A stretch of DNA of 64,000 bases from Paraspadella gotoi (Eukaryota; Animalia; Chaetognatha): contig CM119264.1 of assembly GCA_051294375.1 (NCBI GenBank), positions 11,445,832 to 11,509,831 of the forward strand. The letters run 5' to 3'. The translations under genes and the position numbers were made by a program. The first letter of the stretch is position 1. Each line of letters starts with the position of its first letter. Below the pieces are notes generated by a model. That model did no database searches, had not been told where the DNA came from, and saw only the letters and a program-made list of their open reading frames with translations. Shown here one piece after another: positions 1 to 64,000 of the stretch.

Positions 1-414
1 TGTTATCTTTCTAACGTAGACTGGTACAGTGAATTTCTCTTAAAAATAAAAAACATTGGAGATAATACAATGCGAGAAATAACAGAGACTAAAAAAAAAA
101 CAAAGAGAAAAAAACAAAATGGCGACGACGATAAAATCTCTTGTTTGATGTTTACTCTTTGTTCTTGACGCGCGATGCTTTGTAAAAGCCGTGAAGCCGT
201 TCGTTCCATTTTTTTTTTCAATATTGACTCGTCATTTTTTTGTATTTTTATCAACTTCCCTTCGTTGAAAATCAGTTCACGTTAAGGAGTTTTTCATTAG
301 ATTTTATCGCGAAGGTGAATAAATTCTTTAAGGTTGGCGAAGTTTTTTTTTTTTTCGGCGACAGGATTAATTAAATCACGCGGTTGCGAGGAGTCTTAAT
401 CTCTGAATTTTAAT

Positions 415-436
415 GAGAGATGGAGTGGAGAGGGAG

Positions 437-528
<92 letters not shown>
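415..528. repeat. (GA)n microsatellite, representative of dozens of GA/TC tracts across the window
   Basis: Similar tracts at e.g. 9660, 10610, 11380, 12790, 44140, 45100-45300, 57670 and 63030. They explain the ERERER/SLSLSL ORFs. Confidence 0.95.
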
Positions 529-534
<6 letters not shown>

Positions 535-751
535 TAATTGCGTGCTTCACTGGCGCAAAAAAAAAGAGGGATGCCAATTATTCGGGTTTTTAGAAAGCGA
601 TTTGCCTTTTCGATTTCTTTCCAATCCTCTACTTTCCTTCCGATTTCCTTTCCTCCACGCTCTCTTTTCCTCCTCCTCCTCCTTTTTCTCCACCTTCTCC
701 TCCGCATCCAACACCGCTTCCACCGCCTTACCTTATATTTTCCTTACCCAG

Positions 752-1467
752 GTCTTATTTCTTGGCGAAAACCCAGTGGACGTCAGCGTGAACCTCACCA
801 AATACGGATTCAAGCGAAACGGGAAAGTTCACACGTTGATCATCAGAAACGTGGAGTTTCCAGACGCCGGGAGATACAAGTGCAGGTGAGGCTAAAAGTA
901 GGCGGCGCCGCGCCGGAGGGCTGCGGCGGCGTGTCTCCGACGGCGGGTAAAATTCGATGCGTCTTTTTTTTTTAAATTAATTGGATCGAAAATCGAAGGA
1001 AATTCGACGATTTTCTAGTTTTTTTCATTTTACGTAATTCTTTTTAGACTCGATTTATTTTTATAAAAAACGATTTGTCAATAAAAAAAACGTTATCACG
1101 AAAACAAATATGGGCAACGCCTATCGCAGCGACATACGTCGGCAGCCCATCGCCAATGGCAACTGCAACAGCGGCGCCAGACAACCGAGGCGCGCTAATG
1201 CGGCTCGATTGTTTCGAGACTGCCAGAGCTCTTCAGAGGACGAACCCATAAAAAGAACACAGATATTTATTCAATTTAATTTTTTTTTCTTTCTCTCTGT
1301 CTCCTTCCCAAACTAATTTAATTTGTAATCTCCCGCTCGTTCTATTTTCTTTGCTTCTCTCGAAGTCTTTACTATTCTTTTGTTTTTTTTCCTTTTTCAT
1401 TCATTAGATAATGAAGGTGCGTTTGAATTCGCCGGTAGGCGTCACGTCCTCCGCGCTTTAATGTGTC

Positions 1468-1532
<65 letters not shown>

Positions 1533-4500
1533 ATCTATTTAATCTCTCTAATAAAAAATACGCGTCTGCGATCTAATCTTCTCGTCATCTTCGCGAACTG
1601 ATTTCTTTTAAATACCCCCTCTTGCTCTCTTTCTTCTCTCCTTATTCTTTTTATCATTATCCCTACCCCTTCTCTATTTCCCTTTTTTAATCCCTTGTCC
1701 ATTTTCATCCTATTTCCCTCCTTCCCTGTTCCTCAATCAAAATATCATGTCTTCCTTTCCTCCCTTGCCCCTATCTTTATCCTCCTCCTCCTCCTCCTCC
1801 TCCTCCCCCCCTCTCTTTCTCTCCTCCAGCAACATCCTCTCCGCCAATCTACGCGTCGTGGGCCGCCCAACTTGCACGCCTTCCAATCCCGTGCTGAGAG
1901 AAGGAGAGAAGGCAATCTTCTACTGCCAGGTAAGTTCTCTAATTAGCGATACCTCACCGTTCCCCGCCCTTCCTCATCGCTTTTTCTCTCTCTCTTTCCT
2001 TAGCCAACATTTTCAGTAATCAAGCTTCAAATCTACAAATCAATTGCTCCCCTATTCTTTCACATATTTTCTTCTTTTGTTTTGCGATATAAATCTTACG
2101 CCCCAAATTCGATCTTTTCAAACTCGCTGCGCTTCAACCTTCGCTTTTCTTTTCTGGGTCGCTAATTCCCAAAGTTCTATTTCGTACTCACCTCTGCGGC
2201 TCTGCCCCCAGAATGTGATGCTTACTTGCTCATTTCATTTGGCGCTATTCCCACTCACGATGATCTGACCTCCTGATCCTTTGACCTTTTAACCTTTCGA
2301 CCGCGTCGCTTGGATTTAACGCGAAATGTCACCCAGTTCGTTCACCCACAATTGACGCGAATTGGTCCTCATTTACTACTAACTTACCATGATGGGAAAA
2401 AAATGTCGCGATTTCGAAAAATTATTTAATTTTATTGTGAAATACATTTTTTGTTGGTAAATGGGTTTTAAAATATAGTACTTCGGCAACAGCCGGGTAT
2501 TTCCCTGTGATCACATGACTACATGACTATTGACTAGAAAATATATGTATAACAAACTACTTATGGTTTATCACTACTCTGCAAAATTTTATTTCAAACA
2601 ACCAGACATTACACGAAATAAAACACAGTTTTGCGTGGTGCATCACACTGCTTTGGAATTTCGTTTTTTATTCTTTCTAGTTCTATATTTTCCTAAAGGC
2701 GTCGCTTGCAGTCACTTAGATTTTAAGTTTTTTCCTCTCTTAATAAATTAGAAACTAACTATAGGCGAGTTATGAGCATTTTTAACATAAGTGGGACAGA
2801 CCTAACCCTAATCCCTAACTCTAACCTAATTCTAAATCCTAACCTTTAATTCTTATCTTTAATTTCTAAACCTAAAGGCTAGGCTTTATCCCAAATCCCT
2901 AACCCTAATAAAAAAACAAATCCTTAACCTTTATCATTAACTTAATCCCAAACCTTAATCTCTAACCTAATTTTTATCTAAAAAAATTCACCTGAATCAA
3001 AATTTATACTTAAAATTCAGAAAGTTTTAATAAAATTTGGCAACTATAATTTAGAGAAAAGTTTGAAATGAATTCGATAACGATTTATTTGAAACAATAA
3101 TAACGGACATGTTTCGGCTCTTGTTCAAGCCTTCAACAAGAGCCGAAACATGTCCGTTATTATTGTTTCAATTAATCGTTGTCGAATTCATTTCAAACTT
3201 TTCTCTAAATCTCAACCACAACGAAACGAAAGGATTATAATGGCAACTATGATGAAATTTTATTATTTACAAAATAATTCGGACTTTAGTTTCAAGATTT
3301 CATCAGCGCTGATGAAGACTTGAAACCAAAGTTGAGACATGTCCAAATTTTGTAAAAATAAATTCCATTACATCGTTTAAAACTTTCTAAATCTCAAAAA
3401 AGCGATGAAAGAGATCGAAAATACCCAATATATATAAATATACTAATATATATCACCATAAAAAAGCGACCGCATGATGTTGGATAATTCTCGAAATAAA
3501 AAATTGATACTTGGCAGACTGTATTTAATTGATTCGTTTCATTTCTCTTTCACTCTACTTCAATTTCCTTTTTCAATTCTTTGTTGGACTCTGTAATTCT
3601 CTCTCTATCTCTCAGAAAAATTTTTCACAACTTTATTTTTGCTGATGAAGACTAACAATTAGTCGAAACATGTCCGTTTTTACGTAAAAATATACTGCGG
3701 CGCAAAAAAAAAGGAGCCACTAGTTATATAATGGTGTATTTACACCATTATTTTTTTTCTTATTTTGAGAAAATATACATTAGAAGTATAGCTCTTTTAA
3801 GGAGCTATCGATTAGTGCAAGACAAATTTGAATTGGTTAAGGCAGTAGAATATAGCAAAGTCAGAGTCTCAAAACTAAATTTGTAAAAAGTTATTTCCAA
3901 AGGTGAGCGTAATTCAAATCATTCAAATCATTCAAATAATTTTTTATGATACTTATATAAATGATGACTTTTTAGAATATAATAATTTAAACAGGTTATA
4001 TATTTTGAAAAACAGATTAGTTAATTCAATTTTGACTTTCTTAATTTAACAGAGGCTGACCAGTAAGGCGTAGTAAAAAGTTTAAATTTAACTTAAATTA
4101 AAATTCTAAAAGTGAGAAATGAACGGCGTTGTATTAATGAACATTAATGTATAAAAAAAATTATTATAATTTTTGTAATTTATTAAGTAGGCTATATTTA
4201 TATATAGTACTTACCCTTTAAATGATACTATTTCCAAATTGTTTTTATAAGATTTTTTGCAGATTTGAATTCGTCTTCGTTTATAAAAAGAAATAAATTT
4301 TTTTGTTAGTTGACCGATCTTTCAAGTTTAATTTCACGGAGTAAAAATGATGAGATTGGGGTTTCGCTCTTTGTCAAAAATCTGGCACAAGAATCCAGTT
4401 CTTGTTGCGGGATGCGCTAGAGGCTTTCAATCGAACGATAGGCCGAAAAATTCGGTGAAAGGGGTCTTGGAAGCAGCTCATAAGGTCGACGAAAAGGTTG

Positions 4501-7500
4501 CTCCGTTAGACTGGCCTTTTTTCGTCGACATGAGGCACGGGAAGAAGGTATGACTGAATATTTTATTGCCCATCAAAATTTTTGTTTCGAGCTTTATTTC
4601 TTTTTTCACTCATATTTCATTCAAATTGTATGTTTTAAGACACAATATTTTTAGGATACCCATACTTTTAGCGACAATGAAATGAATCGAAGACTGACAA
4701 ATCTGAGAAATATCATGACTTCAAAGGTAAAGAAGGGGAAATTAAGTACCTTTTTTTGTAACTTTCTGTAACTTTTTGTAACTCATGTTTTCTAATGTAA
4801 AACTTATCTTCTTTATCCAGGGATTGGACGCGTGTGTTTTCATGTCATTTCAAAATGTTAAATATTTTTCGGATTTTCTTTACTGCACATTTGGTCGACC
4901 CTACGCCCTTGTCGTCACTATGGATGATTCTATTACTGTATCCGCCGGTAAAAATAAGTTAATATTAAAAACGTCTGAAAGTTTTTCTACATAGTCAATG
5001 AAATGATTCCTTAACTTTTATCACAAATTTAATTTTTTTTTATTATAATATTACTTAATTAATTTATTACTTTATTTTTATCCGGATCTGCTTTTCAGCA
5101 GATTCCGGCTCGATAATTCACTTTGTCGGTCTGTCGGGCGCCGCCCATTATCTTGTCTGTAAGTCACTTATATCATCTCAGATCATCGAATTATAGAAAA
5201 TTATACATAAAAAAAAAAGATTTCCGTCCGTCCATATGTCCGTCCATCCGTTTGTCCATCCCTCCTTAACTTTGAACGCCAATTACCCATGTGTGGATGG
5301 GGCGATTGACTTGAAATTTTATGTGTGTGTAACAGTCCTAAAAACAAACAAGTTTGTGTATAATTAATTTATCTTTTAACTAATTAATATAATAAATTAC
5401 CGCTAATGATCGTGGGCAGGTCCGGCATTGTTTGCTTAAACTTGTTTTATTACAAGTTAAAATTTCATTTCATTTTAATGGATTGCAATGGAAGGCATTG
5501 ACGGAGGGCAGCCATGGCGCAGGAGTTTTGGTAACAACGTGACTTACACCGACTGGCAGCAAGACAATTTCTTTCGTGCTCTTAAGTGTCTGGTAGAATC
5601 TGACACTGCAAAACAAGTTGGCTTTGAGCTTGATGCAATATCTATGACTCACATGAAAAAGATCCATGACTTCCTGCCATCTATTAAAAAGGTTAAACAT
5701 AAATTTTTGGGTTTTTGTTATTGTATCACTTTTCTTTATGATGTAATTTCAACAAATAAATGAAAAATATCGTAAAAATTATTTTTATAGTAAAACCAAC
5801 AGTAATAACAAAGTTCGCCTTAACCACGGATTAGACGGAAGACTGATTATTTAATTTTTGAAATTTTTTTTAAAGGTTGATATAAGCAGAGATGCGTCCA
5901 AAATACGTCTGATCAAATCATGTGAAGAAATTAAGGCTAGTAGTAAACACTGTGAATATTGAATACTATAAAAACGATTCATTAGGCAAAAATTTATATG
6001 ATAATAAATTATTTCGATTATGGTTTCTAGTTGATTCGGGATGGAGCGGCAATAGCCGACCTCGGCGGGCATGCAGCGATCGAGGCATTGGAAGAAGGAA
6101 AGGAGGAATGGGAGGTGGCGCAACAAGTTGTACAGACTTTGGTCAAAAACGTCGCCAAGAAATATCCTCATACGGAAATAATGGACTGTAAGTTGCGTAG
6201 TTTTACTTTGTTTTGTTCTTCTTGAACTTATGATTTTATTTTTTTTTTTTTTTATCCCAACTGAATAATTTCTGGTTGGTTTCAGCTTGGTCTTGGATTC
6301 AAAGCGGAATCAATACTGATGGAGCTCATAATCCTCTCACATCAAGAAAAATACAAAGTGGAGATATTCTCAGCATCAATGCTTTTCCATCTATCTCGGG
6401 GTGAATTTATTAAATTGAATTGTCAGAATGTTTTAGCTTTTAACTTTTTATTTTTTACTTTTAAATGTATAAACTGGAAAAAAAAATATAATCAATGAGG
6501 TGTAACTCTCTTTGTTTCACATAAGTTATTACACGGCCTTGGAGAGGACAGTCTTCTTGAACCACTGCAGCGAGGCACACCTCGCCTTCTGGGAGGCCAA
6601 CGTCGCCGTCCATCGCCGAGGCATGGAACTCATCAAGCCCGGTGCGCGATGCTGCGACATTGCCAATGAGCTCGACGAGATGTACAAAAGCAATGATCTT
6701 CTGAGATACAGAAGCGCAGGATTCGGTCACTCCTTCGGGGTTCTGTCACACTACTATGGAAGAGAATCAGGTTTAGTTGATATGGATTATGGACAAATAA
6801 TTCATAATGTGATATGGAACATATGGAAGGAAATATGGAAAATAAGAGAATATGAAATAGAAAGAAATATAATGGTTTTTATTTATCCTACTAATTATTA
6901 ACCCTCAATATTTCTTGACTCACGCAGAGGTAGAAATTCGAAACGACGTTGAGACGGTGATAGAGCCTGGGATGGTCGTGTCACTTCTGCCCATGATCAT
7001 GATTCCTGATGGCAAACCGGGAGCCGGCGCATATCGCGAACACGACATCCTCATTATCAAGGAAGATGGGAACGAGAATATCACCAAATTTCCATTCGGT
7101 CCTGAACATAACATTATCGTCAAGTGAAGGGGATTGATGGCATTCATGCTATATATAGCAGAGCATAGAAAACTATTATTAGTATTAATTATTGTGTTGG
7201 AAGACGTTTTTAATGTTTTTCTACAACGACTTTATTTGTAAAAAACGTACATGTTTCGGCTTACAAAAAGTTTAAATTTAATGTTTTATTCCTGAAAATT
7301 AAGCTATCTGAATCTGCTTTTAAAAATACAAAAATTTCAAAAAAATTGTTGACATTTCCTATCTATAAATAAATATTAAACAATTTTAGAAAATTTTGGT
7401 CCATTGAAATTGTTTTCAGAAATGTATCATTTGGGAAGGTTCCCAAATCAAACTTCTGAGCCACCCCATTGACAAAGATTGGCCCTACTTTTAGTCGAAT

Positions 7501-9657
7501 ATACTTACTGCAGATTCCGACTCCATTAGTCACTTTATCTGTCCGTCGAGCCCACCCCACAAACACGTCGGTTTAGATTTAGAAATCAGAACGTTGAACT
7601 ATAAAAAAAATTGCCAAAAAATGATTTTCGTCCGTCCGCTTTAAACTCCAATTATTTAGGAGCAGATTGAGCAATTGAGCTGCAATTTTGTTTATGGGTG
7701 AAAAAGTAGGTGAACAAACGCGGATAAAAATTTTAATGGAATTATCCGAGTACCAATTAGTTCAAATGGAAGAAAGAAAATTTACTTTTTATAATTTGTT
7801 TGGTTTTTTTTGCTTTTATTTGAAATGTATAGACAATAGGGATGCTGCAAAAATAATGAATACTTAAATCGTAACAATTATAATAACCACAACTACTACC
7901 ACAACAACCATAACTACATCAAAAAAAATTACAATCACAATAATAATATAATAGTTTTGCTTTTGATTTTTCGTTTCTAAAATTAAAATGCTAAAAAATA
8001 GCTGGAAAGTTGCCGCGACAGTTTTTTTCATCATGGTAACTTAACCCATTTAGATTTTAAAAAAACATTTCTTAGCTTTGACTTCATAAGATACTCGCTC
8101 ACTTGTGCATTTTAAGTTCTTCTCCTTGCTTGTTCACTGTCCTTCTAAATGTCAAAGATGTGGTCACTGGTCAATAAATCAAACAATAGATATGCTATAT
8201 GCTTAATTTGCTTTAGGTTTTTTAAAGTCATGAGTGATCTTAATACTCCTGACTAAAAATAAAAAACTTAATTAAATATTTTTATTTTACGCTATGCCAT
8301 CTCAGATTACAAACAAAACTTCCACTTTCACCGCTGGCCAATGCCCATTGTCCACTCTCAAACCCACCAAATGACTCGCCCGACAACCATCTCGACCCGA
8401 ATCTTTTGTTCTCGATTGCTCCTTTGTTCGCCGTTCGTCATTCGTCGACGCCCGCCAGGGGAAGCGAAAAATCGAATTGGCAAATCGGCCGGAATTGCGG
8501 CCAGCGATGGTGTCGGGGCTTTTGGGGTGAAACAGAGTTCGAAGTTGAAGATAAAAGGGTTCACAATTCGTAGAAGGGTGGAGGGAAATAAAAGATGTTG
8601 GACTGATTGATGATTACTGTATTATGCCATTAAAATTCGAAATCAGATTGTTCGATTTCCATTCTGAAAGTTAAAGTTTAAAGCGGATTTAAGAGAATGA
8701 GAAGCGCAGGTCCCCAACGTACCGTCGAGTATTTTCTTCCAATAAACCATAACGCCGGATGAAGCATGGCAGGGGAGGCAGGGAGGAAGGATAAAACTCG
8801 GTGGAATGGTGTTTACCGGCGGAACTAAGGATTACGGTCGGAAAGGTTCTGGTCTAAAAATAGATTTTCTTTTTTGGGGGAAAAGGATTATGCGAACAAC
8901 GGGGAAGGTGGTAGAAATAACGAAAAAAAAGCTAGAACGTCGGGAAAGGGAATAAATAACGACGACAAAAACCGGATGTTAATGGAGATTTCAGTTCCAG
9001 ATTGCGACCTGCTCGGCCCCTAAGACGACTCTTTTCCCTCTCACCTCGCCAGCCCCCAAGGCTAAGGTTTTTGGGTCCGGTGTCCAATCACTATATATCG
9101 CCCCACTTCACTGGGTTTCTTTCTTTCTCGATTTATTTATTTTTTACTTTATTTTCTTTACTCGTTTCTCTCATTGCGTCCAGATTTCTGTAAATATTTT
9201 GTTGCTTTTCGCGAAAGCTTTGGTCTCGAGAAAAATTCTCCCCTCTCCCACCAAAAAATGAAACCAAAAGAAAAATACTAATATCTGAAAGGAACTGCGA
9301 TTGACTGGCGATTTTGGCGAGAATAGAAAACGACAAAAAAAAACTAAGAAAAAACGGAAATAGTTTCCGACTGTGAATAGAGGAAATATCGGGTTCTATT
9401 AAAAAATTTCAACACATTTAGCTTTTTAATCTAATGCGGATGTAATTTTGATTTTTTTTTTTCAACTAAATTTACCTCTGAGCGAATACACAAGTCTCGA
9501 GTGTTTTCTTTTTCCTTACGTTGAGACCGCCTTGGAAAATTTGAAAGTATCTCACGTACAAAACGTAAAAAAGCCGCAATAGAACGGAAAGCCAACAATT
9601 CCGCCGGTGCGCGCGGTACTTTGGTTCCAATCACGGCTTTTTTCTTCCGCTTCAAAT

Positions 9658-9751
<94 letters not shown>

Positions 9752-10605
9752 AAATTTTCTCCTTTTTTCGTAGACAATTTACATTTTCCCTACGATTTAC
9801 CGTCTCCTTTCGAATCTAATCTTCCCCTCAACCCACACAAAGAAAGATCTCCATCTCTATCTTGCACCTATACCCCATCCCCCATCCCAACCTCTGCAGT
9901 CTGCACCCCAACCCCCAAACTCCACGCCTTTCCCGTAATAAATGGTTTTCCCTCCGCATTTGCATTTCTTTAAATATTTCCATCGTTTTTTTTTTTTAGG
10001 TTGGCCCAAAAAGTCGACCGAATATCCATCAATGAAAATAAATCCCCCATTTTTTTTCTCTCCACCGTAAGAATCCAACGACGCAAACTTCACCATAAAT
10101 TTTCCGCTCGCGTTTCCCGCATTGAATTTCTTCTCCCCGCAAAATTTTAGAGTCGAGAATTTCAAACTCAGACTTTTTTTTTTTCGTAATGCTCTTTTTT
10201 GGTTTTGTGTTTGGTTATGACGGAATATTAATTTAGAACGAATGAAAATTACAACCGTTACCTGTTCAAATTATTATCCAATATTATCCATTGGACATTC
10301 GTTTTTCCCAATTTTCTCGGGGCGACGAAAATGGTCTCAATTCCTTTCACTTTCACTGTTCAGTGTTCATTGTTCAATGTCCATAAGTGGCTCGAATCGT
10401 TCTCTCAGTTTTCGCCGCTCATGGATCCTTCACCGCCTCTCGCCCCATTAGAGACAACCTTTTCTGGCACTTTGCCTGGCAGGAGCACCCACGGCTTTGC
10501 TTTTCTTTTATCCCGGGCACAGGTTTCGCTTACTCTTACCTTTATTCGTCCGGGAAACTAAAACGTATAAAATTTAAATAACTCCCGTCTTATTGATAAA
10601 CGTAT

Positions 10606-10680
<75 letters not shown>

Positions 10681-11374
10681 CTTCCCCTTCCATCGTCCAA
10701 CCTTGATCAGGTGTCGACAGCTGCGGATCTGAAAGTCCAATTAGTGTGGAAACTTGGTAACAACCAAATTCTCCATGGGAACGCGTCGGCGCTGGGAGAC
10801 GCGGCCGCCACCACCACCACCTCCCGCCTCGAGTTCCACCCCAGCCATCGGCACAACGGGAACGCCCTCGCCTGCACCCTCGCCCCGCAGAAGTTCTGGA
10901 GCAAGAGCGTCCCGTATCCGACCTGCGGGTGAGTCGGGGTTAAAAGGAATCAAGGACGTGGGAGGGAAAGAGAGATCGATCAGACGAATAGCTTTCCGAG
11001 AAATTCAATCGTTTAATTCATATGTTAATTCATATGTTAATTTGACTCAATTGATAGATTTATTGGTGGATTGGTTAATTAGATGATAAAAATATTTTTT
11101 GGTTTTCATTTTGTTCTATGTGTGTTTTCATTATTTTTATTATCAAAAGCACCTGCAGTGTAAAGGGGGAAAAAAACGATGGAGGCCTGGCGAAACATAA
11201 AACACAAAACAGAAAAAAAAAAAACCGTGAGAAGCTCTTTGCTGCTTTTTTCCTCCATCGGTGAAAAAAAATGCAACATTTGCAGAATGAAAAAACATGA
11301 GGGAAAAACTTATGACTGAGAATGAACTGTCTCCCTATGAAAGTCACCCGGTGCCTCTCTCTATCTCTCTCTCT

Positions 11375-11469
<95 letters not shown>

Positions 11470-12785
11470 TCTCTCTGGCTCCCTTTCTGCGTTTCACGCT
11501 TAAAACTGACAAGCCTTTCCGTTTCTGGTCTAAAGGGATCTAGACAATAGCCCGCTGAACACGACGCAGAAATTCTCGCTCTTAATTTCCTTAAAGTTTA
11601 TTCATTGTTTTTTAAATGCGGATTCGTCGTTTGTCGCGAGAATTCCTAAGCGACGCCGACCTTCCCGCCATTTTCGGTTTGAAGTCTGACAGGTGCGCGC
11701 ACCTGCGAGACAGTAACGTCACGTGGGAGAGAGATTAAACTCTTAAAAGGAAGTTCCGATCAACTAAAAATTATTTAATCAACATTCAACAATTCAACAT
11801 GATTCATACTCTACACTGTCAACTGTGGCTAAAGTGAGAGTAAAATTCCGCATTCTTCACATCGTCTTCGGTTCCTCCTCTTCACTTTTCTCGAATCTCA
11901 CAGGATCCATGAGTGAAACGCCTTCTGTGTTTTTTTTCTCTTCCCATCCGTTTCCTTTGTTTTTTTCTTATCTCACTCTCCTTTCATCATGGGCATCGTT
12001 ATTTAAACTAATTGTTTTCAGATACGCTACTCGGTTAAACTTATGCTTAATCGTTGAATATTATATATATTTATATGAAATTGGTAGAACCAATATAAAA
12101 ATTATCCATTCATTTAATAAATAAGCTATCTTACCCATGACTTTGGACAGGCTTTGATGGTTTAAGGCCTCCATCACTCTTACAAGATAATGACATAGCA
12201 GGTCCCTGCAAGCTTTCAATCAAGACTCTCTCACAGTCTCCTTTATTCACTCTCAGAGTACCTGGCTTCCCTATCAATGAAGTGGTATAATATTTCAAAG
12301 AATGTTTCAATTGTATGAAAAGACCACTCCGTTAAGTATTATATACTATATTATAAATATTATATTTCTCGTATTTTACCATTAGAAACTTCGCCACATC
12401 TTCCCCAGTCTTTGTAATATATTTGGTCACTTTATTTTGATCCTTTCATCACCCCGCTCCTCAACTCCTCCGCTCCACTCCACTCGACCACCAGGTACCA
12501 GGATCTCGTGATTCGTTACCCGCCAAAGTTCAACTGCTCAGCCACTCAACTCTTTCGTCCCGACGACGACGACGCCGACGATTTCGTCCTCCGCTGCGAC
12601 GTCACTAGCAACCCTTACATCCGGGCCGAGAACATATCGTGGCAATTTCATCCGGAGTCGATCGGCGGCGGACTGAAGGGATTGAAGAGAAGAGTGAGGA
12701 TGACGACGAGCGCCATCGCCGGAGGTCCATCGGGTCAAGGTAGGCGGGGGTGGGGAATGAAGAGGAGTTGGGGATGGAGTGAAAG

Positions 12786-12868
<83 letters not shown>

Positions 12869-14353
12869 AATCAACCACGATAACGACAACTCAAAGTGCA
12901 GCAGCCGCAGGAGAATCCGCGTCGTCGGCGGCGGCGTCTGCAGCTCGGTCTCAATGAGAAAAAATTTCCTTCTTTCCTTCACAATTTTTTTTCCCTCTCT
13001 CTGTCTCTATTCGCGTCTCGGCATCGGGAGTAATTTTCTCCTTTGGTCCAGATGTCATTCATTAATTTTCATTCGCTCCTCGTCGGCCACCAATCATTCG
13101 TTCATCCGTTCGTGAGTTCGTTCATTCGCTCGTTCATTCACGTCACGACCTCCGTCTCACGTGAAGTGAAATGGACTCATGCTGCGAAGTCGCTTCTCCT
13201 TTTTTTAACTTTAGCGAAGGACAAGCGATAATCATTGATCACCACTGATCATAATTTCATTTTATCGATCCTGCGAGCTGTTCGCATATGTCGTTAGTGG
13301 TACGTTAAGTGTTAAGTGTTAACTCAAATATTAGCAAAAAGGACCGAGTAAATTCTGACAAACTTATGTTGACGAGAATGTTTGAGGTCAACTCAGTTCG
13401 CCAAGGTTAACCTTGAAAACCCGTGAACTTTCGGCCACTGACTCTCTCTTAAAACTCTCTCATCCAAATGTCAAAAAGTCCAAAAGCTGAGGTCCTGGTC
13501 AACGATGCCCCGTTTTACTCGTTTCTAGTATTTTTTGAGTCGCTTAGTATTTTTGTCTGTTAACTACCTTAAATTTTCGCCATTTCTTCCGATGACCTTT
13601 TCACTCTACGTACGAATGCGTGGTTTGGCCATTTGTCTTATTTAATGCCGAGCGGTTCGTAGCGCTAGTTGTCAAGACTCCATCGACTCGATTTACTTTG
13701 TTCAGTTTCTCCAGCATCAGTCCTCGTTTAGACGTGACACTCTACAGACTTCTCTTGTCTCGTATCAACCGCTCACTGGCGCGTCTGATGTCAACGAGTG
13801 ACACGCGCGTTGAAACGACCGAGTTAAGTCAGATGCTATTTTCAACGACGCAAACTTCTCGCGCAGCATGACGCCGTCTTTACCACCAACGGGATCGACA
13901 CAAGCTCACGGTCCGTTGCTCACAAATCTCAGAACTTGGGATCTGAAAATAGCACGGAAACTGATGAGTCGCACCGCCTACTCACGGGGAGAGTGTGATG
14001 TTTCTGATGGTGATGGGAGTTGATTTGAGAGGAAGAAAATAAATCAAAATTAGAAAAACTAAAATGGAAAGAAAATCGAAAATTTAAATAATGGAATTGA
14101 AGACTCCTTGTTAACCTGATTTTCCTTCCTAAAACGCAGTGGGCCTTTCATGTTCCTTTTTTTTTCCAAGATCTTTTTCTTTTTATCTTCTCTTTTTTTT
14201 TTCAACTTCTCTTCGTCTCGCTCCACTTTTCTTTTTTCAAAGGCGCCGCCATTCCCGCCTCCTTCGCGATAGAAAAGACATCCTTCTCTCCATCTCGGCT
14301 TTTCATCTTTTTTTCATTTCTTCGTTTCGCATCTCGATTTCCCATCTCTCTCT

Positions 14354-14415
<62 letters not shown>

Positions 14416-15173
14416 ATAATTTCTTCGGTTTTCCTCCTTTCACCTCGTATCTGTTGACCTTCCGTCCTTTTCCGAATTTTCTTTTCCGCCTCTATTTTTT
14501 TTTTATTTTAAAGGGGGTATGGCTAACCGCGCGATTGCAGCTGAATTAGAAGTAGCGATCCTTCTCTACATTCCACTTTAAACTTTGTAATTTTTGTTGT
14601 TGTTAATTTCTGAAAAAAAAAAACATAAACTTAGTAAAAGATTTTCATGAAATTATAAAATTTTTTTGGTTACCTCGGTATCAAAAGCATTTTCAATCTA
14701 CTTCAAAACAGCATGAAATCTCTTCTTCCTCAAAAAAAACCTTTTCGCTTTAGCAGCGGGAAATGTTTACCTCTTTTCCTTCTATATTTTCTTAGCCTCT
14801 CGATCTTTTTTCCTCCTCTAAAATCGACATGGCTTCCCTCTTCTTTTATCTCACAAAAAAAAATTCTCATTCTCTTCTTTTTTTTTCGCTCATTGGCGAC
14901 CTTCATTGCAATGACCTTCCTTCTAGATGTCTTTTTTTTCTTTTTCTTTTTTTCCTTTTTTTTCTACTTTTTACAGTTCTACCTCCTCTTCTTAATCTTC
15001 ATTTCCTTCCCACTTTACTTTTCTCATTCTTCTTCTTCGTCTTCTTCTTTTTTCATCTCTGGCTTCTTCTTTCTCTCTATCTCTTTTCTCGTCTTCTTCT
15101 TCTTCACACTTTTAATCTTCATCTTTCACGCGCCGAGAGTCACGTGGCAAGATTTTCCCGCCGTTGTTGTGAT

Positions 15174-15233
<60 letters not shown>

Positions 15234-16966
15234 CAACCCTCTCTCCCACATCCATCCTTTATCTCTCCCCGTCAATCTTTTATCCTTTTCCCTTTTCTCA
15301 CCATTTTTCTTTCTTGGTTTTCGCACAGAAGAAAAAAAAATTGGGGAGAGAGAAGGCCATATTTTTCTTTCTTTCATTTTTTCGGCGAAGATGAATAATT
15401 TTTTCATCTAATTCTCTGATGATGTTTTTACTGTTTTATTTTGGTCGCCGAATTTGTGAAGGGAGCGACGGAGACGCGAAAGGAGACAAAAGGGACAGAG
15501 ATGGAGATGAAGGAGAGGGAGACAGAGATATCGGTGACGGCAAGGACCATGGAGACAGAAACTGAGTAACTCAGAGTAACTCGGACCCAAAACGTTAAGA
15601 ATATAAAGATAGCAGCGGCGATTGTGAATGATAATGTGAATGTGACGATTAGCATCACGGCAGTAAAAGAGAAAAGGACGACGGCAGAAGCGACGATGGT
15701 AACAAAAGCGAAATCGTTGTGGTTGACGTCAGAAATATCAAATTGACAGGATTGTCATTGGCGGCGGCGACAGAGGCGATGACGATGGCGACGACGACGA
15801 CGACGACGAATCCGACGAATGACGTCGTCTTGGTTTCTCGTCTTTGTTTTTCGATGTTTTTCATGGAGCCGACGATTTTCCTATTTTGACGAAGTTTGTT
15901 TTGGTCGTTTAATCAGGATTTTCTTGAATGGAATCGTTTTATTTTTATTCGAGGGAAAAAAACAAGATGGAAAAATTTGTTTTCGCCAAATTTTTTCCGT
16001 CGGAAGAGAAAGAATTCAATCAGAGAGAGACGGGGGCCCGCCCGCCCGCCCGCCCGTCCGTCCGTCCGCCCTTCCTCGGGTTTGGTTGCCTTTTATTATC
16101 TCCCATTTTCTTCCTTTCATGACGTTTTGCTTACAGCAGATCTTGGCTCTATAATTCACTTTGTCGGTCCGTCTGCCCCACCCCAAAAGCTTATCGGTAT
16201 GACACTTAGATCATGTCGAAACATCAAATTATAAAAAATTATGCAAAAAAAGATGTCCGTCCGTCCGTATGTCCGTCCCCCCTTAGCTTTGAGTATATGG
16301 GGATATTGACTTAATTTTGGATGTGGGTAGGAAAGTGTGTGATTGAGTTGGAAATTAAGTTTCGATGGAATTGTCCGTGTGGAAATGAGTATAAATGGAA
16401 AAAACAAATTTTTCAAATGTTCAAATGTTTCACTAATTTATTATGCTTCTTTTTCTTTTTATATTAAATGTAAATGCAAGATGTATTAATAAATCAAATA
16501 ATTATTCAGTTAATTAATCAATTAGTCAATTAATTAATCAATTATTTATTCAATCAATCAATGAATTAACCAAGTCAATCAATTAATCGTTATCGACATT
16601 ATTATCGTCATCGCCATCATCGTCGTCGTTGCTTTTGTCGTGGTTAATGACAAAAAGACCTAAAACAAACTTGTCGGATTAGTTAATTAATTAATTGACT
16701 AATTAATTAACTTAAATTAATTAATTGAATAATTAATTAATTAATTAATTTACTTGAAATAATACCGCTTAATGAATGTGGGCAGATCCGGTATTGTTTG
16801 CTCAAACTTGTTTCTTAACTTTTTTTATTTCTCTTTCCCTTCTTTTTTTTTCTTTCTTTCTTTCCTTCTTTCTTTTTCTCTTTCTTTCCTTTTTTCTTTC
16901 TCTCTTTCTTTCAATTTTTTTCTTTTTTTCTTTTTTTCTTTCTTTATTTCTTTTTTTTTCTTTTTT

Positions 16967-16998
<32 letters not shown>

Positions 16999-17982
16999 TT
17001 TTTTCTTTTTTTTCTTTTTTTTATTTTAATTTTGTGCTTTTTTATGCTTTCTTTCTTTTTTATATCTGTTTTTCTTTCTTTCTTTCCCTCTTTCGTTCTT
17101 TCTTTTTTTCTTTCTTTCTTTTCACTTCGTTCAATGTTCCCCTTACCACTTTTTTCTTTTTTTTTCTCATTTTCCCTTTAATTTTTTAAATTTCTTTTCA
17201 TTTCTTTCCTCTTATACTAAACCTTAATCTACCTTCGTCTTTTCCTCCATCTTCTTTTTCATTCTTTCCCTTTTCCCGTCCCAATTAGAAATTCCCTTCA
17301 TGGTTCCCCGCTTCGTCTCATGCCAGTTTTCCTTTGACAAGCGACACCAGGACCGGCGAACCTGGGGCGATGGCACCGTCGCGTCGGCGCCGCGGCTTCC
17401 GATGGCGCAGCTGCTGCTATTGCCACGCCTTTGGCACCGCCACTGCAGCAGCCAAAATGTCCCCGATGATCTTCACTCCGACTGGAACACAGCCAGGGGC
17501 AGGACTCTCATTCTNNNNNNNNNNNNNNNNNNNNNNNNNNNNNNNNNNNNNNNNNNNNNTGACACATCTAAACCTCCCAACCGCAACACTCCTCCATCTC
17601 AGTCTCCTCTTCTCACCTTCCTTCTCTCCGACGCGCCATCTGCACGTATCCATGTTCCGCCATTTAATCCTCCCTCGACTCAGATCACCCCTTTCCCTTC
17701 TTTCACCCCATTTTCATTCAACAGACTTTTTTTTCGGAATTTCTTCGGAGCGTTTAACGCGCGGTCGGCAAGATGTCGCTGCGATCGTTCTTTGCTCTCA
17801 TGTTTTTTTTTCATCGGGTCGTCGTCGTCGTCATCGTCGTCGTCCTGGATCCTCTTTTGTCAAATATTTTTTTGCATATTTTTGGTCCCTGAGGAAGCCA
17901 GCCGTTATATTCTCGAGTTCAAAAATTTATGAAACCAATGTTCCATATGGTGTACCATATCAGTGTGAGTGTGCATGTGTGT

Positions 17983-18013
<31 letters not shown>

Positions 18014-18423
18014 AAATTAATTTTATAATAGTGACTGGAAAGAAAGATTAGAATCGGTAAATACTAAATACCTCCGTCCCACCAAAATTTTCCCGCTCCC
18101 GGTAAAATATTTGTATTCAGCTTTGTAAAGAAATTCTTGATCTTTTCTCGGATATTTTCATAGCAAATCTTATTCGATAGTAATAACAATTTTTTTCCTT
18201 AAAACTTTATTATTCAACTAAACATTTAAAGAATCTAGATGCAAATTCGTTTTGTCGAAGACGTGAATGATCTCGATCGCAAAGATGACGAAGGCGAAAA
18301 CGATGACTACAATAATGACAAGGACGACGGGGATGCTGACAGACGAGGCGAGGCGGTGATTTCGACCGAACCTGAACTTGAAAAATATACGATGATTTCA
18401 AATTTTCCTCCTTTTTTATTCTA

Positions 18424-18479
<56 letters not shown>

Positions 18480-18576
18480 CTCTCTCATTCCCCTCGACGA
18501 GACGCTATTAAATCGCTCTGGGAAAAATTTCACATTTTTCGTTTCCCTACCCGGACGTGTTGTGAAAGAAAGAAAT

Positions 18577-18658
<82 letters not shown>

Positions 18659-20630
18659 TCGTTTTCGTCGTCGTGGTCGTCGTCGGCGTCGGCCAATAAA
18701 TCATCAGCGAACGTCCTCGGGCAGCGATCGTCGAATCATTACGATCCATAACTCGACAATCTCCGACCTCCCTTTCCTTTCCTCTCCTTTTCTTTCTTTT
18801 CCTTTNNNNNNNNNNNNNNNNNNNNNNNNNNNNNNNNNNNNNNNNNNNNNNNNNNNNNNNNNNNNNNNNNNNNNNNNNNNNNNNNNNNNNNNNNNNNNNN
18901 NNNNNNNNNNNNNNNNNNNNNNNNNNNNNNNNNNNNNNNNNNNNNNNNNNNNNNNNNNNNNNNNNNNNNNNNNNNNNNNNNNNNNNNNNNNNNNNNNNNN
19001 NNNNNNNNNNNNNNNNNNNNNNNNNNNNNNNNNNNNNNNNNNNNNNNNNNNNNNNNNNNNNNNNNNNNNNNNNNNNNNNNNNNNNNNNNNNNNNNNNNNN
19101 NNNNNNNNNNNNNNNNNNNNNNNNNNNNNNNNNNNNNNNNNNNNNNNNNNNNNNNNNNNNNNNNNNNNNNNNNNNNNNNNNNNNNNNNNNNNNNNNNNNN
19201 NNNNNNNNNNNNNNNNNNNNNNNNNNNNNNNNNNNNNNNNNNNNNNNNNNNNNNNNNNNNNNNNNNNNNNNNNNNNNNNNNNNNNNNNNNNNNNNNNNNN
19301 NNNNNNNNNNNNNNNNNNNNNNNNNNNNNNNNNNNNNNNNNNNNNNNNNNNNNNNNNNNNNNNNNNNNNNNNNNNNNNNNNNNNNNNNNNNNNNNNNNNN
19401 NNNNNNNNNNNNNNNNNNNNNNNNNNNNNNNNNNNNNNNNNNNNNNNNNNNNNNNNNNNNNNNNNNNNNNNNNNNNNNNNNNNNNNNNNNNNNNNNNNNN
19501 NNNNNNNNNNNNNNNNNNNNNNNNNNNNNNNNNNNNNNNNNNNNNNNNNNNNNNNNNNNNNNNNNNNNNNNNNNNNNNNNNNNNNNNNNNNNNNNNNNNN
19601 NNNNNNNNNNNNNNNNNNNNNNNNNNNNNNNNNNNNNNNNNNNNNNNNNNNNNNNNNNNNNNNNNNNNNNNNNNNNNNNAAATTAATTTGAAGAAAACAA
19701 AATATTAAAAATCTTAGCTTATATAAGAATATTGCTCGATCTGGTCAAAGAGTTAAAGAGTCAAAGAGTCCAATAGTTAAATCAAATAGTTTAAAAGCGA
19801 TCAATATGATGGGACCGAACGAACGACCGAAGGACCGACCGACCGACCAAGAAACCGGACGGGCGGACCGACTTCCGGCGAGACCGACGTTCCTCCTCAT
19901 TCATCTTCGTCTCTTTAAAAAAAAATTCCCTCGCTTCTTCAGAGGNNNNNNNNNNNNNNNNNNNNNNNNNNNNNNNNNNNNNNNNNNNNNNNNNNNNNNN
20001 NNNNNNNNNNNNNNNNNNNNNNNNNNNNNNNNNNNNNNNNNNNNNNNNNNNNNNNNNNNNNNNNNNNNNNNNNNNNNNNNNNNNNNNNNNNNNNNNNNNN
20101 NNNNNNNNNNNNNNNNNNNNNNNNNNNNNNNNNNNNNNNNNNNNNNNNNNNNNNNNNNNNNNNNNNNNNNNNNNNNNAAGTAAAAATATGCAGTAAGAGA
20201 GAGAAAGAGACGCAGAGAGAGAGAGAGAGAAAAGAGAAAGACCTTTTTAGTCGTTAAGTCAATATTAGTTTTCTTGGCGTTTTTCGCTATGACAGTCTGA
20301 CGGTGCGTCGGCCAGTTTTAAGATGGCGGGGGTTTAAGGTCTGACCGTCCGTTTTCCGTCTGACTGTCCGTCCGTCCGTGGGTCTTTCTATCCTTCGATT
20401 GCTATTTGGACAGAGGATTACTGATGACAGCCTCTTCACAAGAGAGGATAAGAAAAAAGCGAAAGAGTGTGTCACCCAACTCCACCCTCTTCCCCATCCA
20501 CTCCGACCTCTACCCGTCTCTTCCTCACCCAAAAAAGATGCCCCCTTTCAGCCACTCCCTTCTCCCTTCGCCCGGTCGGTCCCAAGCCAAAGAAGGATTA
20601 GAGCGACATCTCGCCGATCGTCTAACTCAG

Positions 20631-20670
<40 letters not shown>

Positions 20671-22501
20671 TTGCGATCGTGTGAGAGAGAGACACGAGAG
20701 CGTGGCGGGAATATTCTGAATGAGCGAAGCGGACGTGGCGAAGAACCCACGTCGATTGGGCGAAGAGGTATGGCGGCGGTGTGGGAGCCGAAGATTGGTA
20801 TCACACGATACAACGGTTTTCTGCTTGGTCTCTTGCTTAGGCTCGTATCACTGAGTGAACAGTCAGTGACTCAGTGCTTCTCAGGGATGGTGACAAACTG
20901 TGTTGCTTATCGGATACTACGTTATGAGATATTTAAGACTTTGATGAGTATGGCAAGCTGTCACTTTCTCCTCTTCACCGTAGTGGACCGTCTGTGTGAT
21001 CCCTGATGTTTTTTTTCGTAATTCCTAGTGCGGACTAGTAGTATGTGGTATACGTACGTGCGCCTCGCATATAGAAAACAAATAAAATATTTTTCTCCCA
21101 TTCCAATGGTAATCTCTCAGTCTCAACACTTCCTCCCCAAAATTCTGACAAAAAAAACGCCCAATCCAGCTAGATTCAGTCTCGACCGATCTCGATTGGC
21201 GTTCCCTCGACTCAATTGTTATCTCGTATTTCCCTTAAGAAGAAGCACTTCCGACGTACGGCATCTCGCTTTCCAAGCGCCCAAAGCTTTCTTTTTCGCC
21301 GGCACACATGTTCGCGCGTTAAATGCTGAGCGCCGCGATTATTTGCAGCGTTCTCCACGCGGCATGCGCGGCGCCCTTTCGCTCCTGTTTTTTTTCATTT
21401 CGCTAATATGAATGTCTTTTACTTTGCGCCGCGAGTACTCGCGAAAGCAACCTCTATAACGTCACTTTTTGGTCGGTTCAGTCGTCTTGTTTGATCTGAT
21501 GCTGACGTCGGAATGTCTGTCTGTCGGTCTGTCCCCCTTACGTTAAAAATGCATTATAATTTGCTAGATTTCATTTGTTTAGATACGAAAAAGCCTCAAA
21601 TTACGTGACTATAGTGACGCCATTCAGGAAACGGCAAAACTAAAAAGGAATCAAAGAATTTAGAAATTTCGATGCAGGTGCATATCATAAACAAACAGGG
21701 AAAGAGAGTATTGTCATATCATATCATGTCATACACATGAAAATAAAAGTCACTGCGCCGCAACACATTGGAATCACCTGTTCTTGTATTTTTGTTTCTG
21801 TTGATTAATTGTCCCACACGTTCAACTTCGCCATAAACCAGCGAACAGTCGATCTAAGCCTTTCGCCCGAGCAGTTCCATATTGCGACACTCCTTGCCTT
21901 TTCTAAAAAAAGCACCCTCTCGTCCTTAATCTTCCACCCCCCCCCCACTCAGGCCGCCTCTCGCTCCGTTTCTGCCGGTTCACCCCGACGTCCCCCGTCG
22001 AATCCCATTTTTATTTTGTTTTGGATTTTCGCTCGATCTTCTAAAGAAATGCTGGCACGAATTTCTGAGAGCTTTGAAACACCCGATTTTTTTCCCTTTT
22101 ACGTTTCCTCTTTCTCGCCCTCTTGAACAGTTGTTTATACTCCAGAGAAAAATAAAATGTAGGCTTCAGTTTTGGGACAAGGCATGCCGGTTTGGTTTGA
22201 CTTACATGTAAGACCCAATTAGGATATTTTAGGGCATCTCATTTCTAACTCACTCGTGAGCTGATTTGAGGTACTTACCCAAAATAGGAAAAACCGACCT
22301 CTCGTAAAATTATAGAACTTTTAAGCGTAAGCATATGCTATAATCGCTCTGTTACAATTTTTTCAAAAATTAGGTCCACTATTTGAAAGGCTGTTAAATA
22401 TCTTCCAAATTAATTCTGTATGATTATATTTTATTTTTTTTTGGTTTGTTTAGAGGTCAGTTCCCAGTCTATATTATAGCTTATATTCTGGGGAGAGAGA
22501 G

Positions 22502-22533
<32 letters not shown>

Positions 22534-22683
22534 AGAAAGAGAAGAGAGAAGAGATCGCTTTCGATCCACGGGATAAAGACACAAAATGGCTCTTCCACTG
22601 GGGAATATGTTAGAAATTGACGCAATAAACTCATTCGGCGAATAATAAACATTTACTTCAAGACTCATCATCATCATCATCTC

Positions 22684-22719
<36 letters not shown>

Positions 22720-25700
22720 TATCATCATCATCGTTTATCACACATATCAACTCATCAATTCACATCATTCTCTCTTTATCTTCATTATCACTCACATCAA
22801 CAACGATCAACCATATAAAGAACTTTCTTGACTGATGCATCATTCTGTACACTCTTCGCTTCAAACTTATCTACGGATGATCGTGATAATCGTGCTTGCA
22901 GCGAAGGCTCATGGTTTTGCGCCGGATGTTCGATGCTTAAACACACGACTTTCTGGCAAGTGATCATCTCCGAGAGCAGAGAGATTTTGATATAGATTGA
23001 GGTATGAGAGTAAGACGAGATCGACGAGAGCAGAAGATGATAGGCATAGAGTAGAGAGGAGTATATGTGTTATGACGTTAAGAAGAGAGAGNNNNNNNNN
23101 NNNNNNNNNNNNNNNNCTCTCTCTCTCTCCCTCAATCTTTCACTCTCTCTCTCAGATTCACTTGCCGAAGTCATTTTTAAGCATCGAACATCCGGCGCAA
23201 AACCTGAGCCTCCAGGCGATTTACGGTTCATCCCGATTTTACAAGAGAATTACGATGATGATCAGGTCAGTACTAATGATTGTCGTTGTTGTTGTTGTTG
23301 TTGATAATGAAGATAAAGATGATGTTTATGATGTTGATGATGATGATGATAACGATGCAAACCGGACGGAAGCGGAAGGCGAAAGGGGCAGAAGAGAGAC
23401 CGAGAGACGGAGCAATCACAGAGGATACTTCCTAGCGGTAGGTCAGACAGCAGAGCCGCGGACGTAGACGTCTATAAGGGGACGGAGATAAATTGTCGCG
23501 TGTGTTTTGATAAAACGCTCAAACAAAACCATATTTAATAGACTGTCCATGATCAATTTTAAGCACATCGATTGGAATGGAGAAAGCTGGTATGATAAAC
23601 TTTTCAGCTTCATAAGACCCAAATTAATCATAAAAAAAGAGCGCCGAAATCGGATAGTATAGAAATTTGTGGAACAGCCGCGAGGGAACACGACGACCGA
23701 CAGCACTTATGATGACCGGCAAAGATGTTACGCACCAGATAGATCGTATCGCGACGAGAAGAGAACGGACGTAGCACACTATGGATACGCGACGTAAAAA
23801 AAATTATTTTTCTTTATTTGGAAGAAAGGACAATTGGCTGCTATCAGAAGGTGGGAGTTGAGCCGGAATGGAACCTGAGAAAAAGTTTTGTATCGAGTAT
23901 AGAAAAAGATAATGCCGTAATAACAGATCTGGTAATATTACAAACGTGGTTCGGGTTGTGCTACTTCGTCTTATAGTGGGAATGAGCGTTCTAAATTGGA
24001 GGTAAAAAAACCCGCAAAATTAATTCTAAAACGATCGACTTTCAACGAAGGGGATAAACGATGTCGTGGGCCGAACCGCGTACGCGCTGTTGAACCAAAT
24101 TCTTAGCGGGCTTTGGGAATTTTGTTAAAAGAATCGGACCGCCTCCCTCCAGGGAGTGAGGAGACTGTGAAGTCGCTTGAGATTGGCTGATCCCGTGAGG
24201 ATGATCGTGCTTCGGCGAGGACCCTTCTCAGCGACGCGACGCCGAAAGGATGGAGAGGAAAACGCGTGATTTCCCCTGGAAACGGCCTCCTTCAACAGAA
24301 AGTTCGCGGTGAAGCACAGTGAGCGGCGTCGGGAGCGGGTGAAACTCCGGCGACGACCCATAGGCGCGACTAGATGCAGCTGGCGTGCAAACGCGTTACA
24401 GATGCCGAGAGATACACTGTCGTCGATCCCAGCGCGACCCATAGAGGGCCACGTCGCGCGGACCAGATGGGGTTCACTCGGCCATGACTGCACGCCTGTG
24501 GCGACCGAGACGTCGTGACTGACTAGGTTATGTAGATACGTATTGAGAAAAAAATAATAGTAATGATCACGAGGCTATCAAGGCGTTCCGTAAGAAATAT
24601 ATGAAAATGTCATTGAGAATAATGATTACGAAACGAACTGATTTGAAAAATGTGTATGTGAGAAACGCACTCGACATAAATTATCTCTGAGAATCCGCGA
24701 ACACGCTCTATGATGCGCGAAAAAAAAAGAGACATCCCAATTCCCGATGAAGGTGAGAGATGCACGGGCAGAGGGTCTGTGGCCTTCCCATTATGTGGTC
24801 CCAAATATAGAGAGAAATCCGTGTCACGTTCTGATGGCGATTCCGCTTTAAATTTTTTCTCTTTTTTCATTCTATTACTGAAGTGTTTTGAATTCTTGGT
24901 AACCGTTTATTTCTACTTTGATATTAAACGCACGCGAGAATCCTATAAATCGACTCACTACTCGAACACGGGGCTATTTTTCCGTGGCGAAATGCCAAGT
25001 AACAGATTATTTGAGATATCTAGGTAACATTTATTGTCACATGCATCATCAATTGAACTAAGTTTAATGAATAATTGGAGACTTTGAAACATCATTCATC
25101 ATCATTCATCAATCATCATCATCGAATCATCATATCTATATAAATTAAAACGACTTAATGTTCCCGCCGTCGTACCTAAACGTTGCATTTAAGGAAAAAA
25201 ACCGATTCCTTTCCAACAATGCTCCAAAGTTCAGTTAACCTTCAACTAAATAACTGATATGATTAACCATTCATGCAAAATCCACTCATCCAATCACTAC
25301 TTACTATGTGATCCAACAACAACAAACAACAACGCTAACACGAAAGGAATCTAGGTTAGATATACATCTCAAATCCGTTTCTAATGGATAAAAGAAGTAC
25401 CTATATGTTGCTGCAGAACTTTTCAGAATAGAAAAATATGTTTCAAATATTTGTCCATTTTTACTTATACGACCTTACTCATTCTGTTGAGAGTCTCTCT
25501 ATCTCTAGAAAAAATCCCGTTGCTTTCTTATCGTTTTACCCCTGGGGTATAAATTTATTGCTTAAATCATTTATAGTTGCCTTATGGAATTAGATTTAAG
25601 TTAACAAGGTCAAAAAATTTGCAGTTTCAGTCTTTTCATAATTTGTTAAACAAAAAAATAAAACAAACTGGGTGAAATTAACAGAAAATATTATTAGGCC

Positions 25701-28700
25701 TATTGAATAAGCTTTTAACATTCTACAAAATATCCAAAAAAGACTTTTTTTGTTGTTAACCACAAATAATTTTTAAAGACAAACACTTTTTAATTGTGTA
25801 TAGCCTCTTTTGGTATGAACTAATGTGCATTGACCTTTGTTAGTAAGACGGACAAGGAGAAGTTTTTGCGTAAACCACGATTTAATTGAATTTTCGGAAA
25901 TGAGCCTTAATAAATTAAATGATGACGTTGATACATTACAACGAAGCAACAAAAACCGTGCAATTCACTTGAAGATCTAATGAGAAGAGCGCCAGATTGG
26001 ACTTATTTTAATTTAGCTCAAAATCTCGACGGTTTGCAGAAGCAGAGAAATTTTTCTGCAATCTAGGTCCATTACTAAAATTTCGTAGGCAACCATAATG
26101 AAATAAAAACCTCCTATTAACTATTGAATATTCTTATCTTAGACTATTAGTATATAAAGCTTTCTTTATGATTTGCTTCCAAAGTAAACGTAGTGAGGAG
26201 GAACGAAATGAGACAGAAGAAAGAGAAGGGAAGATGAAATAAAGAGATGAGCGAAGGCAAAAAAAAAGGAAGAAATGGGGGGAAAAAATAGTGAAAACAA
26301 TGTAAGAGTGAATAAGAGGATAAATGGAAGAAAAAGGGAGGAAAAAGAAAGGGAAAGAATGAAGAAATAGAAGAAAATGGAGTGAAAAAGTGCATGAGTG
26401 GCAAAAAAGAAGGGCCGAAAAAATGGAGGACAGGAGGTAACGACACGCTTGAATAGTAAGGAGGAAAGAGAAGAGGAAAATATAAAGTAAGAGAAGAAAA
26501 GAGGTGAAGAAAAATAATCAGGAAAAGCTATGAAGGGAAAAAAGTGTATCAATAATGTGGCATCTTGCCTAAACTCTTTTGTGTAAGTAAAAGACATGAG
26601 ATTCTTATAAGGAATCGATCTTTAAAAATTTTTTTGATTGTTTTTTTTTTTTTTCTGTACCATAAAAAGTTCAACATACTCATAGTTCTAAAATCTATGG
26701 AAGTTAATGAGATTAGATTCGACAATCATGTGAAGAAATCAAGGTCTTTACGTTTTTTAACTCATAGAAATTTACATGGGAAGTTCAATGATAGAAAGAG
26801 ATAACTTGAGTCTACCGTTTTTTAAAATGAAGAAATTTCGTACTAACAATGAGTCAAGAAATTATGTAATTATTGAGTTCGATTTCGTTGTCTAAACGAC
26901 TGTTGTACGCGAACCTTAAAACCGTAAAATACAAGATAGTTAAAACTAGTCTCCGCTACGGAAAATAGACGCCACAATGAGAATCAGAAGATTGGATCAA
27001 AAAAGGCTTTCCCCTCTTTCCCTCGACGGCCTTTTGCGCTCGTCCCAGATGGTCTTTCCCGTCGCAAGCGCAGATCTTCTTAGATTGTCGAAGAGCCAGC
27101 GGAGTCTGCGATGATGCCGCAAAGCGAGCCGCGTCCGGCGCCGCGCTTCCCGGCCTTGAGACTGAGACGCCATGCCGCGACCCAGATCTTCGGGCGGATA
27201 CTTTAATCACGAGAGAGCCCGGCCGACGCGTCCCAGGACACTTGAGGACGTTGTCCACGATCTGAAGGCAGACGCGGACCGTCGTCGTCAGCCGTGACAT
27301 ACGAAGTCAGCCAAACGTGACGGTCGGGTCGGTCGGAGCGCCGTGGCAGGTGCCTAGAGTTTAAAAGAAAAAATGATGGTAATAAAGAAAAGTTATTTAT
27401 TTCTGCGCCATTCTAACCAAACTCTCTCATTACTGTGGGATAAAATGGCGCGCCAGTCGGAACCCACAGCCATCGGACAAGTCGCCACACTCAATTGAAC
27501 GTGAAAGTCCTGCGGCCCAGGCGTTAGGAGCCCGTCGAATGTGCCTTCATCACGCACGTGCCATTCATCTCCGATTTGGATATGCAAACGCCTGCCCCAA
27601 CGACGACTCTGATATACCAAAAGAAACCCCAAAAAGTTCCAAAATCGTATTGGGTGACCAATTTTACCCAAGGCCAGGATAGAGAATACCCCGCCTTCAG
27701 TATGAAAAAGTGATTACTTTTATTGATTTAAAAATAGTTGGAGTTAGGAAAATACTGCAAAACTATTGTATATGTAAAATTTTATATTGATCAGTAAGAT
27801 TATGGACCCTTGGACAATGAGTGGATGAAAAGTTGGCCCTGTAAAATGGGGGTTCATTTTCCAACCTACCTGGTATTAAAAAAGTCTAAATGTTTAGAGA
27901 AGAAAAAAAAGGAATAAACAAAAGTGTTTATTAAAATATTTGAACAATATTATATCTCAGGGGAAAGCGAGATTAAAAATATTGAGGAAAAAAGTTTGAG
28001 ACCTTGGACGTATGGGTCAATAAGAAAGAGATGAGATCAGAGAAAAGGAGAGAATTTATTAACATGTAGTAAATCTATGTATGCGCCAAATCGTAGTGAC
28101 CTGAGTTTAAATGAGGTATGTCGCTCTAATCTTTTCTTTGGCTTATAAGACCATAAAAGATACTTCATATTTGATATATCCAATAAGTATCCAGAGGAAA
28201 GCCCGCCTTGAGAAAAAAGATGTGACGAAAGAAATTGCGAGAATTAATGTTCTGACGTAGAGATCAGTCAATAAACAGTTTACTCGTCAGCTATGATTTG
28301 GTTAAAAAAAAAGAGTCNNNNNNNNNNNNNNNNNNNNNNNNNTCTTGGAGTTATTGCGTTGCGTGGCGGGAATATTCTATGCAGCGTCGGCGAACCCCGT
28401 CTTGGCCGATAGGCGGCGTTGGACGTCGACGGTTTTTTGGCGGTTGCGGTCGACATGGCATCGGCCGGTGCTTCGGTGGCTGAAAACTTTTTCTTTTTGT
28501 CTCGTTATGTTTTTTAAGACTTTTGATTTTGTCTACTTTTCTCTTTTCCTTCTCAACCGTTTGACCGTCTGTTGTGATCCCTGAGATTTTTTTTTTCTAA
28601 TTCTAATCCTCTGTTTTTTTTTCTCGCCCCAAAAAAACAATAAAATATTTTCTCCCATTCCCAATTGGTAATCTCTCAGTCTCACACTTCCTCCCCAAAA

Positions 28701-30381
28701 TTCTTGACCAAAAAAACGCAATCCCTCATTCTCTCCCTCTCGTTTTCTTTCCCCCTCAATTTTTCTCTTTCCCCTTAAAACTTCCGACTCGGCATCTCGT
28801 TTCCAGCGCAAAGCTTCTTTTTCCGCCGGCAACACATGTTCGCGCGTTAAATGGAGCGCCGCGATTTTTGCCAGCGTTCCCACGCGCATGCGCGGCGCCC
28901 TTTCGCTCCTTTTTTTTCATTTCGCTAATCGTGAAATGTTTTTACTTGCGCCGCGAGTACTCGCGAAGCAACTCTATAAGTCACTTTTTGGTCGGTCAGT
29001 CGGTCTGTTTGTCTGTCTGACGGTCGGAATGTCTGTCTGTCGGTCTGTCCCCCTTACGTTAAAAATGCATATAATTTGCTTAGATTCATTTGTTTAGATA
29101 CGAAAAAGCCTCAAATCTACGTGACTGATAGTGACGCCTTCAGGAAATCGCAAAACTAAAAGGAATAAAAGAAGAAATTTCGATGCAGTGCATATCATAA
29201 ACACAAGGGAAAAGAGAGTTATTTAGTCATATCATATCATGTCATACACATGAAAATAAAGTTACTGCGGCGCAACACATTGGAATCACCGTTCTTGTAT
29301 TTTTAGTTCTGTTGATTAATTGTCCACACGGTTCAACTTCGCCATAAACCAGCGAACAGTCGATCTAACCTTTCGCCCAAGCAGTTCCATATTCGACACT
29401 CCTTGCCTTTTTCTAAAAAGCACCCTCTCGTCGCTTAATCTCCACCCCCCCCCCACTCAGGCCTGCCTCTCGTCCGTTCTGCGGTCACCCCGACCGATCC
29501 CCCGTCGAATCCCATTTTTATTTTGTTTTGGGATTTTCGCTCGATTTCTAAGAAATGCTGGCACGAATTTCTGAGAAGCTTTGAAACACCCGATTTTTTT
29601 CCCCTTTTTACGTTTCCTCTTTCTCGCCCTCTTGAACAGACTTTGTTTAGTCGGATTTAGTGGTTGTTGTTTTTTACTGTCTTTTTACACTGTCTTTTTT
29701 CTCTGTTATTTTTACTGTCATCTAAGTCCGGTCACCGCCTCCGCCTTGTTTTTCTTTCCAGCTTCTCTCCGCGTTTCGACTGCCCCACGCGACACCAGGC
29801 GGCGTCCGACGCTCAGTTGTTCAACTTTTCCTGCACCGTTCTTGCCTCGCCAACTCTGACTTGCGCCAACGTCTCTTGGTATCTCAGGTAGGTTACTGTA
29901 CTCAATTTGCTTAGTCTAACGACGTAAATGTGACATTTTAACAACCCTTTGCATTAACTAAACCGCTGTAGGTATTTTGACAAATATCGCTACTCTTTTT
30001 ATGAAAAAAAGCGGAAGGATGTAACGGAAAATGGCGGAATTTAGGATCAAATAATAGTTTTTAAAAAATAATGAAACCATAAGCCTAGGGCATAACTAGA
30101 GCGTTATGGAAATCAGCGGCTGCCGTGTTCGAATCTAAAAAGTCATTTTATATTGAGAGGACGAAGAGTCGGAACGATGGAAACCAGAGATCGGTTGATG
30201 CGTTTTTGAGCCGTCAGCCGAGCGGCGTCTGGGAGCGATGCCAGCAACTCCGCGATGGCGGGAAAATGGTCGTGTCGACGAAGGCGGCGCCGGTGGTGAA
30301 GTCGAACGCGGCGCCCTCGGGCGAGGAACCATACCCAAAGAATTCTGCGAAAAAACATGATGAGCAGACAAAAATATATAT

Positions 30382-30432
<51 letters not shown>

Positions 30433-32002
30433 ACTGGAGAGCTTTTTCTTCTCACTCTTTCTTTCGTAACTGATTAGCTCGTAACCATAAAATGATACAT
30501 AAAAATGGATGGCTTTATCTTTCATAGCTTATACGATTAAGATAAACTGCGGCTTGGTCCCATAGAAAGTTCCGAGAAGTATTTTTCCCTTAACCACAAA
30601 TCAATTAATATATTTCAGCAATTTATCGCAGTTTCTCGCTGCTGGGTGAAGTTCAAATATATCGTGATTTCGAAATCTGCCTCGCCCTCTTCAGGCCTCC
30701 TCTTATCGCCTGCCTCATTTTTCGGGTTTGTTTCTGGTCTTTTGTTTTCTGGTTTGTTTTTTTTATTTTCGTGCTATTCTTGGCCACGGATTTCGCTGAT
30801 GCCTGGAAATGACGTCGGTGTCGCTGCCCGTTCCAGGATTTAATGGAGCGAAAAAAGAAACAGAGTAGCAACCGCAGATCCGGAGGTTTCTTCTCCGCTT
30901 TCCCTGACACGCCGCCCTTGCACGACAATAACTGTTCCGTGCGCGGCGCAAAAAAAAATGTGGTTCAAGTGTCATATTCTCTCGGTTTTATGGCACCCTG
31001 GATGGCAATAACTTCACGATTACAGTGCGCTCTCTCTTTTTTTTTTTTTTTTACTATCTTTCAGAACTCGTTTCCTACTTTCGGAAATTCATTTCGACTC
31101 TCGATTCGGATAGAGTATTACGTTTTCTTGAGAAAACCCCCCAAAAAATATTTTTTTATTCATTTTATCTTTAAAAAGAATAAAAATTTTCAACGAAAAC
31201 GTTTGTAGAATAATTTGCAGGAAAATCGTTATCCTTTTGTTCAGGGAAATTGTTTTTCCTTCTTGGCACCGAAAGGGAGGGGCGCTCGTGACGCCGCTGA
31301 AGCGAATGAAGGGAAACGACGATAGCAGCAAGATCCCCTTTATCCAGTTTTCCTTTTATCATTAGGGGCGCACCCGCGTCTAACGTCAATCGACCATCAC
31401 CCGCGCACGTATTCTTTTTATTGCATCTACGCATGCGATTGTTTGTGCGTTTATGCGTTGGTTATTATTTAGCGAACCAATAAGCATTCATGTTATTTAT
31501 CCGTAAGGCTATTGTCATAGCGCATATAATATTATATACAACACTCCATTCAAGTTACGACTCTATAATCTAGTTCTGTTGTTAAAAAATTTCATTTTCA
31601 TTCATTTTGAATAATGAACTGATTTATGTTTATCGATGATTTAAAATATATTTCGCTCTGTACACTGTAATTTTTCAATCGAAACCAAACGATTCGAAAA
31701 AATTATAAAAACAGCGAATTTAAATTTAATAATAATAAAAAGAATCATTTTTCTTTCGCAATCAACGGCAACGTTTCGTTCTCCTTATTCTTAGTTTCTT
31801 TCGATTTCCCAACTTCAAGAATGGCGCTCATATTCCTCAAACCCGCGGGGCCGAAAATGAGCGCCGCGTCAAAGAGACCCAATGAATTCCATTTTATGAT
31901 TGTCCAAACTCAGCTACGGGAACAAGATTATGCACATTTCACAATAAGACGTTTTTGAAAGCAAAGTTAATGAAAATAAAGATTTCTTGGATTTTTTATC
32001 TT

Positions 32003-32034
<32 letters not shown>

Positions 32035-34617
32035 TCTCTTCTCTCTCTCTCTCCTTCTCCTCATAGACCGTCAACCTCTTTTCTTTCACTTCTCATGCGT
32101 CTCCTGCCGTTATTTTTTCTTTTCTTTCTTGACGACTGCATTTTGCCAATGTAACTTTTTTTCTCCCTCTGTCTCCACCCCCTCTCTAAGTCTCTCTCTC
32201 CCTCTCTCTCTCTCTCTCCCTCTCTCTCTCTCTCTTACTCTCTCTCTTACTCTCTCTCTACCTCTCCCTCTCCCTCTCTCTCTCTCTTTCTTCTCTCTTA
32301 GTCTACCCAGTACCCACTGTTCTCAAGACCGTCCAGGCTTTCCCTCCCTACCTCCTTCGATAATAATTTTCAGATTTAATGTTCCCCCGTTGGTCATAAC
32401 TTTTCTCTTTATGGTTGTCACTGTCACCGACGACTAGAACGGACCAAAAAAAGAACCCGCCCCTTAAGACTCGTGCCCCCTTAAAGCCTTAAGGCTCGTG
32501 CCCCCGTAAAGCCCTCCTCCTCGTGGCTCTCGCCCGCGAAAAGGTGGAAACGGAAAGAAGGGGGGAGGGGGGAGGAAGGCGACATAAAAAATGGGGTAAG
32601 GGCGAATTTTAATGTCCACCTTTTGGGCGGATTTTGTTTCTTTTAACGGCCGTTACGAGTCGCCGTGTCGCTGGTGACGGGTTTTTATAGATACGAGGCG
32701 ACGGCGGAATAAAACTGTCTGCTTTTCTTTCTCTTCCCATCCCCGTGAAAAAAAAACACAGGGAAAAAAAATCGCGGGAAGAAAAAATCGTAATAAAAAA
32801 AAATTGTATAAAATTCTAATAAAACCTACGAACTGTGAAAAAAAAGGGAAATCGGTGAAAAATTTAAAGAGGATTTTTTATTAGAAAAAATAACCCTCAA
32901 AAAGCCCTGCTCACCCGTCGCCCCGCCCGCCCCCCCAGGAAAAAAAAAACATGAAAAATATTCGAATAACGATTTCGACGTTTTGAGGGAGGTAAAAAAA
33001 AATATGAAAAGACGTTTCTATATAATTGGTCGGAAACGAATTCTTATAAATATGTAATCTTACGTGCGGCGAAGAACTGTGCCTTAATCAATAACCTATT
33101 GTATCTCCATTTTCACGATATTTCAGTCCTCAAAAAACATCGCACATCCGCGATTCCGTTCCAAAAAAAAAAATGGGGCATTTATAAAAATTCTTGTCGA
33201 TAGTAATAGTGACGCTGATGTCGTGATTCCAAACCGCGTCCCTTCTCTACCTCGACATTCCCTTCACTCTCTTCACTCCCCCTCCCACCGCCCTCCAGCC
33301 CTCTCCACTCAGTCTCGGCCTGCGACTCGAAGATCTCCTCCTTCGACGTGGTCTCGCCCGGAGTCGTGCTCACTTCGCTTCCGGTCTCCAAGGCGCTGCT
33401 CATCGGCACGTCCGCCCTCAGAAAGAACTACACCATCGTCCTTCGAGTCGACGTCGGCAACGGAAAAGTTTACTCGCGTCGAATATCGCTCGTCTTCGGA
33501 AACGCCGGCCGAAAGAACGGGTGAGTGGGGGGAATGATTCAACGAAGTAGAGTTTGGACATTTGATTGATGATGATACTTATTTACTGATCGACGTTTCA
33601 CCGAAGTGTCGTCGATGATGGAGTTATGGTCACGGCGTTGGTGAAATTTACATTAAAAAAAAACTGAGTGATGACGTTGATGAAACGTGGGCGCATGAAA
33701 TCGAATAAAATTGAGATTGGGCGATTGATTCCATTATTTAATCTAAGTTGTTTTGATTGGTTGATATATTTTTTACCAAATTTGTTATTGATTTAATGAT
33801 TTAATTCTTAATTTTATTTTTTAATTGTTTTACGGGTCGATTGATTCCTCGATTTATTAAATTATTTAATAATGCATTGATTGATAAATTAATTCCATGT
33901 TTAATCGCAAGATTAATAGATTGACTAACAACCGCTTGACATTCCCTACTTTCAGATTCGATCCCGTCAAATCGATGGGTAAATCGTTCTCAACTTCGGG
34001 CGGAACGTTCTCCTCCTTACCCGGCCTCGAACTCTCGCTCATCATCGTCATTGGAATCTGTTTCATCGTCGTCATCGTCGGTCTATTGGTGAGGAAGGGG
34101 GCGGAGGTTGAATGTTGTCCAGTGGCCCTTTCCCGTCAATGTCTCGAATCTCCCCCCTCCCACCTCACCCAGCCATTGGCGTTCTTTCTCGCTTCATCCT
34201 TATCCTAAAGTTCCCCTCTTTTTCCCCCCTCAACAGGTGGGTCTTTGGCGATGCCACCGTCAGGTCTCCAAACCAGTTCCCCGATCCCACCCGTCCTCCA
34301 TTCTTCCCTCGCCCCACCATCGTCACCCATATACCCCTACCCACCACCCCTTCGCCCCGCTTCAACCAGCGCCCCACCCTCTTGACAACCCGTTCGAGCC
34401 TTACCAGCCCGGCGGTTCGGGCGGCGGCGGATCGGGCGGCGGCGCCGATTCAACGCTCGACACTCGAACTTACTCGTCGGCGGCGTCGACGACTTACCAA
34501 ACTTACCTCTTCGAATACTCGCCCACGATGACGGCAGAGCCGACGACCTCGAAAAGATACGAAGTTCCCCCGCGGGGTTACGCCCCTGTCTTCGTTTCTG
34601 ATCCCTACGCTTTGTGA
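752..34617 (+). CDS. Single-pass Ig-superfamily adhesion/receptor protein, nephrin/Kirre(Neph)-like; 5' end lies outside the window and at least one internal exon is unresolved
   Basis: Phase-compatible GT-AG exons: 752-885 (HTLIIRNVEFPDAGRYKC, V-set DxGxYxC), 1830-1929, 10711-10928 (SRLEFHPSHRHNGNALAC, CD80-like C2 set), 12495-12739 (LVIRYPPKFNC...LRCDVTSNP..ISW), 29762-29887 (PRFDC...FSCTVLASP..VSWY), 33299-33520, 33956-34088 (TM: LSLIIVIGICFIVVIVGLL), 34237-34617 (Tyr/Pro-rich tail, stop). Every junction matches in phase except 12739 (phase 1) to 29762 (phase 2), so at least one exon is hidden in the gapped, noisy 13-29 kb region. Confidence 0.8.
2801..2972. repeat. Degenerate telomere-like (TAACCC/TAACCT)n tract
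   Basis: cctaaccctaatccctaactctaacctaattctaaatcctaacc...ccctaaccctaa...ctctaacctaa. Confidence 0.6.
3049..3210. repeat. Near-perfect ~160 bp palindrome containing hammerhead-like GAAACATGTC motifs (inverted Penelope-type LTR remnant)
   Basis: Arms of ~77 bp (atttagagaaaagtttgaaatgaattcg...ggacatgtttcggctcttgtt and aacaagagccgaaacatgtcc...cgaattcatttcaaacttttctctaaat) with few mismatches. The minus strand reads TGAA-GGCT-tgaacaag-AGCC-GAAACATGTC. Confidence 0.85.
3281..3345 (+). ncRNA. Degenerate minimal hammerhead motif within a short palindrome
   Basis: TTCATCAG-CG-CTGATGAA inverted junction; CTGATGA at 3309-3315, stem gactt/aagtt, then GAGACATGTC (GAAA mutated to GAGA). Confidence 0.5.
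3642..3674 (+). ncRNA. Minimal type I hammerhead ribozyme core (Penelope/retrozyme type)
   Basis: CTGATGA-A-GACTA(acaat)TAGTC-GAA-ACATGT-C: intact core, 5-bp helix II, palindromic ACATGT helix III as in dimeric PLE hammerheads. Helix I is weak. Confidence 0.65.
4347..7127 (+). CDS. Creatinase (creatine amidinohydrolase, M24 pita-bread fold)-like protein, ~457 aa, with N-terminal mitochondrial-type presequence
   Basis: Nine exons (4347-4547, 4655-4726, 4821-4947, 5495-5691, 5876-5935, 6031-6187, 6286-6400, 6526-6770, 6928-7127) join to 1374 nt of open frame. Hallmark motifs of Pseudomonas-type creatinase: SDFLYCTFGRPYALVVT, IDGGQPWRR, QSGINTDGAHNP, YYTALERT, GHSFGVLSHYYGRE, YREHDIL, ENITKFPFGPEHNII. 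Confidence 0.95.
5078..5447 (+). mobile_element. Helentron/DINE-1-like non-autonomous element (family A) in creatinase intron 3
   Basis: 5' CCGGATCTGC with local inverted partner GCAGATTCCGG, an internal (CCGT)n tract, 3' subterminal GCAGGTCCGG followed by a GTTTGCTTAAAC hairpin and a T-run. Homologous copy at 16134-16813 and a fragment near 7508-7700. Confidence 0.6.
16134..16813 (+). mobile_element. Helentron/DINE-1-like element (family A), second copy
   Basis: Shares ataattcactttgtcggtc, tccgtccgtcc.tatgtccgtcc, attgactt and the 3' end taccgct.aatga..gtgggcagatccggtattgtttgctcaaacttgttt with 5078-5447. Confidence 0.6.
18806..20177. other. Assembly gaps (N runs 18806-19679 and 19946-20177; smaller ones near 17515, 23092, 28318 and 59176)
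   Basis: Runs of n in the sequence. Confidence 1.
20690..22130 (+). repeat. Indel-rich duplicate of 28345-29640 (probable assembly/long-read artefact)
   Basis: Colinear over ~1.3 kb (e.g. cgtggcgggaatattct...; ggcacgaatttctgag...ctcttgaacag). Differences are mostly single-base indels, and both copies lie close to N gaps. Confidence 0.75.
28940..29303 (+). mobile_element. Helentron/DINE-1-like element (family B); duplicate at ~21416-21793, 3' fragment at ~3692-3727
   Basis: Subterminal inverted pair TTGCGCCGCGAGTA (28946) and TACTGCGGCGCAA (29263), (GTCT/GTCG)n tract, T-rich flanks. Confidence 0.55.
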
Positions 34618-35872
34618 GCCTTTCTGTCTCTGTCTCTGTCGCGTTCTCTCTTTTCTCTTCTCTTCCTCTTTCACCCTCTCCTTCTTTCTCTTTCCAGCTT
34701 TTTTTAATGGGTGTATATTTTTTTCCTTTCTCAAAAAAGGCAATATATCTTTTATTTAAACAAAATTTAAATAAATATTATTTAGGATTAAATGTGCATT
34801 GCTCTTTTTCAGAGAAAATAGAACAAAAATAAAGTAGTTCGTAAATGTCAACTTTTTCTTTTTAACTCTTAAAATGTGTGTTAAAATGGTTTTAAATGAG
34901 ATTTGGTTTTTAATTATTGTTATTGTTATAATTTTACTCTACTCTATTATTTTTTTTGTTTTTGTTTTTGTTTTTTTGGAAAACATGATTTTTTATTTTT
35001 CAACGCCAGTTTAAGACGCCTTCGTTCGTCTGCTGTCCACGATGATTAATTATTTATTAAGGCCCAATTTTGTTAAACAATGTTAATTTTGTTTGATAAT
35101 TTAATAATAATTTTATTATTTGATTTTTTCACTCAGTCGGCAAGGTTGTAAATCCGTCCGTAACTGGTCCTACTTATTTTTGAAAAGATTATTTAAATCT
35201 TAAAATTTTTTTGAAAATAAAATACCATTAATATAAATTAGTAAATGAAAAAAATTTAACTGGAACCTCGCCGAAACTTGGAAAAACTTAATCTTATCTA
35301 ATACTTACTTTTTTAAACATTATAAAGCTCGCAGTCTACAGGGTAATTATTCCTTTTTTCTACTTGATTGTTGCATTCTTCGTCAACCAAAGAATTTGTA
35401 AAAACAATGTTCGTAAATCGAAATAAACCAAATTAAACCTCGAAAAATTGTTTTTAATTAAATTAAAAATAAAAAAGAGATAAACTCATTAAATAGACTT
35501 TGGAGCAGTCTTTTAAATTAGTTGACAATAGTTGAACGAAATGTTAAATGAAGAATTAGACGATCATCTTGACCCTGATCAATTAGCTCCATTCGAACTA
35601 CCGAGCCAGCACTTTTTAGAGCCTGGCCGTATTTCTAGTATTTCTAAATCTAATTCTCGTCCCCCCCAAAAAAAACTTGTCCTCCTTCGATTCAAACCTG
35701 AAAGAGCACGAATTGCCGAACCAGACCTGGGCCGACAGATACGAGACTCTTCGAATCAAATCGTTCTGATTCATTGTCATTTCGGATCTCGTTCCTGTTT
35801 GATTAAAAAAAGGTTCGATCGAAAGTAAAAACTAGTCGGCGTCTCGTTCGAGACGACAAACTGTTCGAAAAG

Positions 35873-38800
35873 ATGGGCGCTTCCAAGTCGCTTCCTCGCC
35901 CGCCCGAAGAGGGCTTGCCGTTTTTTTCCATGACGTTTTCCGGGAAGGGAAGTAAGTTCATAAATTACATGTCGTTCATCTGTTATAATGCTAAACATTG
36001 TTAAATATCATGTCAGTCCGCGATACTCTTATGCTCCACTACTGTCGCTCGAACGAGCTTGGCATGATCTTTGAGGCGCTGAAGGAGACTTGGCCACCAG
36101 GCATCAAGCATCACCAACCAAACGTGAGATTAATTTTGGAGGGAAGTGTGAAAGGAAAGCTGGAGGGGTGTAGTTATTTTTTATTTCAATACTGAACTGA
36201 ATAATCGCTTAGAAATCTAATACGTTTCCGTTCATTCTTCAGATCTTAAATTACAAAAGAAGTAATAGTGCAAATTTTTTGTAAATAAGAAAATACTGTA
36301 AAAACTCAAACTCAAACGTCAAATGCATATATCGATAATTTATGAAAAAAGAACTATGATAATTTTTTTTGCTTTGCAGTTGCAGTACGGTTACAGTATC
36401 AAACTCCAAGGCTCACCTTTTGAAGAAAATATCGGTGGTACATCTGAAACTGTTTGGGCAAGGAACTTTCTGGCCGATGCGTTTTTGAGGCTGGGTCGAA
36501 CAGGTACGTACATAGTTTGAAAGTTTGAGAGTTTGAGAGAGAGAGAGAGAGAGAGAGAGACTTAGCTGGAACTTCATTATCCAAGGCTGGGTCCCTCTGA
36601 TGTCCTCCGACCTGCGCCGCATGGGCGACACTTCTACCGTCTTCGTGGAGCACAAACCGGAATTGGCCAAGATCTTCGAGGGCGCGGAGAGAGTGGCCGT
36701 CGTGGGTCTTCATGAATCCACCAAATTGCAGATCCTCAATCTGGATGGCGAGACGGTGATTAGTCAGAGTTGACGAAAGAAAAGCCTTTCGTAAAAACGA
36801 ATTTGACGTTGAATTCTTTTCATTCTTTTCATTGATGTAAAATGCTTTCGGTTATTCGCGAAAGGTGAAACTTCTCTTCGACGTCGTCCGGAAATCCTGG
36901 CACAAGTCCGTTTCCATCGAAGACAAGAAAACGCAGCAAAAAAATAATTTCGAGTCGATCGAGTATCAGGTGATCATCAAGACTGCCGATATTGTCGTCG
37001 TTGTCATTGACATCTATTTCATCACTAATGCAGCATATTTTATGCCGCTTCTAACCAAAACTCAAAAATACATTTTTTGTCGATCTGTCAAGAGTTTTGG
37101 TCCGCCTATTATCTATTCGGGAGCTTCAAAAAAAAAAAGCAAACAATATAGAATCAGTCTTGCATTAATTCTTGACACTCAGTTGTTTTCACTTAATTTA
37201 ATTCTTGTTTTCTTTGAAAAAAAAATTTACATTTTTTTGTCGATCTGTCAAATCTGTTGTTCTGTCTATTATCCATATGGGGACCTTCAAAAATATAAGC
37301 AAAGAACATAGAATAATTTTTGCATTGATCCATGTCAGTTGTCACTCATCTGTTTGAACTTTTTTTTTTTTAATTCTCGTTTTCTCTGAAGGAAATCACG
37401 TTCGATGGGGGACCATGGGGTTTGGTGCCGGACGAACGCGAGGCTTCTAATGGACGACTGGCAGTCATGAGAATCATCGAAGCGTTGGCCTCTCTGGTTC
37501 GTAAACATCGGAAAAATGTTTTTCGTTTCAATTTCAAAGTCTTGATATCCAACTTTTAAAGGGATGGCGTTTGATCCTCAACTGCAATATCCGACCAACG
37601 ACGGACACGCTCTTCTTTGTCAAAGATCCCTTCATGACGACGAGAGAGTTCGGCGCCGGCGCCGCCATGTTTGGAATGGGTTTCCACAAGAGGAATGAGC
37701 TCAGGATATTAGTTATGAACTAAGTAGGGATTGATTTAAAAGATTTCTTGCAGGTGTAGTTTTGATCTGTCTACAGACATGGTTTCTACATTTTGATGAC
37801 ATTTTATAATAAGTATTAAAAAATGATTAATTAGAAAGCCGCATGCCGTATTGCATGATATTCAAAATCAGCTCGCCTTTCTACATATTTAACACATTAT
37901 TTCTTGTTGCAACATTTATGAGATGTTCATTTTTTTTTCTCCAGGTCGAACGCCAGACGATGAAAATTGGCAGCATCTGGTGGTTGATGCCATTTCCAAC
38001 GCTATCAAATCCAATTGGCATCAAGGATTGGCCTGTTCTGAACAAAAGGCAACAAAAATTTTATATTGCCTAATTCCAACTTAAGCAATCATACTAGTAA
38101 ATTTGATACACAATCATTGCGCAGCAGGAGAGGTCTAATTTGTATGCAATGCATACTATGCAATATGCATACTATGCATACTTTTACTCGCAGGAGGACT
38201 TTTACTGCTTTGAAATAAAAGGCACTCCTTGGTGGGCTGACGGTACCTCGGCCGTCTACGCTAGACTTCTGTTCGCCAAGGTCCTCGAGTCTCTGATGAA
38301 AATCGGTTGGAGAGTCAATTCGACGGTGGATTGTTCTCGGAAGGACAACGACAAGAACGCCTGCTTCTTCCAGAGATGCCACCCGGTCGAAGCCAAAGTC
38401 ATAGTCGTAAGAAATATTTTAAATAAATTATAATCTTTTATTAATTATTTATTTTAATGACAATTTAGTTATAATTTAGCTTAAATAATTTTTTTTAATC
38501 TCAGAATATTTAAATAATACATATAAAATTATATTTAAACATGGAAAATCACATGGACGGATATTCCACATAGAAAGCTGCTTTTCACCCTCCAGCTGAG
38601 CTTCAACGAGTCGGACAAGATCCGCGCCATAAATTGCCCTCAAGACGTCGTCGAGGCCGTCCACCAGGAGATCGAAGGATTTTGGGAAATCAGTCGCGTC
38701 CAACCCTTCGGCGCCGCCCACGAGTGGAAGTTAAAGGGGAATCCGTGGGACTTGGGTCATTGGCACAACAAAGGTTAAAGAAAAACAAAGACTTTGTTAT

Positions 38801-39543
38801 TTCACTCGAGACCCGGTAACTCATTGAGTGAAAGCTCATTGTCACTATGTCCTGGGTTTCAATCCCCATTCGTGAATCGTGAGGACGGCCGTGAACCTTT
38901 TTGGGGGCGGAGCGACCCCCCAAGAATGGTTCCATACCCAGGATATTGCTGGTGAGTGGACTAAGATTAAGTTATAATAGTTCTATGTATTTTCTACGCA
39001 CCTACGAAATAAAGTGAAAATTCGTTAAAAGAGCTGAAACAAGGAAGGTCAGGGACCAAGTAATCCATCTTCAACCAATTCTTTACAGCCCTGGCCATCC
39101 ACTTGTTGAACTTGCTGCACCGCAAAGGGTACGCCCTCCTGTGTTCAGCCGACACCTCCGCCAAGTTCGCTCGCAACCAATACGGCGTCGATTATCCACT
39201 CGACGTTCACTCGTGGTTCTTCGTCACCAAGGAAGAGCGAGCGAGGCTAACGACGCCAGACGGAGGCGCCGCCAACGCGGTGGCGCCGGTCAGAAAATGC
39301 AAATCGACTTCGGAATTCAAAATCCCCGACTCGTAGAAAAAAAGTAGAAATTCCTTTTTTTTTTTCTTTTTGCAGAATCCGCATCTTACCATAGAGGCGC
39401 CGCCCGCTTACACGTATCAGCCGCCATCGCCCAACGCTTCGCCGGCCTCCTCACGCCCCTCGACTCCCACAGCCGAGTCGGACTCAGCCCCGCCCCCTGA
39501 TCCATACAGGGTGCCGCAGTCTCTCTACCCTTCGCTCCAATAA
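35873..39543 (+). CDS. Uncharacterised four-repeat protein, paralog 1 (~567 aa): MGASKS myristoylation motif, four ~120-aa repeats, C-terminal PPAY and LYPSL
   Basis: Exons 35873-35951, 36017-36123, 36380-36503, 36586-36755, 36865-36969, 37392-37496, 37562-37712, 37945-38048, 38194-38406, 38596-38773, 39089-39288, 39376-39543 (1704 nt). Exon-for-exon homology with paralog 2. Repeat consensus S/G-F/L-H/N-E-xDxIR...W...K-L-x-G-x-P-W...L...G-W/Y...F-F. Two donors are non-canonical (after 37712 and 38048). Confidence 0.85.
38808..38965 (+). mobile_element. tRNA-derived SINE-like insertion in intron 10 of paralog 1
   Basis: A-box-like gacccggtaactcattgagtgaaagc, B-box-like gggtttcaatccc, and a strong hairpin ttgggggcggagcgacccccaa. 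The equivalent paralog-2 intron is much shorter and lacks it. Confidence 0.4.
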
Positions 39544-40338
39544 GAGAAGAACTAAAATAATGTATTAATAGCGTTGTAGAACCTTGGGCAAAGTGACCGT
39601 GGGGAATGACCGACTCTGAGAAAGAGGAGAGAGGAAGGGTTTAGAGAGAGAGACCGGTCGTAAGTCGCCTCAGCATTATGATTATATGTATTTTATCCTT
39701 TACAATTCTTTAACTTAAAAGGCTTTGGAGTTTGGCTTTGGATTCTACTGGTACTTTATCTCCTATTACTGTAGTACATAATTTCAAATATTTTTCATGA
39801 AATTGTTCCAAAAATAAAAAGCTATTTTGCCCAGGACTTTGGACAGGCTATGCGTATTGCCTAAGTTGGGTTAAGACCATCCATCTTATTGAATGAATTG
39901 AAGTCTTAAATGATCAAAACAATTTCAATCAAGACCCCTCTTTCTTTCCACTTAATTTGCCTTCGCTCACTTAAAAAAGATTAGCCGAGATTCATAGTCC
40001 GCGGATAAAAGTACATAGCTCTTGAGAGAGAGAGAGAGAGACATTAACATTTTTGTCGTCATCGCCCCTTTAAGTTTAAGTTTTCGTCGTTTAGGCTTTA
40101 GCAGTCGGTTGGAATATAACTACGTACTAACTTGAAAGTCAAAAAGAAATAAAAGTTTTGAAATAAAATTACTAAAAAAAAAATATCGGTGTCAAAATTT
40201 TTATTTCTAAAATTTACAATAATAATAAGCGGACCAAAAGTCCAAATCGAATTCATCTACGTACTAATAGATTTCGAACAAGTATAATTTATGAGCAGAC
40301 TCTAGTCTAGAGCCGAAGTCGAATCCGCTCACCGCGAA

Positions 40339-42777
40339 ATGGCTGCAGGTCACTCTTGGTCGACCGTTCTGTATTTCTGGTTTCATTTCTTCGTCTTCCT
40401 TCCACTTTTTCATTTCTTCGATTTTTGCCACCGTGTCTCCTCAACATTCAACTCGGCCGTGGACGACGACCTCATTGACGTTCGAAGGATCCTCTGGTGT
40501 CACAACCTCAGAGTCGGACTTGGCGACGCCTTCGAGAACGTCGTCCACGTTCACGCTCGTTACGAGCGCGCGCGTGAATTCGCGTGGAAAGATCCCGACG
40601 TCCACTTGTTCCATCTTTCTGAAAAGGGCGCCATTTTTATTCGGACCACGAAAGGTGAGGAAGATTTAAAAAGGAAGTCTGAATAATTTGACTGAACAGT
40701 GCTGTTTCGTCCAAATTATTCAGTGTTCAGTAGAGTGGAGCACTTTTTTGAGTGAAGAAACAAGGATATTTAGACGTGAGATCGTATGCTTAACGGGTAC
40801 AAAAATTTTTTTGCTTATATTGTTTGGGGAACACGAACAGTATCATTAATTCTAATATTTTTATAGTAATATCCTTATAAAATAATAAATTTTCAAAATG
40901 GATAATTTTTATATTGGTTGTACGTACTAATTTCATAAGTTATTAAAAATTCAAATCTCTTCTGCGTCAAAAACGAAAAAAGAGGTCAAAATTCTTTACT
41001 TTTTTACTCTCTATAGTAGAAACTATAATATGAAGATAGCAGCTGTATCCTAAAAATATCATTAAACATATTTTACAAAAGTTTTTCAGTTTTTTCCTGC
41101 GAATCCTGTTCTTGTTCTTAAAATTGAAAAAGTATGATTTTAAAATTTTATTATTTTTTAAGGACTTTACTAAAGTATAAAGAAAATTTAATTCATGGTA
41201 CTGTTATGCAAATTTTTTTGAAAAAGGTTTTAATTCTTTTTTATTACATATACAAGCTATATATTACAAAGGCAACAAAAAAAACAGCCGCCACAGCTCC
41301 ATCGCTCAATCATTTCATCGTTCGATCGTTCAGTGTTTAGATCAGTTTTAATCTTTTATTACTCTCAAGGTGTCGACATCTACAGCTCCAGCGTGAGTCC
41401 CTTTTGTTTTATTTCACTCGTGGAACACGCCGAGGAGTTCGGACTCGTACCTCTAGAGGTCTTTCGCCGAATCGCGTCCGACGAAACCGAAAAACTGTCA
41501 GCCGCCAAAGATCAAAATGGAGCACCAGGGAAAAATAGGTTGTCTTTGGAAAACAAAAAGGTGATCCTCATAGGCTCAGTGGCCCGCAGCGGCAGCACCC
41601 TAATCCTCCAGCACTTCGAGGACCTCCGCGGTTGTCAGGCGATAAGCGAACCTCCGGCATTCATCAATCTCGCCGCTATGACAGTCTCCGATGCTTCCAG
41701 GACGAACCTCTTCCGACACGTGCTCTTTTTCGTTGCAAAGGCCCTCTATCGGCGGCCGGACGTCGAAATTGTCGCCATCAAACTACCCGTGCCGACGCCG
41801 TGGATCTTGGCGGACGCGATAAGAGAGAGGAAGGCGTTCCCGTTCGACGCACGTTTCCTTTTTACTTACAGAAATCCCGTGCCGATGATGAATTCCTGGT
41901 TAAGACTAGAGACTGAAATCCATTCGGATCCGCAGGTTCGCACCCTCTGGCGTCCTGTTTGTCTATCTGTCTGTCTCTTACTTGATCATTCTCCACCAGG
42001 GATACGCAAAGCAGCTTCCGATCATCGGCCGTTTCTTTCCTGACTCCTACGGTTTCCGCATTGGCGTCGCGATGCCAAGTCTCGCCATTTCCGGTTTGAG
42101 ACGCGTCGTGGGGGACGCTTACTGGCGCTACCGATTCGCGTGGTGGACGAGCGAATTGATGTTGGAACCAGACAAGGAATTCTTAACGACGACTTCCGAT
42201 GGTCGAAAGGTGGTAGTGCATTGTTTCTTTAGGTCGCCTGTTTTTTTTGTCTTGAACAATAGAAAAAGAACTGCGCAGAAAGCTTTTAATTTAGGTTAAG
42301 AAAAAAGAAGATATTAGTTACATCAATACCCGTTTCCAGGCGTCGGTGGGATCGAACTCTTTGACGGGTCACTTCTTTGCTTTCTACATGGCACCTATGT
42401 TGACGATGATGGAACTGCTTAAGAGCGATGAGTTTCAGAATGTGATTCTGCCTATACGCTACGAGGTCCTGACGACGATGCCAGAGATGTGGACGACGAA
42501 GATGTTGCCCTTTTGCGGGATCGCTGCTGCGGCGGCGTCTGCGGCGGGGTCTGCGGCGGCGTCCTCGGCGATACAGAGGGATTCTCAACGCGAAAGCAAG
42601 TACAGCCAAATACGGATGTCTTCCCATGCGACGAAGTTGCTGCCCGAAGATATTGAGAAGCTCGACGAAGTCGTCAGGGCTGCCGGGTTCGCCCAAGGGT
42701 TGAGAGCCTTGGAACGTGATTTCTTGAGAAGTGGTGGCTCGCCTTTGGCGCGCAAAAAAGTCGCGTTTGAAATATAG
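40339..42777 (+). CDS. P-loop sulfotransferase-like protein (~509 aa) with hydrophobic N-terminal anchor
   Basis: Exons 40339-40654, 41370-41935, 42000-42209, 42340-42777 (1530 nt, in frame). 5'-PSB-like VILIGSVARSGSTLI, AISEP, 3'-PB-like FLFTYRNPVPMMNSW, and IRYEVL. Confidence 0.8.
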
Positions 42778-42997
42778 TCGAAACTTTTTCGAGAGACTAG
42801 CTAATTTTTTATACGTAGGGTTTCGTATAATTTACAACTATCCGAAATATCTAGTCTCAAAAGATTGAGTAAGATATATTGTTGTTACAACCATAAATAC
42901 ATCTTTTTAATGAAACATGATTTTTTGTCACTGCACCGGTGCAGAGATGCTCGTTACTTCCATGTATTTCTAACGTAGGTCGCAATAATACGTAATA

Positions 42998-43229
42998 GTA
43001 TGGCAACAGCAGGGATGCCTGAGATGCCCATAAGGATCTCACTGTTGGCTTGAGGGGCTGCCGACCCTCAGTGACGACTCCAGTCACTGGCGCGTTTACC
43101 CTAGGTCGGTCTCGCTTTGCCAGTACAGGGAAGTCGTTAGGACTGTGGACGGATCACAACGCTGAGCCAATTGGATTTACTGAATGATGGTGGATGTGAG
43201 GCGATGTGAATCGTTGTCGCAAAACTGAA
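42998..43229. repeat. Structured ~230-270 bp interspersed repeat, copy A
   Basis: Homologous to 61835-62110 (gtatggcaacagc..gcctg.gatgcc..atctcac..tggcttg.gggg..cgaccct.agtgacg..tggcgcg.ttaccctagg..cgctttgcc..aggactgt..gaggcg.tgtgaat). A 5' fragment is at ~2485-2515. Confidence 0.75.
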
Positions 43230-43504
43230 ATTATGGTCTAAACTAAAGATTAATACTTTCTAATAAGGTGCTTCTATTAAAAGTAACCTAAAAATGTATA
43301 AGTATAAAATGAATGAATTATATTTATTATATAGATACATAATTATACATACATATATACATTACATATATAACCAGTAAAGCGTAGCAAAATATTAAAA
43401 TTAAATAGAATGAAAATTCGAATAGTAGATCACGAACATTTTTAATTAAAAAAAGTTAATTTTTATTTTTCAATTTTCGCATACGCCTATATTTATAAAA
43501 AGTA

Positions 43505-44133
43505 CTCACCATAGAAAATGTTAAAATTGTAAAATGTTTTTTTCTTATTTTTAAAAGCAGATTAGAATTCCTGACGAAAAGTTAATTAAAGGAAATATAA
43601 CTCTTTTTAAAAAAATATTTTAATTAAGTGGGTCAAAATCCTAAAAAAATATTATTATTAACATATATCTATTAGAAAACTAGGACAGATAGTAATCTAA
43701 CCTTGTGTTGTATAGATGCTCCCTCTATTTCCAGAAGACAACACTGACTTCCCCTTCCCAAATTGAATTATTAGATAAATAAAACATTTTTAAGAAAGAA
43801 AGCAATATATATTTGATTAAATAATAAGATTAAATACTAAATCCTTCATAAAAAAATCTTAAAAGCATAAGGAATCGAGCCTACTTTTGATGATAACCAA
43901 ATATTGATGCGATGATAACCAAATATTGATGCGATGATAACCAATAATTGATGCGATGATAATAAAATAACTGATGTGATGATAATCAAATGATTGATGC
44001 GATGATAGTCATTCATTGATGTGATGATAATCATTCATTGATATGATGATAATCATTCATTGATGCGATGATAGTCATTCATTGACGCGATGAGTCATTC
44101 ATCGTAAATAAAACAACAAATGCGTGTATGAAT

Positions 44134-44183
<50 letters not shown>

Positions 44184-44886
44184 TGAGAGAGGCTGGTCAG
44201 TTTTTCACTCTCGTTTATATAAAGTATAATCAGAAGCTGGACCGCCCTGCAGAGCTGAACTCGTTTTTCGACGTATCTGAGTAGGGACGAACTCTTTTCC
44301 TTTCCTTTGAATGAAATTTTAGATTGTTCTTTTTTTTAAGAAGAAACCAGACCGAGGTCAAATTTCATATTTGCATATTTAACTAATTTATAAATATTTA
44401 TCCCAACTCAAATAATTATTATTTTAAAAAAGAATAAAAATGATTAAATATATACACTAAAAAAAATTTACAATTTTAAAATTGTAAAAATTATTAGAAT
44501 AACAAAAAAAGTAATGTTTAATTTGACAATATCTCTCTTCTCAACTCCTATTTTAGATATAATTTGCCAATAGTGGGCCGACCGGTCCAAAGTTACAGTA
44601 ATAAACAAAAACAAAAAAAATTTTTTTGTTAGAAAGTTATATATGTAATTAAATTAATCCGCGCAATTGCCGGACATATAGCAGCTATATGTACAGCAGC
44701 AAGCTGATGTACATGTGACATTGCCTGCATTATAAGTTATTTTCCTTTTTTCTAAAAGGAATTCATGAAAATCTCGGATGTAAATTTGGGATTTTTGTAT
44801 AGAGAAAAAAAAATAAATGGCGATAATAAAAGTTTTTAGAAGGAAAAAAATAATAAGAATTTTTCAAAAAACGAACGGTCGTACAT

Positions 44887-44924
<38 letters not shown>

Positions 44925-45116
44925 TGAAAAAAAAGTGACTAAAAATTTTTTTTTTGTAAAAAAAAAAAAGAGAGAAGAGAGAGAGAGATAGAGAGAGCCG
45001 GAACTCGTTTACTCGTCGCGCAGTGACGGAGGTAAAAAAAAGGTGACTAAAAATTATTTTTGTACAAAAAAAAGAGATAGAAAGAGAGAAAGAGAGAGAG
45101 AGACAGATAGAGAGAA

Positions 45117-45159
<43 letters not shown>

Positions 45160-45220
45160 AACACGTGTTTACTCGTTTACAAGTGAATAAATTTTTTTTT
45201 GTAAAAAAAAAAAAGAGAGA

Positions 45221-45269
<49 letters not shown>

Positions 45270-45270
45270 C

Positions 45271-45311
<41 letters not shown>

Positions 45312-45656
45312 TTTTTCCGCCAACGATACGCAATATTAGGTCACTCTTGTTTATATCGGCGTGATCTCGGTCAAGTTGATTTTTTTTATACACGTAACGC
45401 GTTATTAGGTCATGTTCCTCGACATTGTTTACTCGTTGCCCTGCAACGGCCACGAAATCCAGGTGAAGTTAGTTATTCTTCACATTTTCTCAAAAAATCC
45501 ACGAAAATCTCAGATGTAAATTTGGGATTTTGTATTGAGAAAGAAGCGCGGAATAAATGGCGATAATAAAAGTTTTTAGAAGGAAAGAAATAATAAGAAT
45601 TTTTCAAAAAACGGTGGTAAAACAAAGTGAATAATTTTTTTTTGTAAAAAAAAAAA

Positions 45657-45710
<54 letters not shown>

Positions 45711-46757
45711 GGAGGGAGACGGAGGGAGAGAGAGAGAGAGCCTGAACTCGTTTTTTTTAAACGATTCAGAAAAGGCAGCGCCTGATCAAATATATATGTT
45801 TTTAGAAAGAAAAAAATAATCAGAATTTTTCAAAAAACGAACGATCACGCAAGAGATCGCACACAAAGAGAGACAGAGAGAAACTGAACTCGTTTTTAAA
45901 CGATTCAGAAAAGGCAGCGCCTAAAAAATAATATATATAATTAAAAAATAAATAAAAGAAAGGCAAAAAATGTTACAATGGTTTACAATTGGAAACTTTT
46001 CCAATTTTTTCCAATCGCAGCTTGTAAAAGATTTTATTTTTATTTGTATTAAAATTAAGATATAGCTTCTCATTAAAAAAATCCTTTGAGTTCCCATTTT
46101 TATTAAAAATTTAAAAAAAATTTTTTGAATTTCATCTTCAATATTATATACTGCAATATGTAAATTAGCTTAAAGCATTTCTATATACTAATTTGGATAT
46201 TATAATGAGTACTATAATCTCATTTGCATATTGCAGTAAATCATAATGAAGTGGAAATTCAAACAAAAATATTAAATCCAAATGTAATATGAAAATATCA
46301 CAGCTATTTCAAGATGAAAAGCCATATCTAAATTTTTAACTTACTATGATCGCACACTTTTGTAAAACTTTATCATAATTCATAATAATTTTTATTTTAA
46401 AAAAAACGGTAAGTCACAGCCAAACCTATAAAAGCGTAGTAGTTTTTATATATGAAAACAGCGTGACCACGACGACGACGACGACGACGTCACAAAGAAG
46501 CAACCCTAAAACATTATAGAGCCTGACCCGGCTTCGCCGGTCAAGGCTCGATAAAAATATAAAAATAGAAAATAGTGAAACAAGTAATTTGCAAATTTTC
46601 ATAATAAAATTTTAGTATAAAAAATATAGTTTTTTGGCTAACTAAATAAAATAATTTTTTATTAAGACTTATATTTTCGTATATCAACTTTTTATAAGGA
46701 ATTCGAATCTGCTTTCAAAACTAAGAAAAAAATTATTTTAAAATTTTCTTTGGTGAG
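43505..46757. mobile_element. ~3.25 kb non-autonomous DNA element with ~110 bp imperfect terminal inverted repeats
   Basis: 43505 CTCACCATAGAAAATG...TTTTAAAAGCAGATTAGAATTCCTGACGAAAAGTT versus the reverse complement of 46645-46757, CTCACCAAAGAAAATT...TTTTGAAAGCAGATTCGAATTCCTTATAAAAAGTT. The interior holds a minisatellite, (GA)n and internal duplications; no transposase ORF. Confidence 0.6.
43886..44103. repeat. 21-22 bp minisatellite (TTGATGCGATGATAACCAAATA grading into TTGATGCGATGATAGTCATTCA), about 10 units
   Basis: Tandem units read directly from the sequence. Confidence 0.9.
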
Positions 46758-47398
46758 CCTTAATATACATTATATATACATTTTAAAATGTGTACATCTT
46801 TAATGATAACTTTTAACCGGACCCAATGCAACTGTTATACTAATAAAATGTTTTCACTAATTATTTGGACAAACGTTGAACCTTCTCTTTTCTTGTTTTG
46901 ACAACAAACAAAGAGACGAACTACAGCAGGATCCGCAGCTGCTGCGCGCTTCTCCCGGGAAAAGCCTGGTAACGCAACCAACCCGACGCATCTATATTTA
47001 ATATGAAATCAATAGTCCTTTGAAATGCTTTGCCTAAACAAATAGAGAGAAAATTGATTGTCTGGTTAAGTCCGTTTTGAAAATTCGATGAAGCAGTCCG
47101 ATTTCAGGATCTGGAACTCCCTGTGTGGCAACAGATTCCTGGCACGAAGATTCTGTGCTTTGCACGAACAAAAAAAAAACTTGTTTGATTTCGAGAAAAA
47201 GTGAGTTAACAAACCTGCTCCGGTGATCATGCAAAAAAACAAATTCGCTTTATAGCATCTGTAAATTACATAGCACCCAAATAAATACTTCTTTAAAAAA
47301 TTTAAACGCACGCTACTTACAAATAGAATTTATAAATGATTCACCTCTTAGAATCAGGCTAAAATCATTACAATTAACGACTTAATTATTTTATAAAA

Positions 47399-50300
47399 AT
47401 GGGGAACGATTCTTCAACTCCGATTCCTCACCCGCCATCGGATGGACTTCCGTTTTTTTCAATATCTTTTACGGGAACAAATTGTAAGTGTTTAATAATG
47501 TGAATTCTTTTTTTTTTTACTCTTTTTTAAAGTTATCTAAAAAAAGAGGAAGAGAAAGTATAATACTAATTGCATCATTATAGTCAAATTAAGCTATTTA
47601 TTTAATTTTTTTCTTCTTTCAAGTATGAAAAAACTACATCGATGAATCCATAAAAGAAATATCAGTTTCGAATTTAAAAATATTTTACCATATTCTAGTC
47701 CGCGATTCTCTCTATCTTCATTATTGTCGGCAATCGGAAATCGTGATTATTTTGGATTGCATCAGGAAAAATTATCCACCTGGAATCGATTCTCATGAAC
47801 CTAAGGTATTTACTTTTTTCTTTATTATTTAATTTACTTTAAAAAAAAAACCCTCTAAATGACAAAATTAATAGTTATTAAATCAATACTTAATAATAAA
47901 AAAGTAACGTCGCCGTCTAGGTCGAATACGGGTACAAAATCAAACTGAACTGGGCGCCTTTCGAACACGTCTTCGCGGGCGGAACTTCGGAATCCATTTG
48001 GGCGAGAAGATTTTTGGCCGAAATTTTCTTGAGATTAGGACGGAGGGGTGAGCACCCTCGGATTCCTGCGCTACGTTTAAACGTATTCAGCATTATTTTC
48101 AAATACAGGATGGGTCCCGCTAGTGTCTTCGGACTTGCGCCGAATCGGCGACACTGCCACCGTCTTTTTCCAATACAAACCAGAAATGGCAAAGGTTTTC
48201 GAAGACTCGCGGTCCGTCGCCGTCGTCGGCCTCCACGAATCCACGGAACTTCAGCTCATCAACGTCGACTCTGGATTAGTAAGAGCTTGCTTGTGCGGCC
48301 AGGATCTTGTGGAAAAGATCAAATTACGATTTGACGTGTTTGCTTGCTTGTGCGGCCAGGATCTTGTGGAGGAGATCTAATTACGATTTTACGGTTGTTT
48401 TTTTTTTAGGTTCAGCTTTTGTTTGATGTCGTGACTAAATCCTGGCACAAAAAAGTAACAATGAAGGACAAGATAACTGACAAGAAAAACAACTTCGATC
48501 CTATAACCATTCAGGTGTGGAACTTATTATTTTCTTGTTTGTCCAATTTCTGTTAACTGATAGATAATAGTTCGCCAACTCAGAGAAAATTTATTATTTG
48601 CTATTAGAGAAAATTACAAAGAAAATATATTGTGGCGCAAAACCATTTGATCTCAGGTGATGGATCTTGAAGGAAGTCCTTGGGGATATACCACTAACGA
48701 GGGTGAGGCCGTCCACGGCCGACTTGTCGTTCTCAGAATCATTGAAACAATGGCCACTCAGGTTGGTGGATGTACTTTTAAACACTTCAAGAAGAAAATT
48801 TTCCGAGTTTAGATAAGTAATTATAATATAATTATAAAAAATCTCATGACTTGGCCATCTGCTTACGAACAATAACTAAAGCAGATGAAGGGATTATATT
48901 CTTTTAACTTTCGCTCAGGGTTGGCGCCTCATCCTCAACTGCAACATTCGGCCGACGACGGATTCATTGTTCTTCGTGCAGGATCCTTGGGCAACGGCGA
49001 CGGATCATTGCGTTGGGGCCAACATGTTCGGCATGGGTCTTCACAAGATGGACGAATTCAGAATCGTCGGTAAAGAAATACAATTCAGTAAAATTAGTCA
49101 GTTGAGGTTCTGTTTGGTTTCCTCAATAATCCTCATAGAAGTTCATCTTAACTGTTCATTCATCTTTTAATAATAATATGTATGTTTTTGTTAATCCATT
49201 TTTTAGATCAGTTATTTTATTGAATGGTTTCAGGTCGTTTGCCCAATGACAACACTTGGCAACATTTGGTGGTAAATGCTTTGTCCAATGTCATCAAAAC
49301 ATATTGGCCTTGCGGGCTCAAACGATCAGAACAAGAGGTAAACTAATACAAACACCAATGCCTTTTTTTTACTATTAATTTAAAAAAAGGGAATATTTTT
49401 GAACTTCAGGAGAGCTTTTATGTTTTGGAAATGCATGGAACGCCGTGGTGGGCGGAGGGAACTGACGCCGTTCAAGCTCGTCTCATGTTTGCAAAGGTAC
49501 GTACAATAATTTTTTTTTTCATTTAATCGTATTTATTAATGCTTTTGTATTACGTACAGGTTCTTGAAGCTCTAATGTCTCTTGGTTGGATGGTTAAGTC
49601 CACCATCGATTGCTCACGAAAAGACAACGATAAAAACTCCTGCTTCTTTGAGAAATGCAATCCCATAAACGCGAGTGTGGTGGTAGTAAGTAACTATTTT
49701 TGGCATTTTTCATCTCACGAGAAGAACATGAAAAAGGACCTCATGATTTAGTTGAGCTTCAACGAGTCGGACAAGATTCGCGCCATCAACTGCCCCAAGG
49801 AACTGGTGGATAACATCGACAAGTCGATCAGAGAGCAATGGGTCGTTCAGCGTCGCCGACAGTACGGCGCCTCGGAAGAATGGAAGCTTGAAGGGTGTCC
49901 TTGGGACTGGGGACATTGGCAAAACAAAGGTTGGAGGCTTTTTTCGGCGAGAGATTTTCTGCGTAATATTTACTGATTGTTAAAATAAAAATCCTTTTTA
50001 AGCTCTTGCCGTCAACCTACTGTACATGCTGCACCAAAGCGGATACGTTATGCTGTGTTCGGTCGACACCTCGGCTAAGTACTATCACCAACACCACGGA
50101 CCTGACTACCCACTGGATGTGCACTCGTGGTACCTCATCTCGAAAGGGGCTCATTCTGCCCTTAAATCTCCTGGTGGAGCCGGCACAATGGCCACCGTTC
50201 CAGGTTTTCTACAGGTACAAAATATTCAAATTAAATATGTTTGGTTGTTTGTTAACGCATATATAACTTAAATTGACTATTCCTCTATTAATTTTTTACC

Positions 50301-50710
50301 TATTTAAAAATTTTACCTTTTTTGTGCTTACTTTGTTGCCTGAATATATATTTTTTTCGTTATAATTTTGAATTAGTTGATGGGATGAAGATGGCATCAA
50401 ACTGGTTATTAACTATTTACGGGCATATGTACACATATATACTAATAAAATAATAAATAAAATATCATTTTAACTACGTTTCTAGATTATATCAACTTAA
50501 GTATGTCTTTGTCCAATGTCAATGTCCAAACAGCCACCACCATATTATTCCGAAGCGCCCCCGCCCTACGCCTACTTGGCGCCGTCGGCGCACACAACGC
50601 CGGTCAGTTCGCGCCCAGCAACCCCAGAAAAAGAGGGGGAACCTTCCGCCCCGCCCTTGGAACCCTACGGCGTCCCTCAATGGGGTTCATCACTTTATCC
50701 CAAACTTTGA
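47399..50710 (+). CDS. Uncharacterised four-repeat protein, paralog 2 (~577 aa): MGNDSS myristoylation motif; C-terminal PPPY x2, PSAP and LYPKL
   Basis: Exons 47399-47483, 47699-47805, 47921-48047, 48109-48278, 48410-48514, 48657-48761, 48919-49069, 49234-49337, 49410-49496, 49560-49685, 49752-49929, 50003-50214, 50534-50710 (1734 nt, all GT-AG, in frame). Confidence 0.9.
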
Positions 50711-51302
50711 TCAACTTATGCGTCCATTATTTTGGTCGCCTTTGCAAGCATTTGTTATACTCGCGTTTATTATCTAGTCCAGATGATGTAGATGTAGATG
50801 TAGATACTTCTCTACTTATTAGAATTTTACAACTTCATTTTTCATTTAACAATATATAGAAATCATTCATTAGTTGTAGAAAAAAAAATAACTGCTGATG
50901 TCTTCTTCATTCATTTCGATCTTTTTTTTCTCAAATGGAACATAAATGAATAAAATACAGATACTATCTGAGGTTTTAGTTTGGTTTCTTTTCTTTCAAG
51001 AAAAAAGAAATTTTGTAAAAATCAACGGAAAAAGAAAAAAAAATCGAGGGAAGAAATATGAGAGGAAATTGAATTTTGAATGATTTTATTCAAGAAGTGG
51101 AGGTAACACGTACTATCAACGATGCTCAATTGTTTAACCAGCTTCCTTGATGTAAGAAGCCGTTCAAACAATCCTAGTTAACGTTAAAAAAGGAATGTGG
51201 GAAAAAAGCTAACTTAGTTCGAGTCAATTCGCAGGAAACGTAGTATTACGAAGCTTTTTTTATCTTTAGTTTTTATTGAGGTTAAAAATTTCATCGTCAG
51301 TC

Positions 51303-54300
51303 ATGAAGTTTAAAAGTTTATTGAAGAAAATTTCCAATCCGGTACCGGAAAATGTTAACCGTAACGTCAACAACTCTGTCGATGACAATGTGAATGATAA
51401 CGCCGATGAGGCTGGAGACTGCTCATTCAAAACTGCCCTGGGTTTGCATATAAATTTGATTTATTTACAACCGATTCTTAATTTGAAACTTCAATGCATC
51501 TTCTTCAGACGATTACGCGGTCAAGGTGAAATCAAAGAACATATTGAAGTACCCTTGTCCAGGTGGGACGCAAAATATTTTCTTTTTTTTTTCTTTAAAT
51601 ATCATAATTTCGGAAATAATAGGTGAAATTTTCAATCAAATCGTTATTCATTCAATTTCTATGTCATTTAAGTCAACTGCGGCACGCCTTCCCGGCCCGT
51701 CATGAAATATGGCGAAAACTTGGCTTTCTTTAAAATGGATCCTTTCGGAGGTTAGTTTGGCTCTCGAGTGTCCACTGTCCAAGGATTTAAAATCTGGGGG
51801 TTGTTCTTTGTAAATTTTTTTCTTTGTTTTGTTTTGTTTTTGATTTTTACTTATTCTTTAACCATTTTACAATTTATTCTTTAAATTGTATCCTTTCACT
51901 AACCAATAAGCGGACAAAAACTCTAACCGCAACGAAGCCGGAGACGGCTGCGCCAAGGAAGGCAACGAAGATTCAAAAAACGCCGGTGCAAATAAAAACA
52001 AAGGCGCCGGCGACGAGGGCGGGGCCGATGGTGGCGCCGCGAATGTTAACGCCGAAGTCGGTGGAAAGAAATCGTCGCTGCCGACGATGCCTTATCTGGG
52101 AAGAGACGATCACAATCCGCCCATGCAAAGCATCGCTGGTAGGTTGGCCGGTTTAAATTGTAAATTCTTAAGATGACCAGACCAATTTATCAGACTTTTC
52201 GAGGTACCAATTTTTTGTGGTCAAATATTTAAATTCGCCTCGATAGTTCTAGGATAGGGATCGTTCATACTAAATTTCAATAAATCTGGTCACAAAAAAG
52301 GGGTACCTTGAAGCCTTCTGTAAACCGATATTAATAATGCCAGTAAGAAGTTTACTAAAAATGATCCCTTTTTTTTCTTCTTTTTTTTCTACCCGCGACG
52401 CCGTCTATGTCCAGACTACGTTCGTGTCGCGGAAGAGCTGCCCAACACTCCGATTGTCGAGATCGATTTTGTCGACGCGGAATTTCAAGATTCGGAGCAC
52501 ATGACCCGAGTCTATCACAAGCTCATCTCGTAAGAGTTCTTGCGGTCTTCATCAGTTGTCAGAACCAAAATGTCACTTAAATATGATGAACGAAATTCCT
52601 TTTTTTTTCACGTCACCTCCGTAGCAACATTCACGACGAGCTCGATGCCGCTCACACACCTCCGAAAAAAGAACAAAGTAAATCGCGATGATCAGAAATG
52701 TTTTCTTTTTTGCAACGCGTAAACTAAACCTTGTAAATTTTCTCGGTCTCAGACAAATGCTGTGCCTTCAAAAAGGCCCCTCCGCGCCTCGGCCGGTGGC
52801 TGGAGAGAGACGTGGCCGACTCATTCAAAACCTTTTCCTCCAGCACAGAAATTGAGAATTCCCCGCTGGAAGAAGCGCTTTTCGAAGTTAGTTTTATATT
52901 AGGAAATGAATAAACATGATCACAAAACTAACTTAATAAAGGGAAAAAAATGAAAAAGATGCTTCCAAAATTGCTATACTCTCATAGCTCTAAAAAAATT
53001 GTTTGCCAGTTTTAATTTTCATCTTTGCAATATAATCATAATAAATAAGTAAAAAGAATTAACTTTGAGTCTCGGTTCTTATCTATAGAGTGTCTCAAGC
53101 GTACAATCACTTTACAAATGAATACAGGGAATCAGTACAGTTATAAAAAATGTATTTAATGTATTCGTTGTATCCAGAAATTCTTACAGTTTTATCTTTA
53201 TTTTTAAAATCAAACAATTATATCTTATTTTATCAGCACTCAAAGTCAATGTTGGCAATATGCACAATTATATTTTTCATTAAAAGCAGGACTACTTTAT
53301 AAATTTAATATCACCAAATTTTTTGGATCAATTGTCAAAACAAAATTCCCCTTCATTTGAACTTTGCATTGTGTCAATAAAAATAGAAATACACATGATA
53401 ATATAGATACCAAAAGAAACTGTATGAACTTATCTTTCCGATGTTTCTATCAAATTGATAATTTACCTTACCAATTTGACACAGCGTTCATTTGTAAAGC
53501 GAAGTTTTTGGCTCGACTTAAAATATAAAATATAAAACGCGTTATGCCGAATTGATAAAATAAGGTGGGGGAAGCTTACGATTGCGTGGCCAGCCTGAAG
53601 GACGAGTTAAGAAGCAACGTTTCGCTCTACTTTTTGGAATCGATGAAGACTTTTATAGACCTCGACTTCAAATGCATTGAGCAAAGCAGGTCCGACGAAA
53701 CCGACAGAAATTTACATCTGAAATTATTTCGTCGTTTCTTTTTCTTTTTTCCTTTTTTCCTTTTCCTTCTGCTACTTTCTATGTATAAAATGATTCTATT
53801 ATTAGCCGTTAATTTACCGTAGCAAGCAAGTCTACGAGGCGGCACACAAAATTCGTAAGGCCAAGCTGACTGGAGTCGGGAAGTCGGTGTTGGAAGAGAT
53901 GAAGAAGACGTTCTCCGAATCCCGCGCAAAGACTCTGCAACAATTTCATGTGATTTTTTTTCAATTTTTTATATGGCGCATCCTGTGACGCATAAACTGA
54001 AATACACTTCTTTCAGTTTGTATTGCGGTCGGACTACTCGCAAATCAGTAAGCTTATCGGTGAGCAGTTAATAATATTTTTTTCTGATAATTTATGTTAA
54101 TTTTTTCTTATTAAAGACTTATTGTATTTTCTACGAATTGGTTAGAGTAAGCCTCGTCCGTTTTTCTAGATTTGGCGGAATGTTGGCTGTTGTACTTTCG
54201 CGAGGGATACGCGGTGTTCGACTTCCTTTGCCACAGTCTCGAATCAAAAGCTTTGAGGATCAAACCTCGCCGCCACAAGAGGCTTTGCATCATTCCGCCA

Positions 54301-56714
54301 AGGTAGGTGGTCAACGTCGTCACGTTTAATTTCTTTTTTAAATCTACTTTAAAAAAGTGAAAAAACTTAATTAAAAGAGATGCAAGAAGAGTAATATTTA
54401 AAGCACGCGCCCTTTACAGCCGCCTCGTTTCCTTTTCAGACCTCCCATTCAGATCTTGGCGCATCAGAGGATCAAGCACAGCGAAGAGGCTAACGAGCAC
54501 CACGGTAGCGGCGAAGGAGGCAAGCAAAAACCCAAGTCTAAGAACGCGGCGACGTCGACGACGTCGATCGTCAAGCGGCGCCGCGGACACAAGACGCGAG
54601 ACCGGAATATCAACTTCGGCATCTCGAAACGGTCCAAAAAAGCCGCCGTCGGCCTCGCCCACCATCACGAGATGGCTGGAGAAGTCCCCACCGAGCAAGT
54701 CGGCTCCGTGTCGGCCGGCGGCGCCGCCTCCGACCGGAGATTGGTGGGCGTTCGAACGACTGGCCTCGCCGACTCGGAGAAAGTGGGCGGTATTCTTTCA
54801 ACCGCTGACGCCGATCGCGTCCCCGGATCAGCAGCCGATCGTTTCTTCTCGCGAGTGGCGCCAGAAGAGGCACCGGGCTCAGAACTCGAAACCGTGGGCG
54901 GCGGCGCAGGATTCGTCGACGCTAGCGTCAATGCTGGGGATCCACCAAAAGCAGTCCCGTCGGGCGGGCTGTTTGCCAACATGGCGGCGCCGGCACGTCA
55001 TCAATGCGCGTGTCCGAGAGATCAACTCATGTTCCTGCCCGCCATGGCCCCGGCGTCGAGCTTCGGCGGACCATCCCCATTCATGGCGCGACCGGCGTCG
55101 AGGCCGGGATCCGAGTCGGCGGAATCGGAAGAGGAAGAGGTTTGCCTGATTTTGTGTGTTTGTAAAGTGGAAATGTGGTGAAGGGTCTCGTGATCTGCTT
55201 TCTTATCTCACGAATGTGTAAAGAATCGATTCGACAATTTCAGACAGAAAAAGTTAAAATTTTATCATTTGCAAACTTCATTATACGAGTTTGTTTCGCT
55301 TTTCATCCGCCGACTTAAAAATGTCGCTCTTTGCGCTACTGATTTCGTTCCATTCCGATTAAACAAAAGGCTAACGGCGGGAACGAAGATTTAAGCGTTA
55401 AACGCCTCTCGCGGATTTAGACGCGAGGATTTTTTTTTAGTCGGGTTATGATCGGTTGTGTTATCGACGATGGCGCCCGAGTTTTGCGTCAAGTTCAAGA
55501 ATAAGATCAGGCGGATTACTCGGGGAGAGAGTCGCCAGTCGAACAACAGTAACCATAGGAATCGTAACCAGGCGAGCATATCGATTAAATCAGTGCACTG
55601 CGCTTCCGTAAGCGGCCTGTTCCAAAGATGAAGAGAGGCAGGAGCGCAAGTAATCGATAGTGACGCGTTTTCTTTCATCCGTAGGAGGTGACGGGACCGA
55701 CATGCGAGTGTCACTGCGACTGCCCGGAGCTGGAACCGGGCTTCCCCAGGTGAACGGATGACCCATTCTAGACCTCAGTTTTTATCAATTGATGATTACA
55801 AAATTGCGATTGAGTTCGATCGATAATTCAATTTTTCAGTTTTTTATTAGCTTTTTTTTTGTTTTGTTTTTTTTTTGCTAGGTGGTGGAAAGACGCTGAG
55901 AAAAAACGAGAGGCAGAGAAGCACGCGGCAAAGCTAGCGCGGAAAACACAACCCGCACCACCGCCAGAACCTGAACCGGAACCCGTGCCGCTGACATGCT
56001 AGTGAGAAAAATTAATAGAAAGAAAAAAGGGAATCTACGAATGATTGAACAGAACAAGTAGGAAAAAAAAAAGAAATGAGAAAGAAAAATAATGAATAGA
56101 AACAAAGAGAATAACAATGAGGGAAAGGAAAATTCACAATAATATCCCAACCTTCTTTCCAGCGGTCCGAATCACATCCTAAAAGGACCGTGCGTCTGCG
56201 AAGAGGAGACCATTCGGCGGTTGAAAGACGCCGACGAAAACCGAGACTTTCTCGTTTATCGCCAAGCCAGGGAGCAGCACACGCCTTACGCGTTAGTCAT
56301 TTGTTTTACTTTGAAACGATTTTTTTTTAAATTAAAACTAAAGAAATGCATTTACTATCTCTCTCTCTCTCTTCTGCTCCTCTCTCTTCTCCCTCTCAAC
56401 CCAATACCCTCCCCTTTCTTCCCATCCATGTACTACATAGTTTCGTTCGCGCGGCTCCGAACGCGAGTTTTCCGGGAAACGTCGGCGATGCCGTGGAATT
56501 GGTCTTTAAAAACAAGATTAAAGGGTATGCATATCGTTTGAGTAATTAGAAAGTATCAGCTTTATCGAGAAAAGATGACCCCGTTAACGACGACCAAATT
56601 ATTCGGTTTTCAAGCGAATACAACTGCCGCCTACTGGACGGTACCAAGAGACAGACGACGATTCCATTTGAATATCTCGACGTCATCGTCGACGTCGACA
56701 ACCGAAGAAAGTGA
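51303..56714 (+). CDS. Divergent endophilin-like protein (BAR domain, long low-complexity linker, degenerate C-terminal SH3)
   Basis: Phase-consistent exons 51303-51441, 51509-51562, 51673-51750, 51911-52138, 52415-52529, 52625-52677, 52753-52886, 53565-53689, 53823-53949, 54017-54059, 54170-54302, 54440-55139, 55685-55749, 55882-56001, 56163-56291, 56441-56524, 56615-56714. BAR-like segments VDAEFQDSEH, LEEALFEVGEAYDCVASLKDELRSNV, TFSESRAKT and QISKLIDLAECWLLYFREG resemble endophilin A helices. The C-terminus GDAVELV...IPFEYLDVIVDV resembles SH3. The start codon is uncertain. Confidence 0.7.
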
Positions 56715-57666
56715 AGCCGACCGCGGACAAGCGTCCGGCGCAAGTGAAACCGGGCGACGTGGAGGTCGAAAGTTGATTCATGCAAGGATTTTTGCGACAA
56801 CCGTCTCTGCAATAAAATGATTAATGACAAACGTCTTGATCGATGAATCGATTTTAGCTAGACAGAAACAGGTTTTTAAGTACTGAAATTTTAAGACGTT
56901 TTATATGTAGATTTTCCGCGAACTATTTATTTCCACGGGTTTAGCCTTTCGTTTTCATTCATGGATCGACCTGATCTATGGCGTTATTTTATTTCTTTTT
57001 TTCTTGTTTTTAACTTTCTATCCGATTAGTCTTGTGATTGCTCTTTTTTTTTCACGATTTCTTCTAACCCTTCCATTTTTCAATGCGCGCTTTTGTTTAT
57101 CATTTTATGCCTTTTCTCTTTCTCCCAACTTAGAGCGCACGAAATGTAGAGAGAAGGAGGGAAGAGCGACCCAATGTTGAAACCGGGTTTCGCTCCTCTC
57201 TTATATTTCCCTGTTCGCTTCGCTTGCAGACTGCCGAGTGGCAGGAAGTGACGGATTAGCCAGGAGCGTTGCAGCCGCGCCTCGTCCCTTCGCTGTTTAA
57301 TTCGTATGGTCGCTTTAAAATTTTTCATCTTTTTCTCTATTTCAAACCAAAAAAATCACGTGGATTATCTTATAGAGTATACTTAATGTAATGATATATT
57401 TTATTCCTTGGCAATTTTTTTTTTACATTCCTATGAGAAAATCCGGAATGAATGATGACAATAACTATAAGCCATTTCTTATGCAATGAATAAGCCATTT
57501 GGTGATTCAATAATTCAATAATTAATTTGTTTTGAAAGCTGGCCGTTTCTAAAACAATATGTGACATAATAAAAACACTCAGTAGTTGCTTTATTTAATC
57601 TTTAACCTAGTGACCTATTGATTCTTCTGGACGCTCTAAGCGTATTCGGTATTCTCACTTATTCGA

Positions 57667-57759
<93 letters not shown>

Positions 57760-58156
57760 CATAGAAAAAGGTTCCCGAGATTAAATTTTATCTCAACTCA
57801 TTCAGTTTTGTTTATCGAGATAAAAAATACCATTAAGTTCCAAAAACGTTTTGTTATCATACCAAAAATTCGATAAAAACAAAATTATTTCCCTGGTCAA
57901 AACATTGAAAAGTTTACATTTTAAAAGCCGTAGTGTTGAAGATCTGATGTTTGTCTCGAAGCATCTCTCCTTTCGTTGGCCAACTTGCTGTAACCAAATT
58001 ACGGGTTCTTTTCTGTTAAGCTATTTCTGTTCTATTGCCACATCTCCCCCCGAAAAAAAAACTTCCTTGACGCGGGAGGGAAAAAAACTCGGTTCATTCG
58101 GTTCTCCTTCACTTTTTTTCTCGATGCGTGTTGATCGTGGGGCGAAAACCACACGT

Positions 58157-58171
58157 CGAAGTTTCTCGAAA
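58157..58171. promoter_or_regulatory. Perfect three-unit heat-shock element
   Basis: cGAAg-tTTCt-cGAAa (nGAAnnTTCnnGAAn), ~1.7 kb upstream of the sHSP ATG. Confidence 0.5.
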
Positions 58172-59853
58172 CGACGGAGAAGAGGAAGAAGAGAAGGGAG
58201 AGAGAGTGAGGAGAAGAAAGGAGAGAGAGAGAGAGAGTCATCGACGGCATCATCGATACATCCGACGGAAAGCGAAACACGAACCTCTGGCTCACCTTGT
58301 TACGTCGAGTTCATTTTAATTTTCGATGTTGTAGAAAAGAAAAACCGGCTGTCGATAACCATTATAACCAATTAGACGGAAGAAGAGGGGAAATTTTTTC
58401 TGCAACGGGTTTTCTTATTTTTTTTACCTCCCCGACTGAGTTTGCTAAGTCGACCCGATCGGGCTTCTCTGCTGCGTTTGTACAGTCATAAAGTTCACCC
58501 ACCGGATAATTGATTTTAAAGTGGGGGAAAAAAATTTATTACACAAAGAAATTTTCTGGTTTGTTAATATCGACTCATTTACTAATTAATATATCACATC
58601 CAAGAATTCGATGCTTAAATTAAAATTTAGAGTCAAAATTGATCTTTGAAGCAAGCGTGGGCGTTTTGAAAACGTTTTGTATCGCGTATAAAGATCGTTT
58701 GTTCAAGTTGAGCTTTTAGTTGTAGACTTTAAACTCAAGGTCAATTATGTTCCTATGAAGCTAAAAATTACATGTCATTTGCAAAGAATTCAATTAATCG
58801 CAACCGTTTCATAAAACTCCATCGATAAACGATTATTATTTATAATTTTCATTAAACTTGCTATGTTCAAAATTTCTAATATATTTCGCGTCATTTTTTT
58901 GTTTTTTTTTAAGTACATGGAAGCAAGCCAAAGGTTCGCACTTTGAAATGCCCTTCAATAACAATATTTTTTATTTCTTCTTTTCTGGAGTTTTCAGAAA
59001 GCGAATAACGTTTAATATTCGATCTTGTGTCGTCTTTTTCAAAGCACGCAATGGAGTGTTGAAAATCCCTGCTAAATTTTGTTTCTCAAGCGAAAATCTT
59101 CTGAGGCCTTGGCTTATTCTTAAGCGTAATCTCGTTCCACGATTCTTATTTATTTATTTTCCAGATAGAGAGAGANNNNNNNNNNGAGAGAGAGATTAAA
59201 AGGAAGCAGTGTTAAATCTCACTGGTGAGCTTAGGGAGTTCTTGCATCATAAAATAATTCAAATTTTTCTCCAGAAAGCAAAATTGGCATTTAAACATAT
59301 TGCGCTCTAATGCTCTAATAACATTTAATTACAACAATGTTTTCATCACATTTTCATCAAATTTTCATAACATTTTTTCCTAAATTACATTTATGGCTGG
59401 AAAAGTCTCTTCAAAATATAATTTTCGTGTTTGGATCGATTTGTAATTCGTAAATAACGATTATATTATATTAAGCTATTTCCCAAAAAGTTCGCCTTTT
59501 ATATCATTAAAATTTAATAAGTACTAGTATAGTTTATTACATTAAATTTTTATCTATTTCTATCGCTTTTCGATTAGATTTTCTAATTTTTAGATTTCGC
59601 TCTTTCGTGATGACCGGACAATAAATCAAGTCATTTCGGTTTTTTTTTTTAATCCACAAAGAGGCTTTGAATAAAAACATATCGGCTTTCTGCCCCACAG
59701 TACAGTTCCAGTTTATTCCATTTCCGAATGATTCTTTGTTCGTATTCAAGCCCTGATTATGTACCTTTACTTTTATAAGTTTATGCACCATTGAGATAAA
59801 AATTACAAGCATTTTCTTAAAAAACGGTCGATTTAACCAACGATTTGCGCGCA

Positions 59854-62800
59854 ATGGATCTACCAATCAACACCGGTTTTGGGCGCTCCCGTGGGCGTGG
59901 TCTCTTTGAAATGAACGACAACTTGGATTTTCCGAGTTTTCCTTCGTCTTCAATGTCAGGTTCGTTAACAACTACCTAAAAAGTCTTCAAAATAAATTTT
60001 TTTAATTAAAAGACTTGATACGTATATATTATATAAATGTTGTCCGTTTTAATGATCAGTGACTTGTCAAGATTAAAACAAGAAACGGCAGTTTCAGTGT
60101 GTTGTACTGGCGATCACTTATTTGTAAAGGTCTACATTGACTTAGTTTTATATTAGTTATGACGCATTAAATATCGGTCATTTGATTGTAATTTTTTATG
60201 ATCACACGACTACCCAAATATGAAATTTAGGATCATTAAGCATTTCATGGTGCTCAACCTAACGGACTAAAAGTAACTTCCGGGAAAAAGTCAAGTAAAT
60301 TTTACTGTAAAGGAACAAGAGAGCTCCTCAATTGATTTTTTTTACTAACAAATAGTTAATAAAATATTCTTCCCATTTTTTCACAAATTTACAATAGCGA
60401 ATGTTACATTGGTAACTTGGTAAGTCACAAGTGAATTTTTTATGGTAACATGTTGGTAAATGGAAATCTATATTAAAATACGTTCTATGAGAATAAATGA
60501 ATTCACTTAACTATACTAAATGTTTGGAAACAAATATACAATAATTATTGATTATCTCTCACGCAGTTTTTATTCATTCAGGGTTTGGAATTGGCAGTAT
60601 GTCCGAACGTATGGACAGAAGGATGAAAGAAATGGAGCAACAAATGAGCGCCATGAGGTACGTAAGTTGAAATATTTTCGTTAACGGTTTACGTTCATTG
60701 GTCATAGAATATTTTTTTTATTTTGTGGACCAGATCCGATTTTTTCAAAAGATCGATGCCGATGGGCGGCATGAATATGGGCATGCAAGGATTCGGCGGT
60801 AGTTTGGCTGCAGCACCCTCACAGGTTGGTGAGATTTCATGAAATAATAAATAATTAATATAATAAATAATTAACATTGTTAACTAACTCTTTTTGTCTC
60901 AGCAATCTTTTGGAGACGAACACTTCATGGAAGAGGACGGAACGAAAAAATTTAAGCTGGAATACAATATCGGAAATTTCGACCCCGAAGAAATTAGCGT
61001 GAAGACAGAAGGTCAGGTTCTTCGTGTTCACGCGTTGAGGGATAAAAACCAGGCCGGGCACAAGGAGCACAAGGAGTTCAAGAGGGATTGCACGATTCCA
61101 GGTTGGTCGGACAGACGGCGTTAGAATGGGCAAGTTTATCATTTATTGAATTTAGTTTCATATTTTAACTGACAGTTTATACATAAATCATCCTTATCTT
61201 ACAGCGGCCATCGATCCAGAAGCGATCATATCCCACTTGACCCCCGAGGGCATTTTGGTACTTGAAGCCCCCGTCCCTCTGCCGGCGATTGAGAATCGAA
61301 AAACATCTGCGTCGCCCATCGCCCCCGAAGAGGATCAAATTTCCAAGAGATCGGCTTCACCTTCCTCGTCTGCTGCCTCCAGTGTAGCTTCTAGGTGAGT
61401 TAATTAATTCTAATTAATTAATTAATTAAGTAAAGCATTCGAGGAAACATTCGCACGTTTTAACCGACGGTTTGGCTCGTTTTCCGTAGTCGACCCAAAT
61501 TCGGTCGTCAAAATTCAGCCGTGATTGAGGAGGAAGACGGTGGGCGAAAGATCAAACTAGAGTTCAACTTGGAAGGGTTCAATCCGGAGGATTTGTCGCT
61601 GCGCGTAACTCCGGAGAACACGCTCAAAATCGAGGCCATTCATGAGGAAAACCGCGGGGGATCGACGTCGAAAAAAGAATTCAGGTACGGATAGATTTAA
61701 TTAGATATATCATATGTAAAGAAGATTTCAGTCTCGGTCGTACGCTCTTATTGGGGATGACCCGGTTTCTATTAATATTTTTTAAGTTTATATCTGTAGT
61801 TACTGTTTACAGTTTAGGAATAGAAAGTGATGTTGTATGGCAACAGCCGGGTTGCCTGTGATGCCTGGGATGGGGTATCTCACCGATGGCTTGGGGGGCT
61901 TTCGACCCTTAGTGACGCCTCCTGTCTATGGCGCGGTTACCCTAGGACAGAGTCGCTTTGCCCACGCAGAGTGACATTGTGAGGACTGTAGATGGAACGC
62001 AACTCGTGGGATTGTGCGTTCCCCCTCGGAGTCAATGGGATTGGCTGAACGATGATGGACATGAGGCGGTGTGAATATATCGCCACAGTTGCCAAATTTA
62101 TAAAACTGAAGACATTATTTAAAATGAACTGACTATTGAGCAACTATTGTAATTTCGTTGTCATATTGATATTAATATGTCATTTCATCCTTTCAACTAT
62201 CTTTATTGTTTACATGCTCTTGAATATTTCCCTTTTTATTTTTTCTGAGATATATTAAAAAAAGAACTTTGAGGTAAAAAAAAATCCTTTACTTAATTTA
62301 ATCTACCAATCAATTGAATCAATCATGTGCCACTCATTAAAAACTTATGACTACCCAATTTAGTGAAATTGTGAAAGAGGAAACCACTACGAGTACATGA
62401 TTGCACATGAGAGCGTACGAGAGGAAATTTGCGATTAGCATGCGTATAAAGTACAATTTATTTCCGGCAATATTGAATTTTCAGACGTGAAATCGGTCTT
62501 CCCGAAAGCGCGGACGCTTCTAACATGAAAAGCATCATGAACGCTGATGGAATCTTGACAGTCGACATTCCTGTCCCAACCCCAGCCTACAACGCCCTAC
62601 CTTCTATTTCTGGCAAGTTCGACGCCGGAGACTCCAGTTTAGCAACGGTGCAGCCGGCGATGGCTAATATCGCAGCCGCCATGGAAGCCCCTGCCGTCGC
62701 TAATGTTGGAAATCTTCTTCAGACAACTGGTCAGTTGACATAAGGACATGTGATATTTGTGGTACTGTGGACGCAACAATCTGAAACTTGTTGCGTACAC

Positions 62801-63022
62801 ACTACATAGTACCCCTAAATTCGGATTTTGTTTTATTGTCTAATGATTTTGTTATCGTAAGAAATGAAAAACCTTAATTCTGTCACCTTAAGATTGATAT
62901 TTTAATCGTCGCAATCGCTTTTTCTCTCTTTTCTCCTGTGCTTCTGCTGCTGCCTCTTTGTCTTTCTTTTTTTTCTGGCTTCTCTGCTGCTGCCGCTGCT
63001 GATTCGTCCGAAAACGATTTGG

Positions 63023-63077
<55 letters not shown>

Positions 63078-63078
63078 T

Positions 63079-63142
<64 letters not shown>

Positions 63143-64000
63143 AAATTACGCATCGCATTCGTGCGTGTTATCATTTTGTTATCGCAACATCGGGTTTTTA
63201 TTCGTTCTTTCTTCTCGTCACTCTCTCTTTATTTTTATTTTTCTTTCTTTCTTTCTATTCTTTCTTTCTATTCTTCTTTCCTTTCTATTCTTTCTTTCCT
63301 TTCTATTCTCTCTGTCCTTTCTATTCTTTCTGTCCTTTCTATTTCTTTCTTTTTCTATTCTTTCTTTCCTTTCTATTCGTTCTTTCCTTTCTTTCTTCTC
63401 TTTCCTTTCTTCCTTTCTATCCTTTCTTTCCTTTCTATTCTTTCTTTTCATTTCTATTCTTTCTTTCCTTTCTATTTCTTTATCTTTCCTTCTATTCTTC
63501 TTCCTTTCTATTCTTTATTATATTTACTTTTCTTCTTTTTCTTTCTGTTTATAAATTAATTTTCTTTTCTCACATTTGATTTTTTAGTATCAAAAATTGT
63601 CGTCAATCCCGATTTTCTCATGCAATTGCGACGATTCTTATGCTTTTAAGATTTTTTCTTTTAGTATTGAAATTGACAAGTTTTTTTAAATGTTTTACCT
63701 AAATATGCTATCTTTGTCAAAGTTATAGGCATTAGGTAATATTATTATAGTGATATTTTCCCGAGAAAACATAAATAATCAGTTTAATGAAACTTTGATC
63801 AGGATTGTGATGGTCTTTAATTTATTATGTTTTGAAATTGTTGAAACTGAAAGAGAACCCCATAGAGATAACCCCATACCCATAACTTTATTATTATTAA
63901 CTTTTCTTATTTAAATATTCAATACAGTTAATACGGATGCCGTGAGTGTTGATAAAGAGCAAGGCGTACAAAAAGTGAAGTTCAACGTGCAAAATTTCAA
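59854..64000 (+). CDS. Small heat-shock protein with at least three alpha-crystallin domains (p40/major-egg-antigen-like); 3' end beyond the window
   Basis: Exons 59854-59959, 60582-60657, 60734-60824, 60903-61101, 61205-61394, 61490-61684, 62485-62729, 63928->64000. ACD1 KFKLEYNIGNFDPEEISVK...LTPEGILVLEAP; ACD2 IKLEFNLEGFNPEDLSLR...MNADGILTVDIP; ACD3 begins QKVKFNVQNF. Confidence 0.88.
61835..62110. repeat. Structured interspersed repeat, copy B (in an sHSP intron)
   Basis: Homologous to 42998-43229. Ends TGGCAAC...GTTGCCA can pair; several internal hairpins. Confidence 0.75.
63240..63520. repeat. ~19 bp pyrimidine minisatellite (TTCTATTCTTTCTTTCCTT)
   Basis: Tandem units read directly from the sequence. 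Confidence 0.85.

Follow-up and report, generated by a model that had tools for sequence, protein, structure and literature searches.

Two neighboring genes, G1 and G2, lie on the + strand of the window, the whole 64,000-nucleotide stretch of Paraspadella gotoi DNA that was analyzed. They are paralogs (58% identical overall), both contain introns and both have open frames free of internal stops. The preliminary description of this DNA had placed here a pair of paralogs with an MGxxxS start, four repeats and a proline-rich tail carrying short motifs, and this is borne out for both genes in position and strand.

G1: 35873..39543, + strand, 567 aa in 12 exons; open frame, with joints in run X9 for introns 2-10 and prediction for introns 1 and 11.
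G1 exons 1-6, + strand: 35873-35951, 36017-36123, 36380-36503, 36586-36755, 36865-36969, 37392-37496.
G1 exons 7-12, + strand: 37562-37712, 37945-38048, 38194-38406, 38596-38773, 39089-39288, 39376-39543.
G1 intron 7: 37713..37944, + strand, non-canonical ends (TT..AG, or GT..CA with the cut one base earlier).
G2: 47399..50710, + strand, 577 aa in 13 exons; open frame, 12 of 12 introns GT-AG, splicing predicted from sequence.
G2 exons 1-7, + strand: 47399-47483, 47699-47805, 47921-48047, 48109-48278, 48410-48514, 48657-48761, 48919-49069.
G2 exons 8-13, + strand: 49234-49337, 49410-49496, 49560-49685, 49752-49929, 50003-50214, 50534-50710.

The start ATG of each gene is the first in-frame ATG downstream of an in-frame stop. 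In one contig of run X9 the G1 exons are joined over introns 2-9, and another joint, whose short side is only 28 letters, spans intron 10; none of the joints of introns 2-10 is present in three DNA runs. The RNA nature of X9 is a guess and not on record, and its coverage leaves out exon 1. At intron 11 a contig stops at the predicted donor (39288), with the joint itself not displayed. Removal of the unusual intron 7 is demanded by the reading frame and by homology with G2; its joint is seen in X9, where the record lengths sum exactly, and its donor has no variant in DNA runs X1 and X5. Intron 7 as the mark of a pseudogene or frameshift was rejected, as the X9 joint is present and preserves the frame. 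The G2 model is backed also by three full-length relatives on 2.0-2.7-kb contigs, which have an MGNDNS start and a LYPxL end. Between the two genes (39544-47398) lies an unrelated stretch, and an Rfam scan of the whole window gave no matches.

The bulk of each protein consists of four repeats of 112-115 aa, the first of which begins at residue 15-17, with a mutual identity of 14-23%.

G1 four repeats: 35915..39231, + strand; sequence, with the fold taken from models of homologs P0001 and P0136.
G2 four repeats: 47447..50145, + strand; residues 17-130, 141-255, 266-380 and 385-496, from sequence.

Repeat HMMs (one per repeat position, each from eight homologs) score 22-53 bits against the other G1/G2 repeats, while 200 shuffles reach at most 9.7. 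The structure models are those of P0001 and P0136 and not of G1 and G2. In the P0001 model (pTM 0.81), residues 19-498 form four alpha/beta repeats with two long helices each, and the tail that follows has pLDDT <50. The closest known structure is Q4D6Q6 of Trypanosoma cruzi (PDB 6XYB/6XYD; Foldseek E 3.5e-4; identity 14-16%). It superimposes on two independent models, on repeat model 1 with Z 12.4 and rmsd 2.0 over 97/107 residues, and on repeat model 2 with Z 11.4 and rmsd 3.0 over 99/106 residues, the top result among 48,161 chains. On the basis of these models, G1 and G2 are predicted to have a disordered tail and, in each repeat, an alpha/beta fold of Q4D6Q6 type. GFRP and the KCTD CTD/H1 domain follow with Z 5.3-6.6, rmsd 2.6-4.4 and 72-90 aligned residues, a range that the tool terms common arrangement. 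The preliminary description had likened the repeat to a GFRP/KCTD-H1/DUF4177-type fold; the first two come close, as weaker matches than Q4D6Q6, but DUF4177 (PF13783) reaches at best 19.4 bits against a cut-off of 25, in 1 of 35 two-repeat members, with E 0.07-0.09 in 2 of 11 full-length homologs.

Foldseek with the four-repeat model returned no match at E<=0.001 in the PDB or the viral BFVD and gave no lead toward Gag or a capsid. Sequence searches of the PDB, with P0001 as query and with a profile of 35 sequences, were likewise empty. A homodimer prediction (P0001 15-503, two copies), run without an alignment, scored 0.00, a "no answer" that counts neither way. An alignment of 68 four-repeat sequences has no invariant column, which suggests that no catalytic residue is shared.

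Both termini carry short linear motifs. At the N-terminus these are:

G1 MGASKS: 35873..35890, + strand, predicted N-myristoylation consensus (sequence; family conservation).
G2 MGNDSS: 47399..47416, + strand, predicted N-myristoylation consensus (sequence; MGNDNS in the three full-length relatives).

Among four-repeat representatives whose N-terminus is complete, 37 of 43 open with the MGxxxS/T consensus (shuffle mean 1.0, maximum 6). The clade P0014/P0015 has a C-terminal hydrophobic helix in its place, which gives the family two predicted ways of attaching to membranes. The first 20 residues include 0-2 basic residues and no Cys. The tails carry the following:

G1 PPAY, aa 521: 39400..39411, + strand, PPxY, predicted Nedd4-family WW ligand (sequence).
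G1 DSAPP, aa 548: 39481..39495, + strand, aligned to G2 PSAPP and not a P(S/T)AP match.
G1 C-terminal SLYPSLQ-stop: 39520..39543, + strand, LYPxL, predicted ALIX ligand; YxxL fits too.
G2 PPPY(Y), aa 520, and PPPY, aa 528: 50534..50569, + strand (sequence).
G2 PSAPP, aa 556: 50642..50656, + strand, predicted TSG101 UEV ligand; PPPY there in relatives P0001-P0003.
G2 C-terminal SLYPKL-stop: 50690..50710, + strand (sequence).

These are the motifs that the preliminary description had listed, except that DSAPP in G1, counted among them there, does not match P(S/T)AP. Their persistence in tails said to have otherwise diverged had also been offered as evidence, and this does not hold: the tails are identical at 36/73 aligned residues (49%) compared with 290/479 (61%) in the core, and persistence between two such paralogs proves little. 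In shuffles of a single tail, PPxY in G1 (frequency 0.19) and PSAP in G2 (0.08) are not beyond chance, whereas LYPxL is (0.006 and 0.018). Within the clade of G1 and G2, PPxY and a terminal LYPxL occur together in 5/5 members and PSAP in 2/5; PSAP is missing from G1 and from two of the three close relatives. The terminal YP[SKRQ]L of the clade also fits the YxxPhi adaptin signal. A peroxisomal PTS1 reading of PKL was rejected, as the clade ends in SLQ, SLH, PRL, PQL and PKL.

A larger sample is provided by 81 tails of the family. PPxY is present in 34 (shuffle mean 4.7, maximum 11) and its reverse, YxPP, in 2; 17 tails have P(S/T)AP (mean 1.9, maximum 7) and none its reverse. Residue shuffles break proline runs and thus slightly flatter PP-motifs (control PPxF 6 against 2.25). 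The extended PPxY(x)[DE] occurs in 24/81 tails against 0.7 expected. Both motifs are spread across several separate clades in a quick tree without bootstrap, which serves only for that placement. LYPx(1-3)L is found in only 3/81 tails. The MGxxxS/T start, PPxY and P(S/T)AP are conserved over the family well above the shuffle level, and LYPxL is conserved within the clade; all three late-domain classes coincide in just 1/81 tails. The tail of a soft-coral relative, P0144, carries all three. Late-domain motifs are absent from 22 of 34 complete MGxxxS/T four-repeat members (in 12 of these 22 the tail is <=8 residues, and some may be truncated gene calls), hence the recruitment of a ligase cannot account for what the family does as a whole. 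In two-repeat members PPxY stands instead in an N-terminal leader (11/21, shuffle mean 1.05; three of the 11 are proteins from named fungi), which ties the motif to the domain whatever its position. There is also an eight-repeat member, P0080, whose existence indicates that two rings can be tethered. Of the 162 proteins, 20 came out with three repeats and lie outside the analysis.

Comparison with known systems provides insights on what this architecture may do. According to excerpts of PMC10899635, Q4D6Q6 is a single-domain, propeller-like homotetramer, termed kinetoplastid-specific. Its topology is that of the repeat and its tetramer matches the four repeats; its chains, however, are separate, there is no sequence-level match, and the likeness may reflect homology or analogy. 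The repeat count and the pTM of the P0001 model are compatible with a four-membered propeller. GFRP and the KCTD C-terminal domains, closed pentameric rings that bind partners (PMC7618933, in excerpt), are related in fold with modest scores and are likewise ring-shaped partner-binding modules, E3-coupled in KCTDs. They differ in being pentamers of separate chains, and KCTDs have BTB and Cullin3 where G1 and G2 have neither; no BTB domain was matched by Pfam in 11 homologs, and repeat 1 starts at residue 15-17. ARRDC1, as outlined in parts of PMC9105457 and PMC11270581, has a PPxY (Nedd4-family) and PSAP (TSG101) tail and is released in ARMMs through Gag-like budding. Like the alpha-arrestins (ART/ARRDC) in general, G1 and G2 combine a folded core, here with predicted membrane targeting, with a C-terminal PPxY tail, the latter present in 5/5 clade members and 34/81 family tails. 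Their core is made of four alpha/beta repeats and not of an arrestin beta-sandwich (no arrestin Pfam match in 11 full-length homologs; the P0001 model is alpha/beta), the anchor is a predicted myristate, the terminal LYPxL is added and PSAP is optional. LITAF/SIMPLE bears PSAP and PPSY for endosomal ESCRT recruitment (PMC3656027, partial text), but its motifs are N-terminal, its membrane-inserted domain is Cys-rich, and a shared domain was not found. Syntenin recruits ALIX via LYPX(n)L (PMC11270581, same excerpt); no PDZ match turned up.

On balance, G1 and G2 are likely lipid-anchored sorting adaptors. The four-repeat core would hold a partner, to which the protein would bring a Nedd4-family ligase and, in the clade of G1 and G2, likely ALIX as well. 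The myristate would anchor the protein to the plasma or endosomal membrane, on its cytosolic side. The four repeats may close into one propeller that builds from a single chain what Q4D6Q6 builds as a tetramer, and the outer face of this propeller could bind the partner by analogy with the KCTD C-terminal rings. The PPxY of the tail would recruit the Nedd4-family ligase, and LYPxL, together with PSAP in G2 only, could pass the complex, once ubiquitinated, to ESCRT, with budding either into the lumen or outward. This mode of work would resemble that of ARRDC1 or LITAF, or of a KCTD in which a PY tail replaces BTB-Cullin3. ALIX and TSG101 are best read as accessories beside the recruitment of the ligase.

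A less likely account, to which we still give some weight, is that the motifs (PPxY/LYPxL/YxxL) steer only the turnover or sorting of the protein itself, to lysosomes or vesicles, and that the myristoylated ring has a separate job as a ligand sensor, a GFRP-like regulator or a weak enzyme. The 22/34 members that keep consensus and core without a motif fit this account, as does the terminal YP[SKRQ]L as a candidate adaptin signal. Precedents exist in GFRP, a metabolite-dependent regulator (PMC7618933, excerpt), and in the T. brucei homolog of Q4D6Q6, Q586B2, which is vesicle-located and has moderate tautomerase activity (PMC10899635, excerpt). Multiple PPxY, the extra PSAP/LYPxL and the N-terminal shift of PPxY in two-repeat members, however, resemble adaptor tails, and the lack of an invariant column speaks against a common catalytic residue. 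It is quite improbable that the motifs arise as a side effect of a low-complexity tail rich in proline and tyrosine, or serve as ligands of ALG-2, SH3 or clathrin adaptors, with no Nedd4/ESCRT link. The single-tail chance frequencies for PPxY and PSAP and the simple homology of the two tails would allow it; the enrichment across the family, where the reversed motifs do not exceed expectation, the 24 extended PPxY(x)[DE] tails and the independent position of PPxY in two-repeat members argue otherwise.

The preliminary description went further and proposed a Gag-like budding design; in the full form of this idea, a scaffold would multimerize beneath the membrane and bring about its own vesicle release through ESCRT. 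G2, with its myristoylation consensus and its PPPY pair, PSAP and LYPKL (binding predicted), does recall retroviral Gag, as do PPAY and LYPSL of G1 and the triple tail of P0144; synthetic proteins are released once they bind membranes, recruit ESCRT and self-assemble (excerpts of PMC11270581 and PMC1885833), and P0080 offers tethered rings. An anchor with a PPxY/PSAP tail, though, is already a cellular design in ARRDC1 and LITAF and by itself implies no virus-like role. Since the homologous fold makes closed four- or five-membered rings, a chain with four repeats would likely use up these interfaces internally, and nothing points to a lattice. The P0001 model, with repeats at 19-498 and then a disordered tail, leaves no room for an all-helical capsid (CA) domain; CCHC zinc knuckles have no match in G1, G2 or P0001-P0003, and the linear sequence at the MGxxxS starts has few basic residues (0-2 in the first 20) and no Cys. 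The genes are intron-rich, old and cellular and not a retroelement remnant, and the rarity of triple tails, the 2/5 incidence of PSAP in the clade and the motif-free majority weigh in the same direction. The budding step is therefore not supported, and we regard it as a long shot. Equally doubtful is its evolutionary form, in which an ancient family would have made a GFRP/KCTD-like propeller into a myristoylated scaffold with all three viral late-domain classes, able to stack or tile on membranes and to leave with its cargo in extracellular vesicles, a Gag analog without retroelement ancestry.

G1 and G2 are members of an unnamed eukaryotic family without a Pfam model. Pfam gave nothing at gathering score on 13 exon/ORF pieces and 11 full-length homologs, and only sub-threshold DUF1737/DUF4177 and scattered matches on 35 two-repeat members. 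We found no paper on this family in what were mostly non-subscription texts; supplementary proteomics tables (vesicle or myristoylated, invertebrate or fungal) could list members. The analysis supplies this family with a predicted fold and a testable role. If the adaptor reading is true, a further structural class of Nedd4/ESCRT adaptor would stand beside alpha-arrestins and LITAF, a fold described as kinetoplastid-specific would extend to animals and fungi, and rings of the GFRP/KCTD type may have gained a link to ubiquitin ligases on two occasions (BTB-Cullin3 and PY-Nedd4); among the members, those with all three motifs would be the obvious ones to consider as scaffolds that load vesicles. 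The family comprises 652 clusters at 50% identity, with named members in corals, jellyfish, a hydroid, a nematode, fungi, a diplonemid and Perkinsus. The only matches in the ESM Atlas are fungal clusters without a name (282-297 aa; 0.82-0.88), and these are taken as no more than leads.

The source of the window is a eukaryote with many introns, probably invertebrate. Models rebuilt from splice sites give two paralogs:

35873-39543, + strand: G1, 12 exons, 567 aa, open frame
37713-37944, + strand: G1 intron 7, non-canonical TT..AG, or GT..CA if cut one base earlier
38049-38193, + strand: G1 intron 8, GC-AG, joined in X9
47399-50710, + strand: G2, 13 exons, 577 aa, open frame

The proteins are 58% identical, and their introns match in position and phase at ten places; an eleventh falls in the same tail region in both, and G2 has one extra. 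Codons for the same residue often differ in their letters (154/272 in the core, 25/36 in the tail), so that, judged from sequence, the pair is an old duplication with both copies retained in frame. One 1235-nt contig of sequencing run X9, presumed to be RNA, has G1 introns 2-9 spliced out, and a second X9 joint spans intron 10 with 28 letters on one side; a search of three DNA runs for the G1 splice joints found none. The X9 joints thus take in G1 introns 2-10; introns 1 and 11 are predicted, exon 1 has no X9 coverage, and one contig stops at the predicted donor of intron 11. Intron 7 is joined exactly in X9, the DNA runs X1 and X5 carry identical donor letters, and the G2 counterpart is GT-AG; the X9 sample may have a genome that differs here. 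The exons of G2 are predicted, with ends backed by three relatives: the full-length P0001-P0003 (contigs of 2.0-2.7 kb) start with MGNDNS and end in LYPSLH, LYPRL and LYPQL. Six N runs (1211 bases in total) lie within 17515-28342 and 59176-59185, none of them in G1 or G2.

Every motif string named in the preliminary description is present in the two proteins, as are the four repeats, each of 112-115 aa and 14-23% identical; G1/G2 repeats cross-detect at 22-53 bits, and 200 shuffles reach at most 9.7. DSAPP of G1, listed there with the other tail motifs, fails the P(S/T)AP consensus. The motifs were also said to persist despite divergence of the tails. The tails are plainly homologous (36/73 identical, versus 290/479 in the core), and persistence within the pair is therefore weak evidence. 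When single tails are shuffled, PPxY in G1 (frequency 0.19) and PSAP in G2 (0.08) are unremarkable, whereas LYPxL (0.006 and 0.018) lies beyond chance level.

The family to which G1 and G2 belong is real, conserved and, in the literature covered, undescribed. A search with P0001 (E<=0.001) returned 652 clusters at 50% identity, and we analysed the best 150 of these with 10 other relatives and G1/G2. Repeats detected per protein were 0 (n=2), 1 (10), 2 (48), 3 (20), 4 (81) and 8 (one, P0080 of Perkinsus chesapeaki, 1038 aa); many low-repeat-number proteins are fragments. Named members come from Oculina, Rhopilema, Dendronephthya, Hydractinia, Anisakis, Lacrimia, Perkinsus and several fungi. No Pfam family reached cut-off for the G1/G2 pieces or homologues searched, and the literature outside subscription papers and supplements yielded no architecture combining a myristoyl consensus, tandem Q4D6Q6-like repeats and a PY tail. 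Where the first repeat begins at residue 12-24 (43 four-repeat representatives), Gly2 is present in 39 and MGxxxS/T in 37 (shuffle mean 1.0, maximum 6); the wider four-repeat set has MGxxxS/T in 37/56. The P0014/P0015 clade of four-repeat proteins has neither this consensus nor a PY tail and ends in a hydrophobic helix, likely a tail anchor.

Structural models were made of two homologues; that of P0001 (pTM 0.81) has four alpha/beta repeats over residues 19-498 and a tail with pLDDT under 50. The best match of the P0001 model is Trypanosoma cruzi Q4D6Q6 (Z 12.4, rmsd 2.0, 97 aligned), which is also the first of 48,161 chains for the model of P0136, a two-repeat fungal member (pLDDT 90.8; Z 11.4, rmsd 3.0, 99 aligned; Foldseek E 3.5e-4). 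Q4D6Q6 is described as a propeller-like homotetramer of the same topology as the repeat, with a vesicle-located T. brucei homologue of moderate tautomerase activity (PMC10899635). By analogy, four repeats in a single chain would make one ring of this type; repeat numbers of 1 (as tetramer), 2, 4 and 8 fit this. GFRP (Z 5.8-6.6) and the C-terminal domains of KCTD1/8/12/16 (Z 5.1-6.2), described as closed, partner-binding pentamers (PMC7618933, PMC6851490), form a third tier, with scores typical of a common arrangement. The second tier (Z 8.2-9.1) consists of the trypanosome mitoribosome assembly-factor chains FQ, FR and FT (PDB 6SGA/9HNY), a further use of this fold.

Tails of at least 15 residues are present in 81 of the 132 representatives (from 150) with a complete last repeat. 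PPxY occurs in 34 (shuffle mean 4.7, maximum 11), P(S/T)AP in 17 (1.9, maximum 7), LYPx(1-3)L in 3 (0.22) and [LI]YPxL in 4 (0.11); the controls YxPP, PA[ST]P and PPxF occur in 2 (4.7), 0 (1.8) and 6 (2.25). Where a two-repeat protein has both a leader and a short tail (n=21), PPxY lies in the N-terminal leader in 11 cases (shuffle mean 1.05). In a quick tree the motifs are scattered over several separate clades, [LI]YPx(1-3)L over four. The G1/G2 clade has PPxY and terminal LYPxL in 5/5 members and PSAP in 2/5, a second PPPY occupying the position of the G2 PSAPP in P0001-P0003. From these counts and clade positions, the signal that is conserved is PPxY; LYPxL belongs to particular clades, and PSAP occurs intermittently. 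A motif is missing from 22 of the 34 complete MGxxxS/T four-repeat representatives (tail of at most 8 residues in 12 of them), which counts against a universal motif role. That the tail motifs are chance, or ligands of other partners, we regard as improbable.

On balance we favor a predicted myristoylated sorting adaptor that would join a ring, a Nedd4-family ligase and hand-over to ESCRT. Predicted myristoylation would keep the protein at the cytosolic membrane face; by sequence count the first 20 positions lack Cys and have no more than two basic residues, and myristate in such a context would be a weak, reversible anchor. The ring would likely bind a partner, PPxY would likely recruit a ligase of the Nedd4 family, and the complex would likely be handed to ALIX and TSG101 through LYPxL and PSAP, pairings described in PMC6874086, PMC2958808 and PMC8402826. 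ARRDC1 (PMC9105457, PMC11270581) and LITAF (PMC3656027) are described with the same logic, and by analogy G1/G2 likely work as they do. Membership in Gag, alpha-arrestins or KCTD is in each case excluded by a missing defining domain.

The main rival, to which we give perhaps one chance in four, is that the motifs control only the protein's own turnover and the ring has another job. Tail-less family members favor this reading, and the terminal YPxL is compatible with YxxPhi, the consensus of adaptin signals. A Gag-like scaffold that assembles at the membrane and buds itself, as first proposed, seems unlikely: such budding is described as requiring higher-order assembly (PMC1885833, PMC11270581), the modeled fold points to a self-contained ring, a helical capsid-like domain, a zinc knuckle and a basic N-terminal head are all missing, and tails combining PPxY, P(S/T)AP and LYPxL are rare (1/81).

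In the neighborhood, an 88-base high-copy element (39586-39673) lies 43 bases past the G1 stop, in the probable 3' UTR; its summed depth bin in X1 is ~64,000 versus ~90 adjacent, with many loose ends, and elsewhere in the window it has just two 36-base partial matches. One or two genes at 40339-42777 (+), between G1 and G2, have no link that we see to the finding; the piece 41516-41914 has weak Sulfotransfer_3 scores (E 0.27-0.99) and an RSGST motif, presumably a sulfotransferase PAPS loop. A short, degenerate tandem array (units of ~21 bases) and several (AG)n tracts whose flanks recur occupy 43890-44100 and 44130-45740. Exon pieces at 407-886 (+) and 6506-6898 (+) match immunoglobulin I-set (E 0.003) and Peptidase_M24 (E 4e-9), respectively.
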